A stretch of 64,000 nt of DNA from Thermoanaerobaculia bacterium (GTDB lineage Bacteria > Acidobacteriota > Thermoanaerobaculia > UBA5066 > Gp7-AA6), in contig DATKAE010000032.1 in NCBI GenBank assembly GCA_035498405.1, forward strand, positions 35,195 through 99,194. The letters run 5' to 3'. Of this stretch, positions 1 through 64,000 are shown in pieces. The number at the start of each line of letters is the position of its first letter. Position 1 is the stretch's first letter. The notes under the pieces were generated by a model that ran no database searches, was not told the DNA's origin, and was given only the letters and a program-made list of their open reading frames with translations. A program made the translations under genes and the position numbers.

Positions 1-338
1 ACTTGGGCCAAGGCGCGCCCATACTCCCGGTCGCCTCCCCCCGCGACCTTCCCTCCCCAGGCGTGAGCCATCCATTGCATGCCGTAGCACAGTCCCAAGG
101 TCGGCGTCCCGAAATCCCGCGGGTCCGCTGCCGGAAGCGGCGCCCCTTCTTCGTAGACACTCTGCGGGCCCCCGGAAAGGATGATCCCCGCGGGGTTCCA
201 GCGGGCGATTTCGGCGGCCGGGGCGGTTCCGGGAAGAACGACCGAGAACACCCGCGCCTCGCGGATGCGCCGCGCGATCAGTTGCGTGTACTGGGAGCCA
301 AAATCGAGAACCACGATCGGCCGCGACGGCGCACTCAC
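1..338 (-). CDS. guaA: GMP synthase (glutamine-hydrolysing), N-terminal glutamine amidotransferase part; gene continues past window start
   Basis: Minus-strand translation from GTG at 338 gives [67 protein letters not shown]...[18 protein letters not shown]. This is the canonical GuaA class-I GATase N-terminus ([20 protein letters not shown]). The GTG start overlaps the stop of the upstream membrane-protein gene by 4 nt (GTGA). It is not in the ORF track because it runs off the window edge. Confidence 0.8.
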
Positions 339-907
339 GCCTCGCCTGCCTTCCGCAGCGCCGCGAGCGGCGCCGCCAGAGCCGCGGCCGGCAGCAGGGC
401 CGCCGCGCCAGCGCCAAACGGCGCCAGGGCGACGATCAGCGGCGCCAGCAGCGTGCCCGGAGCCTTCCGAGACACCGTCGATTCGCCAAACAGCACGAGC
501 GCGCCGCTGGCCAGAAGGAACAGCACGGAGAACGCCGCGGCGAAGGACCGCCGGTAAGCGGATCCGGTCCTCCCGGCGGGTCGTCCGAAGAGCGCCGTTT
601 CCGCGAGAGTGATCCCGAGCACGAGGAGCAACGCGAAGACGTAGGCGGGGACGAAGAGGAGCCCCGCCTGCGCGAGGAAGCGCAGCTCGGGCGTCCAGCC
701 GGAGATTCGGGGCCCGATCCATTGCTCGAAAAAGGGATAGGTCCCGAAGCCGGCGTCGCCCCGCCCGTGTGTCAAGAGGAACGCGAGCGCGCCGAGGAGG
801 AAGGCCGAAGGGAGCAGGAGGGCGATCTGGCGGAGAAACGTCACGGCGCGCCGCGATTGTATCGAATCCGCCGTCTTGGCTGCCCGCCTGTAAGATGACG
901 CCGCCAT
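335..907 (-). CDS. integral membrane protein of unknown function (about 190 aa, several predicted TM segments)
   Basis: Track ORF 335..1135(-). The ATG at residue 77 (nt 907) starts a strongly hydrophobic protein ([16 protein letters not shown]..., [14 protein letters not shown]..., [15 protein letters not shown]). The upstream 76 residues are Arg-rich low complexity that overlaps the + strand gene, so the shorter start was taken. Confidence 0.5.
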
Positions 908-2804
908 GGCCCTGCGCAAGTCGACGCGAATCTGGCTGGCTCTCTTCGCGGTCGGGCTCGCCGGCATCCTCGTCAACGGATCGTCCGATCGGCTGGGAAG
1001 CGCCTCCATTCTCTTCACCCTGCTCGCCGACACCGCCGCATGCGTCCTGCTCTGGCGCGCGGGGGTGGCGGCGTTCCGCCTCATCATTCGGCGGCTGACC
1101 CTGCGTCTCGCCTTCTCGTACTTCCTGATTGGCATCGTGCCGATTCCGCTGCTGGCGGCGTTGTTCTCGGTCGCTGGTTACGTGCTCGCGCACCAGATCA
1201 TCGCAACCCGCCTGCGCGACGAGGTCAACGAGCTCGCCGACCTCGCCCGGTCGTCCGCCGCCGACGCGCCGCACGTCCAGCTCGGAAGAGACGGTCGCGT
1301 CGTGTCCTCGGATGTCTCCTGGCTGAAGCCGGGCGACGAGGTGCCGTGGGCCGGCGCTCTGGTCCTGCCCCATCCCATCATTGTCCAGGGGTCCGTCTGG
1401 ATCGGGATCCGGAACGAGACGCCGGGCGGCCCCGTGCTTCGGCTCCTGCCCTTGCAGGACCCGTCGGCGCCCTGGCTCCAGCGCCTGGCCGACCGGACCG
1501 GCTGGGACGTGATGGTGAGGGCGGGTTCCGGCGAGGGGACCTTCTCGGGCTATCAGATTCGCGTCCGCCGCAACCGCGAAAGGAAGGCCGAGGAGCGTTT
1601 CGTCAGCCCCCACCCGAGCGCGGAGCCAATCCCGAGGACTTTCTGGAGCCGCGAATGGTTGGGTGGCATCTACGTGGATCGGGCGGTCGCGATCGTGGGC
1701 GAGAAGCCCGCTGGGACTCCCGTCGTCGCCTTCCTGGCCCGCACGTCGCCAGCGGTGTTCCTTGGCCAGCTCTTTGCCCAAGGCGTTCCTGAGATCCGTC
1801 GCATCGTCCGCGTGCTGATCGTGGGACTGACCGCGGCGCTTCTCCTGGTCTATCTCGTCGCCCTCGCAATTGCCTTCGGCCTGGTGGCGTCGATCGTTCG
1901 GAACGTCAATCGCCTGACGCGAGCGACCGCGGCGATTTCCGCGGGGGATTTCTCTGTCCGGGTGAACTCGAAGTCCAAAGACCAGATCGGCGATCTGGCC
2001 CGCTCGTTCGACGGAATGGCCGCCTCCATCCAGTCGCTCCTGCGGGAGACGGCGCGGAAGGAGAAGCTCGAGGCCGACCTGGCGGTGGCACGCGCGATCC
2101 AGGAGAGCTTTCTGCCCGAGTCCGGAGTGCGCTGGAAGGGATTCCACGCCGTCGCCCATTTCGAGCCGGCCGCCGATCTGGGCGGTGATTACTACGACAT
2201 CCTTCCGATGCCCGACGGGCGCACCGCGGTCGCGATCGGCGATGTGTCCGGACACGGGCTTCCGACCGGTTTGGTCGCGGCGGCGGCCCGAGCCTCCCTG
2301 GCGAGCTTCGTCGAGCTCGGAGTGCCGGCGGATCAGGCGTTCCTGCGTCTCGGGCAGCGGACGGAACGGTCGCGCGACTCGCAGCGCCGACTCTACACGA
2401 CGCTCTCTTTCTTCGCCTACGACGCCGGGCGCCGGGTGGGGACGCTGACCAACGCGGGCCACCCGGCTCCGTACCGCGTGTCGGGCAATCGAGTGGAACG
2501 ACTCGAGGTCTCCGCCCTGCCGATCGGTCTGCTGCCCGGGAAGCCGTCCTCCTATCCCTCGAAGGACTTCGCGTTTGACCCCGGAGACCGGCTCGTCTTC
2601 TTCACCGACGGCGTCGTCGAGGCCGCCGACGCGCAGGAGGACCCGTGGGGGTACGAGCGTCTCGAGGCTCTCCTCGCGCGAGAAGGCGAACTGCCGCCTG
2701 ATCAGCTCGTCGGCGCCGTCCTGGCGGCCGTCGCCGCCCACGTCGGACCGACACCGCTCGAGGACGACCGGACATTGCTCATTCTGAGCTTCGACGCGGC
2801 CTGA
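906..2804 (+). CDS. membrane-anchored sensor Ser/Thr phosphatase: N-terminal TM, extracytoplasmic domain, second TM, HAMP, C-terminal PP2C/SpoIIE (RsbU-like) domain
   Basis: N-terminal [25 protein letters not shown]. Second [23 protein letters not shown] is followed by a HAMP-like segment ([41 protein letters not shown]). PPM motifs follow: [29 protein letters not shown]. Confidence 0.8.
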
Positions 2805-3134
2805 TCAGCCCCGGCGGTCGGCCCAGTGCCCGTCGACCCAGTACCATCCCTGGTGCGCGTGTCTCCATGAACCCGCCACCCAGACCGCTTCCGCATGAGG
2901 CCGCCGCTCCCAGCGCCCGGCCCGCCATTGGTAAGCGTTGGCCCGCCATACCCAGCTGCCCTCGATCCAGACGTAGCCCGGACCCGGAGACACCGCGCGG
3001 ACCTCGACGAGAGGAGCCGGTGGGGCGACCGCCACATACGCCACCCCCGGCGGAACAGGCACGAGGCAAGCCGACAGGAGCGGCAAGCTCATGAACGCCG
3101 CCGGCAGGAGAATCTTCTTGAGTAAGCCTTTCAT
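2805..3134 (-). CDS. small lipoprotein with WxxGxW-type repeats
   Basis: Internal ATG of track ORF 2805..3350 is preceded by AGGGAGGTG (strong RBS). Signal peptide MKGLLKKILLPAAFMSLPLLSAC has a lipobox. The mature part carries repeated YVWIEGSWVW / WVAGSW / WYWVDGHW (WxxGxW repeat family). Its stop shares a TGATCA palindrome with the convergent PP2C gene. Confidence 0.6.
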   Translation of the reverse strand: MKGLLKKILLPAAFMSLPLLSACLVPVPPGVAYVAVAPPAPLVEVRAVSPGPGYVWIEGSWVWRANAYQWRAGRWERRPHAEAVWVAGSWRHAHQGWYWVDGHWADRRG

Positions 3135-3255
3135 GGCGCACCTCCCTCGGTCGGTTCCTGCAAGATCACGACCAACTTCCCGGGCTTTCCGGCAGGGCTC
3201 GAGCCGGGCGATATAGTCGCGCCGGGCCGACCGCCTCGTCGGGCGGACAGACGCG

Positions 3256-4203
3256 ATGCCTCCGCGAAAGAGAAAGAAACAAGCCGACTCCGCCTCGCGG
3301 GGCCTCTCGGCGCCCGAGGTGGCGACAGGGTCGGCTCCGGCGAGCCTCACGGCGCTTCGCGAAGCGATCGAGGGGGACGGCGGCTCGGTCCTCGCCGCCT
3401 ACCGGGACCCGCTCGGCGGCCACTGGCAGCTGTTCGCCGCGCTACCCATCGAGCGTGTCGAGCCGACTCCGTTCCAGCGCGACCTCTCCGAAGCCCACGT
3501 CACGCGTCTGGCCCGCGTCGTCGATGGGCTCGGGCGATTCTTGGACCCGATCATCGCCGTCCGCACGCCGGAGGGCCAGTACTGGACGCCCAACGGCAAT
3601 CATCGGCTCTCCGCGATGAAGCGGCTCGGCGCCCGGTCCGTCGTCGCGCTCGTTCTGCCCGAGCGCGACGTCGCCTACAAGATCCTCGCGCTGAACACCG
3701 AGAAGGCGCACAACCTGCGGGAGAAGGCGCTCGAGGTCATCCGCATGGCGCGCGACCTCGCCGGACGGGATGGAGCGCCCGAGCGGCAATACGCGCTCGA
3801 GTTCGAGGAGGCGGCGTTTCTCACCCTCGGAATCTGTTACGAGAAGAACGGCCGGTTCGCGGGCGGCGCATACCATCCGCTTCTCAAGCGGGTAGACGAG
3901 TTTCTCGCCGAGCCCCTCCCCGGCGCTCTCGCCATTCGCGAGGGGCGGGCGGCGCGACTCCAGGAGCTCGAGGAGGCCGTGTCCGCCGCAATTCTGGGGT
4001 TGAAGGAACGCGGGTTCGAGAGCCCCTACCTGCGGGCATTCGTCGTCGCGCGGATCAATCCGTTGCGCTTCTCCAAGGCCGAGAAGCCCTCTTTCGACGG
4101 GACGCTCGAGAAGATGATCACGGCCGCGAAGAAGTTCAAGCCCGAATCGGTCAAAGCCGAGCAGGTCGCCCGAGCCGCGGGGGCCCCGGAGGAGACTTCG
4201 TAA
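3256..4203 (+). CDS. ParB/Sulfiredoxin-like nuclease-domain protein with an uncharacterised C-terminal domain
   Basis: N-terminal basic tract (PPRKRKKQ). ParB N-terminal domain signature (IERVEPTPFQRDLSEAHVTRLARVV...IIAVRTPEGQYWTPNGNHRLSAMKRLG) is followed by a roughly 170-aa helical C-terminal region. Confidence 0.6.
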   Translation: MPPRKRKKQADSASRGLSAPEVATGSAPASLTALREAIEGDGGSVLAAYRDPLGGHWQLFAALPIERVEPTPFQRDLSEAHVTRLARVVDGLGRFLDPIIAVRTPEGQYWTPNGNHRLSAMKRLGARSVVALVLPERDVAYKILALNTEKAHNLREKALEVIRMARDLAGRDGAPERQYALEFEEAAFLTLGICYEKNGRFAGGAYHPLLKRVDEFLAEPLPGALAIREGRAARLQELEEAVSAAILGLKERGFESPYLRAFVVARINPLRFSKAEKPSFDGTLEKMITAAKKFKPESVKAEQVARAAGAPEETS

Positions 4204-4259
4204 CCGAAGAACGACGCGCGGGTCGGTCGGTTGCTGTCGCGCCGGGACATAATCGGTCC

Positions 4260-5309
4260 ATGATCGTGGTCCCCCACCCCTTCGGACTCCACCGCAGCCT
4301 CGATCCGCCGGGAGTGCTGCCCCAATCGGCCCGGCGGCTCGACTCGACGCCGCGTGCTCTCGAGAACGAAATCGCCGTGGCCGTTCGCGCCCTGAACGTC
4401 GACTCCGCCTCCTTCCGGCAGATGCGCGAGACGGAGCGATCGACCGGCGAAACGGTCGAGCAGCAGGTGCTTCGCATCGTCGGCGAGCGCGGGAAGATGC
4501 AGAACCCGGTCACCGGCTCGGGCGGGATCTTCTTGGGCGAGGTCCGCGAGGTCGGCGCCCGGCATCCGGCCGCCGGAAACCTCCGGCCGGGAGAGCGGAT
4601 CGCGTCGCTCGTTTCGCTCTCCTTGACGCCGCTGTCCATCCAACGCATCAAGGCCGTGATCGCGTCCTCCGAGAGGATCGAGCTCGAGGGAACGGCGATT
4701 CTCTTCGAGCGTACCCTCTGGGCGAGGCTCCCCGGCGATTTTCGCGAGGAAGTCGCGCTCGCCGCTTTCGACGTGGCGGGGGCACCGGCCGCCGTTCTGC
4801 GCCGGGCGGGCGCGGACCAGACGGTCGTCGTGCTCGGAACGGGGAAGGCCGGCCTCCTCTGCCTGGCTGCGGCGCGCGAGGCCGTCGGGCCCGCGGGCAA
4901 GGTCTTCGCGGTCGACCCGTCGGAGGCCGCCTCGGCCCGGGCTCGGGGCGTCGGCGACGCGGACGCCGTCTTCACGATCGACGCCCGGGACCCCATCGCC
5001 GTTCATTCGGCGCTCCAGGAGGCGACGCGGAGCGGTCTCGCGGACTTGGTCGTCAATGCGGTCAACGCCCCGGGGACCGAGATCGCCAGTGTGCTCGCTT
5101 CGAAGGAGGAGGGAACCGTTCTCTTCTTCGGCATGGCGACCTCCTTCCAGGCCGCGGCCCTGGGCGCGGAAGGCCTGGCGCACCCGGCGACTCTTCTGAT
5201 CGGCAATGGCTACGTTCCGGGGCATGCCGAAGCGGTCCTGAACCTGCTCCGCCGCCGCCCGAGGCTGCGAACCGCCTTCGAGTCGCTCTGCTCGCTCGGT
5301 CCGCCTTGA
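4260..5309 (+). CDS. kdd: L-erythro-3,5-diaminohexanoate dehydrogenase (lysine fermentation pathway)
   Basis: 349 aa. N-terminal region (NEIAVAVRALNVDSASFRQ, MQNPVTGSGGIFLG) resembles the Kdd family. A central Rossmann motif VVVLGTGKAGLLCLAAA is present. It lies immediately upstream of kamDE-kal-kce. Confidence 0.6.
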   Translation: MIVVPHPFGLHRSLDPPGVLPQSARRLDSTPRALENEIAVAVRALNVDSASFRQMRETERSTGETVEQQVLRIVGERGKMQNPVTGSGGIFLGEVREVGARHPAAGNLRPGERIASLVSLSLTPLSIQRIKAVIASSERIELEGTAILFERTLWARLPGDFREEVALAAFDVAGAPAAVLRRAGADQTVVVLGTGKAGLLCLAAAREAVGPAGKVFAVDPSEAASARARGVGDADAVFTIDARDPIAVHSALQEATRSGLADLVVNAVNAPGTEIASVLASKEEGTVLFFGMATSFQAAALGAEGLAHPATLLIGNGYVPGHAEAVLNLLRRRPRLRTAFESLCSLGPP

Positions 5310-6238
5310 GCGAAGCGGCGCGCGCCCTGACGGAGCGGATCCTCGCCGCCCAGTCCCGACGGGTGGCGTTCCTCGGCCTCGCCAAGAACGCGGGAAAGAC
5401 GACGGCCCTCGTCGCGACGCTCGGCGAGCTGTCCCGCGTCGGGATCGCCGCGGGCGCGACGTCCGTCGGGCGCGACGGCGAGGACTTCGACGCCTTGACC
5501 GGCGAGCCCAAGCCTCGATTCCGCCTTTGGCCGGGCCAGCTCGTGGCCTCGGCCGAAAGCACGCTCGATGGGACGACCCTCTCCTTGACGGTGCTGGCGC
5601 GGCTTCCCTTTCCGACCCGCTTCGGGCCTGTCGCCGTCGCTCGCGTCGGAACGCCCGGTGAGCTCGAGGTGATGGGGCCAACGACGGCGTCGCAGACGGC
5701 GCAGACCGCCTCGGCCCTCGAGGCCGCGGGAGCCCGCGTGGTATTGCTCGACGGCGCCTTCGGCCGAAGGGCATTCGCTTCGGCGCGAGTGGCCGACGGA
5801 ATCGTCCTCGCGGTCGGAATGTCGGCCGGGCGGAGCCTGGAGAGTGTCCTCGAAAGGGCGCGCTTTGCCGCCGACTTGATTCAGTTGCCGACGAACTTCG
5901 CCGGCCGCCGCCGGACGATCGACGGAGCGCTGACCGACGAGCTGCTCCACGAGCTGCCACCGGAGCCCGGTGAAACTCTCGTGGCCCAGGATTTCGCCTC
6001 GGTCTTTCTCTCCGCGTCGGGGGTCCGAGACTTGAGGCAACGAGGCATCGGCCTGGCAGTCGAGCGACCGGCTCGCCTGATCGCGGTCACGGCGAACCCC
6101 TCGGCGCCGGGGCGCCCTCCCCTGCCCGCCAGGGCGTTCTTCGAGGCGCTCGCCGGCACTCTGCCGGGCATCGCGATCTTCGACCTGGAGGCGAGTCTGT
6201 CGAGCGTCGAGCCGCGAGCGGGAGAGAAGGACCGATAA
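5306..6238 (+). CDS. P-loop NTPase with deviant Walker A (CobQ/BioD/MinD-ParA-like nucleotide-binding fold), function unknown
   Basis: TTG start overlaps the kdd stop (TTGA). N-terminal VAFLGLAKNAGKTTALVATLGEL resembles KGGxGKTT-type deviant Walker A; a possible Walker B lies at RVVLLDGAF. Family assignment is tentative. Confidence 0.45.
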   Translation: MSEAARALTERILAAQSRRVAFLGLAKNAGKTTALVATLGELSRVGIAAGATSVGRDGEDFDALTGEPKPRFRLWPGQLVASAESTLDGTTLSLTVLARLPFPTRFGPVAVARVGTPGELEVMGPTTASQTAQTASALEAAGARVVLLDGAFGRRAFASARVADGIVLAVGMSAGRSLESVLERARFAADLIQLPTNFAGRRRTIDGALTDELLHELPPEPGETLVAQDFASVFLSASGVRDLRQRGIGLAVERPARLIAVTANPSAPGRPPLPARAFFEALAGTLPGIAIFDLEASLSSVEPRAGEKDR

Positions 6239-6261
6239 GGGCGCGACAACGGCCCCATCCG

Positions 6262-7206
6262 TTACCAGCTGACGCGCAACGCGGCCCCATCGGGAATGGG
6301 AACGACCTCGAGCGTCGTCTTCGGCGCGGCCGTCTCGACACCGGAAGTTTCCGCGCGGTGGCGCCGGACGAGAAAGCGCCCCGTCGCCGTGGCGAAGAGG
6401 GCCCCGGTGACGACGTCGCTGAAGAAGTGCGCCCTGTCGTTGATCCGGTCGCAGGCGACGACGAACGCGAGCCCGTAGGCGAGGGTAGGGATGATCCACC
6501 CGGGCGCGCGCATCGCGATCACGGAGGACACGGCGAAGGCCTGGGTCGCGTGGCCCGAGGTGAAGGAGTTGTGCCCGGAGAAGGGGTCGAAGATCGTTTC
6601 CCCATTGGACTGGTTCGGCCGATAGCGGCCGGCGACCGGCTTGATCACCAGGTTGGTGAAGGCTCCCGCGATGATCGCCGTCTCGAGCGCGTCTCGTCCC
6701 ATGTCCCGCACATCGCTGTCCCCGGCCACGAGGCCGATGGCCAGAAGCCCGCCGGCCACGGCAAATCCGCCACCCGCGCCGTACCAGGAGGTCCCGCTCG
6801 AGACGCTGTTGGTGAAGTTTGACCGGTGCTTCGCGAACAGGTCGTAGACGGCCTTATCGGACCAGAAGGCGCCCCCGATCATCGCGGCCGCGCCCACGGC
6901 GTGCCAGCCGTCTCGAGCGTCCCAGTGAAAGGGCGCCACCACGAGAGCGGCGGTGTCCGAGCCGTAGCGCTTCGCCTCGTTCCAGAGGGCATTGCCGACC
7001 ACCTTCAAGACCGGGGGCTTGGCCGGAGAGGCAGGGGCCTGCTCCGATTGGCCGGTTTCGACCGGGTCGAAAGCCGGGCAATCCTCTAGCTCGACGGCCG
7101 CCGCACGGCTGGAGACGAGGAGAAGCACGAGGAAAGTGAGAAATTCGGATCGGGCCCGAGGCCACCGCGCCGCGGACCACAAACCCAACCCGCTACTCGT
7201 TGGCAA
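6262..7206 (-). CDS. secreted PAP2-superfamily phosphatase (class A acid phosphatase-like)
   Basis: Signal-peptide-like N-terminus (FLTFLVLLLVSSRAAAV). All three PAP2 motifs are present: KPVAGRYRP (KX6RP), FTSGHAT (PSGH) and DRAHFFSDVVTGA (SRX5HX3D). Confidence 0.75.
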   Translation of the reverse strand: MPTSSGLGLWSAARWPRARSEFLTFLVLLLVSSRAAAVELEDCPAFDPVETGQSEQAPASPAKPPVLKVVGNALWNEAKRYGSDTAALVVAPFHWDARDGWHAVGAAAMIGGAFWSDKAVYDLFAKHRSNFTNSVSSGTSWYGAGGGFAVAGGLLAIGLVAGDSDVRDMGRDALETAIIAGAFTNLVIKPVAGRYRPNQSNGETIFDPFSGHNSFTSGHATQAFAVSSVIAMRAPGWIIPTLAYGLAFVVACDRINDRAHFFSDVVTGALFATATGRFLVRRHRAETSGVETAAPKTTLEVVPIPDGAALRVSW

Positions 7207-7282
7207 GACTCGCCCGCCTCGGAATACGCCAACCCGATCCGGTGTGCCTGTATTTCCGGGCCCCGGCTATACTGCCCCGTCG

Positions 7283-8842
7283 ATGCCCCCCAAGCTCGGT
7301 CTTTCGGCGGAGCGAATCGAGAACTGCCGGCGCCTCGCCGGGAAAGTCGCCGACGGTGTTCGAAGGGAGACGGAGCCGTTCACCACCGTTTCCACCGAAC
7401 GCGCGGTCTTGCGACTCCTGGGCGTCGATGGGGTGGATGAGCAGGACGTTCCGATCCCCAACCGAGTCGTCGAGTCCCTGCGGGCGACGGGCAAGCTCGC
7501 CCGCGGCGCCGCCGTGTGGCTGGGAAGCGCGTTGGCGGCCGGAGACTCGGGCCCGACAGAGGCCGCACGGCGGCTCTCGGATCCGTCCCAGGCGAAGGGA
7601 ATCTCGGAGCATCCGCGGTGGCGAGAGGCGCTCGCCCCACTGGTGGCTTCGACCCTCGGACGCATCCGGGGCAACGCCGCCGAACGCCGGCGGCGCCTGG
7701 CGGCGCACCCGCCGGACGAAGAGCCGCTTCTGTACGCCATCGTCGCCACGGGAAACATCTACGAAGACATCATTCAGGCCGAGGCGGCGGCCCGCGCCGG
7801 CGCGCAGTGCATCGCGGTCATCCGATCGACCGCGCAGTCGCTGCTCGACCACGTCCCTCACGGAGCGACCACCAGCGGCTTCGGCGGGACCTTCGCGACC
7901 CAGGAAAACTTTCGCCTCATGCGGGCGGCGCTCGATCGGATCGAGCCAGAGATCGGGCGCTCCGTGCGCCTGGTCAACTACTGCTCGGGACTGTGCATGC
8001 CCGAGATCGCGGCCATGGGGGCCTTCGAGCGCCTCGACATGATGTTGAACGATGCCCTCTACGGCATCATCTTCAGGGACATCAATCCCTTCCGCACGCT
8101 GATCGACCAGAACTTTTCCCGTCGGATCAACGCCGCGGCCGGTATCGTGATCAACACGGGGGAAGACAACTATCTGACGACCGCCGACGCCGTCGAGCAG
8201 GCGCCGGCGGTGCTCGCCTCTCAGTTCATCAACGAGCGTTTGGCCCTGGACGCGGGGCTCGAGCGCTGGCAAATCGGCCTCGGGCACGCCTTCGAGATCG
8301 ACCCGGAGCTCGAGGATGGCCTTCTCCTCGAGATCGCCCAGGCCGAGGCGGCTCGCGAGATTTTCACCGAGTCGCCGCTCAAGTACATGCCGCCGACCAA
8401 GCACATGACGGGCAACGTCCTGCGCGGCTACCAGCAGAACGCGCTCTTCGTGCTCACGTCCGTCGCGACGGGACAGTCGATCCACCTGCTCGGCATGCTG
8501 ACGGAGGCCCTCCACACGCCGCTGCTCTCGGACCGGTGGCTGGCGATCGACCAGGCGAAGACGATCCGCACGAACGCCCGGCACCTCTCCGAGGAGATCG
8601 CCTTCGCGCCGCACGGCCGGATCGTCCGCCGCGCGCACGAAGTCCTCGAGGGAGCCGAGGCGCTCCTCGAGCGAATCGCCGGCCAGGGGCTTTTCGACGC
8701 GCTCGCCTCGGGCGTCTTCGCCGACACGCGACGGCCGCGCGAGAGCGGACGCGGCCGGGAGGGCGTTGTCGAGCGGCATCCGGAGTATTCGAACCCCTTC
8801 CGGGAGGCTTGGGACCGCGAGCCCGCGGGGGCGGCCTCGTGA
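7283..8842 (+). CDS. kamD: lysine 5,6-aminomutase alpha subunit
   Basis: 519 aa from an in-frame ATG inside track ORF 6992..8842. It is collinear with KamD-family proteins (PF09043-like region ...[15 protein letters not shown]...[49 protein letters not shown]...). Size matches KamD (about 515-520 aa). Confidence 0.8.
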
Positions 8843-9606
8843 GCGCGCCGCGGCGCGACCCGTCTCGCCTGCGTCCGTACGGCGACAAATGGAACGACGG
8901 CGTCGTACAGGTTTCCTTCACGCTTCCCTTGCCGCACTCGGGCCTGGCGATCGAAGCCGCCAAGCGGTACGCCGGCAAGATGGGCATTCGCGACCCCTAC
9001 GTGACGCTCGCCCAGCCGGTCGCGCCCGAATTCACGTTCTTCATCGTGTACGGCAAGGCGGTCCACGAAGTCGACGCGACCGCGATCTCGGCCGAAGAGG
9101 CCGCGGCGCCCGATCTCGGCCGGGAAGAAATCGACGCGGAAATCGCCAAGAGGTTCGGCCGGCGTCTCGTCGTTCTCGGCTGCGCGCTCGAGTCGGACGC
9201 TCATACGGTGGGCATCGACGCGATTTTCAATCCGAAGGGGTTCGCCGGCGACTATGGGCTCGAGCGGTACGCGGGGTTCGATGCGCGAAACCTCGGCGCC
9301 CAGGTGCCGGTCGAGAGGCTCGTTCGCCTGGCCCGCGACGCGAAGGCCGATGCCATCTTGGTCTCGGCCACGGTCACGCAGAACGAGATTCACGTCAGGC
9401 ACCTGACGGATCTGGTCGACATGCTGGAGGCCGAGCGCCTGCGCGACGACCTGATCCTGGTGGCGGGCGGCGCGCGCCTCGACCACGCGCTCGCCAAGGA
9501 GCTCGGCTACGACGCGGGGTTCGGGCCGGGCACGACGCCGGGACGGGTCGCCGCCTTCCTACTCGAGGAGATGACCCGCCGCCGGGCGGGGCCGGGGCCG
9601 AGTTGA
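8839..9606 (+). CDS. kamE: lysine 5,6-aminomutase beta subunit (B12-binding)
   Basis: GTG start overlaps the kamD stop (GTGA). 255 aa. A B12-binding Rossmann-like region is present ([24 protein letters not shown]...[15 protein letters not shown]...[10 protein letters not shown]). Size and position are typical of KamE. Confidence 0.8.
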
Positions 9607-9995
9607 CGAACGAGAAGGTGCAGCTGCGGCTGCGCGTTGGGGCGGAGCAGGCCCACTACGGCGGCGGGCTCGTCGACGGCGCCTATCTGTTGAAGCTCTT
9701 CGGCGACGCGGCCACGGAGTTGCTCGTCCGGCACGACGGCGACGAGGGGCTCTTCCGGGCCTACTCATCGGTCGATTTTCTGGCGCCGGTCGTGGCGGGC
9801 GATTACCTGGAGGTCGAGGCGGAGCTTCTCCGGGTCGGGCGGACCTCGCGCGAGATGCGCTTCGAGGCGCGCAAGGTCATTACGCCCGCCGGCGGCGCCG
9901 CCTCCTCCTCGGTCCCTGTCGACCCGCCCGTCGTGGTCGCGCGGGCCACGGGCACCTGCGTGGTCCCGCTCGGACGCCAGAGGCGGAAAGCTTGA
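9603..9995 (+). CDS. kal: 3-aminobutyryl-CoA ammonia-lyase (hotdog fold)
   Basis: TTG start overlaps the kamE stop (TTGA). 130 aa. [68 protein letters not shown]...FEARKV matches the Kal family nearly residue by residue. Confidence 0.8.
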
Positions 9996-10816
9996 GCGAG
10001 GAGGTCGTCATCACGGTTGCCGGCGTGGGGGCGGAGGTCACCCGCACCCAACAACCGAGCCTGCCGCTGCTGCCGCCGGAGGTCGGGGAGGAGTACCGCC
10101 GGGCGCACGAGGCCGGTGCCGCGATCGGCCACATTCACGGACGAAGACCCGACGGCACGCCGACCCAGGATCTCGCGACCTTCCGCGACTATTCGCAGGC
10201 GATCCGGGCGCGCTGTCCGATCATCCAGCAATTCTCCACCGGCGGCGCGGTCGGCATGAGTGTGGAGGAGCGCATCGCCGCGCTGGAGCTCCGGCCGGAG
10301 ATGGCGACGCTCACGCTCGGAACCTGCAATTTCGGCGACGACGTCTTCGAGAACTCGCTCCCGACGATTCGGACGATCCTCGAGCGCATGCGCAAGTTCG
10401 GCATCACGCCGGAGCTCGAGATCTTCGACGATGGCATGCTCGCCACCGCCGACGTGCTCCTTGCGAAGGGGCTGCTCACCGTCCCGCTCCATTTCGACTT
10501 CGTGTTGGGCGTGCCGGGAGCCGCCGCCGCCACACCCGAGAACCTGCTTCACTTCGCCCGGTCGATTCCGGCCGGCTGCACGTGGACGGTCGCGGGAATC
10601 GGCCGGCGCCAGACCGCCATGGCCACTCTGGCCGTCGCCATGGGCGGGCACGTGCGGGTCGGCTTCGAGGACAACATCTACTACCGCCGGGGGGAGCTCG
10701 CGGACTCCAACGCCCGCTTCGTCGAGCGCGTGGCGCGGATTGCCCGGGAAGTGGGGCGCGAGCCGGCCACGGTCGAACAGGCCCGGCACATCCTGCATTT
10801 GCCCGCTGCCGCGTGA
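9992..10816 (+). CDS. kce: 3-keto-5-aminohexanoate cleavage enzyme (BKACE/DUF849)
   Basis: TTG start overlaps the kal stop (TTGA). 274 aa. BKACE hallmarks are present: ITVAGVGAE...[76 protein letters not shown]. Confidence 0.85.
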
Positions 10817-12192
10817 GCACTGCGGCCTCAGTCGTTCCGGCCGGGGAGCTGCGCCGCGGACTGAACCTCTGGGACACGACGCTGCTCGTGCTCGGGCTGG
10901 TGTTGGGCGGCGGAATCTTCCTGACGCCTTCCTCGATCGCGCAGGCCCTTCCTTCCTCCAAGGCGATCCTCGCGGCCTGGGCGGTCGGCGGTTTGCTTTC
11001 GATCGCGGGTGGGCTCGTCTACGCGGAGCTGGGTGCCCTGATGCCGCAACCCGGCGGCATGTACCTCTACATCCGGGAGGCGTTCGGTTCGATGCCGGCT
11101 TTCCTGTACGCATGGGTCGCCTACTTCGTGATCTTGGCCGGCGCCGGCGCCGCGGTCTCCGTGGGATTCGCGGAGTATCTGTCCGTCTTCTTCCCGGCGC
11201 TCGGCACCAAGCGCGTGCTCTTCGGGTTGGCGGGCCTTCCGATTTCGGCCGGGCAGCTCACGGCGGTCGCGGCCACTCTCCTGCTTTCGGCCACCCATTA
11301 CGTGGGCGTGAAAGAGGGCTCCCGGATTCAGGGATTCTTCACACTCCTGATCGTGCTGGTGTTGGCGGGACTGGTCGTTGGCGGGGTCTTCGCCGCTGCG
11401 CCTGTCGCCGCGGCCAGCCCCGAGACCTCGACGCCGGTCACGGCCGCCGCCTTCGGCGGGGCAATGGTGGCGGTCTTCTGGTGTTACTACGGCTGGAACG
11501 AGATCGCCGCGGTGGCCGGCGAGGTGGCGAGGCCGCAACGCAATCTTCCCATCGCCTTGATCGCCGGGACGGGCCTCGTGACGTTCCTCTATGTCGGCGC
11601 GAACGCCGTGTTTCTCAAGGCCATTCCCGTGGCCGAATTGGCGAACACGGCGCAGCCGGCCGCGGTCGCCTCCGCGCGGCTCTTCGGCGGCGGCTCGACC
11701 GTGGCCATCGCCCTGGCAATTACCGCGGCGGCGTTCGGCTGCGTCTCCGCCGGCATCGTCCCGGGCCCGCGCATCGTGTTCGCCCTTTCCCGGGACGGCT
11801 TGTTCCCCAAGCCGTTCGGACGCGCGCATCCCCGCTTCCGCACGCCGTCCTTCGCCCTGGTCGTGCAGGCGGTTTGGATGTCCGTCCTGTGTCTGTCGGG
11901 GCGGTACGATCAGCTCTACACGTACGCGACCTTCGCCGTCATTCTGGCCTACACGGCGAGCGGAATCTCTCTCTTCGTCTTCCGCCGCTCGCGGCCGGAC
12001 GCCCCCCGACCCTACCGCTGTTGGGGATATCCCGTGATTCCGGCCGTCTTCGTCGCCACTTCTGCCCTCCTCGCGATCAACACCGTGCGCCAGCAGCCCC
12101 TGGAGACGGCGGCCGGGTTGGGCATCTTGCTCGCCGGAGTGCCGGTCTATTTCTGGATGCGCTCGCGAGCCGAGCAACGGAGGATCCCATGA
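10813..12192 (+). CDS. APC-superfamily amino-acid permease (probable lysine/basic amino-acid transporter)
   Basis: GTG start overlaps the kce stop (GTGA). 459 aa with about 12 TM segments. APC-family signature region is GGGIFLTPSSIAQAL...AGGLVYAELGALMPQPGGMYLY. Confidence 0.8.
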   Translation: MSTAASVVPAGELRRGLNLWDTTLLVLGLVLGGGIFLTPSSIAQALPSSKAILAAWAVGGLLSIAGGLVYAELGALMPQPGGMYLYIREAFGSMPAFLYAWVAYFVILAGAGAAVSVGFAEYLSVFFPALGTKRVLFGLAGLPISAGQLTAVAATLLLSATHYVGVKEGSRIQGFFTLLIVLVLAGLVVGGVFAAAPVAAASPETSTPVTAAAFGGAMVAVFWCYYGWNEIAAVAGEVARPQRNLPIALIAGTGLVTFLYVGANAVFLKAIPVAELANTAQPAAVASARLFGGGSTVAIALAITAAAFGCVSAGIVPGPRIVFALSRDGLFPKPFGRAHPRFRTPSFALVVQAVWMSVLCLSGRYDQLYTYATFAVILAYTASGISLFVFRRSRPDAPRPYRCWGYPVIPAVFVATSALLAINTVRQQPLETAAGLGILLAGVPVYFWMRSRAEQRRIP

Positions 12193-14633
12193 GAAGAGCC
12201 CTTACGTTTCTCACCGTCTCGCTGCTGGCTCAGGCACCAGCGACCCCTCCGGCGGAGGTTCTGCGGGGCTTTTCGCCCGAGCGAACCCGCTGGCAACGAG
12301 AGTTCGAACGACGTCTTCTCGCCCTGCCCACTCCGGCGGAATCTGACGCCCTGCTGCGGCAGCTCACACGCGAACCGCATCTGGCCGGCACGCCCGGCAA
12401 CGAGCGCGTGGCCCGCTTCATCGCCGACGAGTTCCGGAAGGCGGGGCTCGAGGTCTCGACACCGGCCTACGACGTGCTGCTGTCCTACCCCAAGAGCGCC
12501 CGGCTCGAGATCGCGGGCGAGCCGGGCGTGGACCTGGGCCGGTCCGAGGAGCCGATCGCTTCCGATCCGGACACGGCGATCGCTCCCACCCTGCCGCCCT
12601 GGAACGCGTACGCGCCCGCCGCGGATCTGACCGCGGAGGTCGTCTACGTCAATCGCGGCAGCGCGGAGGACTACGACCGTCTGGCGGCACTGGGCATTGA
12701 CGTGCGGGGGCGTATCGCTCTGGCGCGGTACTTCGGCGGATACCGCGGCGGAAAATCGCTCGAAGGCGAGAAGCGCGGTGTCGCCGCCGTCCTGGTCTAC
12801 TCCGACCCGATCGACGATGGCTGGTTCAAGGGAGAGGTCTACCCGCCGGGTCCGTGGGGCCCGCCGTCGCACTTTCAGCGCGGGGCGGACGTCTACGACT
12901 TCCTCGTGCCGGGCGACCCCTTGACCCCCGGCTGGGCGTCGACCGAGGGGGCCCGAAGGATTTCCGAGGCCGAATCCACGATCCTGCCGAAGATCCCGAT
13001 GATGCCCCTTTCGGCGCGCGACGCCGCCGAGATCTTGAAGCGCCTCAAGGGCCCCGCGGTTCCCGAGGGATGGCAAGGACTCGCGATGGCGGACACCTAC
13101 CGACTCGGTCCGGGCCCCGTCCGCCTGCACCTGTCCGTCGAGAACACCCGCGAGCGCCGGACGATCCGCAACGTCATCGGCGTTCTGCGGGGGACCGACG
13201 AGCCCGACCGACAGGTCCTGCTTTCCAACCATCATGACGCCTGGGTCTACGGCGCGGTCGATCCCGCCTCGGGCACCGCGACGATGATTTCGCTCGCCCG
13301 GGCGCTGGGAACCCTGGCCAAGCAGGGTCTGCGCCCGCGCCGCACCATCGTCTTCGGCAACTGGGATGCCGAGGAGTACACGCTGACCGGATCCACCGAA
13401 TGGGGCGAGGAGAACGCGGCCGACCTCGCCCGTAACGCAGTCATCTGCATCAACGTGGATGCATCGACTTCCGGCCGGAGCTTCTCGGCTTCCGCGTCGC
13501 CCCTCGTCTTTGCCGCGATCCGAGAGACCGCCGCCGACGTCCCAGATCCCGGTTCCCCGGGCAAGTCCATCGCCGACACGTGGCGCGAGAATGCCGGGCA
13601 AACCAACGTTCGGAGCTACGCGACGGGAGCCACGGGCGACGCCCTACCCATCGCCGTTCTGGGCAGCGGCTCCGACTACACCGTTTTTTTCAACCACCTC
13701 GGGGTTTCTTCCGCCGACCTCGTCTTCGACGGCCCTTACGGCGTTTACCACTCCGTCTACGACGACTACGCGTGGATGGCGACGGCGGGAGATCCCGGCT
13801 TTCTCTACCATGCGGGGATGGCGCGGTACGCGGGAGTGCTGGCCCTGCGCTTCGCCAACGCCGACGTCCTTCCTTTCGACGCTCGCGCCTACGGCAACGA
13901 GATCGCGCGGTACGCGGAAGAACTGGCCCGGGACGCACGGGCGGCCTCCCTGGTTGCCGACCTCTCGGCGCTCTCCCGCCAGGCCTCGGCCTGGAGCCAG
14001 GCGGCGGGGACCGCGCAGACCGGATTCTTGAAGAGGGCCCAGACCGGCAACTTGCCGGCCACGACCCGGGCGGCTGTCAACGACTGGCTGCTGTCGATGG
14101 AACGGGCCCTGCTCGATCCCCAGGGTCTGCCGGAGCGGCCCTGGTTCCGACACCTCGTCTATGCGCCGCTCCCCTCCTACGCGGCCGAGACGCTTCCGGC
14201 GGTGCGCGAGGCCGTCGTTGCCGGGAATGCCGCCGGAGCCCGGCGAGAGATCGCGAAGCTCCAGGAAAGGCTCGCCGCCGCAACCACCGCGGCCCGGTCG
14301 ATCGAGGCCGTCCCGGCGGCTGCGGGTAAGCCGGCCGCCTCGCAACAGACTCTCTTCGTGGGAACCATCACGGATGCCGAGTGCGGCGGGAACCACCGGC
14401 CCATGCTTCGCAAAGGGAACATGGGAGCGAATGCGCGCGAATGCACTCTAAAGTGCGTCGCGAAGGGAACGCCCTTCGGATTCGTCGAATCGAGCTCGAA
14501 GCACTTCTACCTGATCGACGATCGAGACCGCGTCGCGAGATTCGCGGGGCGGGCCGTGCTCCTGCGAGGGCGGGCGCGCGGCGACACCATCCAGGTTGAA
14601 TCGATCCAGGGAGCGCCCGAGGACGGTCGCTGA
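12189..14633 (+). CDS. secreted M28-family peptidase, PSMA/glutamate-carboxypeptidase-II-like (PA domain + M28 + TfR-like dimerisation) with about 95-aa Cys-containing C-terminal extension
   Basis: ATG overlaps the permease stop (ATGA). Signal peptide MRRALTFLTVSLLAQAPA. M28 metal-binding regions are present (LSNHHDAWVYGAVDPASGTA, VFGNWDAEEYTLTGSTEW, GSGSDYTVF, YHSVYD). The C-terminal tail is CGGNHRPML...ECTLKCVAKG. Confidence 0.8.
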   Translation: MRRALTFLTVSLLAQAPATPPAEVLRGFSPERTRWQREFERRLLALPTPAESDALLRQLTREPHLAGTPGNERVARFIADEFRKAGLEVSTPAYDVLLSYPKSARLEIAGEPGVDLGRSEEPIASDPDTAIAPTLPPWNAYAPAADLTAEVVYVNRGSAEDYDRLAALGIDVRGRIALARYFGGYRGGKSLEGEKRGVAAVLVYSDPIDDGWFKGEVYPPGPWGPPSHFQRGADVYDFLVPGDPLTPGWASTEGARRISEAESTILPKIPMMPLSARDAAEILKRLKGPAVPEGWQGLAMADTYRLGPGPVRLHLSVENTRERRTIRNVIGVLRGTDEPDRQVLLSNHHDAWVYGAVDPASGTATMISLARALGTLAKQGLRPRRTIVFGNWDAEEYTLTGSTEWGEENAADLARNAVICINVDASTSGRSFSASASPLVFAAIRETAADVPDPGSPGKSIADTWRENAGQTNVRSYATGATGDALPIAVLGSGSDYTVFFNHLGVSSADLVFDGPYGVYHSVYDDYAWMATAGDPGFLYHAGMARYAGVLALRFANADVLPFDARAYGNEIARYAEELARDARAASLVADLSALSRQASAWSQAAGTAQTGFLKRAQTGNLPATTRAAVNDWLLSMERALLDPQGLPERPWFRHLVYAPLPSYAAETLPAVREAVVAGNAAGARREIAKLQERLAAATTAARSIEAVPAAAGKPAASQQTLFVGTITDAECGGNHRPMLRKGNMGANARECTLKCVAKGTPFGFVESSSKHFYLIDDRDRVARFAGRAVLLRGRARGDTIQVESIQGAPEDGR

Positions 14634-14634
14634 C

Positions 14635-16116
14635 CTAGCGCGCGCCCGCGACGTCCCGGACGACCGCTTCGGTCACCGCCAGGCCGAAGCGGACGTTCGC
14701 GAGTGACAGCCGCTCGTCGTCGCCGTGACTTCGGTCATCCTCCGAGGAAAGGCGGAAGGGCTCGAAGCCGTAGACGACCATCCCGATCTCCCGCAGGTAT
14801 GTGGCGTCCGTGGTCGAGGTCAGCGGGGGCGTCAGGATCGGAACCCCCGGCTCGAACCGATCGCGCGCTCTCTGGATTGCGCGGAAGAGGTCCGTATCCG
14901 TGGACGAGACCGTCGCCGGCGACTGCTGCAGCACCTGGAAGCGCAGGGTGGGATCCTTCGAGGCCTCTTGCAGCGAGGCGCGGACCGTTTCCGGGTCTTC
15001 TCCCGGCAGCAGACGGCAGTCGAGGGTGGCCGAGGCCTCTCCCGGAATCACGTTGACCTTCTCGCTGCCCGATAGCCCCGTGATCGAGACGGTGGTCCGA
15101 AGGCAGGCGTTGCGAAACGGGTCGGCGAGCAGCAGCCGCCGGCTCTCGGGGTTGGACAGGGCCGCCCGGGGGTCGGCGAGCGCCCGGGCGAGCGCGCCCG
15201 ACTCGAGCCGCGAGAGTTGCCGAAAATAGTCTTCGACCGCCGGGATCAAGCGAATCGGCGTCTCGTAGGCGAGGAGACGGTCGAGGGCGCGGACCAGGCG
15301 GGCCACCGCTCCCTCCGGTTCGGGGATCGAGGCGTGGCCGGCCTTTCCGGTCGCGACCAGACGCAGCCAGAGCACGGACTTCTCCGTGACGTCGACGTTC
15401 CAGGCCTGTGTGCGACCCTCCTCGACGGAGATGGTCGCCCCTTCGGTCAGGGCGAACTCGGCATCTCGCAAACGGTCCCGATACCGGGCGATCATCGCGC
15501 GCACGCCGTTTTCCTTCCCTTCCTCCTCGTCGGCGGTTCCCAGAAACACCACGTCCCGATCGAGCTTCGCTCCCGAGCGCTTGAGCAAGAGGAGCGTCAT
15601 CAAGTGGCAGATCGCGGTGCCCTTCATGTCGGTTGCTCCGCGTCCCCAGACATAGCCGTCACGGATCTCCCCGGAAAACGGGGGCACGGTCCACCGCGCG
15701 GCGTCCGCCGGCACGACGTCCATGTGGCTGACCAGCAAGAGCGGCCGCTTCTTGCCGTTTCCCGGCAGTCGTCCGAGGACGTTGGCCCTGCCGTGGCCCA
15801 AGTCGAAGATCTCCGCCTCGATCCCCTCGGCCTGCAGGACGCCGAGCAGGAAGTCCGCCGCCGGGCGCTCGCGGCCCGGCGGATTCGTCGTGTCGATCTT
15901 GAGATAGGTCTGCAGGAGGGCGGTCGCCTCGCGCGCCGCGCTCTCCAGGTTCGGCTCGGCGGCGACGGAGTGACCCGTGCCCGCCGTCAGCAGAAGCGCG
16001 AGGGACGCCAGGATCGCCGCGATGCGAGGAACGCGACCGATGCTCGCCGGTGGCGTGAGCGCCGGGTGTCCCGGCCGGGAGACGAGCGCGCCCCTATCGC
16101 GTGACAGAAGCGCCAC
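14635..16116 (-). CDS. secreted M20-family metallopeptidase (carboxypeptidase/ArgE-DapE-like)
   Basis: M20 motifs are present: LVSHMDVVPA, GRGATDMKG, FLGTADEEEG, HAS...; signal peptide IAAILASLALLLTAG. Its stop is 1 nt from the convergent M28 stop. The GTG start at 16116 overlaps the upstream gene's 3' end, so the exact start is uncertain. Confidence 0.75.
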   Translation of the reverse strand: MALLSRDRGALVSRPGHPALTPPASIGRVPRIAAILASLALLLTAGTGHSVAAEPNLESAAREATALLQTYLKIDTTNPPGRERPAADFLLGVLQAEGIEAEIFDLGHGRANVLGRLPGNGKKRPLLLVSHMDVVPADAARWTVPPFSGEIRDGYVWGRGATDMKGTAICHLMTLLLLKRSGAKLDRDVVFLGTADEEEGKENGVRAMIARYRDRLRDAEFALTEGATISVEEGRTQAWNVDVTEKSVLWLRLVATGKAGHASIPEPEGAVARLVRALDRLLAYETPIRLIPAVEDYFRQLSRLESGALARALADPRAALSNPESRRLLLADPFRNACLRTTVSITGLSGSEKVNVIPGEASATLDCRLLPGEDPETVRASLQEASKDPTLRFQVLQQSPATVSSTDTDLFRAIQRARDRFEPGVPILTPPLTSTTDATYLREIGMVVYGFEPFRLSSEDDRSHGDDERLSLANVRFGLAVTEAVVRDVAGAR

Positions 16117-16837
16117 CCGAGCGCGCGTTCGTCACGCCGGGAGAAGCGACGACCGGCGACCACCAGGACAGAATTCGTTTCACGTACTGAACGGTCTCGC
16201 GGTACGGAGGCACACCCCCGAAGGAGTCCACCGCGCTCTCGCCGGCGTTGTAGGCCGCGAGCACGAGCTCCGGTCGCGCCTCGAACCGGTCCATGAGCTC
16301 CCGAAGATAACGAACGCCACCCCGCACGTTCGCGCGGGGGTCGAACGGCTTGCGGACGCCGAGGCGACGGGCGGTCGACGGCATGAGCTGCATCAAGCCC
16401 CGCGCCCCCTTGCGCGAGACGCTACGGGGCTCGTAGTTGGATTCCGCCCGGATGACCGCCGAAACCAGCGCGGCGTCGACGTTGTAGCGCCGCGCCTCCG
16501 CCTCGATGATCGCGTCGAACGGCGTCCCGTAGAGAGGCCGGCGATGCGCCGCGAAGGAGAGGTCGTAAACCGGAGGGGGTCCTTCCGGCCGGGGAATCTC
16601 CACCTTCTCCGAGACCTCGACCTCGTCGTCTAGGATTCGCTCGACTCGATCCAGATTCACCCGGTAGCTTCCGCCCCCGGGCAGAGAGATCTCGAGCTCC
16701 TCCCCCAGGACTCGGTACCCGGCCGCCTTGACCACCCGACCCTCCTGGAAGAGGATGAGCTCACCGCGCGAGGGCAAGGCGAGGAGAAGGCCCCCGAAAA
16801 GGATCCCCGCGGAAAGACGGCGTCGCATCCGGACAAT
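16094..16837 (-). CDS. secreted lytic transglycosylase (SLT domain)
   Basis: Internal ATG gives signal peptide MRRRLSAGILFGGLLLALPS. SLT catalytic region is ...AESNYEPRSVSRKGARGLMQLMPSTA...AYNAGESAV. Confidence 0.8.
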   Translation of the reverse strand: MVRMRRRLSAGILFGGLLLALPSRGELILFQEGRVVKAAGYRVLGEELEISLPGGGSYRVNLDRVERILDDEVEVSEKVEIPRPEGPPPVYDLSFAAHRRPLYGTPFDAIIEAEARRYNVDAALVSAVIRAESNYEPRSVSRKGARGLMQLMPSTARRLGVRKPFDPRANVRGGVRYLRELMDRFEARPELVLAAYNAGESAVDSFGGVPPYRETVQYVKRILSWWSPVVASPGVTNARSGGASVTR

Positions 16838-16845
16838 TTTACGGA

Positions 16846-17868
16846 TTAGCGCTCGGCCTTGCCACGACCCGACCTCCCCGCCCGGGGGTGGAATCGGTCG
16901 TAAACCGTCTGCAGGTGCGCGCGCGACACCAGGGTGTAGATCTGGGTGGTCGAGATGTCCGTGTGCCCCAGCATCATCTGCAGGGACCGCAGGTCCGCCC
17001 CGTGCTGGAGCAGATGGGTCGCAAAGGAGTGCCGCAGCCGGTGCGGAGTCAGCCGGCCTCGCAACCCGACCCCGCGGCCATACCCCTCGATGAGCTGCCA
17101 GAGCCGCTGCCGCGTCATCGCCCGCCCTCGAACCGACAGAAAGAGCGCCGGGGCACCGCGTCGGTCGAGTCCCGGGCGAACCGTCTGCAGATACCTTCGC
17201 AGCCACCGCGCGGCGGACTGGCCAAAGGGCACGAGGCGCTCCTTGCCTCCCTTTCCCGTCACGCGCAGCATCCGCTCCTCCAGGTCCACCCTCTCGCGCG
17301 GCAGTTGGGCGATTTCCGATACCCGCAGGCCGGAGGCGTACAACAGCTCGAGCATCGCGCGGTCCCTCACTCCGAGAGGGCTCGAATCGTCCGGCGCCCG
17401 CAGGAGCGTCTCCACCTCCCTCTCGGTCAGCGGCTTGGGAAGGGCGAGCCCGGTTCGCGGACTGTGTAGGTGGGCCGTCGGATCTTCGGCGTGTTGCAGA
17501 TGCGCCGCCGCGAACGCATAGAAGCTGCGCAGGGCCGAGAGGGAGCGCGCCGCCGACCGGGACGAGATTCCGCGCGACCGTTGCTCACGCAAGTAACGGG
17601 AGAGTTCCTCGCGGGCGACACGCGAGGAAAGCCTTTGCCGCCGGAGCCATTGCCCGTATGCCGCCAGGTCGCGGCCGTAGGCGGCGACACTGGCCGGCGA
17701 CAGCCCGCGCTCGACCGAGAGGTGATCTAGATACGTCGGGAGCTCGCGATCGAGAAAATCGCCGCCCGTGCGGGACTCTTTCCCGCACCGCCCGGAGCGT
17801 CGGGGAGGGACGGACTCGCTACGCCCGGTAGGCAAGACGGGCCGATGGCGCGGCCGTCGCGTCGTCAA
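16846..17868 (-). CDS. xerD: tyrosine site-specific recombinase XerD/XerC-like (true start probably about 17811 or later)
   Basis: N-terminal SAM-like domain (FLDRELPTYLDHLSVERGLSPASVAAYGRDL). Catalytic domain carries R..HxxR..Y (LRHSFATHLLQHGADLRSLQMMLGHTDISTTQIYTLV). Confidence 0.75.
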   Translation of the reverse strand: MTTRRPRHRPVLPTGRSESVPPRRSGRCGKESRTGGDFLDRELPTYLDHLSVERGLSPASVAAYGRDLAAYGQWLRRQRLSSRVAREELSRYLREQRSRGISSRSAARSLSALRSFYAFAAAHLQHAEDPTAHLHSPRTGLALPKPLTEREVETLLRAPDDSSPLGVRDRAMLELLYASGLRVSEIAQLPRERVDLEERMLRVTGKGGKERLVPFGQSAARWLRRYLQTVRPGLDRRGAPALFLSVRGRAMTRQRLWQLIEGYGRGVGLRGRLTPHRLRHSFATHLLQHGADLRSLQMMLGHTDISTTQIYTLVSRAHLQTVYDRFHPRAGRSGRGKAER

Positions 17869-19166
17869 TGGGCCGCTTCGGCCGGCGCGAGGCTCGCGAC
17901 GACGGCGAGGATCTCCTCATCGGACAAGACCTGGTCACTCTGCTTGGCTCTCTGGAAGACGGCGTTGATCAGTTCCGGACGGGCCTCGATTCCGTGCGTC
18001 TCGAGCCAGCACTGCACGTTCGAAACGCCGCTCATCGGCCCCACCTCGATCGTCTGCCGCCGCCCGACCATCGCCGCAGGCACTCCCGAATAGACTCGGT
18101 CGGCCAACCAGTCGTCGCCCTTCTTGCGCGCCTTGATGATCGCCGCGGCGTGAACTCCCGTCCCCGTGCGAAAGGCGTCGCGGCCCACGATGGGATAGTT
18201 GTCGGGGATCCGCACGCCCGTGGCCTCCGAGACTCGGGTGCAGTACTCGCTCAACTTCGTCAGGTCGCGATCGATCCATCCGAGCAGCTGCAAGTTCACC
18301 AGCAGCTGATCCATCGGAGTGTTGCCCACCCGTTCGCCGATCCCGAGGGCGCAACCGTGCACGCGGTGGGCACCGGCCTCGAGGGCCCACAGCGCGTTGG
18401 TCACGCCGAGGCCGCGATCCTGATGCCCGTGCCAGTCGATCCGGACCTCCGGACCCACCTCGTCCACGACGCCCGAGACGAAGCGGATGACGTTGCGAAC
18501 CCCGTTGGGTGTGGCGTGGCCCACGGTGTCGCAGACACAGACCCGGCTGGCTCCGGCACGAATCGCCACCGTGTAAAGGGCCCGGATGTGGTCGGGATGG
18601 GCGCGGGTCGTGTCTTCCGTGACGTACATCACGGGCAAGCCCTCGCGCACCGCCATCGAAACGGCATCTTCGGTCAGGCGCAGCAAACGATCGAGGTTCC
18701 AATCCTCAGCGTACTGCCGAATCGGGGAGGACCCGATGAAACAGGCCACCTCGACCGGGATGCCCACGCGCTGCGAGATCTCGACGATCGGAAGGATGTC
18801 CGCCGCGACCGTCCGCGCCGCGCAGTTCGGCCGGATCTTCATCCGAGACGTCTGGATCTCGCGAACCAGCCTCTCGACGGTCGAGACCACATGGGGCCCC
18901 GCCCCCGGCAGGCCGACGTCTGCCGACTCGATTCCGAGCGACTCCATCAGGTGCAGGATGGCGACTTTCTGGTCGATCGAGGGACTGCGCACCGAGGGGG
19001 ATTGGAGACCGTCGCGCAGGGTCTCGTCGTCGAGCTCGACCTTGCCACGGGCCGGAGAGACCGCTCCGCCGGCTCGGTTCCAGTCGTAGATGAGTTCGGA
19101 TTCGGATGGGTGCACGCCCATTTTCGCCTTCGGCATCAGTTTATGCCGGCGTCGGACGCCGATCAA
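17865..19166 (-). CDS. 2-isopropylmalate synthase-family (LeuA type-2/actinobacterial-yeast-like catalytic core) protein lacking the C-terminal regulatory domain
   Basis: HMGL-like TIM barrel: ELDDETLRDGLQSPS, HGHQDRGLGVTNALWALEAGAHRVHGCALGIGERVGNTPMDQLL. About 420-433 aa. Track start at 19166 is TTG; alternative ATGs lie at 19136 and 19121. Confidence 0.6.
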   Translation of the reverse strand: MIGVRRRHKLMPKAKMGVHPSESELIYDWNRAGGAVSPARGKVELDDETLRDGLQSPSVRSPSIDQKVAILHLMESLGIESADVGLPGAGPHVVSTVERLVREIQTSRMKIRPNCAARTVAADILPIVEISQRVGIPVEVACFIGSSPIRQYAEDWNLDRLLRLTEDAVSMAVREGLPVMYVTEDTTRAHPDHIRALYTVAIRAGASRVCVCDTVGHATPNGVRNVIRFVSGVVDEVGPEVRIDWHGHQDRGLGVTNALWALEAGAHRVHGCALGIGERVGNTPMDQLLVNLQLLGWIDRDLTKLSEYCTRVSEATGVRIPDNYPIVGRDAFRTGTGVHAAAIIKARKKGDDWLADRVYSGVPAAMVGRRQTIEVGPMSGVSNVQCWLETHGIEARPELINAVFQRAKQSDQVLSDEEILAVVASLAPAEAAH

Positions 19167-19179
19167 CCGAAACGCGGTC

Positions 19180-20346
19180 CTAGTTGCTGCCGCCCCCGAG
19201 AAAAAGCTCGGCCGTGATCGCGAACGTCAGCTCCGGCGAGCCGAGAAAGTTGCTCAGGCCCCCGCCGAAGTCGCCGTCCCGTTTGACCGCCAGCGTGCGC
19301 GAGGGTCCGCCATGCGTGTCGACTAGGGTCATCGTCTCATTGCCCCAGGCCATTCGGAGGGAGGCCCGAACCCGCAGCCTTTCGGCGAAGGCGTGCCGAT
19401 ACGACAGGTCCCAGAAGATCTCCTTCACACTCGAGTCTGGCCGAAACCCGGCGTCGTACGCGACCGACTCCGTGCCCAGGACGGCCAACGGCGAGAAGGG
19501 AAGCTCTTCGCGGTCGTAGGTCATTGCGAGAACCAGGTCGTTTCGAGGCCAGGAGTAGCCGACCGACCACCGGAGGGCCGCCAGGGAAGCATCCGCCTTC
19601 AGCTGATTCTGTTGGAAGTCCGGCAAGGAGGCCTGCTGAACGCTGAGGGAGCCGGCCACCCGCTCGGCGTGCAGGACGAGCGTCCACCGATCGCGGCGCC
19701 AACGGGCCTCGAGCTCCGCGCCGAAGAGATTTCCCGATCCGTCGTTGGAGGATCCGGCCTCGTCGACGCCGCCTCTCGCGTTGACGTAACGGAAGGCCGC
19801 GGAGGCCTCGAAGTTCGGCCAGCGATGCCTCCAACCCGCCGCGAAGTCGAGCCGCTCGGCGCTGATGGTGCGCTGCTCGCTGATCGAGTGATCCGAGAGG
19901 CCGACGTTGACCGTGTCCGTGGCAATGTCGTCTCGCCTCTCGATGGCGACTTCGACCGAGTCGCGCTGCCCGATGGGAATCCGTCCGATCCCCGCGAAGT
20001 TCTCGTAGCGGCCCGTTCCCGTGGCCGTGATCTGCGGATTGTCGGTATTCGCGCGCCGCGCCTGCTCGTCGTGGGAGGGAGCGAGGGCCAGAAGGACCTG
20101 CCATTGCCACGCGGGCGTTCCGGCTCCGAGATCCCCCGCGGGCTGGCGATTGTTTCCCATCCCGACGAGGACGAACTTGGGCGTGACGTCCGAAACGTCC
20201 TTTTGGGCGGTGGCCGAATCGTACTTCCGAGCCAGAGTGGAGTAGGAGAAGCCCAGCTCCCCCGCGAGGCCCGGGCGCAAGGGCATGTCCACGCCGAAAA
20301 GCACGCTCGCGCAGTAAACGCAGGCACCGATGAGCTCGATTCCCAT
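19180..20346 (-). CDS. putative outer-membrane beta-barrel protein, paralog 1 (uncharacterised family)
   Basis: 388 aa from an internal ATG. C-terminal two-thirds is built of alternating amphipathic beta-strand-like segments (WTLVLHAERV, LRWSVGYSW, LVLAMTYD, LRVRASLRMAW, LTFAITAELF). N-terminus MGIELIGACVYCASVLFGV is a paralog of the next gene. Confidence 0.5.
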   Translation of the reverse strand: MGIELIGACVYCASVLFGVDMPLRPGLAGELGFSYSTLARKYDSATAQKDVSDVTPKFVLVGMGNNRQPAGDLGAGTPAWQWQVLLALAPSHDEQARRANTDNPQITATGTGRYENFAGIGRIPIGQRDSVEVAIERRDDIATDTVNVGLSDHSISEQRTISAERLDFAAGWRHRWPNFEASAAFRYVNARGGVDEAGSSNDGSGNLFGAELEARWRRDRWTLVLHAERVAGSLSVQQASLPDFQQNQLKADASLAALRWSVGYSWPRNDLVLAMTYDREELPFSPLAVLGTESVAYDAGFRPDSSVKEIFWDLSYRHAFAERLRVRASLRMAWGNETMTLVDTHGGPSRTLAVKRDGDFGGGLSNFLGSPELTFAITAELFLGGGSN

Positions 20347-20401
20347 CTCGATCTGCCTCCTCTGCCGCGGAAAAAAGGGGACGCAATCTCGTTCGAGCGG
20401 G

Positions 20402-21574
20402 TCAGTGTCCTCCGCCGATCGCGAAATCGGCGCCGACGTAGAGAGTGAACTCGGGAAACCCCAGGTTCTCGGAGAAGCCGCCGCCGAATCGGCCGCGCCG
20501 GTCGACATCCAGGGTGATCGGGGGCCGGTCGCCCAGCGCGTCCGTCAGCGTCACCTTCTCGTGCCCCGTCGCCATGCGCATGCCGATGCGGGCGCGGATC
20601 GAGGGCGTAAACGTGTATCGGACCGTCAGGTCGCCATAGAACTCGCGGTTGTTCGAGTCCGGATGGTATCCGCCGTCGAACGCCACCGTCTCGACACCGA
20701 GCACGGCCAGCGATACGAACGGGAGCCGCTGGCGGTCGAAGGTGGCCGTCAGGAAGAGGTCCGTCCGCGGCCAGGAGTACCCGAGCCCGAACCGGAGGGC
20801 CTGGAGCGTGGCGTTCTGAGAGGATTTGCGCGCCTGGAAGGCCGGAAAGCTCTCCTCGAGCACGTCGATCGAGCCCGTGAGCCACTGGAAATCGAGCGTC
20901 GTCGTCCAGCCCCCCGTCCGATATCGGCCCTCGAGTCCGCCTCCGAAGATCCCACCCGAGCTATTCATGTAGGCGCCGGCGGTCGCGTTATAGCCGGTCA
21001 CCTTGGCGTACTGAACTCTGGCCGCCACTTCCAGATCCTTCCAGCGCTGCCGCCAGCCCAGGGCTCCGTCCGCCCGCTCGGCGGTCAGGTTGCGCTGCTC
21101 GCTGATCTGATGTTCTTGTCCACCGATGTTGAGCAGGTCGGTCGCCTTCTCGGTTCGGCGATCGAGGACCGCTTCGAGAGAGCCCTGGCCTCCGATCGGA
21201 AAGCGCCCGAGCAGCGCGAAGTTCTCGTAGCGTCCCGTACCGTCCGTCTCGATCGGCTCCTGCGTCGAGGTGGCCGTACGGATCTGGTTGTCGTGGGAGG
21301 GCGCGAGGGCGACGCGCACCCGCCACTCGAAGGCCGGGGTTCCGGCACCGAGTCCGACGGGAGGGGGCCGTGCTTCGCCCACGCCGACGAGGAGGAACTT
21401 GGGCGTGACCTCGGAGATATCGGCGCTCTCGCCGGAGTTCGCCGGCGGGAGAAGACGGTCCAGTGTCGCGTAAGAGAAGCCGATCTCGGTCCCTAGGCCA
21501 TTTCGCGGGGGAAGCTCCGCACCGAGCAGGTATGGGGCGCAGAAGATGCAGGCGCTGACGAGATCGATCCCCAT
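20402..21574 (-). CDS. putative outer-membrane beta-barrel protein, paralog 2 (tandem duplicate of 19180..20346)
   Basis: 390 aa. Collinear with paralog 1 across shared blocks: MGIDLVSACIFCA, TPKF.LVG.G, LAPSHD, GTGRYENFA, ISEQR, beta-strand-rich C-terminus ending FAIGGGH. An in-frame stop 3 codons upstream fixes the ATG start. Confidence 0.5.
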   Translation of the reverse strand: MGIDLVSACIFCAPYLLGAELPPRNGLGTEIGFSYATLDRLLPPANSGESADISEVTPKFLLVGVGEARPPPVGLGAGTPAFEWRVRVALAPSHDNQIRTATSTQEPIETDGTGRYENFALLGRFPIGGQGSLEAVLDRRTEKATDLLNIGGQEHQISEQRNLTAERADGALGWRQRWKDLEVAARVQYAKVTGYNATAGAYMNSSGGIFGGGLEGRYRTGGWTTTLDFQWLTGSIDVLEESFPAFQARKSSQNATLQALRFGLGYSWPRTDLFLTATFDRQRLPFVSLAVLGVETVAFDGGYHPDSNNREFYGDLTVRYTFTPSIRARIGMRMATGHEKVTLTDALGDRPPITLDVDRRGRFGGGFSENLGFPEFTLYVGADFAIGGGH

Positions 21575-21580
21575 GCGGAG

Positions 21581-22363
21581 TCAGCGTCCGGTGAAGCGGG
21601 GGGCGCGCTTTTCCAGGAACGCCGTCATGCCTTCCTTCATGTCCTCGGTTGCCGCGCAGAGGCCGAAGAGCGTCGCCTCCAGCACGAGCCCCTCGGCGGT
21701 CGGGACCTCGATGCCCCGGCGGATCGCCTCCATCGCATACCGGCAGGCGGCCGGCCCGTTGGCGGCGATCTTTCGCGCGAGCTCCTTGGCTCCTGCGAGC
21801 GCTTGACCGGCCGGAACCACGCGGTTCACGAGCCCGATGCGGTGCGCCTCCGAGGCCGTCACGCCTTTCTCGGCCGTGAGAATCAGCTCCATCGCGCGCG
21901 CCACGCCAACCAGCCGCGCGAGGCGCTGGGTTCCGCCGTAACCCGGAAGGATTCCCAGTGAGGTTTCCGGCAGGCCCATCTTCGCGTTCTCGGAAGCGAC
22001 TCGCAGGCAGCAGGCCAGCGCGAGCTCGAGCCCCCCGCCATAGGCATAGCCGTTGATCGCCGCAATCGTGGGGACACTCATATCCGCGAGCCGATCGAGC
22101 ACGGCTTGCCCGCGCAGAGCGTGCTCGCGGCCCTGGACCGGCGTCAGTTTCGCGAGCTCGCCGATGTCGGCGCCCGCGATGAAGGCCTTTTCCCCGGCGC
22201 CGGTGACCACGAGACAACGCAGGGACGGGTCCTCGGCCGCCTCGGCGAACGCCTCGTCTAAGGCCGCGATGACCTCCGCATTCAAGGCGTTCAGCTTCTC
22301 GGGACGATCCACCGTGACCGTGCGAACTCCCTCCTCCGTCTCGATTCTGACGTTCGGGCTCAT
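21581..22363 (-). CDS. crt: enoyl-CoA hydratase / 3-hydroxybutyryl-CoA dehydratase (crotonase)
   Basis: Crotonase-fold motifs: VVTGAGEKAFIAGADI, AAINGYAYGGGLELALACCLRVA, MGLPETSLGILPGYGGTQRL. Confidence 0.85.
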   Translation of the reverse strand: MSPNVRIETEEGVRTVTVDRPEKLNALNAEVIAALDEAFAEAAEDPSLRCLVVTGAGEKAFIAGADIGELAKLTPVQGREHALRGQAVLDRLADMSVPTIAAINGYAYGGGLELALACCLRVASENAKMGLPETSLGILPGYGGTQRLARLVGVARAMELILTAEKGVTASEAHRIGLVNRVVPAGQALAGAKELARKIAANGPAACRYAMEAIRRGIEVPTAEGLVLEATLFGLCAATEDMKEGMTAFLEKRAPRFTGR

Positions 22364-23220
22364 GCCTTCTCCCCGTATTCGTAGAAGCCGCGGCCCGACT
22401 TTCGACCGTGCCGTCCGGCCAAGACCATGCGCTTCAAGAGCGGCGGCGGGGCGAAGCGCTTCTCCCGATACTCGTTGAACATGATCTCGGCGATCGCGTA
22501 GGTGGTGTCGAGCCCGACGAAGTCGAGCAGTTTCAGCGGACCCATCGGGTGGCCGCAGCCGAGCTCCATGCCGCGGTCGATGTCCTCCTTCGTCCCGACA
22601 CCCTCCTCGAGCGCCCTCACGGCGTCGAGCAGGTAGGGAACCAGAAGGCGGTTCACGATGAATCCCGAGTTGTCGCCGGCGCGGATCGGCTCCTTGCCGA
22701 GGGCGCGCGCGAAGTCGGCGACCGAATCGACGGTTTCGTCGGACGTCGCGATCGTTCGGACGACTTCCACCAGCTTCATGACGGGGACGGGATTGAAGAA
22801 GTGAAGTCCCGCGAAACGTTCCGGCCGTTTCGTGGCGGCGGAGAGCTCCGTGATGGTGAGCGAGGACGTGTTGGAGCAGAAGATCGTCTCCGGCTTGCAG
22901 AGCCGGTCGAGCTCCGCGAAAGTCTTCTTCTTGACGTCGAGATTCTCGACGATGGCCTCGATGACGATCTCGCAGTCGGAAAGATCGCCGAGCGTGGTTG
23001 TGGGCGTGACCCGTCTCCGAATCGCCTCCGCTTCTTCGGAGGTCATCTTCTTGCGCTCGACGGCGCGGGAGAGCGAAGCGTCGATGCGCCCCATCCCCTT
23101 GGAGGCGAGATCCTCCGAGACTTCACGAACCGCCGTCGGAAACCCGGCGCGCGCCGCGACCTCGGCGATCCCGGAGCCCATCAGGCCCGCTCCCAACACT
23201 CCGACCTTATGAATCTTCAT
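22360..23220 (-). CDS. hbd: 3-hydroxybutyryl-CoA dehydrogenase
   Basis: N-terminal Rossmann motif KVGVLGAGLMGSGIA; 3HCDH signature NTSSL, GLHFFNPVPVMKLVEV; C-terminal domain GMELGCGHPMGPLKLLDFVGLD. ATGA overlap with crt. Confidence 0.85.
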   Translation of the reverse strand: MKIHKVGVLGAGLMGSGIAEVAARAGFPTAVREVSEDLASKGMGRIDASLSRAVERKKMTSEEAEAIRRRVTPTTTLGDLSDCEIVIEAIVENLDVKKKTFAELDRLCKPETIFCSNTSSLTITELSAATKRPERFAGLHFFNPVPVMKLVEVVRTIATSDETVDSVADFARALGKEPIRAGDNSGFIVNRLLVPYLLDAVRALEEGVGTKEDIDRGMELGCGHPMGPLKLLDFVGLDTTYAIAEIMFNEYREKRFAPPPLLKRMVLAGRHGRKSGRGFYEYGEKA

Positions 23221-23500
23221 CGCTCGGCGGCTCCTCCTCGTCTTGGCCTCGCCCCGTCTGCCCCGGTGGCGACCCCGCGCCGCAGAACCGCTCGAGCGTC
23301 AGATCGCGGGAGAAGCCGGGGCCCGCCAGTGCCTGAAGGGGCGTATTCGGGGCAACGATAATCCAGCGATTGCCGATCCAGTGCGCGAGCGTCTCCCGGA
23401 CCAGGGAACCGTCGTTCAGGATGGCCAGAACGCCGTTCAAGTCGGCAGACCCGTGTGCGCGCAGGTCCTGGAGGAAGTCGGCCACCGCCGCCGCGCGCAC
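23207..23500 (-). CDS. small ORF of unknown function between thiolase and hbd (possible gene remnant)
   Basis: 97-codon ORF with a GTG start and GC-rich third positions, but no recognisable SD sequence. It ends in an acidic low-complexity tail overlapping the hbd start by 14 nt. It is the only open frame in the 325-nt thl-hbd spacer. Confidence 0.25.
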   Translation of the reverse strand: MRAAAVADFLQDLRAHGSADLNGVLAILNDGSLVRETLAHWIGNRWIIVAPNTPLQALAGPGFSRDLTLERFCGAGSPPGQTGRGQDEEEPPSDEDS

Positions 23501-23545
23501 GGGAAAGGAGAGGATCCGCTCCGTCCAGTTCAGCGGGCGCTCCGC

Positions 23546-24727
23546 TTACGATGGGGACTCGATGACGACGGCGATCCCCTGGCCGCCTCCGATGCAGGCT
23601 CCGGCCAGGCCGTAGCGCAACCTCCGGCGCCGCAGCTCCTTGGCGAGCGTCAGGGTGCATCGCGTACCGCTCGCTGCGAGGGGATGTCCCAAAGCGATCG
23701 CGCCGCCGTTGACGTTGAGCTTGTCGCGGTCGATCCCGAGCTCTCGCACGACCCCCAGGATCTGACCCGCAAAGGCTTCGTTGATCTCCCAGAGGTCAAT
23801 CTGGTCTATCTTGATCCCCGCCCGTTCGAGCGCCGCTCGGGCCGCCGGTGCGGGTCCCAGGCCCATCAGCTCCGGATCGCAGCCCACGACGGCCCAGGAG
23901 ACGAGCCGACACAGAGGATCGGCGCCCCGCGTCCGGGCGCGCGCCGCTGATGTCACGACGACAGCCGCCGCGCCATCGACGATACCGGAGGCGTTTCCCG
24001 CCGTGACCTGGCCGTCTTTGCCGAAGGACGGAGGCAGAAGGGCCAGCGCCTCGAGCGTCGTCTCCGGGCGGAGGTGGTCGTCCTTCGCGACAACCACGAT
24101 CTTGCGGCCCGAGCGAACCTCGACGGGCACGACCTCCTCCGACAACCGGCAGGAATCCCAGGCGGCCGCCGCCCGGCGCTGGGAGGAAAGCGCGTACTCG
24201 TCCTGCTCCTCCCGCGTGATGCCGTATTTCTTGGCCACGCGATCGGAGGTTTGCGCCATGTAGAGCCCCGTGTAGGAGTCGAGCAGGGCGACCATCAGCG
24301 AGTCCTCGAGCTGCCCTTGCCCCAGCCGGAAGCCCTTGCGGGCACCCCGGATCACGTGAGGCGCCTGCGACATGTTCTCCATGCCTCCCGCCAAGACCGT
24401 CTGCGCCTCTCCGAGCAAGATCCGATGCGCGCCCTGCACGATCGACTCGAAGCCCGACCCGCAGAGGCGGTTGACGGTCAGGGCCGGAACTTCCTTCGGA
24501 ACACCGCTCTTCAAGGCCACGTGTCGAGCCCCGTAGATCGCATCGCCGGAGGTCTGCAGGGCATTTCCGAAGATGACGTGGTCGATCTCGGCCGGCTCCG
24601 TGCCGCTTCGGTCCAGGGCCGCCTTGGACGCGTGAACTCCGAGATCGATTGCGGAGACCTCGGAGAAGGCCCCGTTGTAGTCGGCCATCGGCGTCCGAGC
24701 GCCGTCCAACAGCACGATGTCTTCCAT
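23546..24727 (-). CDS. acetyl-CoA acetyltransferase (thiolase II)
   Basis: 393 aa from internal ATG (MEDIVLLDGARTPM...). Thiolase signatures: NRLCGSG, GGMENMS, NVNGGAIALGHPLAASG, CIGGGQG. Confidence 0.85.
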   Translation of the reverse strand: MEDIVLLDGARTPMADYNGAFSEVSAIDLGVHASKAALDRSGTEPAEIDHVIFGNALQTSGDAIYGARHVALKSGVPKEVPALTVNRLCGSGFESIVQGAHRILLGEAQTVLAGGMENMSQAPHVIRGARKGFRLGQGQLEDSLMVALLDSYTGLYMAQTSDRVAKKYGITREEQDEYALSSQRRAAAAWDSCRLSEEVVPVEVRSGRKIVVVAKDDHLRPETTLEALALLPPSFGKDGQVTAGNASGIVDGAAAVVVTSAARARTRGADPLCRLVSWAVVGCDPELMGLGPAPAARAALERAGIKIDQIDLWEINEAFAGQILGVVRELGIDRDKLNVNGGAIALGHPLAASGTRCTLTLAKELRRRRLRYGLAGACIGGGQGIAVVIESPS

Positions 24728-24806
24728 GAGTCCGCGAACTATAGCAGCTTGAACCCGCGGGAATAGGCCTTGGGGGCTCGGAAGCGGAGGGCAACCCACC
24801 GAAGGA

Positions 24807-25856
24807 TCACGCTTCTCGATCCAGGACCGCGCGGTGAAACCGTCGTCGCACGTCGTTGAAGTTCACGTCTTTCGCCTCGGGATGGATCCGGTTGGTCAGG
24901 AGCACGAAGACCCGGTCGCGCCCGGGATCGATCCATACCGAGGTTCCCGTGAATCCCGTGTGCCCGAAGGCCGACTCGGAAAACTCGGGCACCGCCGAGC
25001 CCGCTCCGCGGCGTCCCTGCCAGGAGAGCCCCCGGGCTTCGGCCAGATCGGGCGTACGATCCGCCGTCCAAGCCGCTGCGGACGGATCGAGCCAGCCACG
25101 CGACAGTTTCCAGACTTCCTTCGCCGTGGCGAAGAGGCCGGCGTGCCCGGCCACACCCCCGCGGCGCAGGGCGTTTCCGTCGTGGACCTCCCCTCGGACC
25201 ACACCCTCCCGGAAGCCTCCGTACGACAGTCCGAGCGCAGAAGTCTTGCTTCGCTCGACCCGGTCGCCTTTCTCGGTCGCGGCGCAGCCCTTCGGGGAGG
25301 GCGGCAGGAACCGCGATTCCGAACCTGCCGGTGCGGCCACGAGCCCCGCGAAGCAGCGGTCGAGCGGGGCGGAGAAGAAGACTTCCAGAACCTCACCGAT
25401 GGCGAGAAAACCGAGGTCGCTGTAGATGACCGCCGAACCGGGCGCCGTCCGCGGCTCGATCTCCGAGAGGGTGCGGCGATAGGCACTGCGACCTTCGCCC
25501 CGCACATAGACTGGGTACCAGTCCGGGAGCCCGGAGGTATGCGTCAGGAGCATCTCCAGGGTGATTCCGTCGTAACGCGTCTTCTTCCACTCCGGCAGAT
25601 ACCGTCCGGGGACATCGGCCAGCGACAGCCCCCGCCCAACCGCGAGCCGAACCAGCGCCCCCGTGACGAGTGGCTTGGTCAGGCTGGCCAGGTCGAAACG
25701 GGTGTCGGCCTCGAGCGGCGTGCGCGCCGGCTCCACGGCGGCGAACCCCGCGAGGGCTTCCTCGCGGATCGAGCCCGCCGATCCGATGAGCGCGGCGGCT
25801 CCCGGAAACGATCCCGCAGCGATCTCATCCTGCAGAAAGCTCGCGAGCCCGGTCAC
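24807..25856 (-). CDS. serine hydrolase, beta-lactamase/PBP-like esterase family
   Basis: S-x-x-K motif (ASLTK), YSD and HTG-type motifs (GHTGFTG). GTG start overlaps the upstream lipoprotein stop (GTGA). Confidence 0.7.
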   Translation of the reverse strand: MTGLASFLQDEIAAGSFPGAAALIGSAGSIREEALAGFAAVEPARTPLEADTRFDLASLTKPLVTGALVRLAVGRGLSLADVPGRYLPEWKKTRYDGITLEMLLTHTSGLPDWYPVYVRGEGRSAYRRTLSEIEPRTAPGSAVIYSDLGFLAIGEVLEVFFSAPLDRCFAGLVAAPAGSESRFLPPSPKGCAATEKGDRVERSKTSALGLSYGGFREGVVRGEVHDGNALRRGGVAGHAGLFATAKEVWKLSRGWLDPSAAAWTADRTPDLAEARGLSWQGRRGAGSAVPEFSESAFGHTGFTGTSVWIDPGRDRVFVLLTNRIHPEAKDVNFNDVRRRFHRAVLDREA

Positions 25857-26410
25857 GGCGCCAGTGCTTCGAGCTCCGCCCGGCGGCCCGCGATCTTTCG
25901 CATGTTGGTCAGGAGGGCCTGCGAGGGCGTCTCCTCCTGGCGCACCGTGACTCGCTCGCGCTCGAGCGCCGCGATCTGCTCGTCGAGAACCCGGAAATCG
26001 GCGGGATCTCTGGTCTTCACTCGAGCGTTCTTGAGCGAGGTCAGCGCCTTCGCGGAGACCTCGGCGGACGCCTCCCGGACGCGCTTCTCATCGAGGGCGA
26101 CCAGCACTTCGACGACGCGGGCCCGCGTCCACGCGATCTCCTCCGGAGCAATCCCCAGCGCCCGCGCCGTCTCCGCATCCGTTCGGCCCTTGGCCGCCCG
26201 GCGCACGCGGATGAACTGATCGACCTGCTGGTCCGTGACCAGACCGTCGGCGGGCGGCCGGAATGGGGGTCCGAGCCGCCGCGCGGCTTCCCGAAGGGCG
26301 TCGCCGGCCCTTCGCGGGGTCATCGGCGCATCGGACCGATTGCACCCGGCGGCAAGCGTCAGGACCGCGGCCAACGCCGTCCAGCCCCCCGCGCCTGGCC
26401 ACTTGCTCAC
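25853..26410 (-). CDS. lipoprotein of unknown function
   Basis: GTG start gives signal peptide (M)SKWPGAGGWTALAAVLTLAAGC with a lipobox. The mature part is helical and charged. Hand-indexing of the printed text disagreed with the track by 1 nt here, so coordinates are by track offset. Confidence 0.55.
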   Translation of the reverse strand: MSKWPGAGGWTALAAVLTLAAGCNRSDAPMTPRRAGDALREAARRLGPPFRPPADGLVTDQQVDQFIRVRRAAKGRTDAETARALGIAPEEIAWTRARVVEVLVALDEKRVREASAEVSAKALTSLKNARVKTRDPADFRVLDEQIAALERERVTVRQEETPSQALLTNMRKIAGRRAELEALAP

Positions 26411-26550
26411 GAGGCCGAGTTTAGACCGGCTTGGGGCGGGCCGGGGCGTTGGACGCCGGCAAACTGCCGAGCCCAAACGAGTTGCCTGCTCGACGGCCGC
26501 CGGTTACTCGGTCCGAGGCCGGCTCGATCGTTTAAACTGATCGCGTCGCC

Positions 26551-28332
26551 ATGCTCGAGAAAATCGGCAAGTACGAGGTCTCCGAGCAGATCGGCGTGGG
26601 CGGCTTCGGCGCCGTCTATCGCGGCCGGGATCCGTTCATCAAGCGCACCGTCGCCATCAAGACCTGTTCCATCGACGACGAGGAGATCAAGAGCCGTTTC
26701 TTCCGGGAGGCGGAGCTCGCGGGCAACCTCCACCACCGCCACATCACGACGATCTATGACTTCGGCGTCGAAAACGGCATCCCTTATATCGTCCAGGAGT
26801 TCCTGACCGGCGAGGACCTCGACAAGAAAATCAAGCGGGGCGAGGCGATGCCCGCCGTTCGCAAGGTGGAGATCCTCATGGCCATCGCCGAGGGTCTTCA
26901 CTACGCCCACGAGGCTCAGATCATTCACCGCGACATCAAGCCGGCCAACGTTCGTGTCCTCGAGGACGGAACCGTCAAGCTCATGGACTTCGGAATCGCC
27001 AAGTCGCTGTTGTCGGACTCACACTTGACCCAGACGGGCATCACGCTGGGCACCTCGGCATATCTCGCTCCCGAGCAGATCCGCGGAGAGGCGGTGGATC
27101 GCCGGACGGACATCTTCGCCCTCGGCGTGCTCGCCTACGAGCTGCTCACCTACCGAAAGCCGTTCCGGGGAGAGCACCTGTCGACCGTGCTCTACCGGAT
27201 CTTGAACGAGCAGCCGGAGCCGATCGAATCGATCGCGCCCGACGTGCCTCCCGCGCTTGCGGCCGTGGTCCGCCGGGCCATGGAGAAATCCGCGGACAAG
27301 CGCTACCCGTCCATGCAGGAGATGCTGCGCGACCTCCACGCCCTGTACAAGGAGCTGACCGGCGCCTCCGCGCGTTACTCGACGATCGCGAAGATGACCT
27401 CGGCCGAACCGCCCGACTCGGAAGCGACGGTGGCCACACCGGCTCGCGGCACGGCAACGATTCACATCACGCCTCCCTCCGGCGCCCTCGCCCGGGTCCC
27501 CGCGGCGGAGCCGACGCGGCCGACTCCCCCGCCTCCGCCCGCTGCCCGCCCGGGCGGTGGTCTCGAGCTCGTCAACTTTCGAGACTCCTCCGAGGCTGCC
27601 GCTCCGGCCGCCCGACCGGCGGCGGCCGCCCCCGAAGGATCGCGGCGGCTGACTCTCCTGGCCGCGGCGGCTGTCGTCCTGTTACTGGCAGGGGCCGCGG
27701 GCTGGTACCTCTCGCGTGGGCGCGCCGCCGAACCGAGACCCCTGGTCGCCGTGCCGAAGCCTGCGGCGCCGACCGTTGCGCCTGCGGCGGAATTGCCCAA
27801 ACCCGAGCTCGGTGTGGACGCTCGGCCGGCCGCTCCGACGGCTCCCCCCGCGGAGCCGACTCCGGTGCCCAAGCCGGCGGCCCCCAAGCGCTTTGCCGTC
27901 CAGTTCTCCTCGATCCCGACGGCGACGCTCTACGTGGACGACCGTCTGATCGGTCCGTCCCTGCCGGCTCGACGCGTGGAGCTCGACGAAGGAACCCACA
28001 AGTATCGTTTCGAGGCTCCCGGCTTTCCCGCTTACGAACACACCGTTCGGGTCGGAGACAGCGGTGCTCCGCCGATCGCCTATCAGTTTCCGGTGGGCTC
28101 GCTCGCCTTGCAGACCGACCCGAGCTGGATTGGCGCCTCGATCATCGTCGACGGGAAGTACAAGGCCACGGTGCAGTCGGCTTCCGAGCAGGTACGGTTG
28201 GCGCCGGGACATCACCGCGTCATCCTTCTGCGCGAAGGATTCAAGCCCGCAAATCGCGAGGTCGAGATCGAGAAGGGCGACGAGGTGAGCTGGGCCCCGT
28301 CTCCCGCCGTGCCGCTCGAAACGGGAGGCTAG
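26551..28332 (+). CDS. Hanks-type Ser/Thr protein kinase with Pro/Ala-rich linker, one TM segment and C-terminal PEGA-like domains
   Basis: Kinase subdomains: GVGGFGAVYRG, AIK, HRDIKPANV, DFGIA, APE. TM LTLLAAAAVVLLLAGAAGW follows a P/A-rich linker. Two PEGA-like modules follow (FSSIPTATLYVDDRLIG..., ALQTDPSWIGASIIVDGKYK...). Confidence 0.85.
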   Translation: MLEKIGKYEVSEQIGVGGFGAVYRGRDPFIKRTVAIKTCSIDDEEIKSRFFREAELAGNLHHRHITTIYDFGVENGIPYIVQEFLTGEDLDKKIKRGEAMPAVRKVEILMAIAEGLHYAHEAQIIHRDIKPANVRVLEDGTVKLMDFGIAKSLLSDSHLTQTGITLGTSAYLAPEQIRGEAVDRRTDIFALGVLAYELLTYRKPFRGEHLSTVLYRILNEQPEPIESIAPDVPPALAAVVRRAMEKSADKRYPSMQEMLRDLHALYKELTGASARYSTIAKMTSAEPPDSEATVATPARGTATIHITPPSGALARVPAAEPTRPTPPPPPAARPGGGLELVNFRDSSEAAAPAARPAAAAPEGSRRLTLLAAAAVVLLLAGAAGWYLSRGRAAEPRPLVAVPKPAAPTVAPAAELPKPELGVDARPAAPTAPPAEPTPVPKPAAPKRFAVQFSSIPTATLYVDDRLIGPSLPARRVELDEGTHKYRFEAPGFPAYEHTVRVGDSGAPPIAYQFPVGSLALQTDPSWIGASIIVDGKYKATVQSASEQVRLAPGHHRVILLREGFKPANREVEIEKGDEVSWAPSPAVPLETGG

Positions 28333-29955
28333 ATGCGAATCGGTACCGTGCTCGCCGCGGTGTTGCTCGCGGCGGCAACCCTCTGGGCGCAGGAAACGCC
28401 GTCGCGGCTGGAGACGGAGGCCAAGCGCGCGTTCGACTCCGGTCTCTTCGCGGAAGCGGGCGACAAGTACTCCCGCGCCGCCCAGGCGGCCGGGCTGTCC
28501 GCCGACCGGCAGGCCAGTCTCTACCTGCAGGCCGCCTGGTCCTTCTACATCGGGGGCAACGGCAAGAACGCTCGCGAAGCGCTGCGCGCCGCGGTCAAGG
28601 CGAAGCCGACGCTCAACGTCGCGGGCGACTTGTACAGCCCCGATTTCGCGCGCCTCGCCCAGTCGGTGCGGTCGGAGGTGACGGGATCGAGCGACGCGGC
28701 GGTCGATCTCGCGGAGGTCAAGCGCGACGCCCGCGAGAAGCTCCAGCAGGGCAAGAGCGAGGAGGCCCTGGCCTCGCTCAAGCGGGGCGCAAGCGCCAAC
28801 GACCCCGAGCTCCACCGGCTTCTCGGAGAGACGTACGACCGTCTCGGCCGTCCCACCGACGCCGATCTCGAGCGAAAGCGCGCCTCGGACATCGAGCGCG
28901 GCCTGATCACGGCCAGTCCGATCGGCGGACCCGCTCCGCCCGGCTCCGCTCCCGTGACCGGGCCCGTTGCGGCGACGGCCTGGCTTCAATCGGCTGAAAA
29001 CCTTCTGCGCGCCGGCGACTCCCGCGGGGCCGAGGCCGCCGCACGCCGGGCGGCCGAGGCGGACACGCGAAACGCCGAGGCTCACGCGCTGCTCGGCGAT
29101 CTGCTGCTCGCCTCCGGGAAAGAGGCCGATGCGGAGCGGGAATTCACCGCAGCCGTCGCACTGGACGCCTCCAGCGCGCGCTCGCAGTACGGGCTCGCGG
29201 TTCTCGCCGAGCGGCAGGGCAAGTGGAACACGGCGGGGAGCCTCTATCGGCGCGCGCTCGACCTGAACCCGAACAACGTGGCCGCCGCGCTGGGGCTGGG
29301 GCGCTCGATGGAGGAGCTGAAGGACCTGACAGCCGCCCGTCTCGCCTACGGGCGCGCGATCGAAATCGACCCTTCTTCGGCCCCCGCGCACAACGACTTT
29401 GGCGTCTTCTTGTCGCGGTCGGGCGAGATCGACCGAGCGATCGAAGAACTGATCCAGGCGGTGCGGCTCGCCTCGACGCGCTCGGTCTTCCACGAGAATC
29501 TGGGCCGGGTTTACCGAAAGAAGGGCTCCTGGAAGGAGGCCGAGCGGGAGATGGCGGAGGCCTCGCGTCTGGCCCCCAACGAGATCGCGGTCTGGAACAC
29601 ACTCGGTGATCTTCGCCGAAAGTTGAAGAGACCCGAGGAGGCGGCGACGGCCTATGCCGCGGCGTTCAACATCGAACCCGGCAGCGAGGAGGCCGCTACG
29701 GGTTACGCGGCGTCGCTCTCGGAGTCGGGAAAGTTCGCGGAGGCCGAAGCCGTGCTCCGGAAGGCCATCGAGGCGCGGCCGGCTTCGGCGACTCTCTGGA
29801 ACAATCTCGGGGTGATGCGCGTCCGGCGCGCCTCTTACGCCGAGGCAATCGGCGCTCTCCAGAAGGCGCTCTCGTTGAACGCGGGCATGGCGGCGGCCGC
29901 CGCCAATCTGGAGCGCGCCGAGCAGCTGCTGGCGATCGAACGCGCGGGCGCCTAG
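28333..29955 (+). CDS. secreted tetratricopeptide-repeat protein
   Basis: ATG directly follows the kinase stop. Signal peptide MRIGTVLAAVLLAAATLWAQ is followed by multiple TPR units (AEAHALLGDLLLASGK..., GLGRSMEELKDLTAARLAYGRAIEIDP..., NNLGVMRVRRASYAEAIGALQKALSLN). Confidence 0.75.
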   Translation: MRIGTVLAAVLLAAATLWAQETPSRLETEAKRAFDSGLFAEAGDKYSRAAQAAGLSADRQASLYLQAAWSFYIGGNGKNAREALRAAVKAKPTLNVAGDLYSPDFARLAQSVRSEVTGSSDAAVDLAEVKRDAREKLQQGKSEEALASLKRGASANDPELHRLLGETYDRLGRPTDADLERKRASDIERGLITASPIGGPAPPGSAPVTGPVAATAWLQSAENLLRAGDSRGAEAAARRAAEADTRNAEAHALLGDLLLASGKEADAEREFTAAVALDASSARSQYGLAVLAERQGKWNTAGSLYRRALDLNPNNVAAALGLGRSMEELKDLTAARLAYGRAIEIDPSSAPAHNDFGVFLSRSGEIDRAIEELIQAVRLASTRSVFHENLGRVYRKKGSWKEAEREMAEASRLAPNEIAVWNTLGDLRRKLKRPEEAATAYAAAFNIEPGSEEAATGYAASLSESGKFAEAEAVLRKAIEARPASATLWNNLGVMRVRRASYAEAIGALQKALSLNAGMAAAAANLERAEQLLAIERAGA

Positions 29956-29964
29956 GTTCCCGTT

Positions 29965-30906
29965 GTGCGCCGGCCGGTGCTCCCACGCTCGTTCCTTGCG
30001 GCCGTCGTCGCGGTAATGGGCGCTGCGGGCTCACCGCCTGGGCCGACGCCGGGAGCGCCCGCGGACGTTTACCGATCCGAGATCGAGCAGTGGCGCGCTC
30101 GGCGGCTCGACCGCCTCCGCTCCGAGGGCGGGTGGCTCACGCTGGTCGGCCTCTTCTGGCTGGAACAGGGCAGGAACGCCGTCGGCGCGGACCCGGGCAA
30201 TCGAGTGGCTCTTCCTTCGGGCAAGGCCCGACCCTTCTTGGGCTCGCTCGACCGTGCGGGCGACACCGTCACCTTCCACGCGGCGCCCGGCTCGGGCGTC
30301 CTTTCGGAGGGCAAGCCTGCCACGGCAGTCTCGATGCGCTCCGACGCGGACGGCGACCCAACCGTCCTGACCGCGGGCTCGCTCTCCTTCTACGTCATCC
30401 GGCGGGGAGATCGGCTCGGCGTGCGCGTGAAAGACAGCGAGAGCGCAGCGCGTCGGAACTTCCACGGCATCGAGGCCTTTCCCATCGACCCGGCGTGGCG
30501 CGTCGAGGCGCGTTACGAGCCATACGATCCGCCGAAGTCGATCTCGGTTCCGAACGTATTGGGAACGGTCGATTCGGAATCCTGCCCGGGCGCGCTCGTT
30601 TTCGAGCTCCGGGGGAAAACCTACCGGCTCGACCCCGTGCTCGAGCAGGGCGAGACCGATCTCTTCATCATTTTCGGCGACCAGACCAATGGCAGAGAAA
30701 CCTATGGCGCCGGCCGATTCCTCTACGCCTCGCCTCCCGTCAACGGTCACACGGTGCTCGACTTCAACAAGGCCTACAACCCGCCTTGCGTCTTCACGCC
30801 CTACGCGACCTGCCCACTGCCGCCCGCGCAGAACAAGCTGCCTGTTTCCGTCGAGGCGGGCGAGAGGAGCTACGCCCACGGGGCGAAAGCCGGCTCCGCG
30901 CCCTAG
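29965..30906 (+). CDS. DUF1684-family protein
   Basis: Family hallmarks: FPIDPAWRV, FIIFGDQTNGRETYGAGRFLY, YNPPCVFTPYATCPLPP. Confidence 0.7.
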   Translation: MRRPVLPRSFLAAVVAVMGAAGSPPGPTPGAPADVYRSEIEQWRARRLDRLRSEGGWLTLVGLFWLEQGRNAVGADPGNRVALPSGKARPFLGSLDRAGDTVTFHAAPGSGVLSEGKPATAVSMRSDADGDPTVLTAGSLSFYVIRRGDRLGVRVKDSESAARRNFHGIEAFPIDPAWRVEARYEPYDPPKSISVPNVLGTVDSESCPGALVFELRGKTYRLDPVLEQGETDLFIIFGDQTNGRETYGAGRFLYASPPVNGHTVLDFNKAYNPPCVFTPYATCPLPPAQNKLPVSVEAGERSYAHGAKAGSAP

Positions 30907-30957
30907 TTCGCGGCGAACGAACACGACGAAACGGGGCGCGCCGCCTCGGCTTGCCGC

Positions 30958-31548
30958 TTACCGCAGAGCCTCGAGCAGCTCGGCGACGATTCGGGCCGTC
31001 GCGCCCCAGATGACCTGCTCCCCGTAGTGGTAGAAGAGGGCCGGTTCTTCCCGATCGGGAAGCCGGCGGATCTCGAGCACAGCGGGGTCGAGGAGCGCCG
31101 CCACGGGGACCTCCAGCACTTCTGCGATTTCGGCCTCGGCCGGACGGAAGACATAGGGCTGCGGGATCGCCGCGACGAAAGGCTCGACATAGAAATTCGT
31201 CACGGTCTCCAGGGGTGACAGACGCCCGAGCGCCAGCGCGTCCTCGGGGAGGATCCCGAGCTCCTCCTGGCTCTCGCGCAGCGCCGTGTGCCACAGGGTT
31301 TGATCCTCCGGCTCTTCGGCTCCGCCCGGAAAGGAGATTTGCCCCCGGTGGTGCTCGACCGACTCGGTTCGGCGAGTCAGGACGATCCAGAGGCCCGCCT
31401 CGCGAACGAAGAGCGGAATGAGAACGCCCGCCCGCCGAAACCCCTCCCGGGCCTCGAGAGGGGCCCGGACACGACGAGCGAGCCGCTCGCGAACCTGCTC
31501 CATCCAGCCGGCAAGTGCCGCCGGCGCCGGTGGCTCCCCGGCCCGCAT
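30958..31548 (-). CDS. Nudix hydrolase (CoA pyrophosphatase NudL-like)
   Basis: Nudix box GQISFPGGAEEPEDQTLWHTALRESQEELGI. Internal ATG at 31548 shares 1 nt with the prfB stop (TGATG). Confidence 0.75.
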   Translation of the reverse strand: MRAGEPPAPAALAGWMEQVRERLARRVRAPLEAREGFRRAGVLIPLFVREAGLWIVLTRRTESVEHHRGQISFPGGAEEPEDQTLWHTALRESQEELGILPEDALALGRLSPLETVTNFYVEPFVAAIPQPYVFRPAEAEIAEVLEVPVAALLDPAVLEIRRLPDREEPALFYHYGEQVIWGATARIVAELLEALR

Positions 31549-32667
31549 CAGCTCGCCGCCGCGCGCGAGGAATCCACGGCGGACTTGAGGTATGCCTCGA
31601 TGAAAGGCGTCAGGCCGCCGTCGAGCACGCGGTCGGTGTCTCCCGTTTCGTGACCCGTGCGGTGATCCTTGACCATCCGGTACGGGTGCAGAACGTAGGA
31701 GCGGATCTGACTGCCCCACTCGATCGCCTTCTTGTCGCCGACGCGCTTCTCCTCCTCCGCCCGGCGCTCATCCAACGCCTTCTGGTAGAGGCGTGCCCGA
31801 AGCACGCGCATCGCCATCTCGCGGTTTCGTCCCTGGCTGCGCTCGTTCTGGCAGGTGACGACGATCCCGGTCGGCAAGTGCGTGATGCGCACGGCGGAAT
31901 CGGTCACGTTGACGTGCTGGCCTCCGGCTCCGCTCGAGCGGTAGGTGTCCACCCGGAGGTCTTTGTCCGCGATGTCGATCTGGATGTCCTCATCGACCTC
32001 CGGCGAGACGTAGACGGAGGCGAAGGAAGTGTGGCGGCGCTTGGCGGCGTCGAAGGGAGAGATTCGGACCAGGCGGTGGACGCCCATCTCGCCCTTCAGG
32101 TAGCCGTAGGCATGGTCGCCGACGACGTGGAGTGTCGCGCTCTTGATGCCGGCCTCCTCGCCATCTTGCCGGTCGATCAGTTCCGCCTCCCAGCCGCGCG
32201 ACTCGGCAAAACGGAGGTACATGCGCAGCAGCATCTCGGCCCAGTCCTGCGACTCGGTGCCGCCCGCGCCCGGATGGATCATGACCCACGCATTCTTGGC
32301 GTCCTCGGGCGCGCCCATCTTGACGGCGAGCTCCAGCTCGTCGGCGAACGCCGCGGCGGCCCTCAAGGACTCGCGGGCGTCCGCGTCGGCGGGTTCGCCT
32401 TCCTTGAGCAGTTCGGCGAGGGTCTCGAGCTCGCCTCGCACCTCGTCGAGCCGGTCCGCCGTGTCGAGTTTCTTTTCCTCGGCCCGAGTCTGCCGCAGGA
32501 TCTCCTGAGCCTCCTCGGGCCGCGACCAGAACTCGGGGCTCGCCGCCTTCTCCCTCAGTCCGCCGAGCGCGCGCCGCGCCGCGTCTAGATCAAAGATAGC
32601 CTCGAAGCGAGCCGAGCCGCTCCGAGGCGCCGTGAAGGGCGGAGATGAGATCGTCCCGTTCGGTCAT
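31548..32667 (-). CDS. prfB: peptide chain release factor 2, expressed through a programmed +1 ribosomal frameshift (ORF0 32667..32593, then +1 shift and continuation 32591..31548)
   Basis: ORF0 encodes MTERDDLISALHGASERLGSLRGYL followed by in-frame TGA. The +1 frame continues DLDAARRALGGLREKAASPEFWSRPEEAQEIL... into the track ORF 31548..32441 (RF2 core with SPF and GGQ motifs: SGAGGQHVN). An SD-like GAGG lies a few nt upstream of CUU UGA, as in E. coli prfB. Confidence 0.9.
32589..32595 (-). other. prfB: prfB +1 programmed frameshift site (CUU UGA U) with upstream SD-like GAGG
   Basis: Minus strand reads ...CGAGGCUAU CUU UGA UCU..., near-identical to E. coli AGGGGGUAU CUU UGA C. ORF0 and the main ORF are offset by +1 exactly here. 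Confidence 0.8.
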
Positions 32668-34193
32668 GGTTGAGAGACGCGCTGCCGCTCCCGGTGCCAG
32701 CGCGCCAGACCGAAGAGTAGCACGGCCGAGGCGATGCCGTCGGCCAGTCGCGGAAGGAGATATCCCCATCGAGTCCACACGGTCTTCTGCTCGAAGACCC
32801 GGGCGGTTCCGCGGAGAATCCCCGGTCGATCGCGCGGCAGCTCCCTCTGAATCCTCCCCCGTTGGTCCACGATCCCCGAGACCCCGGTGATGGCGGCGCG
32901 CAGCAAGTAGCGTTTGGTTTCGATCGTGCGCAGGACAGCCCCCGCGAAGTGTTGCTCCTGAGCCCCGGCGCGCCCGTACCAGGAGTCGTTCGAGATGGTT
33001 ACGAGCAAGTTCGCCCCGAGCTCGCCCACCTCGATCCGAACGAGCGCCGAGTACAGGATCTCGTAACAGACCCCCACGCCGATACGGACGGAATTCTCAC
33101 CGAGGGTCGTGGGCCGCGGTGCGGCGGAGAACGCGCCGATTTCCGTCGAGACCTGTCGGACGAAGAAGAACACCTTCGGCAGCGGGACGTACTCCCCGAA
33201 CGGCACGAGGTGGACCTTTCGGTAGGGCCGGCCGACAGGGCCGCCGCGGTCGATCAAGCGCGCGACGTTGTAGTAGCGGTCCCCGGACTCCTGCTCGATG
33301 TCGTTGAAGAGGATCTCGCTCCCCTGCGCGATCTCGGAGAGGTCCCGGCGCAGGAGCGAGCTCCCCTCCCACGTGACCGGGAAAGCCGACTCCGGAATGA
33401 CGATCAGTGAGGGCTTCTCTCTGGCTGCGGCACGCGCCTGCCCGATCACCGCCGCGTAGATCTGCGCTTCGCTCCCGCCGAGCCGGGCCTCCTGGGAAAC
33501 GTTGGGCTGCAAGAGTGCCACGGGAAAGCCCGCATTCTCCGCGCCGCTCTCCGTTTCGGGGGCGGAGAGACGCAGGGCACCCGCGCCGCCGACGACCGCC
33601 GCGAGGCCGGCCGCCCAGATTAGCGGGGCGAGGCTCCGGCGAGTCACTGCGGCGGCAAGGAGGGCCGACACGGCAATCACGAGCGCACCGACGCCATAGA
33701 CACCCCAGAGGGAGGCCGACTGCAGCCAGATCGGGTGCCGGTAGAGCGCATGGCCCGCCAGGTTCCAGGGGAATCCGCCGTACACGAAAGAGCGCGCGTG
33801 CTCCGTCGCCATCCACAGCAAGGGAAAGGCCGCCAGCCTCCACGCCGAACCGGGCGGCGCCGCGGCAACCGTGCCCCAGGCGACCAGAGCCGGCCACTCG
33901 GCCAGGATCGCGGCGAGAATCAGGAGGCAGACGACACCCATCAATTCGCCCTGCCCGCCGTAGTGCGTGACGACGTAAACAATCCAGGGGATCGAAGCGC
34001 ACCAATAGGCCAGGCCGAACAGAAACCCCGACACGAGCGCCCGAGCCCGGCTTCGCTCTCCCGCGAGCGCCACGAGAAAGGGCACGGGGGCAAGGGGCAG
34101 GAGCAGGACCCACTCGACCGGCGGAAAGGCGAGGGAGAAGAGGAGCCCCGAGGCGACGCCGGCGACGGGCGTCCTCCACTTCCCCTGCGGCAT
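32664..34193 (-). CDS. lnt: apolipoprotein N-acyltransferase
   Basis: N-terminal polytopic membrane domain plus C-terminal CN-hydrolase domain (IVIPESAFP, YRKVHLVPFGEYVP, GVCYEILYS). Its stop overlaps the prfB ORF0 ATG (ATGA). Confidence 0.8.
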   Translation of the reverse strand: MPQGKWRTPVAGVASGLLFSLAFPPVEWVLLLPLAPVPFLVALAGERSRARALVSGFLFGLAYWCASIPWIVYVVTHYGGQGELMGVVCLLILAAILAEWPALVAWGTVAAAPPGSAWRLAAFPLLWMATEHARSFVYGGFPWNLAGHALYRHPIWLQSASLWGVYGVGALVIAVSALLAAAVTRRSLAPLIWAAGLAAVVGGAGALRLSAPETESGAENAGFPVALLQPNVSQEARLGGSEAQIYAAVIGQARAAAREKPSLIVIPESAFPVTWEGSSLLRRDLSEIAQGSEILFNDIEQESGDRYYNVARLIDRGGPVGRPYRKVHLVPFGEYVPLPKVFFFVRQVSTEIGAFSAAPRPTTLGENSVRIGVGVCYEILYSALVRIEVGELGANLLVTISNDSWYGRAGAQEQHFAGAVLRTIETKRYLLRAAITGVSGIVDQRGRIQRELPRDRPGILRGTARVFEQKTVWTRWGYLLPRLADGIASAVLLFGLARWHRERQRVSQP

Positions 34194-34198
34194 GCCGC

Positions 34199-35104
34199 TC
34201 AGACCGCCGGAGGACCCGCCGCGCGGGTCCATTCGCCCTGGGCCCGGTCCAGCGCCTCCTCCGCGCGGTAGGACGAGCGTACGAAGGGACCCGCGAAGAC
34301 GTGGCGGAAGCCGAGCCGTTCTCCGGCCTCGCGGTAGCGTTCGAAGACTTCCGGGGGCGCGTATTCCACGACCGGGAGGTTCTCACGCGAGGGCCGCAGG
34401 TACTGTCCGATCGTCACGATATCGACCCGCGCTTCTCGCAAGAGCGCCAATAGCTCCGCGACCTCCGCCGGCGTCTCCCCATGACCCAGCATGAAGCCCG
34501 ACTTGGTCGTCAACGTCGGATCCAGGATCTTCGCGGCGGAAAGCAGACCGAGCGAGCGCCCGAGGTTTGCGCCGCGCCGGACGCTCGGATAGAGACGCGT
34601 CACGGTTTCGACGTTGTGGTTGAAGACGTCGGGTCTCGCTTCGACGACGACGCGCAGCGAGTCGAAGCGGCCGCCGAAGTCCGGCGTCAACACCTCGACG
34701 CCCGGTGCGGGCGAGAGCCGGCGCAGCTCGGCGAGCGCCGACGCGAAATGCGACGCGCCACCGTCGGGAAGGTCGTCCCGGTCGACCGACGTCAGGACGA
34801 CGAAAGAGAGTCCCATGGCGCTTGCCGCGGCGGCCACACGGCCCGGCTCCAGGGGGTCGACCGGCGACGGCCGACCGGTCCGAATGTCACAGAAGCCGCA
34901 GGCCCGTGTACACACGTCGCCCAGCAAGAGAAAAGTCGCCGTCCCGCGGGAGAAGCACTCACCCCGGTTGGGGCAGCGCGCCTCTTCGCAAACGGTCGAC
35001 AGAGACCGCTGCCGCATCAGGCGCTTGACGTCGTGAAGGTCCGACAGACGCAGGCGCTTGGCCCGGATCCACTCCGGCGTTCGAAGTGGCGGCGTCGCGG
35101 TCAC
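34199..35104 (-). CDS. lipA: lipoyl synthase
   Basis: Radical-SAM CxxxCxxC (CTRACGFC) and N-terminal auxiliary-cluster cysteines (CEEARCPNRGECF). GTG start chosen at 35104 (GTGA overlap with the SPOR-protein stop). Confidence 0.85.
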   Translation of the reverse strand: MTATPPLRTPEWIRAKRLRLSDLHDVKRLMRQRSLSTVCEEARCPNRGECFSRGTATFLLLGDVCTRACGFCDIRTGRPSPVDPLEPGRVAAAASAMGLSFVVLTSVDRDDLPDGGASHFASALAELRRLSPAPGVEVLTPDFGGRFDSLRVVVEARPDVFNHNVETVTRLYPSVRRGANLGRSLGLLSAAKILDPTLTTKSGFMLGHGETPAEVAELLALLREARVDIVTIGQYLRPSRENLPVVEYAPPEVFERYREAGERLGFRHVFAGPFVRSSYRAEEALDRAQGEWTRAAGPPAV

Positions 35105-35742
35105 TGTCCTTCCCGCACAATCCACGTTTGCTTGAGTTTTTCCTTCCGGCGCAGCTTCTCCGCGGCGCGTTCGGCCTCCTCCTCGGCTCGATACGGTCCG
35201 ACTCGAACTCGAAACAGCCTGCCACTAGCGGTCTGGGCGGGAGCCAAGTGCGCGCGATAACCGGCTCGGGAGAGACGCCGGATCAAGGCGTCCGCTTCCT
35301 CTCGCGAGGTGAGCGAGGCCACTTGGACCCAGATGTTGCCGCCGGCCGAGGCCGCCCGGCCGGGTGTCGGGCTCCTGCCGGACGAAGGGGCAGCCGCTGG
35401 CGTCGGTCCTTCGGATCGATCCTCGAAGGCTCGAAGGACCGGCGGGGCCGTAGGCTCGGCCGTCGGTTCGGCCGTGCCCCCCAAGCGGTCCGACCCGCCC
35501 GGCGTCACGGAGGGAGCCGCTTCCTGCCCCGCAGCCCGTGAGCCCGCCGCCGCCTCGTCCGAGGGGATCGTCGGTGTCACGACCCCGGGAGCGGTCGCGG
35601 CGGCTCCCTTCACGCGCCCCGACAGCCCCGTCATCAGGCCGAAGAAGAAGGAAAGCCCGAGGGCAACGAGGCAGACGACGAAGAAGGCCATCGCCTGCTT
35701 TGCCGTAAAGGAGAGTTGGTAGTGGCTGCGCGGCTCCGGCAC
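35101..35742 (-). CDS. SPOR-domain membrane protein (putative cell-division/peptidoglycan-binding)
   Basis: N-terminal TM (AMAFFVVCLVALGLSFFFGL), Pro/Ala-rich linker, C-terminal SPOR domain (IWVQVASLTSREEADALIRRLSRAGYRAHLAPAQTASGRLFRVRVGPY). Confidence 0.7.
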   Translation of the reverse strand: MPEPRSHYQLSFTAKQAMAFFVVCLVALGLSFFFGLMTGLSGRVKGAAATAPGVVTPTIPSDEAAAGSRAAGQEAAPSVTPGGSDRLGGTAEPTAEPTAPPVLRAFEDRSEGPTPAAAPSSGRSPTPGRAASAGGNIWVQVASLTSREEADALIRRLSRAGYRAHLAPAQTASGRLFRVRVGPYRAEEEAERAAEKLRRKEKLKQTWIVREGQ

Positions 35743-35776
35743 GGAAAGAGTCTACAAGAGCGCCGCGCCCGATCCC

Positions 35777-36538
35777 TCACTTGTCCTTCGATATGAAGTG
35801 TCTCAGCAGCTCGATGGGCAGCGGGAACACGATCGTCGAGTTCTTTTCGTTGGCGATCTCGGTCAGGGTCTGCAGGTACCGAAGCTGCAGCGTCGCCGGC
35901 TGCTGTCCGATGATCTCCGCCGCCTCCGACAACTTGCTCGCCGCCTGGAACTCGCCTTCCGCGTGAATGATCTTCGCACGCTTCTCTCGCTCCGCCTCCG
36001 CCTGCTTGGCCATCGCGCGCTGCATCTCGGGCGGCAGGTCGACCTGCTTCACTTCGACCAGCGACACTTTCACGCCCCAGGGGCTCGTGTGCTCATCGAT
36101 GACCTTTTGGAGGGCCACGTTCAGCTTCTCTCGCTCGGAGAGGAGCTCGTCGAGCAACGCCTGTCCGAGGATGCTCCGCAGCGTCGTTTGCGCGAGCTGC
36201 GACGTGGCGTACAGGTAGTTTTCGACCTGAACCACTGCCTTGTTCGGGTCGACGACCCGGAAGTAAACGACGGCATTGACTTTCACGGACACGTTGTCCC
36301 GCGTGATGATGTCCTGCGTCGGCACATCGTGAACGACGGTTCGCATCGAGATCCGGACCATCGTCTCGAAGGGCCAGAAGATCAAGACGAGGCCGGGCCC
36401 CTTCGCGTCGCGCGAGAGGCGGCCGAGCCAGAACGTGACGGCGCGCTCGTACTCCTTCAAGACGTTGATCCATTTGAAGAGCAAGAGCAGCCCGATGAAT
36501 CCAGCAACGAGAAGGCCGGCGGGAAAAGAGGCGGGCAT
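35777..36538 (-). CDS. SPFH/band-7 (stomatin-like) protein
   Basis: N-terminal TM plus band-7 domain ([13 protein letters not shown]..., [23 protein letters not shown], coiled-coil C-terminus). The classic NfeD-stomatin pair sits upstream. Confidence 0.8.
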
Positions 36539-37839
36539 CACGTCCTCCGTTCGACTTGAAGCGTCAAGCCATCCACGCGCGCAACTGTCACCGATTCGCC
36601 GGGATGGAGGTCCGGCGGGCCCTTCGCGTCCCAATACTCCCCGTAGATCTGCACCCGCCCTTTGCCGTCAGCGAACTCCTCGACGACGCGGGCCGTCTCC
36701 CCGAGCATCCCGGCCACACCCGTCGACGCCGGGAGGCGCCGGAGCCGGACGGTCTTGGCGGTCAGCAGAGCCACGACGCCGATCGTGAGAACGAGCGAGG
36801 GGATTAGGATCCCGAGGTCCACCCGGTACGGCGAGCCCTCTCCACGGCCCGTAAAGAGAAGCAGCGAACCCGCGACGAGGGCGATCGAGCCGCCGACCGC
36901 CAGGAGGCCGTGGCTGACGATCTTGATCTCGGCCACGAAGAGGGCGATCCCGAAGATGATCAGGAAGATGCCCGCGAGATTCACCGGGAGCACCGAAAAA
37001 GCATAAAGCGCGAGGAGCAGCGAGATTCCGCCCACGATCCCGGGCAGGATGGCGCCCGGCGAAGAGAGCTCGAAATACAGCCCCACCAAACCGAGCAGGA
37101 AGAGAACGTAGGCCACGTTCGGGTGCGAAACGGCGCCGAGGAGCTTCTCGACGTCCCCCATCTCCCGCCTCTCGATGCGAGCATCGGCCAGCCGCAATGG
37201 CGAAGGCGGGCCGCCCACGCGCTTGACCTCGCGCCCGTCGAGCTGGCTGACGAGGTCGGTCGTGTTGCGCGCCAGGATCTCGATCAGCCCCGCCGCCTTT
37301 GCCTCCGTCTCGGTATAGGAGAGACTCTTGGATACCGCCGCCTCCGCCTTCTCGACGTTACGGCCCCTCTGCGACGCGAGGGTGCGGATGAAAGCCCGAG
37401 CGTCCTGCTCGGCCTTTTGGTTCAGCGTCTTCGGGAGTTCCTGTCCCTCGCCCGCGACCGGATGCGCTGCTCCCGTGTTGGTGCCGGGCGCCATGGCCGC
37501 CACGTCCCCCGCCAGAAGCAGGAAGAACCCCGCCGAAGCCGCCTGGGCACCGGAAGGGGCCACGAAGGTCACGACGGGTACTCGGGAGAGGAGGATCGCC
37601 GAGGTCATCTCTCGAGTCGAGGAGAAGAGCCCCCCGGGAGTCGATAGCTCGAGGACCACGACCGAGGCGCCATCGTGGTCGGCTTCGCGCAGCAGCTTGG
37701 AAAGATAGTTGGCGGCCGCGGGCTGAACCGGCGTGTCGACCCGGCCCACCCGGACGAGCGCAGGCGCGGTGTCTGCGGCAGGCCCAACAGCCGATGGCCA
37801 CAGAAGCAGGAGCGCGATCCCCCAGAGCCGGGATGGCAT
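36538..37839 (-). CDS. NfeD-family membrane-bound ClpP-class serine protease (STOPP)
   Basis: Signal/[21 protein letters not shown]; ClpP-like domain ([19 protein letters not shown]...[18 protein letters not shown]); C-terminal TM bundle and OB-fold. A 1-nt overlap couples it to the stomatin gene. Confidence 0.8.
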
Positions 37840-37900
37840 GGATCGGTGGACCAACGAAAGCGATTCTATCGTAGCGCGTCCTCGCGCTATAACTGGTGGC

Positions 37901-38776
37901 GTGCGCATACGCCCCTTGGAAGGGCTGAACCTCATCGCCCTCCTCACACTCTCTCTTCTGACCCTCGTCTTTTATTCGGAGTTGAAGGAACCCGGGGAGA
38001 TTCTTCTGCGCTTCGCGCTGATGGGCGCCTTCCTCGCTCTCGCCGTCTTTCTCGCGGGGCGTCTCGAGCGGCTGCCGACCGCCATTCGCGTCGCGGTGGA
38101 TTTCTATCCGGCCGCCTTCATCCCCCTGCTGTTCGAGAGCCTCGGCCCGCTGATCACGGCCGCCCGAGGCCATGCCCGCGACGAACTGCTGATCGCGGCA
38201 GACCGCGCGCTCTTCGGCACAGACGTGACGGTTTGGCTCGAGCGGCTCGTCCGGCCGTGGCTGACGAACCTCCTCTACGTCTGTTATGCCAGCTACTACT
38301 TCCTGGGTGTTTCCCTGGCCGCCCTTCTGTGGCGCCGAAACGTCGCCGATGGTCGTCGGTTCATTTTCACACTGTCCTTCTGCTACCTCGTCTCTTACGC
38401 CGGCTACTTCACCGTGCCGGCGCTCGGGCCGCGATTCGCCCTCGCTTCCGCCCAGAGCGTGACCCTCGAGACCACGCCGCTCTCACGCGCCATCTCCACG
38501 ACGATCAACGAGCTGGAGCGCACGAAGCTCGACGTCTTCCCCTCGGGCCACACGATGATCGCGACCGCCGTCCTCCTGGTCGCCTTTCGGCGCGATCGGA
38601 GGGCCTTCTGGTTCCTGCTGCCGATCGTGGTCGGGCTGATCGTCTCGACCGTCTACTGCCGATACCACTACGTCGTCGACGTGCTGGCCGGCCTCGCGCT
38701 GGCCGTCGCGACCGTGCCCTTGGGCGATCGGATCTATGACCGCCTGGCCGACTCGGGCGAGAGCTCCTTCTCATAG
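37901..38776 (+). CDS. integral-membrane PAP2-family protein (phosphatidic-acid-phosphatase-like; AUR1/IPC-synthase-like transferase candidate)
   Basis: Six predicted TM segments. PAP2 C2/C3 motifs FPSGHT and RYHYVVDVLAGLA are present. GTG start chosen at V57 of track ORF 37733..38776, because the upstream ATG would abut the divergent NfeD start. Confidence 0.65.
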   Translation: MRIRPLEGLNLIALLTLSLLTLVFYSELKEPGEILLRFALMGAFLALAVFLAGRLERLPTAIRVAVDFYPAAFIPLLFESLGPLITAARGHARDELLIAADRALFGTDVTVWLERLVRPWLTNLLYVCYASYYFLGVSLAALLWRRNVADGRRFIFTLSFCYLVSYAGYFTVPALGPRFALASAQSVTLETTPLSRAISTTINELERTKLDVFPSGHTMIATAVLLVAFRRDRRAFWFLLPIVVGLIVSTVYCRYHYVVDVLAGLALAVATVPLGDRIYDRLADSGESSFS

Positions 38777-39897
38777 ACCCGATAGGTCTTGTACGGCTTT
38801 CCGCCCCAGAGCCGCATCCCCCGAACCATCAGGTCGTTTTCCTCGAGGACCCAGGAAACCTCGCAGCCGGTGTAGCCGCGCTCGAGCGCCGTGCGCACAC
38901 TCTGCTCGAAGAGAAGAGACTGCAATCCACGCGATCGGTACTCCTTCTTGACGCCGAAGGCCAGCACCCGAACCGTGCGGATTCGTCGCGTGCCCAGGAG
39001 AAACTTCAGCCATCCGAACGGCAGGAGGCGCCCCTTGAGCGGGGCCATCGCCGTGTTGTAGTCGGGCAAGGTCAGCATGAAGGCGACCGGCTCGCGAGCT
39101 CCGTCAGGCCCCACGAACTCGCCCAGAAGCGTGAACCCCTCGACGAGAAGCGGCTTCAACCGCATGGCCATGTAATCCATCTCCTCAGGCGTCATCGGGA
39201 CGAATCCCCAATTCTTCTCCCACGCCGCGTTGTAGACCTCGCGCACGCGCGGCAGATCCCGCTTCAAGCTCCCCTTGGTGACCTTGTGAACTTGAAAACC
39301 CTGCTCGTTCCGTCGGACGCGCTCGTTGATCTTCTGGAAACGCTTGATCGGCTCCGGACCGATGTCGAACCAGAAGGCGAGCAGGTCCTTTGCCTTCCGA
39401 AGGCCCGCGCCTTCGCACAGGGCCGGGTAGTAACGCGGGTTGTAGGTCATCATCAGAACGGGCGCCGAGTCGAACCCCTCCACGAGCAGCCCCACCTCGT
39501 CGTTGAGCGAGGGGTTGACCGGGCCGCGCAGAGTCGCCATCTTCCGCTCTCGGACCCATAAGGCGGCCGCATCGAAGAGCGCCTGCGCGACCGCCGGATC
39601 ATTCACCGACTCGAAGTAGCCGAAGAAGCCCGTCTTCTCGCCCTGGAACTCATTGTGGTGGCGATCCAGGATCGCCGCGATCCGGCCCACATCGACCCCA
39701 CCGCGTCGCGCCAGGAAGAGCTGCATCTCGGCGTGCCGGAAAAAGGGGTTGTCCAGGACGAAAACCTTCGCCAAGTCGGCGCGGATCGGGGGCACCCAGT
39801 GCGGGTCGCCGGCGTAGATCGCGTCGGCGACGTCGAAGAACCGGTCTAGCTCCCTACGGCTCCGCCCGATTCGTTCGATTGCGATCGCCTGGCTCAT
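38734..39897 (-). CDS. GNAT-fold N-acyltransferase of about 387 aa (candidate bacterial ceramide-synthase-like enzyme)
   Basis: A large two-lobed protein with a C-terminal GNAT core (LAFGVKKEYRSRGLQSLLFEQSVRTALERGYTGCEVSWVLEENDLM). It is the last gene of the spt-containing operon. Confidence 0.6.
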   Translation of the reverse strand: MSQAIAIERIGRSRRELDRFFDVADAIYAGDPHWVPPIRADLAKVFVLDNPFFRHAEMQLFLARRGGVDVGRIAAILDRHHNEFQGEKTGFFGYFESVNDPAVAQALFDAAALWVRERKMATLRGPVNPSLNDEVGLLVEGFDSAPVLMMTYNPRYYPALCEGAGLRKAKDLLAFWFDIGPEPIKRFQKINERVRRNEQGFQVHKVTKGSLKRDLPRVREVYNAAWEKNWGFVPMTPEEMDYMAMRLKPLLVEGFTLLGEFVGPDGAREPVAFMLTLPDYNTAMAPLKGRLLPFGWLKFLLGTRRIRTVRVLAFGVKKEYRSRGLQSLLFEQSVRTALERGYTGCEVSWVLEENDLMVRGMRLWGGKPYKTYRVYEKELSPESARRS

Positions 39898-39918
39898 CCG
39901 GTGCGGAGAGAGAGGCGG

Positions 39919-41175
39919 TCAGACAGTGGCAGTCTGAAGCACGCCGACTTGGCGGCCAACGCGCGCAAAGGTGTCGAGGGCGCGTGAAAGTTGGTCGCGT
40001 GTGTGCGTCGCCATCAGGGACGTTCGGATCAGCGCTCTGCCCGGCGGCGTCGCGGGCGACAGCACGCAGTTGACGAAGATCCCCTCTTCTTGGAGGCGTT
40101 GCACCATCTTCAGGGCGACGAGATCCTCGCCGACGACCACCGGAACGACCGGTGTCTGCGAGTCACCCGTGTCGAATCCCAGGGATCGGAGTCCGCTGGC
40201 GAAGAACCGCGTGTTCTCCCACAGCCACTGTCGCCTCTCCGGCTCGTGCTCCATGATTTCGACCGTGGCGAGCGCGGCGGCCACCGAAGCCGGCGGCGGT
40301 GCGGCCGAAAACATCATCGAACGGGCGCGGTGCTTGATGTAGTCGATGACGACGGCATCGCCCGCGATGAACCCGCCGACGGAAGCCATCGACTTGGAGA
40401 ACGTGCCCATGATCAAGTCGACCTCGTCCTCGAGACCGAAGTGCTCGGCGGTGCCCCGCCCCGTCGGTCCGAGCACGCCGATCCCGTGGGCATCGTCGAC
40501 CATCAGGCCCGCTTCGAATTCACGCGCGGCAACGACGAGCTCCGGAAGGGGCGCGACATCCCCCTCCATCGAGAACACGCCGTCCACGACGATGAATCGC
40601 CCCTTCGCGTCCGTGTCGTTCTTCATCTGCCGCCGCAGATCCGCGACATCGCAGTGCCGGAACTTGCAGATCTCGCCGAAGGAGAGCCGTGCCCCGTCGA
40701 TGATGCAGGCGTGGTCCTGTTTATCGAGATAGACGGTGTCCCCTTTTCCCACCAGGCAGGAAATCGCGCCCAGATTCACCTGGAAGCCGGTAGCAAAGAT
40801 GATCGCTGCCTCCTTCCGGATGAACTCGGCCAGCCTTTCCTCGAGCTTGACGTGCAGGTCGAGCGTTCCGTTCAGAAAGCGGCTGCCGGCACAACCCGAG
40901 CCGTACTTGCGGATCGCCTCGATGGCCGCCTCCTTGACCCGGGGATCGTTGGTGAGGCCGAGGTAGTTGTTGGAGCCCAGCATCAGCAGGCGCCGCCCGC
41001 CCATCAAGACTTCCGGGTCCTGCGCCGATTCCACGACTCGGAAGAACGAATAGACGCCTGCCCGGCGGATCCGTCCCGCGTCGTCGTACCGTTCACATTT
41101 TTCGAAGAACGGGGAAGATCGCACCACTCCCCCCCTGGCCGCTGCGGCAGCGAGCTTGGTCATTCTCTCTCCCAC
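39919..41175 (-). CDS. spt: serine palmitoyltransferase-like alpha-oxoamine synthase (PLP-dependent)
   Basis: Collinear similarity to bacterial SPT rather than BioF/Kbl: LMLGSNNYLGLTNDPRVKEAAIEAIRKYGSGCAGSRFLNGT; PLP-lysine motif GTFSKSMASVGGF; FSAAPPPASVAAALATVEIM; FVNCVLSPATPPGRALIRTSLMATHT. Confidence 0.7.
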   Translation of the reverse strand: MGERMTKLAAAAARGGVVRSSPFFEKCERYDDAGRIRRAGVYSFFRVVESAQDPEVLMGGRRLLMLGSNNYLGLTNDPRVKEAAIEAIRKYGSGCAGSRFLNGTLDLHVKLEERLAEFIRKEAAIIFATGFQVNLGAISCLVGKGDTVYLDKQDHACIIDGARLSFGEICKFRHCDVADLRRQMKNDTDAKGRFIVVDGVFSMEGDVAPLPELVVAAREFEAGLMVDDAHGIGVLGPTGRGTAEHFGLEDEVDLIMGTFSKSMASVGGFIAGDAVVIDYIKHRARSMMFSAAPPPASVAAALATVEIMEHEPERRQWLWENTRFFASGLRSLGFDTGDSQTPVVPVVVGEDLVALKMVQRLQEEGIFVNCVLSPATPPGRALIRTSLMATHTRDQLSRALDTFARVGRQVGVLQTATV

Positions 41176-41215
41176 CTTCGAGGACTAAAAACGCTCCATT
41201 GGATCTTAGCAAATT

Positions 41216-42202
41216 TTACAAATTCAACCACCCCTGGCGGGAGTACCAATCCCAGGTTTCACGAAGCCCCGATTGCAGCGGCAACGGGGGCGGCAGCTCC
41301 AGTTCCTGGCGCAGCCCCGCCTCGCAAGTCCATTCCCCTGCAAGGAGTTCCCGTGCCTTGTCGGCGTTGAAGGCCCGCGACCGTCCTGTCAGTTTCTCGC
41401 GCAGCGTTTCAGCGAGTCCGAGGGCTCTTACGGCCGCCCCGGGGACTGGAAAGAGCCGCGCTCTCTTGGCCGGCAGGCTCGCGATGCATGCGGCGAGCGC
41501 ACCGACGGTGACCGGCTCGGGGTCGCAAAGGAAGGCCGTCCGGCCGTGGAGATCACGGCGACCCGCTGCCCGCGCGACCGCCATGGAAACCTGGGCCGCT
41601 GCGCCGATCTGGATGTGAGAGGAGGCGGCCGGCACGGGCAGCCACCCGGAGCTCGCCATCCGAAAGTATGCGAGCAGTCCCCTGTCTCCCGGGCCATAGA
41701 TCACGCCGGGCCGGAGGACGACCCACGGCCCCTTCCAGCCCGCCCGCAGCGCCGCCTCTCCCTCGAGCTTCGAGATTCCGTACCAGGAGACGGGCCGCGC
41801 GGGGTCATCGGGACCCACGGGTCGTCCTTCGCGTGCCGGTCCCGCGGCGGCTTGGCTCGATACCAGCACGAACATCGCTTCGGCGGCCACACCCGCCGCG
41901 GCGGCGAGCAGGCGCTGCGTGCCCCGAAGGTTCACTTCTCGGTACTCTTCCAACGTCCGCGCTTTGAGCCGGCCCGCCGCGTGGACGACCGCGTCGCACC
42001 CCGAAGCGGCCGAGGCAAGATCCGCCCCCGAGGACAGGTCGGCGCGAACGATTTCCAGGGGGAGGCCCTCGAGCAGAGGCGACCGCGACGGATCCCCGCG
42101 GGCGAGCGCCCTGACATGCCATCCCTCGGCAATCAGGGCGCGTGCAAGATGCCCGCCGACAAATCCGGTGGCGCCGGTCAGGAGGGCGAGCCGGGTGGCC
42201 AT
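41216..42202 (-). CDS. NAD(P)-dependent epimerase/dehydratase-family (extended SDR) oxidoreductase; candidate 3-ketodihydrosphingosine/ceramide reductase
   Basis: Rossmann motif LLTGATGFVGGHL; catalytic YxxxK (YGISK). Confidence 0.75.
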   Translation of the reverse strand: MATRLALLTGATGFVGGHLARALIAEGWHVRALARGDPSRSPLLEGLPLEIVRADLSSGADLASAASGCDAVVHAAGRLKARTLEEYREVNLRGTQRLLAAAAGVAAEAMFVLVSSQAAAGPAREGRPVGPDDPARPVSWYGISKLEGEAALRAGWKGPWVVLRPGVIYGPGDRGLLAYFRMASSGWLPVPAASSHIQIGAAAQVSMAVARAAGRRDLHGRTAFLCDPEPVTVGALAACIASLPAKRARLFPVPGAAVRALGLAETLREKLTGRSRAFNADKARELLAGEWTCEAGLRQELELPPPLPLQSGLRETWDWYSRQGWLNL

Positions 42203-42230
42203 CGTCGCGGGTGCGAAAGCAGGGCGCTCC

Positions 42231-43421
42231 TCAGTTTGCCGACCACGCCGCCAGGCGCCGTATCCCCTCCTCTACCCTCTCCATGCCGGTCGCAAACGAG
42301 AAGCGCACGCACGCATCATTCCCAAAGGCATCGCCGGGCACCGCCGCCACGCGCGCTTCCCGCAAGAGACGCTCGCAGAAGGAGGCCGAGCCGGAGACCC
42401 CCTTCGGCCCGAACAGAGCCGACACGTCGGCGAACGCGTAGAAAGAGCCCTGCGGCCAGCAGGCGCGCACGCCTCGGATCCCCTGCAGGCCCTCGATCAT
42501 CGCTTTCCGCCTCCGCGTGTATTGAGCCAGCATCTCGCCAACCGACCGTTCGGTTCGCTCCGGGTCTTTCAAGGCCGCGAGAACGGCGGCCTGCGAGATC
42601 GAGGAGGCGTTCGAGGTCGAGTGGCTCTGGAAGGACGTCATCGCCGCAACGATGTCCTGCGGCCCCGCGGCCCAGCCCAGACGCCAGCCGGTCATGGCGT
42701 AAGTCTTGGACGCCGCGCCGGTGACGACGACTCGGTCGCGGTGCTCGGCAAACGCCGCGGCCGAAACATGCCGGTGGTCGTCGTAGAGGAATCGGTCGTA
42801 GGTTTCATCGAAGATCAGGAAGGCGTCGTGCGACGCACACCAGTCGAGGAGACGCCCGATCTCTTCGGGGGGTGTGACGGCCCCGGTCGGGTTGTTCGGG
42901 GAGTTGACGATGACGCCGCGGATCGGCTCCGTCGCCGAAGCGGCGAGTCGTTGGGCGGTGACCTGCCATCCCGAGTCGAGATCCGTCGAGACCAGAACGG
43001 GCTCCGCACCGGATAGGCGAACGATCTCCGGGAAGGAGACCCAATACGGAGAGAAGATCGCGACCCGATCGCCCTCCTGGAAGAGAGCCTGGCACGCATT
43101 GAAGACCGCCTGCTTGGCCCCCGCCGTCACCACCACATTCTCGCGAGCAAAGCCGGCGCCCTGCTCGTTCCGGTATTTCTCGGCGATCGCGTCCCGCAGC
43201 GCGGGCTCGCCCGCGACGTCCGTGTACTTCGTTCGGCCCGCACCGATGGCGGCGACCCCGGCCTCCGCGACGAACCGCGGCGTGGCGAAGTCCGGCTCCC
43301 CGAGACCGAAGTCCACCACGTCCGCGCCCGATGCCGCCAGGGCCTTCGCGGCCCGGGCGACGGCGGCGGTCGACGACGGCCGAAGCTCGACGGCTCGCTT
43401 CGACAGCCGGGGGTGGCTCAT
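42231..43421 (-). CDS. class-I aminotransferase (aspartate aminotransferase family)
   Basis: 396 aa from internal ATG (MSHPRLSKRAVEL...). Signatures: NSPNNPTG, PLP-Lys region VVVTGAASKTYAMTGWRLGW. Confidence 0.8.
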   Translation of the reverse strand: MSHPRLSKRAVELRPSSTAAVARAAKALAASGADVVDFGLGEPDFATPRFVAEAGVAAIGAGRTKYTDVAGEPALRDAIAEKYRNEQGAGFARENVVVTAGAKQAVFNACQALFQEGDRVAIFSPYWVSFPEIVRLSGAEPVLVSTDLDSGWQVTAQRLAASATEPIRGVIVNSPNNPTGAVTPPEEIGRLLDWCASHDAFLIFDETYDRFLYDDHRHVSAAAFAEHRDRVVVTGAASKTYAMTGWRLGWAAGPQDIVAAMTSFQSHSTSNASSISQAAVLAALKDPERTERSVGEMLAQYTRRRKAMIEGLQGIRGVRACWPQGSFYAFADVSALFGPKGVSGSASFCERLLREARVAAVPGDAFGNDACVRFSFATGMERVEEGIRRLAAWSAN

Positions 43422-44614
43422 CGGCGCCCCTTCCACGTGCGCGAAAACGCCGCGAAGGCCAGGATCCTCTTCCGGCCGACGGCGACCAGCATCAGCTCCG
43501 CTCCGATCCATCCACCATACACGTACAGCATCACATGACGCGACGCGGGAACCAAGAACTGGATCAGCCACAAGAGGAATAGGCCGATCGCCTCGTACGC
43601 CTCGAGATCCATCGAGGCCAGGAAGATCCAGCCGAGAAACGCCTGCAGGATCGTCAGCAGAATCTCGCTTCGCTGGAAGGCGTCGAAGGGGAGCGGCTCG
43701 CTCGAGCCGTGAGACCAACAATAGATGACCGCGAGCAGTCCCGAGAGGATTCCCCACTGATTGATGTTGGAGGAGACCATGTTCATCAGAGCGACAGGGG
43801 CCCTGGTCACACGGCGCGCCCAAGCGAAGGCGGACGTCTTCTCGGGGAACTCCGACAGAAACGGGGCCACCCATTGAATGAACACGAATTGCGAAATGCC
43901 GAGGCCGGTGGCCAGGGCCAGCATGGAGCGCAGAAACGGCTCGGCCACGAAGAAGATCACGGCGCCCCCTCCCCCGAGCAGCAAGAGAACCGCCCCCCAC
44001 CGTTTGGCTCCCCGATGCGACAGGGCCCAGCGGGAGACGGCGGGGATCTCCTCGTCCTGCTCGAGTGTTTCCTCACGCGGCGGAATGCGCAGCAGCACGG
44101 CGAGGTAGATGACGTACGTCGCCGCCAAGACGACGGCGTCCACGAGCGAGAGACTCCCCTTCGCCCAAACGACGACGAAATAGGCCAAGGGCGGAAGCAA
44201 CCCCAACACCTCGATCGCATGATCGTCGGAGAGCCGCAAGGTGCCCAACCGCTGGGACCGCCGCTTGCGGGAGTAGTACGCCGCAACCGCGTAGATCATG
44301 GGCCAACCGAGTCCCGTCAGAAGTCGGAGACTGCCGGTGAAGTTCGCAATCGCCAGATGGACCATCTCGGGATTCTTGCCGGCCTTCCAGGCGATCACCG
44401 CCTCGACCGCGAACTCCGGAGCGGTCTGAATCAGGGCGAGGACAGCCAGCGCGAGCCCTTGCGACATCAGGAACTCCGCCGCCTCGGCTCCCCAGGCGAC
44501 GAGGAACGCGGAGCCGATCATGGCCGGGAAGGTCCAGAGGGCCGAGAGGGGTGTGCCGGCCGCGGCACCGTGGCCCGCGAGGGCGGCGGGCAGACTCGCC
44601 CGCGGTCGCTTCAT
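43418..44614 (-). CDS. polytopic membrane protein, possible CaCA-like cation exchanger
   Basis: About 11 TM segments. Two internal repeats with alpha-repeat-like motifs (IQTAPEFAVEAV and IQWVAPFLSEFPE). ATGA overlap with the aminotransferase start. Family call is tentative. Confidence 0.45.
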   Translation of the reverse strand: MKRPRASLPAALAGHGAAAGTPLSALWTFPAMIGSAFLVAWGAEAAEFLMSQGLALAVLALIQTAPEFAVEAVIAWKAGKNPEMVHLAIANFTGSLRLLTGLGWPMIYAVAAYYSRKRRSQRLGTLRLSDDHAIEVLGLLPPLAYFVVVWAKGSLSLVDAVVLAATYVIYLAVLLRIPPREETLEQDEEIPAVSRWALSHRGAKRWGAVLLLLGGGGAVIFFVAEPFLRSMLALATGLGISQFVFIQWVAPFLSEFPEKTSAFAWARRVTRAPVALMNMVSSNINQWGILSGLLAVIYCWSHGSSEPLPFDAFQRSEILLTILQAFLGWIFLASMDLEAYEAIGLFLLWLIQFLVPASRHVMLYVYGGWIGAELMLVAVGRKRILAFAAFSRTWKGRR

Positions 44615-44630
44615 CGCGGCGGGTTATAGC

Positions 44631-45440
44631 ATGCGAGATATGCCCGGCATCGAGTCTGCCTCGAATCCACTCATTCGCGAGATTCTCCGGTCGATCGAGA
44701 ATCGCACCCACTTCCTGCTCGAAGGCGAGAAGCCGATCCTCGAGGCGGTCGCCGCGGGTCTGGGACTCGAGCATGTGCTTCACGACGAGAGCGTGCGGCC
44801 GGGCCGGCTGGCGGCCGCGGCCGCGGCGCGGCCGAAGCTCGTGTCCCGCGGCGTGCTCGAGCGTCTAGCCGAGACGAAGACGCCTCAGCACTTGCTGGCT
44901 GTGGTCCGCCGGCGCGACCTGCCCGTGGCCGAGATCCTCGGCCGTCCGGGACCGGTCGTCTTTCTCTTCGGCTTGCAAGATCCCGGCAATCTCGGCGCCG
45001 TCGTTCGCGTCGCCGAGGCCACCGGATGCGCGGGTGTGTTGACGGCGGCGGGGTCGGCGGACTTCTTTCATCCGCGCGCCGTCCGCGCGAGCGCCGGCAG
45101 CGTCTTGCGTATCCCGGTCTCGGGAAGGGTCTCCTTCGAACCCTTCGCTCGGGACGCCAAGGAGGCGGGGCGGCTTCTCTGCGGTGCCGTCCCATCGGGC
45201 GGTGAGGACCCCTTTGGGGCGCCGCTGCCGGCGGCCTCTGTCCTCGTGATCGGATCGGAGGGAACGGGGCTGCCGGCAGGCGCCTACCGTTATCTCGACC
45301 GGCGCGTCACGATTCCGATGCAGGCGCCGGTTGATTCCCTGAATGCGGCCGTTGCCGCGGCCCTGGTCCTTTATGCGGCCAAGTTGGCGGTCGCCTCCCC
45401 CGCTCTCTCGGGAGCGGAGTCTCGCGACGGGCCGAGTTAG
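44631..45440 (+). CDS. TrmH/SpoU-family RNA 2'-O-methyltransferase
   Basis: SPOUT motifs: VVFLFGLQDPGNLGAVVRVAEATGCAGVL, VLVIGSEGTGLP, IPMQAPVDSLNAAVAAALVLY. Confidence 0.75.
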   Translation: MRDMPGIESASNPLIREILRSIENRTHFLLEGEKPILEAVAAGLGLEHVLHDESVRPGRLAAAAAARPKLVSRGVLERLAETKTPQHLLAVVRRRDLPVAEILGRPGPVVFLFGLQDPGNLGAVVRVAEATGCAGVLTAAGSADFFHPRAVRASAGSVLRIPVSGRVSFEPFARDAKEAGRLLCGAVPSGGEDPFGAPLPAASVLVIGSEGTGLPAGAYRYLDRRVTIPMQAPVDSLNAAVAAALVLYAAKLAVASPALSGAESRDGPS

Positions 45441-45499
45441 AGATGGAGGCTTTCCTTTCGGCGCCACGAACTTCTTTTGTCGATTGTCGATCCCGCGGC

Positions 45500-46060
45500 T
45501 CATTCTTCGAACACCTCCGCCTGAAACTTCCAGAACCGCACCTCGGGCCGCCGCCAGGCGTCCGGCGGAAGGCCGGCCTTTCGGCACGTCTCCTGAAGAA
45601 ACCTCGTCGGGGAAAAGCCCCACTCGGTCGCGACCTGCGGCAGCAGAAGGCCTCGACGTCCCCGGCCCTCGACGATCAACCCGTCGCGCCCGATGACGAT
45701 CTCGGCGAGTTCCTCCAGCGGCTGGGGCGCGGTCAGGACGGAGATCTCGATCTGGCAATCCGGCAGCTCCTCGGGCTCGAGGGGCGGAAAGCGCGGATCC
45801 TCGAAGGCGGCGCGCCGTGCAAACTCGGCGACGACTCGGGTCAGATCGCCTTCGGGCGAGAGTGTGCCAATGCAGCCCCGCAATTGGCCGCCGCGACGCA
45901 GAGTGACAAAGAGACCCCGCGGCTCCCCGAACGCCTCGGCGCGGTCCGAGGCCAGGCGAGGCGCCGGCTGGCCCCGGAAATGCGCCTCGAGGGATCCACG
46001 CGCGAGCTGGAGCAGGTCGCGCCGCGTCTCTTCCGAAAGGGGAGGCGGCAGTCCGCTCAT
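45500..46060 (-). CDS. AMMECR1-domain protein
   Basis: AMMECR1 hallmarks: PRGLFVTLRRGGQLRGCIGTL, conserved Cys, LLLPQVATEWGFSPTRFL. Confidence 0.8.
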   Translation of the reverse strand: MSGLPPPLSEETRRDLLQLARGSLEAHFRGQPAPRLASDRAEAFGEPRGLFVTLRRGGQLRGCIGTLSPEGDLTRVVAEFARRAAFEDPRFPPLEPEELPDCQIEISVLTAPQPLEELAEIVIGRDGLIVEGRGRRGLLLPQVATEWGFSPTRFLQETCRKAGLPPDAWRRPEVRFWKFQAEVFEE

Positions 46061-46695
46061 GGCGCAGGCACGGCGGCGGGCTGCTCCGCGAGGAATCGCC
46101 GGATCGCCTCCTCGAGCGCGGGCAGCCTGCCCTCCAGAAAATGGTCGCCCGAAGCGATCTCGACGATTCGGCCGGAATCGCCGACGAATGCCCTGAGCAA
46201 TCCCGGCGGTCCGAAACCGTCCCGCTCGCCAACGACGAAGAGGGCGGGCACCTCCGGCAACGGGAGCTCACGGGCGGTCTCGGTTGCCAGCGGCAGGCCG
46301 ACGCCAATGTAGGCGGCGACCCTCGCGTCCCCGGCGATCGCCCGCAACGCCACCGCGGCTCCAAACGAAAAGCCGCCCGCGACCAGGGGGGCTCCGCCTC
46401 GCCGCTGCGCCTCGGCCATGGCGGCCCGAAAGTCTTCCATTTCCCCGCGCCCCTCGTCGTAGCGGCCCGCCGACAAGCCCACGCCTCGAAAGTTGAAACG
46501 GAGCGTGCCGTACCCGGCCCCGGCCAGGGCCTTGGCCGCCCGGTAGACGACCTTGTTGTGCAGCGTTCCGCCGTGGAGGGGGTGGGGATGAGCGAAGACC
46601 GCCGAACCGCACGGCCGGATCGCCGCCTCCCTCCAGAGTCCTTCCAGCGGGCCTTCCGGACCCGGAAAGACGACTGCCCGCAGTTTCCCTTCCAT
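46057..46695 (-). CDS. alpha/beta-hydrolase-fold protein (dienelactone-hydrolase-like)
   Basis: 212 aa from internal ATG. Nucleophile elbow GGFSFGAAVA; HGG oxyanion-type motif (HPHPLHGGT). ATGA overlap with the AMMECR1 start. Confidence 0.6.
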   Translation of the reverse strand: MEGKLRAVVFPGPEGPLEGLWREAAIRPCGSAVFAHPHPLHGGTLHNKVVYRAAKALAGAGYGTLRFNFRGVGLSAGRYDEGRGEMEDFRAAMAEAQRRGGAPLVAGGFSFGAAVALRAIAGDARVAAYIGVGLPLATETARELPLPEVPALFVVGERDGFGPPGLLRAFVGDSGRIVEIASGDHFLEGRLPALEEAIRRFLAEQPAAVPAP

Positions 46696-46785
46696 TTCTC
46701 GGGTCTCCGCGCGTTGGAGAAATCGAGCTCTCATCGTATCCTTCTGCGACCCGTCCGGGGAGTCCCTCAGCGGACAGGAGACAAC

Positions 46786-47841
46786 ATGAGAAAGGTCGTT
46801 CACATCGTCGGCACCGGCACGATTGGAGAACCGCTGATCGGCCTCTTCACCGACTTCGACAAGCACCTCGGTGTCGACGAGGTGACCTTCCACAAGCGGA
46901 CGCCGATGACGACGGAGCGGGCCAAGGTCAACCACCTCCTTCAACGCGGGGCCAAGCTCGCCGTCGATCCGGACAAGAAGACCGACTTCGAAGCCTTGGG
47001 GCATCACGTGTCTTACGAGGCCCAGGAGGCGCTCGAACGCGCCACGGTCGTCATCGACTGCACGCCCGCGGGCAACGAGAACAAGAAGGTGTACGAGAAG
47101 ATCTCCGGACCCCGGGGCTTCCTGGCTCAAGGCAGCGAGTTTGGCTTCGGCAAGCCCTACGCCATGGGGATCAACGACGAGGCGCTCCAGGCCGGCAAAG
47201 ACCGATTTCTCCAGATCGTGTCCTGCAACACCCACAACATTGCGGCCCTGGTCAAGACGCTCGGGGAGGACGGCGAGAGCGGGCCCATACTCGAACAGGG
47301 CAGATTTGTGTGCATGCGGCGGGCCAACGACGTCTCCCAGGACTCGAGCTTCGTTCCCGCGCCCTCCGCGGGCAAACACGACGACCCCCTCTATGGAACC
47401 CACCACGCAAGAGACGCCTCTCGTCTGCTCGAGACCATTGGCTGGAAGCCGAAGCTCTTTTCCTCTGCGATGAAGCTGAACACCCAGTACATGCACTGCC
47501 TCTGGTTCAACCTCGAGTTCAATCGCCCAACCACCCGCGAGAAGACGCTCGAGAAGCTGCGGGCCAATCGCCGCATCGCCCTGACCGAAAAGCGCTCCTC
47601 CAACCAGATCTTCTCCTTCGGCCGCGACCACGGCTATTACGGGCGGATCCTCTCCCAGGCGGTCGTCGCCTCTCCGACCGTGACCCTGAGCGGCGATCGC
47701 GAGGTCGTCGGATTCTGCTTCACCCCTCAGGACGGGAACTCCCTGGCTTCGTCAATCGTCGCCGCCTTGTGGCTCATGGAGGCGGGCTTCGATCGCCAAC
47801 GGCTGTCGGTGCTCGATCGCTTCTTCTTCCGCGAGATCTGA
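46786..47841 (+). CDS. archaeal-type (type II) glyceraldehyde-3-phosphate dehydrogenase-like NAD(P) oxidoreductase
   Basis: 351 aa. N-terminal Rossmann KVVHIVGTGTIGEPLI; catalytic-Cys motif QIVSCNTHNIAAL as in type II GAPDH (SCNTT). Length matches archaeal GapDH. Confidence 0.55.
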   Translation: MRKVVHIVGTGTIGEPLIGLFTDFDKHLGVDEVTFHKRTPMTTERAKVNHLLQRGAKLAVDPDKKTDFEALGHHVSYEAQEALERATVVIDCTPAGNENKKVYEKISGPRGFLAQGSEFGFGKPYAMGINDEALQAGKDRFLQIVSCNTHNIAALVKTLGEDGESGPILEQGRFVCMRRANDVSQDSSFVPAPSAGKHDDPLYGTHHARDASRLLETIGWKPKLFSSAMKLNTQYMHCLWFNLEFNRPTTREKTLEKLRANRRIALTEKRSSNQIFSFGRDHGYYGRILSQAVVASPTVTLSGDREVVGFCFTPQDGNSLASSIVAALWLMEAGFDRQRLSVLDRFFFREI

Positions 47842-47908
47842 GTCGCCCGCCCGCCGGCAGACCTGAACGGCGGGGCAGCGGGTTCCCTGGCCTGCCGACC
47901 GGCGGGCA

Positions 47909-48826
47909 GTGACGGTACACTCTCTCGAGATGTTTTTCGTCGTTTGCCCCCGGTGCCACTTGCGCCAGAAGCCCGCGGCACAGTGTCGCCGCTGCGGTGA
48001 GCCAACGGCGGCTGCCCCGGTGTTCGCCGGCGATCCGCCGAAGCCGCCCGCGACGGAGCCGCCGCAACCGCGCCGGAGAACAGGCCTCGCGGCCGCCGCT
48101 GTCGGGGTGGCCCTGCTCCTGGTCTTCCTCTGGCTGGCTCGCGCTGGCCGCAGCTCCTCGCCGGTCCGTCCGGCGGCCACGCCGGCCCCCACCGCCGGCG
48201 CCCTCGACCTCTCCGGCCGGTGGCACGGCCAGGTCTCCAAGACGATCGGCACGAACCCGCCGCGGCCCGTTCTGAAGGAGATCTCGATCGAGACGGGCCG
48301 CGACGGCGCGATTCTCGCGGCGAGCGTCGTGTTCACCGACCCGGGCCGCGGAGGAGCCGGGGCCGGCTATTTGAGCTCGTCGGATGGCGCCGCACGCCTG
48401 GCGCCGGCGGCGTCCGGGATCGCTGCGGAGCCGAAAGGCGCGGCGCTATCGCTCGATTTTCTTCGAATGCCCGGCTGGGTGCCCGACCGGGCGCGCCTTT
48501 GGAAGGCGCTCGAGGGGACCAACCGCGGGACCGCTCCCCCGCACTATCTGCTGCTCGAGTCGCTCGAGACCGACTACCTCATCCAGGCGGGAATCAACGA
48601 GTCGGGGTTCCTCTCCTATGTCTTCTTCTCTCCCGAGTACGCCTCCGGCCGGGGGCAGGACGTCCTGTCCCGGGTGATCCATCCCGAACCGGGGGCATCC
48701 CTACGCGGCTTCCACAATCTCATCTGGGACCTCTCCGGCTCGGCCAACTTCTTGACGCTGCAGCTGCCGGTGACGATCTCCGGCCCGGAAGGCGGAGAAC
48801 CCGACGCGCTGATGCTGGCGCGCTAG
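47909..48826 (+). CDS. hypothetical protein: N-terminal zinc ribbon, one TM, about 200-aa extracytoplasmic domain
   Basis: CPRCHLRQKPAAQCRRCG (CxxC-x11-CxxC); Pro-rich linker; TM GLAAAAVGVALLLVFLWLA. Confidence 0.4.
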   Translation: MTVHSLEMFFVVCPRCHLRQKPAAQCRRCGEPTAAAPVFAGDPPKPPATEPPQPRRRTGLAAAAVGVALLLVFLWLARAGRSSSPVRPAATPAPTAGALDLSGRWHGQVSKTIGTNPPRPVLKEISIETGRDGAILAASVVFTDPGRGGAGAGYLSSSDGAARLAPAASGIAAEPKGAALSLDFLRMPGWVPDRARLWKALEGTNRGTAPPHYLLLESLETDYLIQAGINESGFLSYVFFSPEYASGRGQDVLSRVIHPEPGASLRGFHNLIWDLSGSANFLTLQLPVTISGPEGGEPDALMLAR

Positions 48827-48862
48827 GAGGGGTTAGGCGTTACGGTTTCCCCCTCGCCCGCC

Positions 48863-49822
48863 TCAGATCGAAACGATGTATCCCCCGCTCTTGACGTCCT
48901 TCTTCATCGTGATCAGCTTCTGACGCTCGGCGTCCTCGAGCAGCTCCGAGAACGACCGGTAGCCGTAGTACGACTCGTTGAAATAGGGCTGCTTGCGCTG
49001 CATCGTCTGCTTGATCATCGAACCCCAGATCACGTCGTAGTTTTCGCGCTGGAGCGCCTGCATCGAGTCGAGCATCAGCCGGAAGAGCTCCCGCTTCTTT
49101 TCGGGAAAGTTCTCGATCGACGGCAGTGACCGCGTCTCGCGCACCAGATCTTCATAGAAGATGAATTCATCGCAATTGGACAGCAGGAGGTCCGAGGTCG
49201 AATTCTTGACCCCCACGCCGATGACGCCCTTGTCGTTCTCCTTGAGCTTCGAGACCAGCGGCGAAAAGTCGGAGTCTCCCGAGCAGACCACGAAGGTCGT
49301 GATGTGCGACTTGGAGGCCGCCAGGTCCATCGCGTCGACGACCATCCGGATATCGGCCGAGTTCTTCCCGGTGTAGTTGCGTTGCGGAATGTCGATCAGC
49401 TCGATCGCCGCCTCGTGGAATTCGCGCTTGTACTCTGAGTAGCGGGTCCAGTCCGCGTACGCCTTCTTGTACACGATCCGCCCCTTCTCGATCAGCCGCT
49501 GCAGGACCAGATTGATGTCGAACTTCTTGTATTGCGCATCGCGAACGCCGAGCGCGATGTTCTCGAAATCGATGAACAGGGCCAGGCGTTGGTCGACCGC
49601 GCTCCGAGCCGGCGGAGCGGGATTGACGGTGACCGGTGCGGCGGCCGGCGCGACCAGCACCGGAGCGGGCGGAGCCGGAGTCGCGGGTTCATGCGCCGAG
49701 CGGCCTTCATCGGGGGCGGCCGGGCGGCCCTTGTGGCGCCGCGAGCCGCCTCGCCGGCGCCGTCCCTTCTTTTCGCTTTCTCCGCTTTCCGCGGCGGGAA
49801 AGGGAATCGTGTCGTCACTCAT
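48863..49822 (-). CDS. NYN (LabA-like) nuclease-domain protein with C-terminal OST-HTH/LOTUS domain
   Basis: 319 aa from internal ATG. N-terminal basic tract; NYN core (LALFIDFENIALG..., DAMDLAASKSHITTFVVCSGDSDFSPLVSKLKENDKGVIGVG); C-terminal LOTUS-like helical domain. Confidence 0.7.
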   Translation of the reverse strand: MSDDTIPFPAAESGESEKKGRRRRGGSRRHKGRPAAPDEGRSAHEPATPAPPAPVLVAPAAAPVTVNPAPPARSAVDQRLALFIDFENIALGVRDAQYKKFDINLVLQRLIEKGRIVYKKAYADWTRYSEYKREFHEAAIELIDIPQRNYTGKNSADIRMVVDAMDLAASKSHITTFVVCSGDSDFSPLVSKLKENDKGVIGVGVKNSTSDLLLSNCDEFIFYEDLVRETRSLPSIENFPEKKRELFRLMLDSMQALQRENYDVIWGSMIKQTMQRKQPYFNESYYGYRSFSELLEDAERQKLITMKKDVKSGGYIVSI

Positions 49823-50328
49823 CGTCTTTTTCCTTCCGGCGCGTAATCGAACGAGGCCGTCGTCAGCGCGAAGCTGGCAAGGACACGGGCCACCGCTCGG
49901 CCCTGGGCATCCACGAGCTCGACATCGCCCACGTTGATCCGTCTGCCTTTCTTCAAGATCCTGGCCCGCGCCCAGACGTCGGAGCGGGCACGGGCCAGGA
50001 AGTGAATCGTCAGGTCCGCCGTGGCGAACCCCATTTTTCCGTCGAAGTTGGTCGAGAGCGCGAACGCCACCGCCGTGTCGGCCACCGTCGCCAAAATGCC
50101 TCCGTGCACCGTGCCGGACCCGTTGGTCACCTCTTGCCGATAGGGCAGCCGGATGACCGAGCGATCCGGCCCTAGCTCCTCGAGCACGAGACACAGGTGC
50201 ACGAGAGCCGGAGAGGCAGCCAGGCGAGCACGGAGTCGGTCGAGCAGATCCGGAGCCAGTACCGGAACCGAGACTCGACCCGTCGGCTCACGCGGGGGAG
50301 GCCGGTCGCGATCCGCCTCAGTGGCCAC
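49819..50328 (-). CDS. PaaI/YbgC-type hotdog thioesterase
   Basis: GTVHGGILATVADTAVAFA motif; 1-nt overlap with the NYN gene start. Confidence 0.7.
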   Translation of the reverse strand: MATEADRDRPPPREPTGRVSVPVLAPDLLDRLRARLAASPALVHLCLVLEELGPDRSVIRLPYRQEVTNGSGTVHGGILATVADTAVAFALSTNFDGKMGFATADLTIHFLARARSDVWARARILKKGRRINVGDVELVDAQGRAVARVLASFALTTASFDYAPEGKRR

Positions 50329-50379
50329 GCGGCCTCGGGCGCAGTCTTTCCCATCCGTCCGGGCCCAAGCGCGACGGGC

Positions 50380-50604
50380 CTAGACCGAACCTTCCTCGGG
50401 TTCGTCCTTGCTGTAGTACGGCAGCTCCTCGGCCCGTCGGGTGGAGTTGTCCAGATGCCGGGGCACCTCGATGAGCGTTCGCGTCATGTTCGGATCGCAG
50501 GTCTCGTTCTCGCATTCGTACGTGTAGACGTTTCGGTCGGCCTCCTTCCGAAAGCCCACAACGGTCTGGTAAGTGTCGCAGTTACCGCATTTGACCGACA
50601 TCAT
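50380..50604 (-). CDS. small zinc-ribbon protein (74 aa)
   Basis: MMSVKCGNCDTYQ...YECENETCDP (CxxC...Cx4C) within track ORF 50380..51297. The upstream 230 residues of that ORF are low-complexity and overlap the + strand gene. Confidence 0.4.
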   Translation of the reverse strand: MMSVKCGNCDTYQTVVGFRKEADRNVYTYECENETCDPNMTRTLIEVPRHLDNSTRRAEELPYYSKDEPEEGSV

Positions 50605-50685
50605 GAAGATGTCGATGACGTGCAATTCCGGTCGGTCTTCCGGCTCGTCCACCGCATCATAATACGCCCGCAGGAGACTTCCAAC

Positions 50686-51144
50686 ATGCGCAAACGAGTG
50701 ACCCTCTCGCTGCTGACGCTCCTCGGCATGTACGCCGGGGCCATCGGCGCGGCACCGGAGTCCTTCGAGAAAACGATTCCCGTCCCGCGCTCGGGTGTCG
50801 CCCGGCTCGGCTGGACCTCCGATCGCTGCTCGGTCGTGAGCGTCGAGCTTCGAAATTACCCGGACTCCGAAGACATCGAGAAGGCGCGCCAGAAGGATCC
50901 CGGGGACCACTCGTGGGTCTGGTGGCAGTTCAACGTCGAGAACCGCGGGGACGCGAAATGCCGGATCCGGCTCTGGGTCGAGGTCCTCGACAAGAACGGA
51001 AACGTCCTCAAGCAGAGCGACCGGAGCGACACGGTCGACGCCCACAAGTTGGACGACGAGATCCGACTCTCGACTCGAATGAGGACGATCGACATCGCCG
51101 ATGCTCCGAAGGCGCGCCTGCGCGCGGAGATTGGACCGAAGTGA
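50686..51144 (+). CDS. small secreted protein of unknown function (152 aa)
   Basis: Signal peptide MRKRVTLSLLTLLGMYAGAIGAAP; beta-rich mature domain with two Cys. Confidence 0.45.
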   Translation: MRKRVTLSLLTLLGMYAGAIGAAPESFEKTIPVPRSGVARLGWTSDRCSVVSVELRNYPDSEDIEKARQKDPGDHSWVWWQFNVENRGDAKCRIRLWVEVLDKNGNVLKQSDRSDTVDAHKLDDEIRLSTRMRTIDIADAPKARLRAEIGPK

Positions 51145-51205
51145 CGTCCGGCTCGACCGTCGGCACGCGATAGCCGCCGACGCCGGGCGATTGCTGTCCC
51201 GTAGA

Positions 51206-52156
51206 ATGGCTCCCGTGACGCCGTCCCTGGAGGAAGCGGCCCGCGCGGGAGCGTACCGGGCCGCACGGGAGGGACTGGCGCATCGCGCGCGGGACACGGC
51301 CGTTCTCGACGTCGAGGGTCGCGACCGCGAGAGCTTCCTGCAGGGCCAGCTGACGCAGGACGTCCGATCACTGACGGCGGGTCAGTCGCGGGCGGCGGCC
51401 GCCCTCACGCCTACGGGCAAGCTCCTATTCACTGCGCGGCTGGTCGGGCTGGCCGACCGAATCCGGCTCTTGCTCCCGGCCGGCTCCCGAGAATCGGCCC
51501 TGGCTCACCTCAGAAAATTCGCGGCCTTCCAGAAGGTCTCGGTCGAGGATCGCTCCGGCGCCTATCGCCGGCTGGGGCTCTATGGGCCGCGCGGTCTCGC
51601 GCTCGCCGATCTCCCGGCCGAGATTCTTTGCCTGGCCGGCGAGGGAGAGTTCTCTTGCGAGCTCCTAGTGCCGCTTGACCGCGAAGCCGACGCCCGAGCA
51701 TGGCTCGATCGCCAGGGAGCCGTCCCGATCGACCCCGCGACGGCCGAAATCTTGCGGGTCGAGGCCGGTCGGCCGCGGTTCGGGCAGGACGTCGACACCT
51801 CGAACCTGCCCGACGAGGCTGGCCTGGACGCGGCGATCTCCTCGACCAAGGGATGCTACGTGGGCCAGGAGATCATCGCGCGCCGGCGTACCTATGGACG
51901 ACTGAACCGCCGGCTGATTGGCTACCACTTTCCGGAGGGCATCCTGCCGGCGGGAACGATACTTCGGCGGGGGGCCGCGCCTGGCGAGGCTCCCGAGGCG
52001 ACCCAGGCCGGGCGTGTCACGAGTTCCGTGGTCTCGCCGCGATTCGGCCCCATCGGACTCGGTTTCGCCTTCCACGATGTCGCGATCGGGGACCGCCTCG
52101 TTTCGGTGGATGATCTCGCCCGGACGGCCGTCGCTTCGGTGCTCCCGTTCGTGTGA
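51206..52156 (+). CDS. ygfZ: YgfZ/GcvT-like folate-binding protein
   Basis: GcvT-fold regions (ESFLQGQLTQDV, KGCYVGQEIIARRRTYG, VTSSVVSPRFGPIGLGF). Confidence 0.7.
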   Translation: MAPVTPSLEEAARAGAYRAAREGLAHRARDTAVLDVEGRDRESFLQGQLTQDVRSLTAGQSRAAAALTPTGKLLFTARLVGLADRIRLLLPAGSRESALAHLRKFAAFQKVSVEDRSGAYRRLGLYGPRGLALADLPAEILCLAGEGEFSCELLVPLDREADARAWLDRQGAVPIDPATAEILRVEAGRPRFGQDVDTSNLPDEAGLDAAISSTKGCYVGQEIIARRRTYGRLNRRLIGYHFPEGILPAGTILRRGAAPGEAPEATQAGRVTSSVVSPRFGPIGLGFAFHDVAIGDRLVSVDDLARTAVASVLPFV

Positions 52157-53067
52157 ACCCGCCGACCCGAGAAAACAGCGGCTGGCCCGTACACGTGGCC
52201 CTTCTGGGGGCCCAGACGGGGTTTTCGCTCTTTCCCATCTTCGGCAAGCTCGCCCTCGCGACCATCCCCCCCATGGTTCTCGCGGCGTTTCGTGTGGTCG
52301 CGGCCTCGCTGCTGCTCGCGATGTTCCGGCGCTTCTCCGGAGAGGAGCGGATCGCGCCGGGGGACCGCAAACGGATCCTCCTCTTCGCCCTGCTGGGAGT
52401 CTCCTTCAACCAGGTCCTCTTCATCTTCGGTCTGTCCCTGACCACGGCCATCAACACGACGATCTTGACGGCGATGATTCCGATCTACACGCTCGCGGCT
52501 GCGGCCCTGCTGCGCCACGAACGCCTGACCGTTCGCGGCGCGGCGGCCCTGCTCTTGGCCGCCCCCGGCGCTTTGCTCTTGCTTCGCGCCGAGAGTTTCG
52601 ATTGGCACAACGAGTACTTCCGCGGAGATCTGATGCTGATCGCCAACGGAATCTCGTATGCCTTCTATCTCGTTCTCTCACGGCCGATCCTGGCTCGCTA
52701 CCGCGTCCTGACGGTCGTTTCGGGCGTCTTCGCATACGGCACTCTCCCGATCGCCCTGGCGGCGCTCCCGTCGCTCGCGGCTTTCTCGGCCCGCCGGGTC
52801 ACCGCCGTGGGATGGGAGAGCCTAGCCGCGGTCATTCTCCTTTGCACCGTCCTCCCCTACTTCTGGAACTCCTGGGCCCTCGCGCGCACGCACGCCTCCC
52901 GGGTCGCCTTCTACATCTTCCTGCAGCCCCTGATCTCCTCGGCGCTGGCGATCCTCGTCCTGGGCGAGCGCCTCACGTTGCGCACCGCCGCAGCCGCGTT
53001 GCTCATCCTCTCCGGCCTGGCGGTTTCGCTCTCGCCGGCGCGTCTGGCCGCGCGCCCGATCCCATGA
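52153..53067 (+). CDS. EamA/DMT-superfamily transporter
   Basis: 10 TM segments in a duplicated EamA arrangement; GTGA overlap with the ygfZ stop. Confidence 0.75.
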   Translation: MNPPTRENSGWPVHVALLGAQTGFSLFPIFGKLALATIPPMVLAAFRVVAASLLLAMFRRFSGEERIAPGDRKRILLFALLGVSFNQVLFIFGLSLTTAINTTILTAMIPIYTLAAAALLRHERLTVRGAAALLLAAPGALLLLRAESFDWHNEYFRGDLMLIANGISYAFYLVLSRPILARYRVLTVVSGVFAYGTLPIALAALPSLAAFSARRVTAVGWESLAAVILLCTVLPYFWNSWALARTHASRVAFYIFLQPLISSALAILVLGERLTLRTAAAALLILSGLAVSLSPARLAARPIP

Positions 53068-53768
53068 CGACATCGGTCTCGGGCCTCCGAGTCGCGGTCG
53101 TCATCCCGGTCTTCAACGAGCAGGAGGCGCTTCCGCTCGTCGTCGCGGACCTGCCCCGGGCCTTGATTTCCGAGGTGATCGTCGTCGATAACGGCTCGAC
53201 CGATGGCACGGCCCAGATCGCGCGCGGGCTTCCCGTGCGCCTCATCCGGGAGGCGCGGCGGGGCTACGGGAGCGCCTGTCTGGCGGGTGTCCAAGCGCTC
53301 GCCGGCCATCCGCCCGACGTCGTCGTCTTCCTCGACGGCGACTATTCGGACCACCCCGAGCAACTGCCTCTCCTGCTCGAGGCCGTGGCACAAGGCGCCG
53401 AGCTCGTGATCGGTTCGCGGCGGCTCGGCCGCGCGGAGCCCGGAGCGTTGTTGCCCCAAGCGCGGTTCGGCAACGCGCTCGCTTGCCGGCTCATCCGATG
53501 GCTCTATGGCTATCGGTATACGGACCTCGGTCCGTTTCGCGCCATTCGGTGGGATTCGTACCGGCGCCTCGGGATGCAGGACACCGGCTTCGGATGGACC
53601 GCGGAAATGCAAGTCAAGGCGCTTTCGGCGGGACTCCGTGTGGCCGAGGTTCCGGTCTCCTACCGGCGCCGCGTCGGAGTCTCCAAGATCACCGGCACCA
53701 TCAGCGGCACCCTCCGAGCGGGTTTGAAGATCCTCTGGACGATTGCGCGCTGCCGGCTCGCGCGATGA
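53064..53768 (+). CDS. family-2 glycosyltransferase (Dpm1/ArnC-like polyprenol-phosphate glycosyltransferase)
   Basis: ATGA overlap with the EamA stop. GT2 motifs: VVIPVFNEQEAL, VIVVDNGSTDGT, DGDYSDHP (DxD). Confidence 0.75.
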   Translation: MTTSVSGLRVAVVIPVFNEQEALPLVVADLPRALISEVIVVDNGSTDGTAQIARGLPVRLIREARRGYGSACLAGVQALAGHPPDVVVFLDGDYSDHPEQLPLLLEAVAQGAELVIGSRRLGRAEPGALLPQARFGNALACRLIRWLYGYRYTDLGPFRAIRWDSYRRLGMQDTGFGWTAEMQVKALSAGLRVAEVPVSYRRRVGVSKITGTISGTLRAGLKILWTIARCRLAR

Positions 53769-53789
53769 CGCCCGCGGTTCTCGCGTGTC

Positions 53790-54194
53790 CTACTGGCGGA
53801 AGCGGTCGAGAGTTTGGACCACCTTCTCCGGCGCGTGCCTCGGCTTCCCATGAACATCCGCGAAGATGTGTCGCGTCGACCCGTCGGCCATGAGAAGGTC
53901 CGTCGCGTCGACGACCTCGTAGTCGAAACGGAGGCCCCGGCCCGAGAGCTCCGGCAGTGTGGTGCGCACGCGCAGGGGGTCGTCGTAACGAGCCGGGCGG
54001 CGATACTTGCACTGGAGTCCGATGACCGGAATCAGCAAGCCCGACTCCTCGAGCTCGCGGTAAGGCAGACCCGCCGCGCGGCAGAACTCGGTTCTTCCGA
54101 TCTCGAACCAGACCGCATAGTGGGAGTGGTAGACGACCCCCATTTGGTCGGTCTCGGCGTAGCGCACCCGGACGGCAATCTCGACGGTGCGCAT
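53790..54194 (-). CDS. acyl-CoA thioesterase, YbgC/4HBT family
   Basis: VRYAETDQMGVVYHSHYAVWFEIGRTEF hotdog thioesterase N-terminal signature. Confidence 0.75.
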   Translation of the reverse strand: MRTVEIAVRVRYAETDQMGVVYHSHYAVWFEIGRTEFCRAAGLPYRELEESGLLIPVIGLQCKYRRPARYDDPLRVRTTLPELSGRGLRFDYEVVDATDLLMADGSTRHIFADVHGKPRHAPEKVVQTLDRFRQ

Positions 54195-54223
54195 GGGGTC
54201 TCGGGTGCCGGCGCGTTCCTGGA

Positions 54224-54703
54224 TCAGAACCGCTCGGCGAGCCGCCGTCGGACCGTCTCGGGAACCAGTCCGGTCAGGTCCCCGCCCAGACGCGCGACCT
54301 CTTTGACCAGCCGGCTCGAGACGTAGGAGTATTCCTCCTTGGCCATGAGGAACACGGTCTCCACCTCCGGGGACAGGCGACGGTTCATGAGGGCCATCTG
54401 GAGCTCGTACTCGTAGTCCGAGATCGCGCGAAGTCCCCGGACGATGAGCGAGGCGCCGCAGCCCTTCGCAAAATCGACGAGCAGGCCGGAGAAAGAGCGG
54501 ACCTCGACGTCCGGGGAGTCGCCCAGAATCTCGCGGATCATGACCACGCGTTCCGGAACGGAAAAGAGCGGCGTCTTGGAATCATTTTCCAAGATGGCGA
54601 TGATCACGCGGTCCGCCAGCCGCCGCGCGCGAGAGACGATGTCCAGATGGCCGCAAGTCGGCGGGTCGAAGGAGCCCGGATAGAGCGCAACTCGTTCGGG
54701 CAT
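54224..54703 (-). CDS. coaD: phosphopantetheine adenylyltransferase
   Basis: YPGSFDPPTCGHLDIVSRA (T/HxGH) and full-length collinearity with CoaD. Confidence 0.9.
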   Translation of the reverse strand: MPERVALYPGSFDPPTCGHLDIVSRARRLADRVIIAILENDSKTPLFSVPERVVMIREILGDSPDVEVRSFSGLLVDFAKGCGASLIVRGLRAISDYEYELQMALMNRRLSPEVETVFLMAKEEYSYVSSRLVKEVARLGGDLTGLVPETVRRRLAERF

Positions 54704-55554
54704 TACCTGCTCCCCCTCTCGACCACCGCCGACCGCAGGCCCTCCGCCAGAAGATTATAGGCGGCCACCGTCAGGAAGAGAGCGATCCCGGGGAACAGAG
54801 CCATCCACCACGCCTCCTCGATGTAGGTCGGCGCCACCGCGAGGATCCCGCCCCAGGAAGCGGTCGAGGCCGGGAGCCCGACGCCGAGGAACGAGAGCGC
54901 GGCTTCGGCCAGGATCGCCCACGCCACGCCGAAAGCCGCCGACACCAAGAGCGGCGGCAGCACGTTCGGCAACAGGTGACGCACCAGGATGCGCGGGGTC
55001 GACGCGCCCGCCGCGCGCGCGGCACGCGTGTAGTCGAGGTCCTTCACCTTCAGAACCTCGGCCCGGGCATAGCGCGCGTCGCCCGGCCAGGAAGTCAGCC
55101 CGATGGCGAGGATGACGGCCGCCGGCGAGGGGGGCAGAAATGCCGCGAGCGCCAGCAGCAGGAAGAGGACCGGAAAGCACAGCACGACCTCCATGACTCG
55201 GGAGAGCAACAAATCGGCTGCGCCGCCGAAATATCCGGCACTCGCGCCGACCGCAAATCCGACCAGCAGCGACACGGCGGCCGCAGCCAGGCCAATTCCG
55301 AGCGAGATGGGTGTTGCGACCATCACTCGGGCGAATAGGTCTCGCCCGAGGTCGTCCGTACCGAAAGGATGGGTGGCCGAGGGAGCGGCCAGGCGCTCCT
55401 CCAGCCGGATCTCGGCCGCGCGACGCGCGAAGAGCGGGGAGACCAAAGCGGCGAGCCAGAGCAGGATCACCACGGCCAGAGCCACGGAGCCGGTGACCGG
55501 CAGGCGTGCTCCGCGCCGAATCCCGCGGGCGCCAGACTCCGGCGTCGCGGTCAA
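54703..55554 (-). CDS. oppC: ABC peptide-transporter permease (OppC/DppC-like)
   Basis: TTG start overlaps the oppB stop (TTGA). N-terminal TM then EAA-loop region (YARAEVLKVKDLDYTRAARAAGAS). Only the C-terminal 283 aa of track ORF 54703..56685 are used. Confidence 0.8.
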   Translation of the reverse strand: MTATPESGARGIRRGARLPVTGSVALAVVILLWLAALVSPLFARRAAEIRLEERLAAPSATHPFGTDDLGRDLFARVMVATPISLGIGLAAAAVSLLVGFAVGASAGYFGGAADLLLSRVMEVVLCFPVLFLLLALAAFLPPSPAAVILAIGLTSWPGDARYARAEVLKVKDLDYTRAARAAGASTPRILVRHLLPNVLPPLLVSAAFGVAWAILAEAALSFLGVGLPASTASWGGILAVAPTYIEEAWWMALFPGIALFLTVAAYNLLAEGLRSAVVERGSR

Positions 55555-56531
55555 CGCGGCTCCGTCCCGTCCCGGACCCGTGGATCGGCGAGGGCATAGG
55601 CCAAATCCGCGGTCAGCGTCAGGACGAGCGTCGCTACGGCGCCGAGCAAAGAAAGCGCGAGGACGACCGGATAGTCCCGCGCGAGGATGGAGTCGAAGAA
55701 CAGCCGACCCACTCCGGGCCAGGCGAAGATCCGCTCGATGATCACGCTTCCCGACAGGAGGCCGGGCAGCATCAGTCCGAGAAGCGTGATCAACGGAAGC
55801 AGGGCATTTCGAAAGGCGTGGGCCCAGAGGGCTCGGCGTGGAGAGGCGCCGCGGGCTCGCGCCGCCAAGACGAAGTCGTGTTGCCTCGCCTCGGCCACTC
55901 CCGACCGGACCAGTCGCGCAAAGAAAGCGAGCGAACCGTACGTGAGACAGACGACGGGAAGCGCGAGGTGCTCCAGTCGGTCGGACAGCCCCGCCCACCC
56001 GGAGGGCGTCCCGTCGGAGGCCACCCCGTAGAGGGGCAGCCACCGCAGACGGACCGAGAACAAGGTCTGGAGGAGCAGGGCCGCCCAAAATGAAGGCAGC
56101 GAATAGAGGGCGAACAGCACGACACCCGAAACTCGGTCGAGCGAGCCTTCCGGGTGGCCCCCCGCCGCGACACCGAGCGGAATCGCGATCCCCAGTGTGA
56201 GAAGCAGCGCCAGGCCATTCAGGAGCAAGGTGTAGGGAAGGGCTTCGAGAATCCGGGTGGCGACCGGCCGATGGTCCACGAAGGACTCGCCCAGATCCAG
56301 CCGCCCCACGCGGACCAGCCACGTGGCGAAGCGCTCGGGCAGCGGACGGTCGAGGCCGTACAGCCGCCGCATCTCTTCGGCGGCGCGGGCCGAAACACGG
56401 CGGCCGGACTCGGCCCCGAGGGCTGTCACGGGACTTCCCGGCGCCAGGTGCAGCAGGAGGAAAACGAGAATGACGATTCCCAGGAGCGTCGGCACCGCCA
56501 GGGCCAGACGCTGGAGCGTGTAGCGAATCAC
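55551..56531 (-). CDS. oppB: ABC peptide-transporter permease (OppB/DppB-like)
   Basis: (M)IRYTLQRLALAVPTLLGIVILVFLLLHLAPG; EAA loop (FVLAARARGASPRRALWAHAFRNAL). GTGA overlap with the oppA stop. Confidence 0.8.
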   Translation of the reverse strand: MIRYTLQRLALAVPTLLGIVILVFLLLHLAPGSPVTALGAESGRRVSARAAEEMRRLYGLDRPLPERFATWLVRVGRLDLGESFVDHRPVATRILEALPYTLLLNGLALLLTLGIAIPLGVAAGGHPEGSLDRVSGVVLFALYSLPSFWAALLLQTLFSVRLRWLPLYGVASDGTPSGWAGLSDRLEHLALPVVCLTYGSLAFFARLVRSGVAEARQHDFVLAARARGASPRRALWAHAFRNALLPLITLLGLMLPGLLSGSVIIERIFAWPGVGRLFFDSILARDYPVVLALSLLGAVATLVLTLTADLAYALADPRVRDGTEPR

Positions 56532-58189
56532 GGCCGGACTCCGGCGGGGGCCTCGAGAGCCCACCAGCCGAGGGGGCCAGGCCAGATGCCGAAAAGACCG
56601 AGCGGCGAGGTCTCGACACCCTGCAGGCGCCGGCGCAGCCCGTACTTCTTGGTGGCGTTGACGACGAAGACCGCCGGAGCGTCATCCCGGAAGATGCGGT
56701 GGAGTCGGTGGTAGATCGCGATGCGCCGGTCCTCCTGTCGCTCGCCGCGCGCCTGCTCCATGAGGCGATCCGCCTCGGGGTTCCGGTAGAAGCCGCTGTT
56801 TAAGCCCCGAGGCGGCCACTGCGAGGAGTCCCAGTAGGGGTACGGGTCGGGGTTTGGGTCGGAGGCGCTCGAAGCCAGCGACGCCGCCTCGAAGGCTCCG
56901 GAATCCACGCGCTCGACGAAGGAGGCCCACTCGAGCGGCCGCACCCGCGCCCGCACGCCGACCCGCGCGAGCGCTGCCGCGAAGGTCTCGTCGATCTGAC
57001 GGCCAATCGTGTTGCCCGCCGAGACGAGCAGCTCGAAGTCGAACTCGCGGCCGTCGCGGTCGCGAATACCGTCGCCGTTGGTGTCGCGCCACCCCAAGTC
57101 CTCGAGCAGGGCCGCCGCCCCTTTCGGGTCGAAGGGAAGCGGCTCGACCGACGAGTCGTAGGCGGGAGACTCCGGTGCCCACGGTCCGGAGATGACTCGG
57201 GCCGAACCCTGGAACAGATGGCGCGCAATCCCTTCCCGGTCGAGCAGCATCGTCACGGCTCGCCGCGCTCGCGGGTCGGCGAAGAAAGGAAGGCGCGCGT
57301 TCAAGGCGATGTAGTTGTAATCGAGATCGTAGAATTCGACCACGCGGCAGCACTGGGAGAAGGCCGGATCCTCCGCGGCCCGCTGTTTGAGGGGAGCGTC
57401 GATCCAGCTCTCATCGAGGTCCCCCTGCACCAATGCCCGGTAGGCGACGGCATTCTCCGGGACGACACGAAACACGATCCGGTCGAAATATCCGCGAGGG
57501 CCCCAGTAACGAAGGTTGCGCTCGAGCGTGATCGACTCCTGAGCCTTCCAGGAGGTGAGGCGGTACGGGCCATTCGAGAGCGGCGCCCGGTTGTCGGGAG
57601 CGCGGTCGAAGGCGACACCCTGAAACCGGCGGGCCGGGAGCAGCGGCAGGGCGAACGCCATCGCCCGATACGCGTCGACCCGCCGAAACCGGGCGCGAAA
57701 TGCGTGCGGCCCGGCCTCTTCGACCGAGACGAGATCCTCGAAGAAGGACTTGTAGAGCGGAGAGCTGGTTCCCGGGTCTGCGATCTTGCGGATCGTGAAC
57801 ACGGCGTCGGAGGGCGTGACCGGCACACCGTCCTCCCAAACGGCTTCGGGCCGCAGGTGCACGGTGAAGCTCAGGCCATCGGGCGAAGTCTCGAACCGCT
57901 CGGCGAGGCCCGGAACCAGTGCGAGCCGGTCGTCGAAGTCGAAGAGGTTTCGGGATAGATACTGGAGGACGAGCTGTTCGGGCACGTCCGTCTGGAGCAC
58001 GGCGTTTAGGCTCCCCGGCTCGCCGAAGAGACGCCGGTAGAGAGTCCCGCCATCGGCGGGCGAACTGCCCACCCGGGTCGCCGCCGGGGCTGGACTCTTT
58101 CTCGGCGCGGCGAAGGCGCCCTGGCGCTCCTTCCCGCGGCATCCCGCGAGAAGCGCGATCGCCACGAGGGTCGTCGCGAGAAGGCGCAC
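56528..58189 (-). CDS. oppA: ABC transporter substrate-binding lipoprotein, family 5 (oligopeptide-binding)
   Basis: Lipoprotein signal LLATTLVAIALLAGC; SBP_bac_5 architecture. Confidence 0.8.
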   Translation of the reverse strand: MRLLATTLVAIALLAGCRGKERQGAFAAPRKSPAPAATRVGSSPADGGTLYRRLFGEPGSLNAVLQTDVPEQLVLQYLSRNLFDFDDRLALVPGLAERFETSPDGLSFTVHLRPEAVWEDGVPVTPSDAVFTIRKIADPGTSSPLYKSFFEDLVSVEEAGPHAFRARFRRVDAYRAMAFALPLLPARRFQGVAFDRAPDNRAPLSNGPYRLTSWKAQESITLERNLRYWGPRGYFDRIVFRVVPENAVAYRALVQGDLDESWIDAPLKQRAAEDPAFSQCCRVVEFYDLDYNYIALNARLPFFADPRARRAVTMLLDREGIARHLFQGSARVISGPWAPESPAYDSSVEPLPFDPKGAAALLEDLGWRDTNGDGIRDRDGREFDFELLVSAGNTIGRQIDETFAAALARVGVRARVRPLEWASFVERVDSGAFEAASLASSASDPNPDPYPYWDSSQWPPRGLNSGFYRNPEADRLMEQARGERQEDRRIAIYHRLHRIFRDDAPAVFVVNATKKYGLRRRLQGVETSPLGLFGIWPGPLGWWALEAPAGVRP

Positions 58190-58241
58190 GCCCCGATTAT
58201 GAAGGACTCGATCGTCCGGATTCGACGTTCGACCGCCCGGC

Positions 58242-60419
58242 CTACGGAAGCACGAAACTCGCGGCGGCCATGTTACGCGCGATGTCCGTGACCCGAATCA
58301 GCACGTAGGCCCCATGTGGGGCTCCCGCCACGCGAATCGAGTAGGTCTCCGTCGGTGAGTCGGAAAGGCCGTCCTCGGGCTCGACGCGGATCCACTCTTT
58401 CGCATCGATGCTGTACTCGGCCTGGAGAATCGGGGAGGCCGCGTCCGCAGCCTCGAAACGCAGCAAGGAACCGGACGCCGGAAGGCGGCGAATCACGGGC
58501 GGGGTGTTGTCGACGCGCACGGGCGAGGACTCCCGCGTCGCGCTCTTGGGGTCATCCGGGTTGGCGTCCGCGTCGGAAGCCGTCAGCTGAAACACGTACT
58601 CTCCGTCGGGCAGCGAGGTCGTGTCGAAGGCGAAGTAAGTGTCCTTGATGTCCTTGCGCAGCAACACCCAGCGTGCCGAGTCCAACGGCCGCACGCGAAG
58701 CTCGTAGGTGAGGGGATCGCCGTCCCGGTCGCTCGCCTTCCAGACGAGCGTCCGATACCCCTTGCGCAGCAGCTTGCGCGGCGCCCCCTCCGCCTTGGAC
58801 TCCTCGAGGCCCGTGAAGATCCCCTTCTCGTCCGGAGCCTGCGTCTCGAAGACGTTGGAACTGCCGGAGGCGGCCCGCGCGAGCACCTCACTCGGCGCCA
58901 TCGGGTTCAGGCTATCGATCTCGGGCGCGGCGTTGCGGTTGCGATAAGCGGCTTCGGTCCTGCGGATGACCGGAACCGCCTTGCCGTCGGATGTCATTCG
59001 AACCTTCCATTGAACGTAGCGGCCGGGCGGTGCGGCGACGCTGCCGGCCCGCCCCCCGGGCTGCCATGAGGACCAAGGGCTCCAAGTCGCGTCGGGCGTC
59101 TGGGACTCGCCGGAGCGAAACGCGAACTGGACACCCGTTCCGGCGGGAACATCCCCCTCGAAGCGGAACGCTCCAAACCGGCTCGTGCGGCCCGTGTCCT
59201 TGACCGGCGAAACGTATTCGCCCTCCCGTGGTCCCTCCGACAAGCGGTAGACGGCGCAAGAGGAATTGGTGGCGATCGCGTCGCCGGCCAGCGCCGTGAT
59301 CTGTTTCTCGTCCAGGGTTCGGTCGAGCGACCAGTATCCGTTTCCGATCCGGTACAGCTTCCCATTCGGACCGGTGGCGGCAAGAACATCCCCTCGACCC
59401 CCCGCAGAGTCCAGCGCGAAGACGATCTCCTCAGTGCTCGACCAAACGGCGCGGGGCGGCTCGTCATTCGAGAAAACGATGACCTCTGACGAGTAGGCCC
59501 CCTTGCCCGAGGAGTGCGCCGGGGCCACGCGCGCCGAGGACACGCTGACGGACACCTCCGCCTTCTCCTTGCCCTCGTCGTCCTCGCGGCCCGGCGCGCG
59601 GGGCGGCTTTGCGGCCGGCAGCGCCACGGGAGCCGTGATGGGTTCGCCCGCACCGGCGGTGGCCTCCGCCGACACCGCAGCCGCCCAGATCCGGCCGTCG
59701 CCGCTCGAGGTGATCGAGGAGATTTCGCTCTTGGCCGAGTCGTAGACGGTCGACACGGTTCCGGACGGGTCGATCCGCAGGACCAGACCCGATCCGGCCG
59801 TGCCGGCCCAAATCCGTCCCTGGCCGTCTCGGAAGAGCGTCCGGACGTGGGGGTCCGAGGCAGCGTAGACCCTTTCCCCCTTGTGAGCAGAGGCGACCCG
59901 ATGGATCTCTCCCGGCAGGCCCGTGGCGACGTAGAGCGTCGGGCCTGCGAACGTGAGCGCCCACGTGTACTTGGCGCCGGTCTCGTAATAGACCTCGGCC
60001 TTGCCGCCGACGACCCGATAGACCTTGCCGCCCGGCGTCCCCCCCGCGTACAGCGCCCCATCCGGACCGAGTGCGAGCGCCGTGATCTCCTTCTCGGGCA
60101 AAGTGGCGGCGGTCTCTGCTCGTCCCCCGGTCACGCGAAGGATCTTCCCGGCGTCGCCCGTGCCGAGATAGAGAGTTCCGCCGGCGTCCTCCGCTGCCGC
60201 GAAGATCGCGGCTTCGCCCACACCCGTCACCGGCAAGACACCGCGTGACAGAGCGAGCTCTCCATCGCCGCGAACCGACACGCCGCGCGCCTCACCGGCC
60301 GAGAAATCTTGGGCGGAATCCGATAACCAGATCCGCGTTTCCGAGGCGCTCAGGCGGGAGACGGCCAGGCAGAGAACGGCCGCGCCGAGGAGCGCTCTCC
60401 CCTGAGGGAAGCTCCTCAA
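58242..60419 (-). CDS. secreted beta-propeller repeat protein (two-component-regulator-propeller-like repeats) with C-terminal Y_Y_Y-like domain; no kinase domain
   Basis: Signal peptide; repeated G-K/R-I/L-Y/W-R/A blades (GKILRV, GKVYRV, GRIWAGT, GRIWAA, GKLYRI); C-terminal TYELRVRPLDSARWVLL (Y_Y_Y-type). Confidence 0.55.
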   Translation of the reverse strand: MRSFPQGRALLGAAVLCLAVSRLSASETRIWLSDSAQDFSAGEARGVSVRGDGELALSRGVLPVTGVGEAAIFAAAEDAGGTLYLGTGDAGKILRVTGGRAETAATLPEKEITALALGPDGALYAGGTPGGKVYRVVGGKAEVYYETGAKYTWALTFAGPTLYVATGLPGEIHRVASAHKGERVYAASDPHVRTLFRDGQGRIWAGTAGSGLVLRIDPSGTVSTVYDSAKSEISSITSSGDGRIWAAAVSAEATAGAGEPITAPVALPAAKPPRAPGREDDEGKEKAEVSVSVSSARVAPAHSSGKGAYSSEVIVFSNDEPPRAVWSSTEEIVFALDSAGGRGDVLAATGPNGKLYRIGNGYWSLDRTLDEKQITALAGDAIATNSSCAVYRLSEGPREGEYVSPVKDTGRTSRFGAFRFEGDVPAGTGVQFAFRSGESQTPDATWSPWSSWQPGGRAGSVAAPPGRYVQWKVRMTSDGKAVPVIRRTEAAYRNRNAAPEIDSLNPMAPSEVLARAASGSSNVFETQAPDEKGIFTGLEESKAEGAPRKLLRKGYRTLVWKASDRDGDPLTYELRVRPLDSARWVLLRKDIKDTYFAFDTTSLPDGEYVFQLTASDADANPDDPKSATRESSPVRVDNTPPVIRRLPASGSLLRFEAADAASPILQAEYSIDAKEWIRVEPEDGLSDSPTETYSIRVAGAPHGAYVLIRVTDIARNMAAASFVLP

Positions 60420-62245
60420 AAGAGTCTCGGCAGGACGTCGAGTCGGAGGTGGACCGAACCGGTGACCGGTACGGACTGTTCGAGCGACTGCGACTCCAGG
60501 CGCACCGATGAAAGATCGGGCGCTCCGCTGCCTCCCGGACCTCGATCGAGCAGGACGGCGCCCACCGAGGGGGGCAGCGCCGTCAGGGTCTCTCCTCCGA
60601 CCACCGCGCCCGGGGCTCGCCGGTCCGCGAGCAGATTGAGCGAGTTCGGCGGGCGAACGCGGGCTAAGAAATCGAGGACCTGCGACAAAGATCGAGGATC
60701 GGGCGGATAGAGGGCGAGGTCATAGGCGGTGGCGGCGGCTCCGTCTCCGACAAAGACGTTTAAGGGACCGGGCGGCGTGTCCGGAGGCACTTGCACGAGC
60801 ATCGACACGCGACGCGCGCTTCCTCGAAAATCGACCAGATCGACGTGGATGGGCACCGATTCGCCCGGCCGAACCTTCCCCTTGCCCGCCTCGACGTTCA
60901 CCACGCGGGCGCTCTGGAGCCGATCGGAGTGCCGAATGTCCACGTCGAGGCCGGTGATCGTGAGATCCTGAAACTCGTTGGCCATCAGATAATTCGTTAG
61001 AAGCGCCAACGACGCCACGGCTTCCTCCCGTGCCGTGAGCCCCGTGAAGACGGTCTGCCAGGGGATGACGCGGTCAGGCGTTCGAATGGAAGACTTCCAC
61101 ACGAGCGTCCGCTCTCCGGTGCGCTTCTCGATCGTCGTCAGCACGCTGTCGACCGCGATGGCCGCCAGGATCGGCGTCAACATCGAGTTGTGAACCACCT
61201 GGAAGTGGAAGGTCTGCGTCGGAATGTCCTCGGAGGACAGGCGCACCTGCACCGGAACCATGGGCGCGCGGGCGCCGAAGGTGCCGAGGATGCCGGTCGA
61301 CCGGTCCTGGGAGATCGAGCCCAGGGTCTGGCCTGTTGCCGCGAGCTTGAAGGAGCGGAAGACGGATGGCAAAACGGTCAGAACGTCGGCGTCGGCCATC
61401 GGCATGTCGACGGGCCCCATCGAGAGAAACGGATGTCCGAAGGCCAGCACGCTCGAGCCCTCGACCCAGGTCACGGTTCCCGTCGCCGCGATGTCCATGT
61501 CTCCCGACATCAGTACCGTCGCGATCGGAGAACCCGGCTGGAGCCTCGCTCGACCCTCTTCGCGGGACGCCGATGCGCCGGAAGGGACAGCGATCCAACC
61601 CGCCGTGTCCGCGAACCGCGCACCGAGGGCGCTCGACAGCGGCCCGGCCGAAAACGAGATCGGAAGCGGCAAGGCGGTCATCGTTCCGCCGCCGGCGGGC
61701 CGGAAGGGCGAGAGAATCGCCTCGAGGCCGGGCCGGAAGCGACCCTCCCGGAACGCCGAGATCAGCGCCTCTGTCGACACCGCCGAACCGGCGATCGGCA
61801 CCGGAGGCGCCGCCGGCGCCTTGCGAATGTCCAACATGCTCTGAATCGGCGTGATCCCGCAGATCGGATCCTTGGCGAAGGGCCAACCGTAGGCCAGCGC
61901 GCCCACGAGCTTCCCGTCGACATAGATCGGGCTGCCACTCATGCCGGCGATGATCCCCGAACGCTCGAGACCGGCCCCGGACACGCGCCCCAGGATCATG
62001 TCTTGGCCCGGCGCAAATCGCTTCAAGGTGCCGATGATCTCGACGTCGAAACGCTGAACGCCTTTGCCGTCGCCGAAATCCGTCAGGCCATATCCCTTCA
62101 TCCCCGAAACGACGCGGTCGGCCGGCAAGATCGCGGAAGGCTGAGCCAAAGCAGCGCCACCGGCCGCGGCGAGTGCCAGGACGAAGCCGACGACAGTGGC
62201 GCGTCGCGTCACGCGATGGAAAACGCGCCGAATCGGAGCCGCCAT
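60416..62245 (-). CDS. secreted serine-peptidase-like protein, SpoIVB/S55-like
   Basis: Signal peptide VVGFVLALAAAGGAALAQP; catalytic-serine-type motif GMSGSPIY. ATGA-type 4-nt coupling to the downstream propeller gene. Family call is from memory of the SpoIVB GMSGSPI motif and is tentative. Confidence 0.45.
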   Translation of the reverse strand: MAAPIRRVFHRVTRRATVVGFVLALAAAGGAALAQPSAILPADRVVSGMKGYGLTDFGDGKGVQRFDVEIIGTLKRFAPGQDMILGRVSGAGLERSGIIAGMSGSPIYVDGKLVGALAYGWPFAKDPICGITPIQSMLDIRKAPAAPPVPIAGSAVSTEALISAFREGRFRPGLEAILSPFRPAGGGTMTALPLPISFSAGPLSSALGARFADTAGWIAVPSGASASREEGRARLQPGSPIATVLMSGDMDIAATGTVTWVEGSSVLAFGHPFLSMGPVDMPMADADVLTVLPSVFRSFKLAATGQTLGSISQDRSTGILGTFGARAPMVPVQVRLSSEDIPTQTFHFQVVHNSMLTPILAAIAVDSVLTTIEKRTGERTLVWKSSIRTPDRVIPWQTVFTGLTAREEAVASLALLTNYLMANEFQDLTITGLDVDIRHSDRLQSARVVNVEAGKGKVRPGESVPIHVDLVDFRGSARRVSMLVQVPPDTPPGPLNVFVGDGAAATAYDLALYPPDPRSLSQVLDFLARVRPPNSLNLLADRRAPGAVVGGETLTALPPSVGAVLLDRGPGGSGAPDLSSVRLESQSLEQSVPVTGSVHLRLDVLPRLF

Positions 62246-62263
62246 TCCCTTTGAATCTCTCCA

Positions 62264-63028
62264 ATGCGTATGTTACGGTCCTTTGGGATGGTCGCGGCAC
62301 TTTTTCAGCCGATCTCCAGCGAAAACCTTCCTGGCGGCGGTTCCCTTTGGGCCTTCTTTCGGGAAACCGGGCCAACGGCCAAGGTGGTCCTGGGCATTCT
62401 CTTTCTGTTCTCCCTGATCTCCTGGATCATCATTTTCGCCAAATACCTGCGCCTGCGCCGCGTGGCGAACCAGTCGGAGAAATTCGTCACTTACTTCCGA
62501 AAGTCCAAGCGATTCTCGGAGGTCAACGGGATCGCGAGCCAGCTCCCGGACACTCCCTTGACGACCCTGTTCCGGGCGGGCTACGCGGAGCTGGATGCAC
62601 AGGTGAAAGCCAACCGGCCGGAGGATCCCGCCGTGACCGCGAGCGGAGCCGGCAAACTGCTGATCAAGAACATCTCGGGAGTGGAACGGGCGTTGGAGCG
62701 GGCGATCACGGCCGAGGTGTCGCGGCTGACCCGGTACATGACGTTCCTGGCCACGACCGCCTCCGCCTGCCCGTTCATCGGTCTCTTCGGGACCGTCTGG
62801 GGAATCATGCAATCCTTCCGCGCGATCGGGAACACGGGCTCCACCTCGATCGTGGCCGTGGCGCCCGGGATCTCCGAGGCGCTCATCAATACCGCGGCCG
62901 GCCTGGCGGCTGCGATTCCGGCGCTGATCTTCTACAACTACTTCATGGGCCAGGTCCGCATGCAACGGGCAGGAATGGAGGATTTCGCGCTGGAGTTCAT
63001 CAACCTGGCAGAGAGAAATTTCACGTAG
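62264..63028 (+). CDS. MotA/TolQ/ExbB proton-channel family protein
   Basis: Three TM segments and conserved C-terminal region (FIGLFGTVWGIMQSF, ALINTAAGLAAAIPALIFYNYF). Confidence 0.8.
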   Translation: MRMLRSFGMVAALFQPISSENLPGGGSLWAFFRETGPTAKVVLGILFLFSLISWIIIFAKYLRLRRVANQSEKFVTYFRKSKRFSEVNGIASQLPDTPLTTLFRAGYAELDAQVKANRPEDPAVTASGAGKLLIKNISGVERALERAITAEVSRLTRYMTFLATTASACPFIGLFGTVWGIMQSFRAIGNTGSTSIVAVAPGISEALINTAAGLAAAIPALIFYNYFMGQVRMQRAGMEDFALEFINLAERNFT

Positions 63029-63110
63029 CCGTGGCCGACTCTTCGGACGTGCGTTGCTCTGAGAGCATCCTGATCGCCGCGCTTGACCGAGTCGCTGCGA
63101 CCCGCGACTA

Positions 63111-63539
63111 ATGGCGCTCCAACGGCAATCGGGCGATCCCTACGACCATCTGGCGGACATCAACGTGACGCCGCTGGTCGACGTCATGCTCGTGCTGTTG
63201 ATCATCTTCATGGTCACGGCGCCGATGCTCCACCAGGGCGTCTCGGTCGCGCTGCCGCGCACGGCGACGACCAACCTGCCCACCTCGATCGAGGACCCGG
63301 TCATCCTGTCCATCACGCGCGAGGGCGCCTACTACATCAACGAGACGCCGGTGGCGCGGGGACTTCTGCGGGAGCGGCTTCGGGCCTTCCTGAAGACGAG
63401 GAAGGACCGCACCGTCTTTCTCAAGGCGGACCGGGCGCTCTCCTACGGAACGGTCGTCGAGACGATCGACATCTTGAACCGCATGGGAATCGAGAACCTC
63501 GGGATGATCACAGACACCGGCGCGAAGAAGGGCAATTGA
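63111..63539 (+). CDS. ExbD/TolR biopolymer transport protein
   Basis: INVTPLVDVMLVLLIIFMV N-terminal signature; 142 aa. Confidence 0.8.
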   Translation: MALQRQSGDPYDHLADINVTPLVDVMLVLLIIFMVTAPMLHQGVSVALPRTATTNLPTSIEDPVILSITREGAYYINETPVARGLLRERLRAFLKTRKDRTVFLKADRALSYGTVVETIDILNRMGIENLGMITDTGAKKGN

Positions 63540-63570
63540 GGCCTCCGAGCTCGGACTGACCGCCACGTCA

Positions 63571-64000
63571 TGGACGCCGTCGGAGACATCCTCGCGGAAA
63601 AAGAGGAGCAGGCTTTCCCGTGGGCCGCCGGGGCGTTGCTGGCGGCGATGCTCCACTTGGGTATCGCGGCCGCGTTTCTGGCATCGTCCCTCGCAACGCC
63701 GCAGCGACTCGCGCCACCCCGCGCCGTGGCCGTGCGGATCCTCCAAGCCGGGTCCCTGCGGGGGCAGACGGCCAAGGCGGCCGCGCCGGAGCCTGCCAAA
63801 CCGAAGATCGAAAAGCCTCCGGAAGAGGCACCGCCTCCCCCCTCCCAAAAAGCCGTATTGCTGCCGGCCAAGGAAGAGAAGAAGAAGAAGCCGACACCCG
63901 CTCCCCCTGCCCGCGCGACCGCGCCCCACGGCCCGGAGGTCTCGCTCCCGAGCTCCGGCGAGGGACAGGGGACGGGTCCGGGAGTCACCGCGGCCGGCGC
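63571..64000 (+). CDS. TonB/TolA-like protein, N-terminal part (continues beyond window end)
   Basis: ATG then TM (WAAGALLAAMLHLGIAAAFL) and Pro/Lys-rich spacer (PEPAKPKIEKPPEEAPPPP). It follows exbB-exbD. Not in the ORF track because it runs off the edge. Confidence 0.55.

Follow-up and report, generated by a model that had tools for sequence, protein, structure and literature searches.

In Caulobacter crescentus the genes of the ceramide pathway encode a serine palmitoyltransferase (Spt; CCNA_01220/CC_1162), a bacterial ceramide synthase (bCerS; CCNA_01212/CC_1154) and a ceramide reductase (CerR; CCNA_01222/CC_1164), and a sphingolipid locus equivalent to that of Caulobacter is present in E. 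coli UTI89-type strains. In B. fragilis, CerS and CerR are BF9343_4218 and BF9343_4240, respectively. The Caulobacter pathway was reportedly described by Stankeviciute et al. in 2022 and by Olea-Ozuna et al. in 2021. Its three enzyme classes are also encoded at the locus analyzed here. We consider this region, with a probability of about 0.8, to be a compact bacterial sphingolipid pathway predicted to produce dihydroceramide and to equip it with a phospho-headgroup. The core of this reading, a cluster of an Spt-like enzyme with CerR-class, bCerS-class and PAP2 proteins, had been proposed in an earlier note on this DNA and survived sequence-based attempts to refute it.

Within the window (the whole stretch of 64,000 nucleotides that was analyzed, part of a Thermoanaerobaculia-like genome of the Acidobacteriota), the minus-strand genes between 42202 and 38734 encode an extended-SDR reductase, an alpha-oxoamine synthase (AOS) and a 387-aa tandem-GNAT protein. 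They are preceded on the same strand by genes for a polytopic membrane protein and a class-I aminotransferase, and a PAP2 gene on the plus strand converges on the end of the run. All genes listed in the earlier note were found at or very near the places it had given. The convergent 3' overlap of the PAP2 and GNAT genes, put there at about 43 nt, spans 38734..38776 and measures exactly 43 nt. Intergenic distances along the minus-strand run are -4, 28, 40 and 21 nt, which is consistent with a single transcription unit. A scan of 37500..45000 found no sigma-70-like promoter, and terminator-like matches were weak. GC3 values of 0.77-0.85 in the called frames, in a genome of 65-70% GC, indicate that the genes are real.

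The alpha-oxoamine synthase

The AOS (39919..41175, minus strand, 418 aa) matches Pfam Aminotran_1_2 with 198 bits; a second possible ATG lies 12 nt downstream of its start. Its host lineage falls outside the taxa that trained the NCBIfam Spt models.

The best NCBIfam model for the AOS is SerpalmtaseCFB (559.2 bits), followed by a BioF/Kbl-family subfamily (440 bits), SerpalmtaseBetaP (410.7 bits), Kbl (403 bits), BioF (394 bits) and AlphaP (330 bits). Its top PDB match is the Sphingobacterium multivorum SPT (SmSPT; 464 bits; about 52% identical across 379 columns of the trimmed alignment), ahead of Thermus BioF/Kbl (341 bits), Sphingomonas SPT (296-301 bits), CFAT (282 bits) and Kbl (277 bits). 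The enzyme stays under the curated Spt equivalog cutoffs (559.2 versus 640 for NF047600, 410.7 versus 500 for BetaP and 330 versus 670 for AlphaP), and at 559 versus 640 bits for NF047600 the name Spt is therefore not given under the NCBI equivalog rule. A neighbor-joining tree (no bootstrap) placed the AOS inside the SPT clade together with SmSPT and all GNAT-linked AOSs, with Kbl and BioF outside. In an alignment to 8GUH/3A2B the GTFSKS motif, previously pointed out as the PLP site and confirmed here, holds the equivalent of SmSPT Lys244, and the DHA (His138) and VDDAH (Asp210/His213) motifs are kept.

The enzyme might instead be a housekeeping BioF or Kbl lying beside an unrelated GNAT and SDR, with no lipid pathway at all. 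BioF and Kbl models do match it, at 394-403 bits, and a score under the Spt equivalog cutoff would fit such an identity. However, matches to the Spt models and to the SPT structure are 120-190 bits stronger, the AOS falls among the SPTs in the tree, and neither bio nor tdh genes adjoin it. The linkage of AOS, GNAT and SDR across phyla, together with the fusion proteins described below, goes beyond chance. We regard a BioF or Kbl identity as extremely improbable. The likeness to bacterial serine palmitoyltransferase and not to BioF/Kbl, claimed before from the sequence, thus held up in NCBIfam (559 versus 394-403 bits) and in the PDB (464 versus 277-341 bits), and the phylogenetic placement that had been asked for agrees with it. 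From its sequence, the AOS is a predicted serine palmitoyltransferase of the Bacteroidota/CFB type.

Acyltransferase, reductase and their linkage

The 387-aa GNAT protein (38734..39897, minus strand) belongs to the very large YghO family (7511 representatives at E<=1e-3). The protein itself had no Pfam, NCBIfam or PDB sequence match; its relatives match Pfam Acetyltransf_1. Its AF2 model (pLDDT 84) shows a tandem-GNAT fold and resembles the tandem-GNAT structures 2WPW, 7Q3A and 5KF1 (E 1e-17 to 1e-13). We found 35% identity to E. coli YghO over 97% of the length, and 37% identity to a full-length homologue from Roseomonas that is encoded beside lptF/G. The loci of these two proteins carry Spt, ACP, a fatty acyl-AMP ligase (FAAL), an epimerase and LptF/G paralogues, a gene content that matches the one published for the sphingolipid locus of Caulobacter/E. 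coli UTI89. With 600 and 639 bits, the AOSs of the E. coli and Roseomonas loci exceed the NCBIfam cutoff of 500 for an Spt equivalog. The GNAT protein is thus a predicted bCerS-like N-acyltransferase, the likeness being drawn through the E. coli and Roseomonas proxies and not through CCNA_01212 or BF9343_4218 themselves.

The SDR (41216..42202, minus strand, 328 aa) belongs to the NAD-dependent epimerase/dehydratase family (Pfam Epimerase, 89.5 bits) and has intact motifs, TGATGFVGG at residues 9-17 and YGISK (YxxxK) at residue 141. Its best NCBIfam match, HpnA, is weak. Over its full length it shares 33.6% and 28.5% identity with the epimerase-family genes of the Roseomonas and E. coli loci, respectively (E 2e-28), and the SDRs of those clusters match no other protein of the window. 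The N-terminus opens directly with the Rossmann motif and has no obvious signal peptide; Caulobacter CerR is reported as a periplasmic, peripheral-membrane protein. We predict a CerR-like reductase, where the comparison was with the genes in the CerR position of the E. coli and Roseomonas loci and not with CCNA_01222. The resemblance of the GNAT and SDR to enzymes of sphingolipid loci, suggested before by enzyme class, is hence found by proxy, as homology to the E. coli and Roseomonas locus genes.

Linkage was counted in a set of 80 GNAT loci drawn from many phyla, 53 of which had adequate flanks (>= 3 kb on both sides). An Spt-like AOS was encoded near the GNAT in 55/80 loci and within 3 kb in 54/80. 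Of the 53 adequately flanked loci, 42 had it beside the GNAT, and the remaining 11 had no AOS within 10 kb of the GNAT. An SDR homologue lay next to the GNAT in 52/80 loci, and AOS and SDR occurred together in 48/80. The earlier note had held that GNAT and SDR genes present ubiquitously without spt would speak against the pathway, and this is not the pattern observed, with an AOS at 55/80 loci and at 42/53 of those with adequate flanks. Natural fusions of an Spt-like AOS with a GNAT (P0134, P0230 and P0197) further indicate that the two activities are linked.

Amino acid substrate and the upstream genes

Upstream of the SDR lies a class-I, AspC-like aminotransferase gene (42231..43421, minus strand, 396 aa; Pfam Aminotran_1_2, 251 bits), which scores about 340 bits, below cutoffs, against the NCBIfam aspartate transaminase model. 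The open reading frame extends 5' as far as 44000, but this extension is spurious; the gene starts with the ATG at 43421, and its start and the stop of the gene upstream overlap by 4 nt. This upstream gene (43418..44614, minus strand, 398 aa), the first of the co-oriented run, encodes a Na_Ca_ex-family polytopic membrane protein with two repeats (Pfam Na_Ca_ex, 77.8 bits) and about nine hydrophobic segments.

The aminotransferase had led to the idea that the amino acid substrate is not serine. The AOS would then use cysteate, Ala, Gly or the product of the aminotransferase and yield a sulfonolipid, a 1-deoxy base or another aminolipid. The aminotransferase gene is indeed directly upstream, co-oriented and separated by short gaps, the fold of CFAT/SulA is the SPT fold (PMC9304779), and bacterial SPTs can accept Ala or Gly, with low efficiency (PMC10196870). 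The active site argues otherwise. The AOS is identical to SmSPT at Asn52, Gly80-Ser81-Arg-Phe-Leu-Asn85, His138, Ser185, Asp210/Ala212/His213, Thr241/Ser243/Lys244 and Met271/Phe272. The roles of these residues are given in PMC10196870, according to which the contacts to L-serine include Asn52, Gly80/Ser81, His138, Ser243 and Met271. Lys281 is diagnostic of SulA (PMC9304779); the corresponding SmSPT residue, Ala274, is also Ala in the AOS, where FSAA aligns to FSAS. CFAT, moreover, scores 282 bits compared to 464 bits for SPT.

Nor does the aminotransferase behave as a partner of the cluster. It looks generic, of the AspC type, accompanies the GNAT in 6/80 loci, within 3 kb in 1/80, and is set apart in several close relatives: in loci L005, L009 and L010 it is about 3 kb from the SDR, and in L005 the gap holds unrelated genes. 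The Na_Ca_ex gene occurs in 4/80 GNAT loci, all from close relatives. Both genes are probably co-transcribed with the cluster here and represent lineage-specific neighbors and not pathway components. Their earlier assignment to the operon therefore stands as far as the co-oriented run is concerned and fails for conserved membership, as they are confined to the closest relatives (6/80 and 4/80 loci). This distribution leaves the proposal of a non-serine substrate or sulfonolipid unsupported, and the identical SmSPT active-site residues and the Ala at the SulA Lys281 position argue against it. We judge another amino acid substrate very unlikely and retain L-serine as the predicted one.

The PAP2 protein, the proposed pathway and known systems

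The reading frame of the PAP2 gene is open over 37733..38776 on the plus strand. As its homologues have 285-300 aa, a GTG start at 37901 (37901..38776, 291 aa) is plausible. The product is a polytopic membrane protein of the PAP2_3 (Aur1/Ipt1-type) family (PF14378, 79.6 bits versus a cutoff of 27; PAP2_C, 30.7 bits). We count about eight hydrophobic helices and not the six transmembrane segments first assigned. The S-G-H and R-x-H-x3-D motifs (S215-G216-H217, H256 and D260) are invariant among 29 homologues. The gene is repeatedly linked to the cluster, with a PAP2_3 gene near the GNAT in 32/80 loci, and in Bryobacteraceae it lies between the SDR and GNAT genes.

The catalytic core is common to PAP2 phosphatases, and the protein may be a plain lipid phosphate phosphatase of the PgpB/LpxE/undecaprenyl-diphosphatase type. 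It would then have no part in the pathway, or would dephosphorylate ceramide-1-phosphate or a long-chain-base phosphate. Its whole-protein architecture, however, is like that of IPC synthase rather than of PAP2 phosphatases, and two independent structure-comparison methods returned Aur1 as the top match of the predicted structure, covering almost the whole protein. Sequence identity to Aur1, IPC synthase and BT_1522 is only 17-20%, and the score against the phosphoinositol dihydroceramide synthase equivalog NF052609 is 21.8 bits versus a cutoff of 480, which makes the protein a remote relative of BT_1522 and not its orthologue. We consider a phosphatase possible, if rather unlikely. Transfer of a head group onto ceramide is most likely the function, in line with the membrane transferase class first suggested.

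From the observed identities and homologies of the genes, their conserved linkage and the matches in fold, we infer the substrates, the order of the reactions and the products as follows. Spt (39919..41175) would form 3-ketodihydrosphingosine by condensing L-serine and a long-chain acyl thioester. This thioester is probably acyl-CoA, since genes for a dedicated ACP or acyl-ACP synthetase are missing from the vicinity and since the enzyme most resembles the Bacteroidota type, which uses acyl-CoA. The tandem-GNAT protein (38734..39897) would then N-acylate 3-ketodihydrosphingosine, and the SDR (41216..42202) would use NAD(P)H to reduce the 3-keto group, yielding dihydroceramide, an order of N-acylation and reduction borrowed from the Caulobacter literature. 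Finally, the PAP2_3 protein (37901..38776) would most likely move a phospho-alcohol from a glycerophospholipid onto ceramide via its His-His-Asp site, possibly yielding phosphoinositol-, phosphoethanolamine- or phosphoglycerol-ceramide. Because the window carries no inositol-synthesis genes (MIPS, PI synthase), a head group other than inositol is possible.

Compared with Caulobacter, the window AOS, GNAT and SDR are full-length homologues of genes in E. coli and Roseomonas loci that are built like the Caulobacter one. Unlike in Caulobacter, the three genes are contiguous here; a search near them found no dedicated ACP (AcpR), acyl-ACP synthetase/fatty acyl-AMP ligase (AasR), LptF2/G2/C2 paralogues or flippase gene, all of which set the Caulobacter locus apart, and the Caulobacter head-group genes are replaced by the Aur1-like PAP2 gene. 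The predicted Spt lies on the CFB branch (559 bits) and not on the proteobacterial branch (BetaP 411, AlphaP 330 bits); the closest characterized enzyme is SmSPT (PDB 3A2B/8GUH; 464 bits, about 52% identity), with identical residues at the active-site positions checked. A GNAT of Bacteroides finegoldii (H28) matches the window GNAT over its full length with 30% identity, and whereas the three genes are dispersed in Bacteroidota genomes according to the literature, they are adjacent in the window. SulA/CFAT of sulfonolipid synthesis (Alistipes PDB 7U7H; CFAT 28EH) shares the AOS fold and PLP chemistry, but has Lys281 in place of Ala and scores much lower (265-282 bits). Yeast Aur1 (PDB 9IVC) and IPC synthase (9VJ4) belong to the PAP2_3 family as well and have the SGH and HxxxD residues in common with the window protein, which differs from them in having no Kei1-like partner; for B. 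thetaiotaomicron BT_1522, a phosphoinositol-dihydroceramide synthase, the match to the equivalog profile is weak. The locus is thus a new example of the known three-enzyme ceramide system and not a new kind of system, and its conserved Aur1-like partner is the sole modestly new element of the cluster.

Layout of the predicted lipid gene cluster

Because the window has a GC content of 65-70%, we used third-position GC to recognize spurious ORFs. The region from 37.7 to 44.6 kb contains a tightly packed minus-strand run (gaps of -4, 28, 40 and 21 nt) encoding a Na_Ca_ex membrane protein (43418..44614), a class-I aminotransferase (42231..43421), an epimerase-family reductase (SDR, 41216..42202), an alpha-oxoamine synthase (AOS, 39919..41175) and a 387-aa protein (GNAT, 38734..39897). 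The aminotransferase begins with the ATG at 43421, in a 4-nt overlap with the stop of the upstream gene; a 589-codon ORF reaching out to 44000 was discarded as a spurious extension. A plus-strand PAP2_3/PAP2_C protein (37901..38776) runs convergent to these genes and ends at 38776, inside the 387-aa gene, so that the two genes share 43 nt at their 3' ends. The GTG start at 37901 proposed in the earlier note is supported by the length of the PAP2 homologues (285-300 aa). Every gene observed there was confirmed at or close to its coordinates, as was the PAP2-GNAT overlap; the sole correction concerns the PAP2 protein, which has approximately eight hydrophobic helices instead of six. Housekeeping genes flank the cluster: NfeD/Band7, Lnt and RF-2 at one end, a SpoU methylase at the opposite end. 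A scan of 37500..45000 returned no promoter-like sites and weak terminator-like matches, and neither an ACP nor an acyl-ACP synthetase was found in the window among GC3-supported ORFs or by Pfam scans.

Elsewhere in the window, genes at 6968-8842 (+), 17865-19226 (-) and 22360-24862 (-) encode a D-lysine 5,6-aminomutase alpha subunit (733 bits), an HMGL-like enzyme, a 3-hydroxyacyl-CoA dehydrogenase and a thiolase, which hints at lysine fermentation or a butyrate-type route encoded upstream of the lipid cluster. A XerC/D-type tyrosine recombinase (16846-17916, minus strand; Phage_integrase, 166 bits) and an NYN-domain/OST-HTH protein (48863-49750, minus strand) have no obvious tie to it.

Candidate enzymes for ceramide synthesis

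The best NCBIfam match of the AOS was the Bacteroidota-type serine palmitoyltransferase (Spt) equivalog NF047600 with 559 bits, which falls short of the curated cutoff of 640; a BioF/Kbl-family subfamily (440 bits), SerpalmtaseBetaP (411), Kbl (403) and BioF (394) followed. Searched against all PDB sequences, the AOS matched Sphingobacterium multivorum SPT best (464 bits), ahead of Thermus BioF/Kbl (341), the Sphingomonas SPTs (296-301), cysteate-C-fatty acyltransferase (CFAT, 282) and Kbl (277). When the alignment was compared with the roles assigned to residues in the S. multivorum structures (PMC10196870), we found identity at Asn52, the Gly80-Ser81-Arg-Phe-Leu-Asn85 loop, His138, Ser185, Asp210/Ala212/His213, Thr241/Ser243/Lys244 and Met271/Phe272. 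A single position is reported to part the sulfonolipid enzyme SulA (Lys281) from Spt (Ala) (PMC9304779). The AOS carries Ala at this position and the sulfonolipid/CFAT reading was therefore rejected. In a neighbor-joining tree built without bootstrap from the window AOS, 21 GNAT-linked AOSs of other phyla, three structure-derived references and E. coli BioF and Kbl, the window AOS and S. multivorum SPT fell into one clade with the proteobacterial SPTs as sister and Kbl/BioF outside. Scores and tree thus exclude a BioF or Kbl, and at the sequence level the AOS is predicted to be an Spt. An exact-sequence lookup of the AOS in the contig index had no match.

The 387-aa protein had no match in Pfam, NCBIfam or PDB sequence searches, and its family is very large (7511 representatives at 50% clustering with E<=1e-3). 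Tblastn against plasmid records related it to E. coli YghO (35% identity over 97% of its length) and to a Roseomonas gene mis-named 'dATP pyrophosphohydrolase' (37% identity). Both loci encode an AOS, an acyl carrier protein, a fatty acyl-AMP ligase and an NAD-dependent epimerase-family protein as well as second LptF/LptG copies and a flippase-like protein. This is the composition of the published Caulobacter sphingolipid locus (aasR, cerR, acpR, spt, cerS, lptF2/G2; PMC11324152), and a Klein-lab preprint draws the same type of locus for E. coli UTI89. The AOSs of the E. coli and Roseomonas loci score above the NCBIfam Spt equivalog cutoff (600 and 639 versus 500 bits). When the Roseomonas locus was searched with NCBIfam, the protein in the position of the bacterial ceramide synthase (bCerS) had no match and that in the position of the ceramide reductase (CerR) had weak generic matches only. 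This suggests that NCBIfam has no bCerS or CerR model, which accounts for the empty search with the window protein.

Three protein-library representatives (P0134, P0230 and P0197) are natural AOS-GNAT fusions of 648-780 aa; in P0134 and P0230 the AOS portion has the CFB-type Spt model as its best match. Such fusions connect the first two ceramide-synthesis steps in Rosetta-stone fashion. The AlphaFold model of the 387-aa protein (pLDDT 84) is a two-domain GNAT and most closely matches the tandem-GNAT proteins 2WPW, 7Q3A and 5KF1. Based on the plasmid matches, the fusions and the predicted fold, we regard the protein as a putative bCerS-family member, by proxy via the E. coli and Roseomonas loci. 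Other domain arrangements in the family include a double GNAT of 784 aa (P0121) and a PilZ-GNAT fusion (P0258).

YghO is a pseudogene without assigned function in K-12 and belongs to this bCerS-type GNAT family. In non-K-12 E. coli, yghO adjoins a complete Caulobacter-type sphingolipid locus beside the glc operon (spt, ACP, epimerase, fatty acyl-AMP ligase and lptF/lptG paralogues), as in strain PN43 (L003, NZ_MG591698.1, 2567-13122). The label of the Roseomonas orthologue, located on Roseomonas marmotae plasmid p1318-4 (L002), looks like a propagated mis-annotation.

The SDR carries TGxxGxxG and YxxxK motifs and aligns over its full length with the epimerase-family proteins of the Roseomonas (34% identity) and E. 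coli (28%) loci (E 2e-28). In the reverse search these two proteins matched nothing else in the 64-kb window. Otherwise its best curated-family match was a weak one to HpnA, and we classify it as a putative CerR-like reductase.

In the pathway we propose, Spt would condense serine with an acyl thioester to 3-ketodihydrosphingosine, the GNAT would N-acylate this product, the SDR would reduce the 3-keto group and the PAP2_3 enzyme would add a phospho-alcohol head group in the membrane. Acylation before reduction is an order borrowed from the Caulobacter work. The acyl donor is probably acyl-CoA, since neither a dedicated ACP nor a ligase accompanies the genes and Spt is nearest to the acyl-CoA-using Sphingobacterium enzyme. 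All of this chemistry is inferred; what the sequences show is homology, conserved active-site residues, linkage and fusion of the genes, and predicted fold.

Conservation of the neighborhood

A genome scan with the GNAT alignment returned 80 loci, which were searched by tblastn with the six window proteins. The loci stem from Acidobacteriota, Rokubacteria, Verrucomicrobiota, Nitrospirota, Gemmatimonadota, Zixibacteria, Calditrichota, Ignavibacteria/Bacteroidota and Planctomycetota as well as delta-proteobacterial and other genomes. An Spt-like AOS was found near the GNAT in 55 of the 80 loci (54 within 3 kb), and in 42 of the 53 loci flanked by 3 kb or more on either side of the GNAT. The SDR was near the GNAT in 52 loci, AOS and SDR together in 48 and a PAP2_3 homologue in 32 (31 within 3 kb). 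The aminotransferase (6/80) and the Na_Ca_ex protein (4/80) were confined to the closest relatives. In three close relatives the aminotransferase lies ~3 kb from the SDR, and in the one checked (L005) unrelated genes occupy the gap.

The recurring orders are SDR-AOS-GNAT, the same with a convergent PAP2 gene as in the window, and SDR-PAP2-GNAT-AOS on one strand in Bryobacterales. In the Bryobacteraceae locus L028 (7883-13323) the last order, confirmed by Pfam, consists of overlapping genes, and it occurs likewise in L024, L027, L031, L040, L042, L053 and L080. An aldo/keto reductase follows the L028 cluster.

Counts and gene orders thus define the conserved unit as SDR, Spt and GNAT, with or without PAP2_3. 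Linkage and fusion tie the GNAT family, including YghO, to Spt. The aminotransferase and the exchanger are local neighbors and were rejected as pathway members because they are not conserved with the cluster. The earlier note had taken the aminotransferase as a hint of a substrate other than serine; neither its distribution nor the Ala in the AOS supports this idea.

On an Acidobacteriota chromosome (L064, OY761556.1, ~9992-15712) GNAT and SDR accompany a far more divergent AOS (199 bits, 36% identity) that falls outside the SPT clade near Kbl/BioF in the neighbor-joining tree; this may be a variant cluster with a different condensing enzyme or substrate. Seven loci with close GNAT homologues (L011, L012, L014-L016, L025 and L026; 45-51% identity), mostly of Verrucomicrobiota and including an Akkermansia muciniphila MAG, have no AOS or SDR within 10 kb of the GNAT. 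Either the pathway genes are dispersed there as in Bacteroidota, or the GNAT subfamily acts on another substrate in these organisms.

The PAP2 protein and comparison with known sphingolipid loci

The PAP2 protein matches PAP2_C, the sphingomyelin-synthase C-terminal model, and PF14378 (PAP2_3), which is the Aur1/Ipt1 family. It also has a faint match, far under the cutoff (E 1e-4), to the Bacteroides phosphoinositol-dihydroceramide synthase equivalog; BT_1522 has this function (PMC9246714). S-G-H217 and R254-x-H256-x3-D260 are invariant in 29 PAP2 homologues; many of the tblastn alignments from the 80 loci stop before the C3 motif. The AlphaFold model (pLDDT 89) was set against solved structures by two methods, and at E<=1e-3 Foldseek returned just two of them: yeast Aur1 (9IVC) and a further complex of an IPC synthase with ceramide (9VJ4). 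The protein lacks the lysine of the phosphatase C1 motif. That it is a plain lipid phosphatase is a live but rather unlikely rival reading. Sequence and structure matches together with the conserved linkage make a ceramide phospho-headgroup transferase the best reading, which we favor somewhat. No inositol-synthesis genes were found in the window, so the head group may not be inositol.

A second PAP2 protein (6262-7266, minus strand), whose ORF overlaps the start of the neighboring plus-strand ORF, has a generic PF01569 match only (68 bits), not PAP2_3, and is presumably an ordinary lipid phosphatase. Directly beyond the PAP2_3 gene lies an NfeD-Band7 (SPFH) membrane-scaffold pair (35777-37947, minus strand), an adjacency also seen in L001, a relative of 2.86 Mb. 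For NfeD, annotated as a 469-aa ORF, a later start at MPSRLWG... is probable; a short intergenic stretch would then separate it from the divergent PAP2 gene.

Taken together, the Aur1-like PAP2_3 protein, CerR, Spt and bCerS might form a self-contained four-gene 'complex sphingolipid cassette', with PAP2_3 as an uncharacterized bacterial ceramide phospho-headgroup synthase (probability about 0.5). The PAP2 gene is convergent in Thermoanaerobaculia and embedded (SDR-PAP2-GNAT-AOS) in Bryobacterales. If this reading is true, the cassette is spread over Acidobacteriota, Nitrospirota, Myxococcota-like, Gemmatimonadota and Verrucomicrobiota genomes, and abundant uncultured soil phyla would have membranes with phosphosphingolipids but not the ACP/FAAL/Lpt accessory genes that Proteobacteria carry. 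It offers a concrete candidate for the head-group enzyme of such lipids in soil phyla. Acidobacteriota sphingolipids, if confirmed, would bear on environmental lipid biomarkers and on the outer-membrane biology of abundant, poorly cultured bacteria. The window genes, which carry only generic names at present, gain a predicted function from this analysis, for bCerS by proxy.

How bacteria make ceramide with Spt, bCerS and CerR was established only in 2021-2022. Metagenomic work has already predicted, for ~40 phyla, 'Spt-like' genes that lie together with bCerS and CerR (PMC11334938). The triad is thus an established pathway of which the window locus is a further example, and it comes as no surprise to find it in a Thermoanaerobaculia-like acidobacterium. 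Our literature search found no paper tying Acidobacteriota to sphingolipid genes beyond this survey, and the supplements of the Black Sea paper contain no Acidobacteriota entries. Unlike the Caulobacter and E. coli loci, the window locus has a CFB-branch Spt and an Aur1-like PAP2 protein, and ACP, acyl-AMP ligase and Lpt paralogues are absent from it. In contrast to Bacteroidota, its genes are contiguous. The recurrent Aur1-like partner may be the sole new element.
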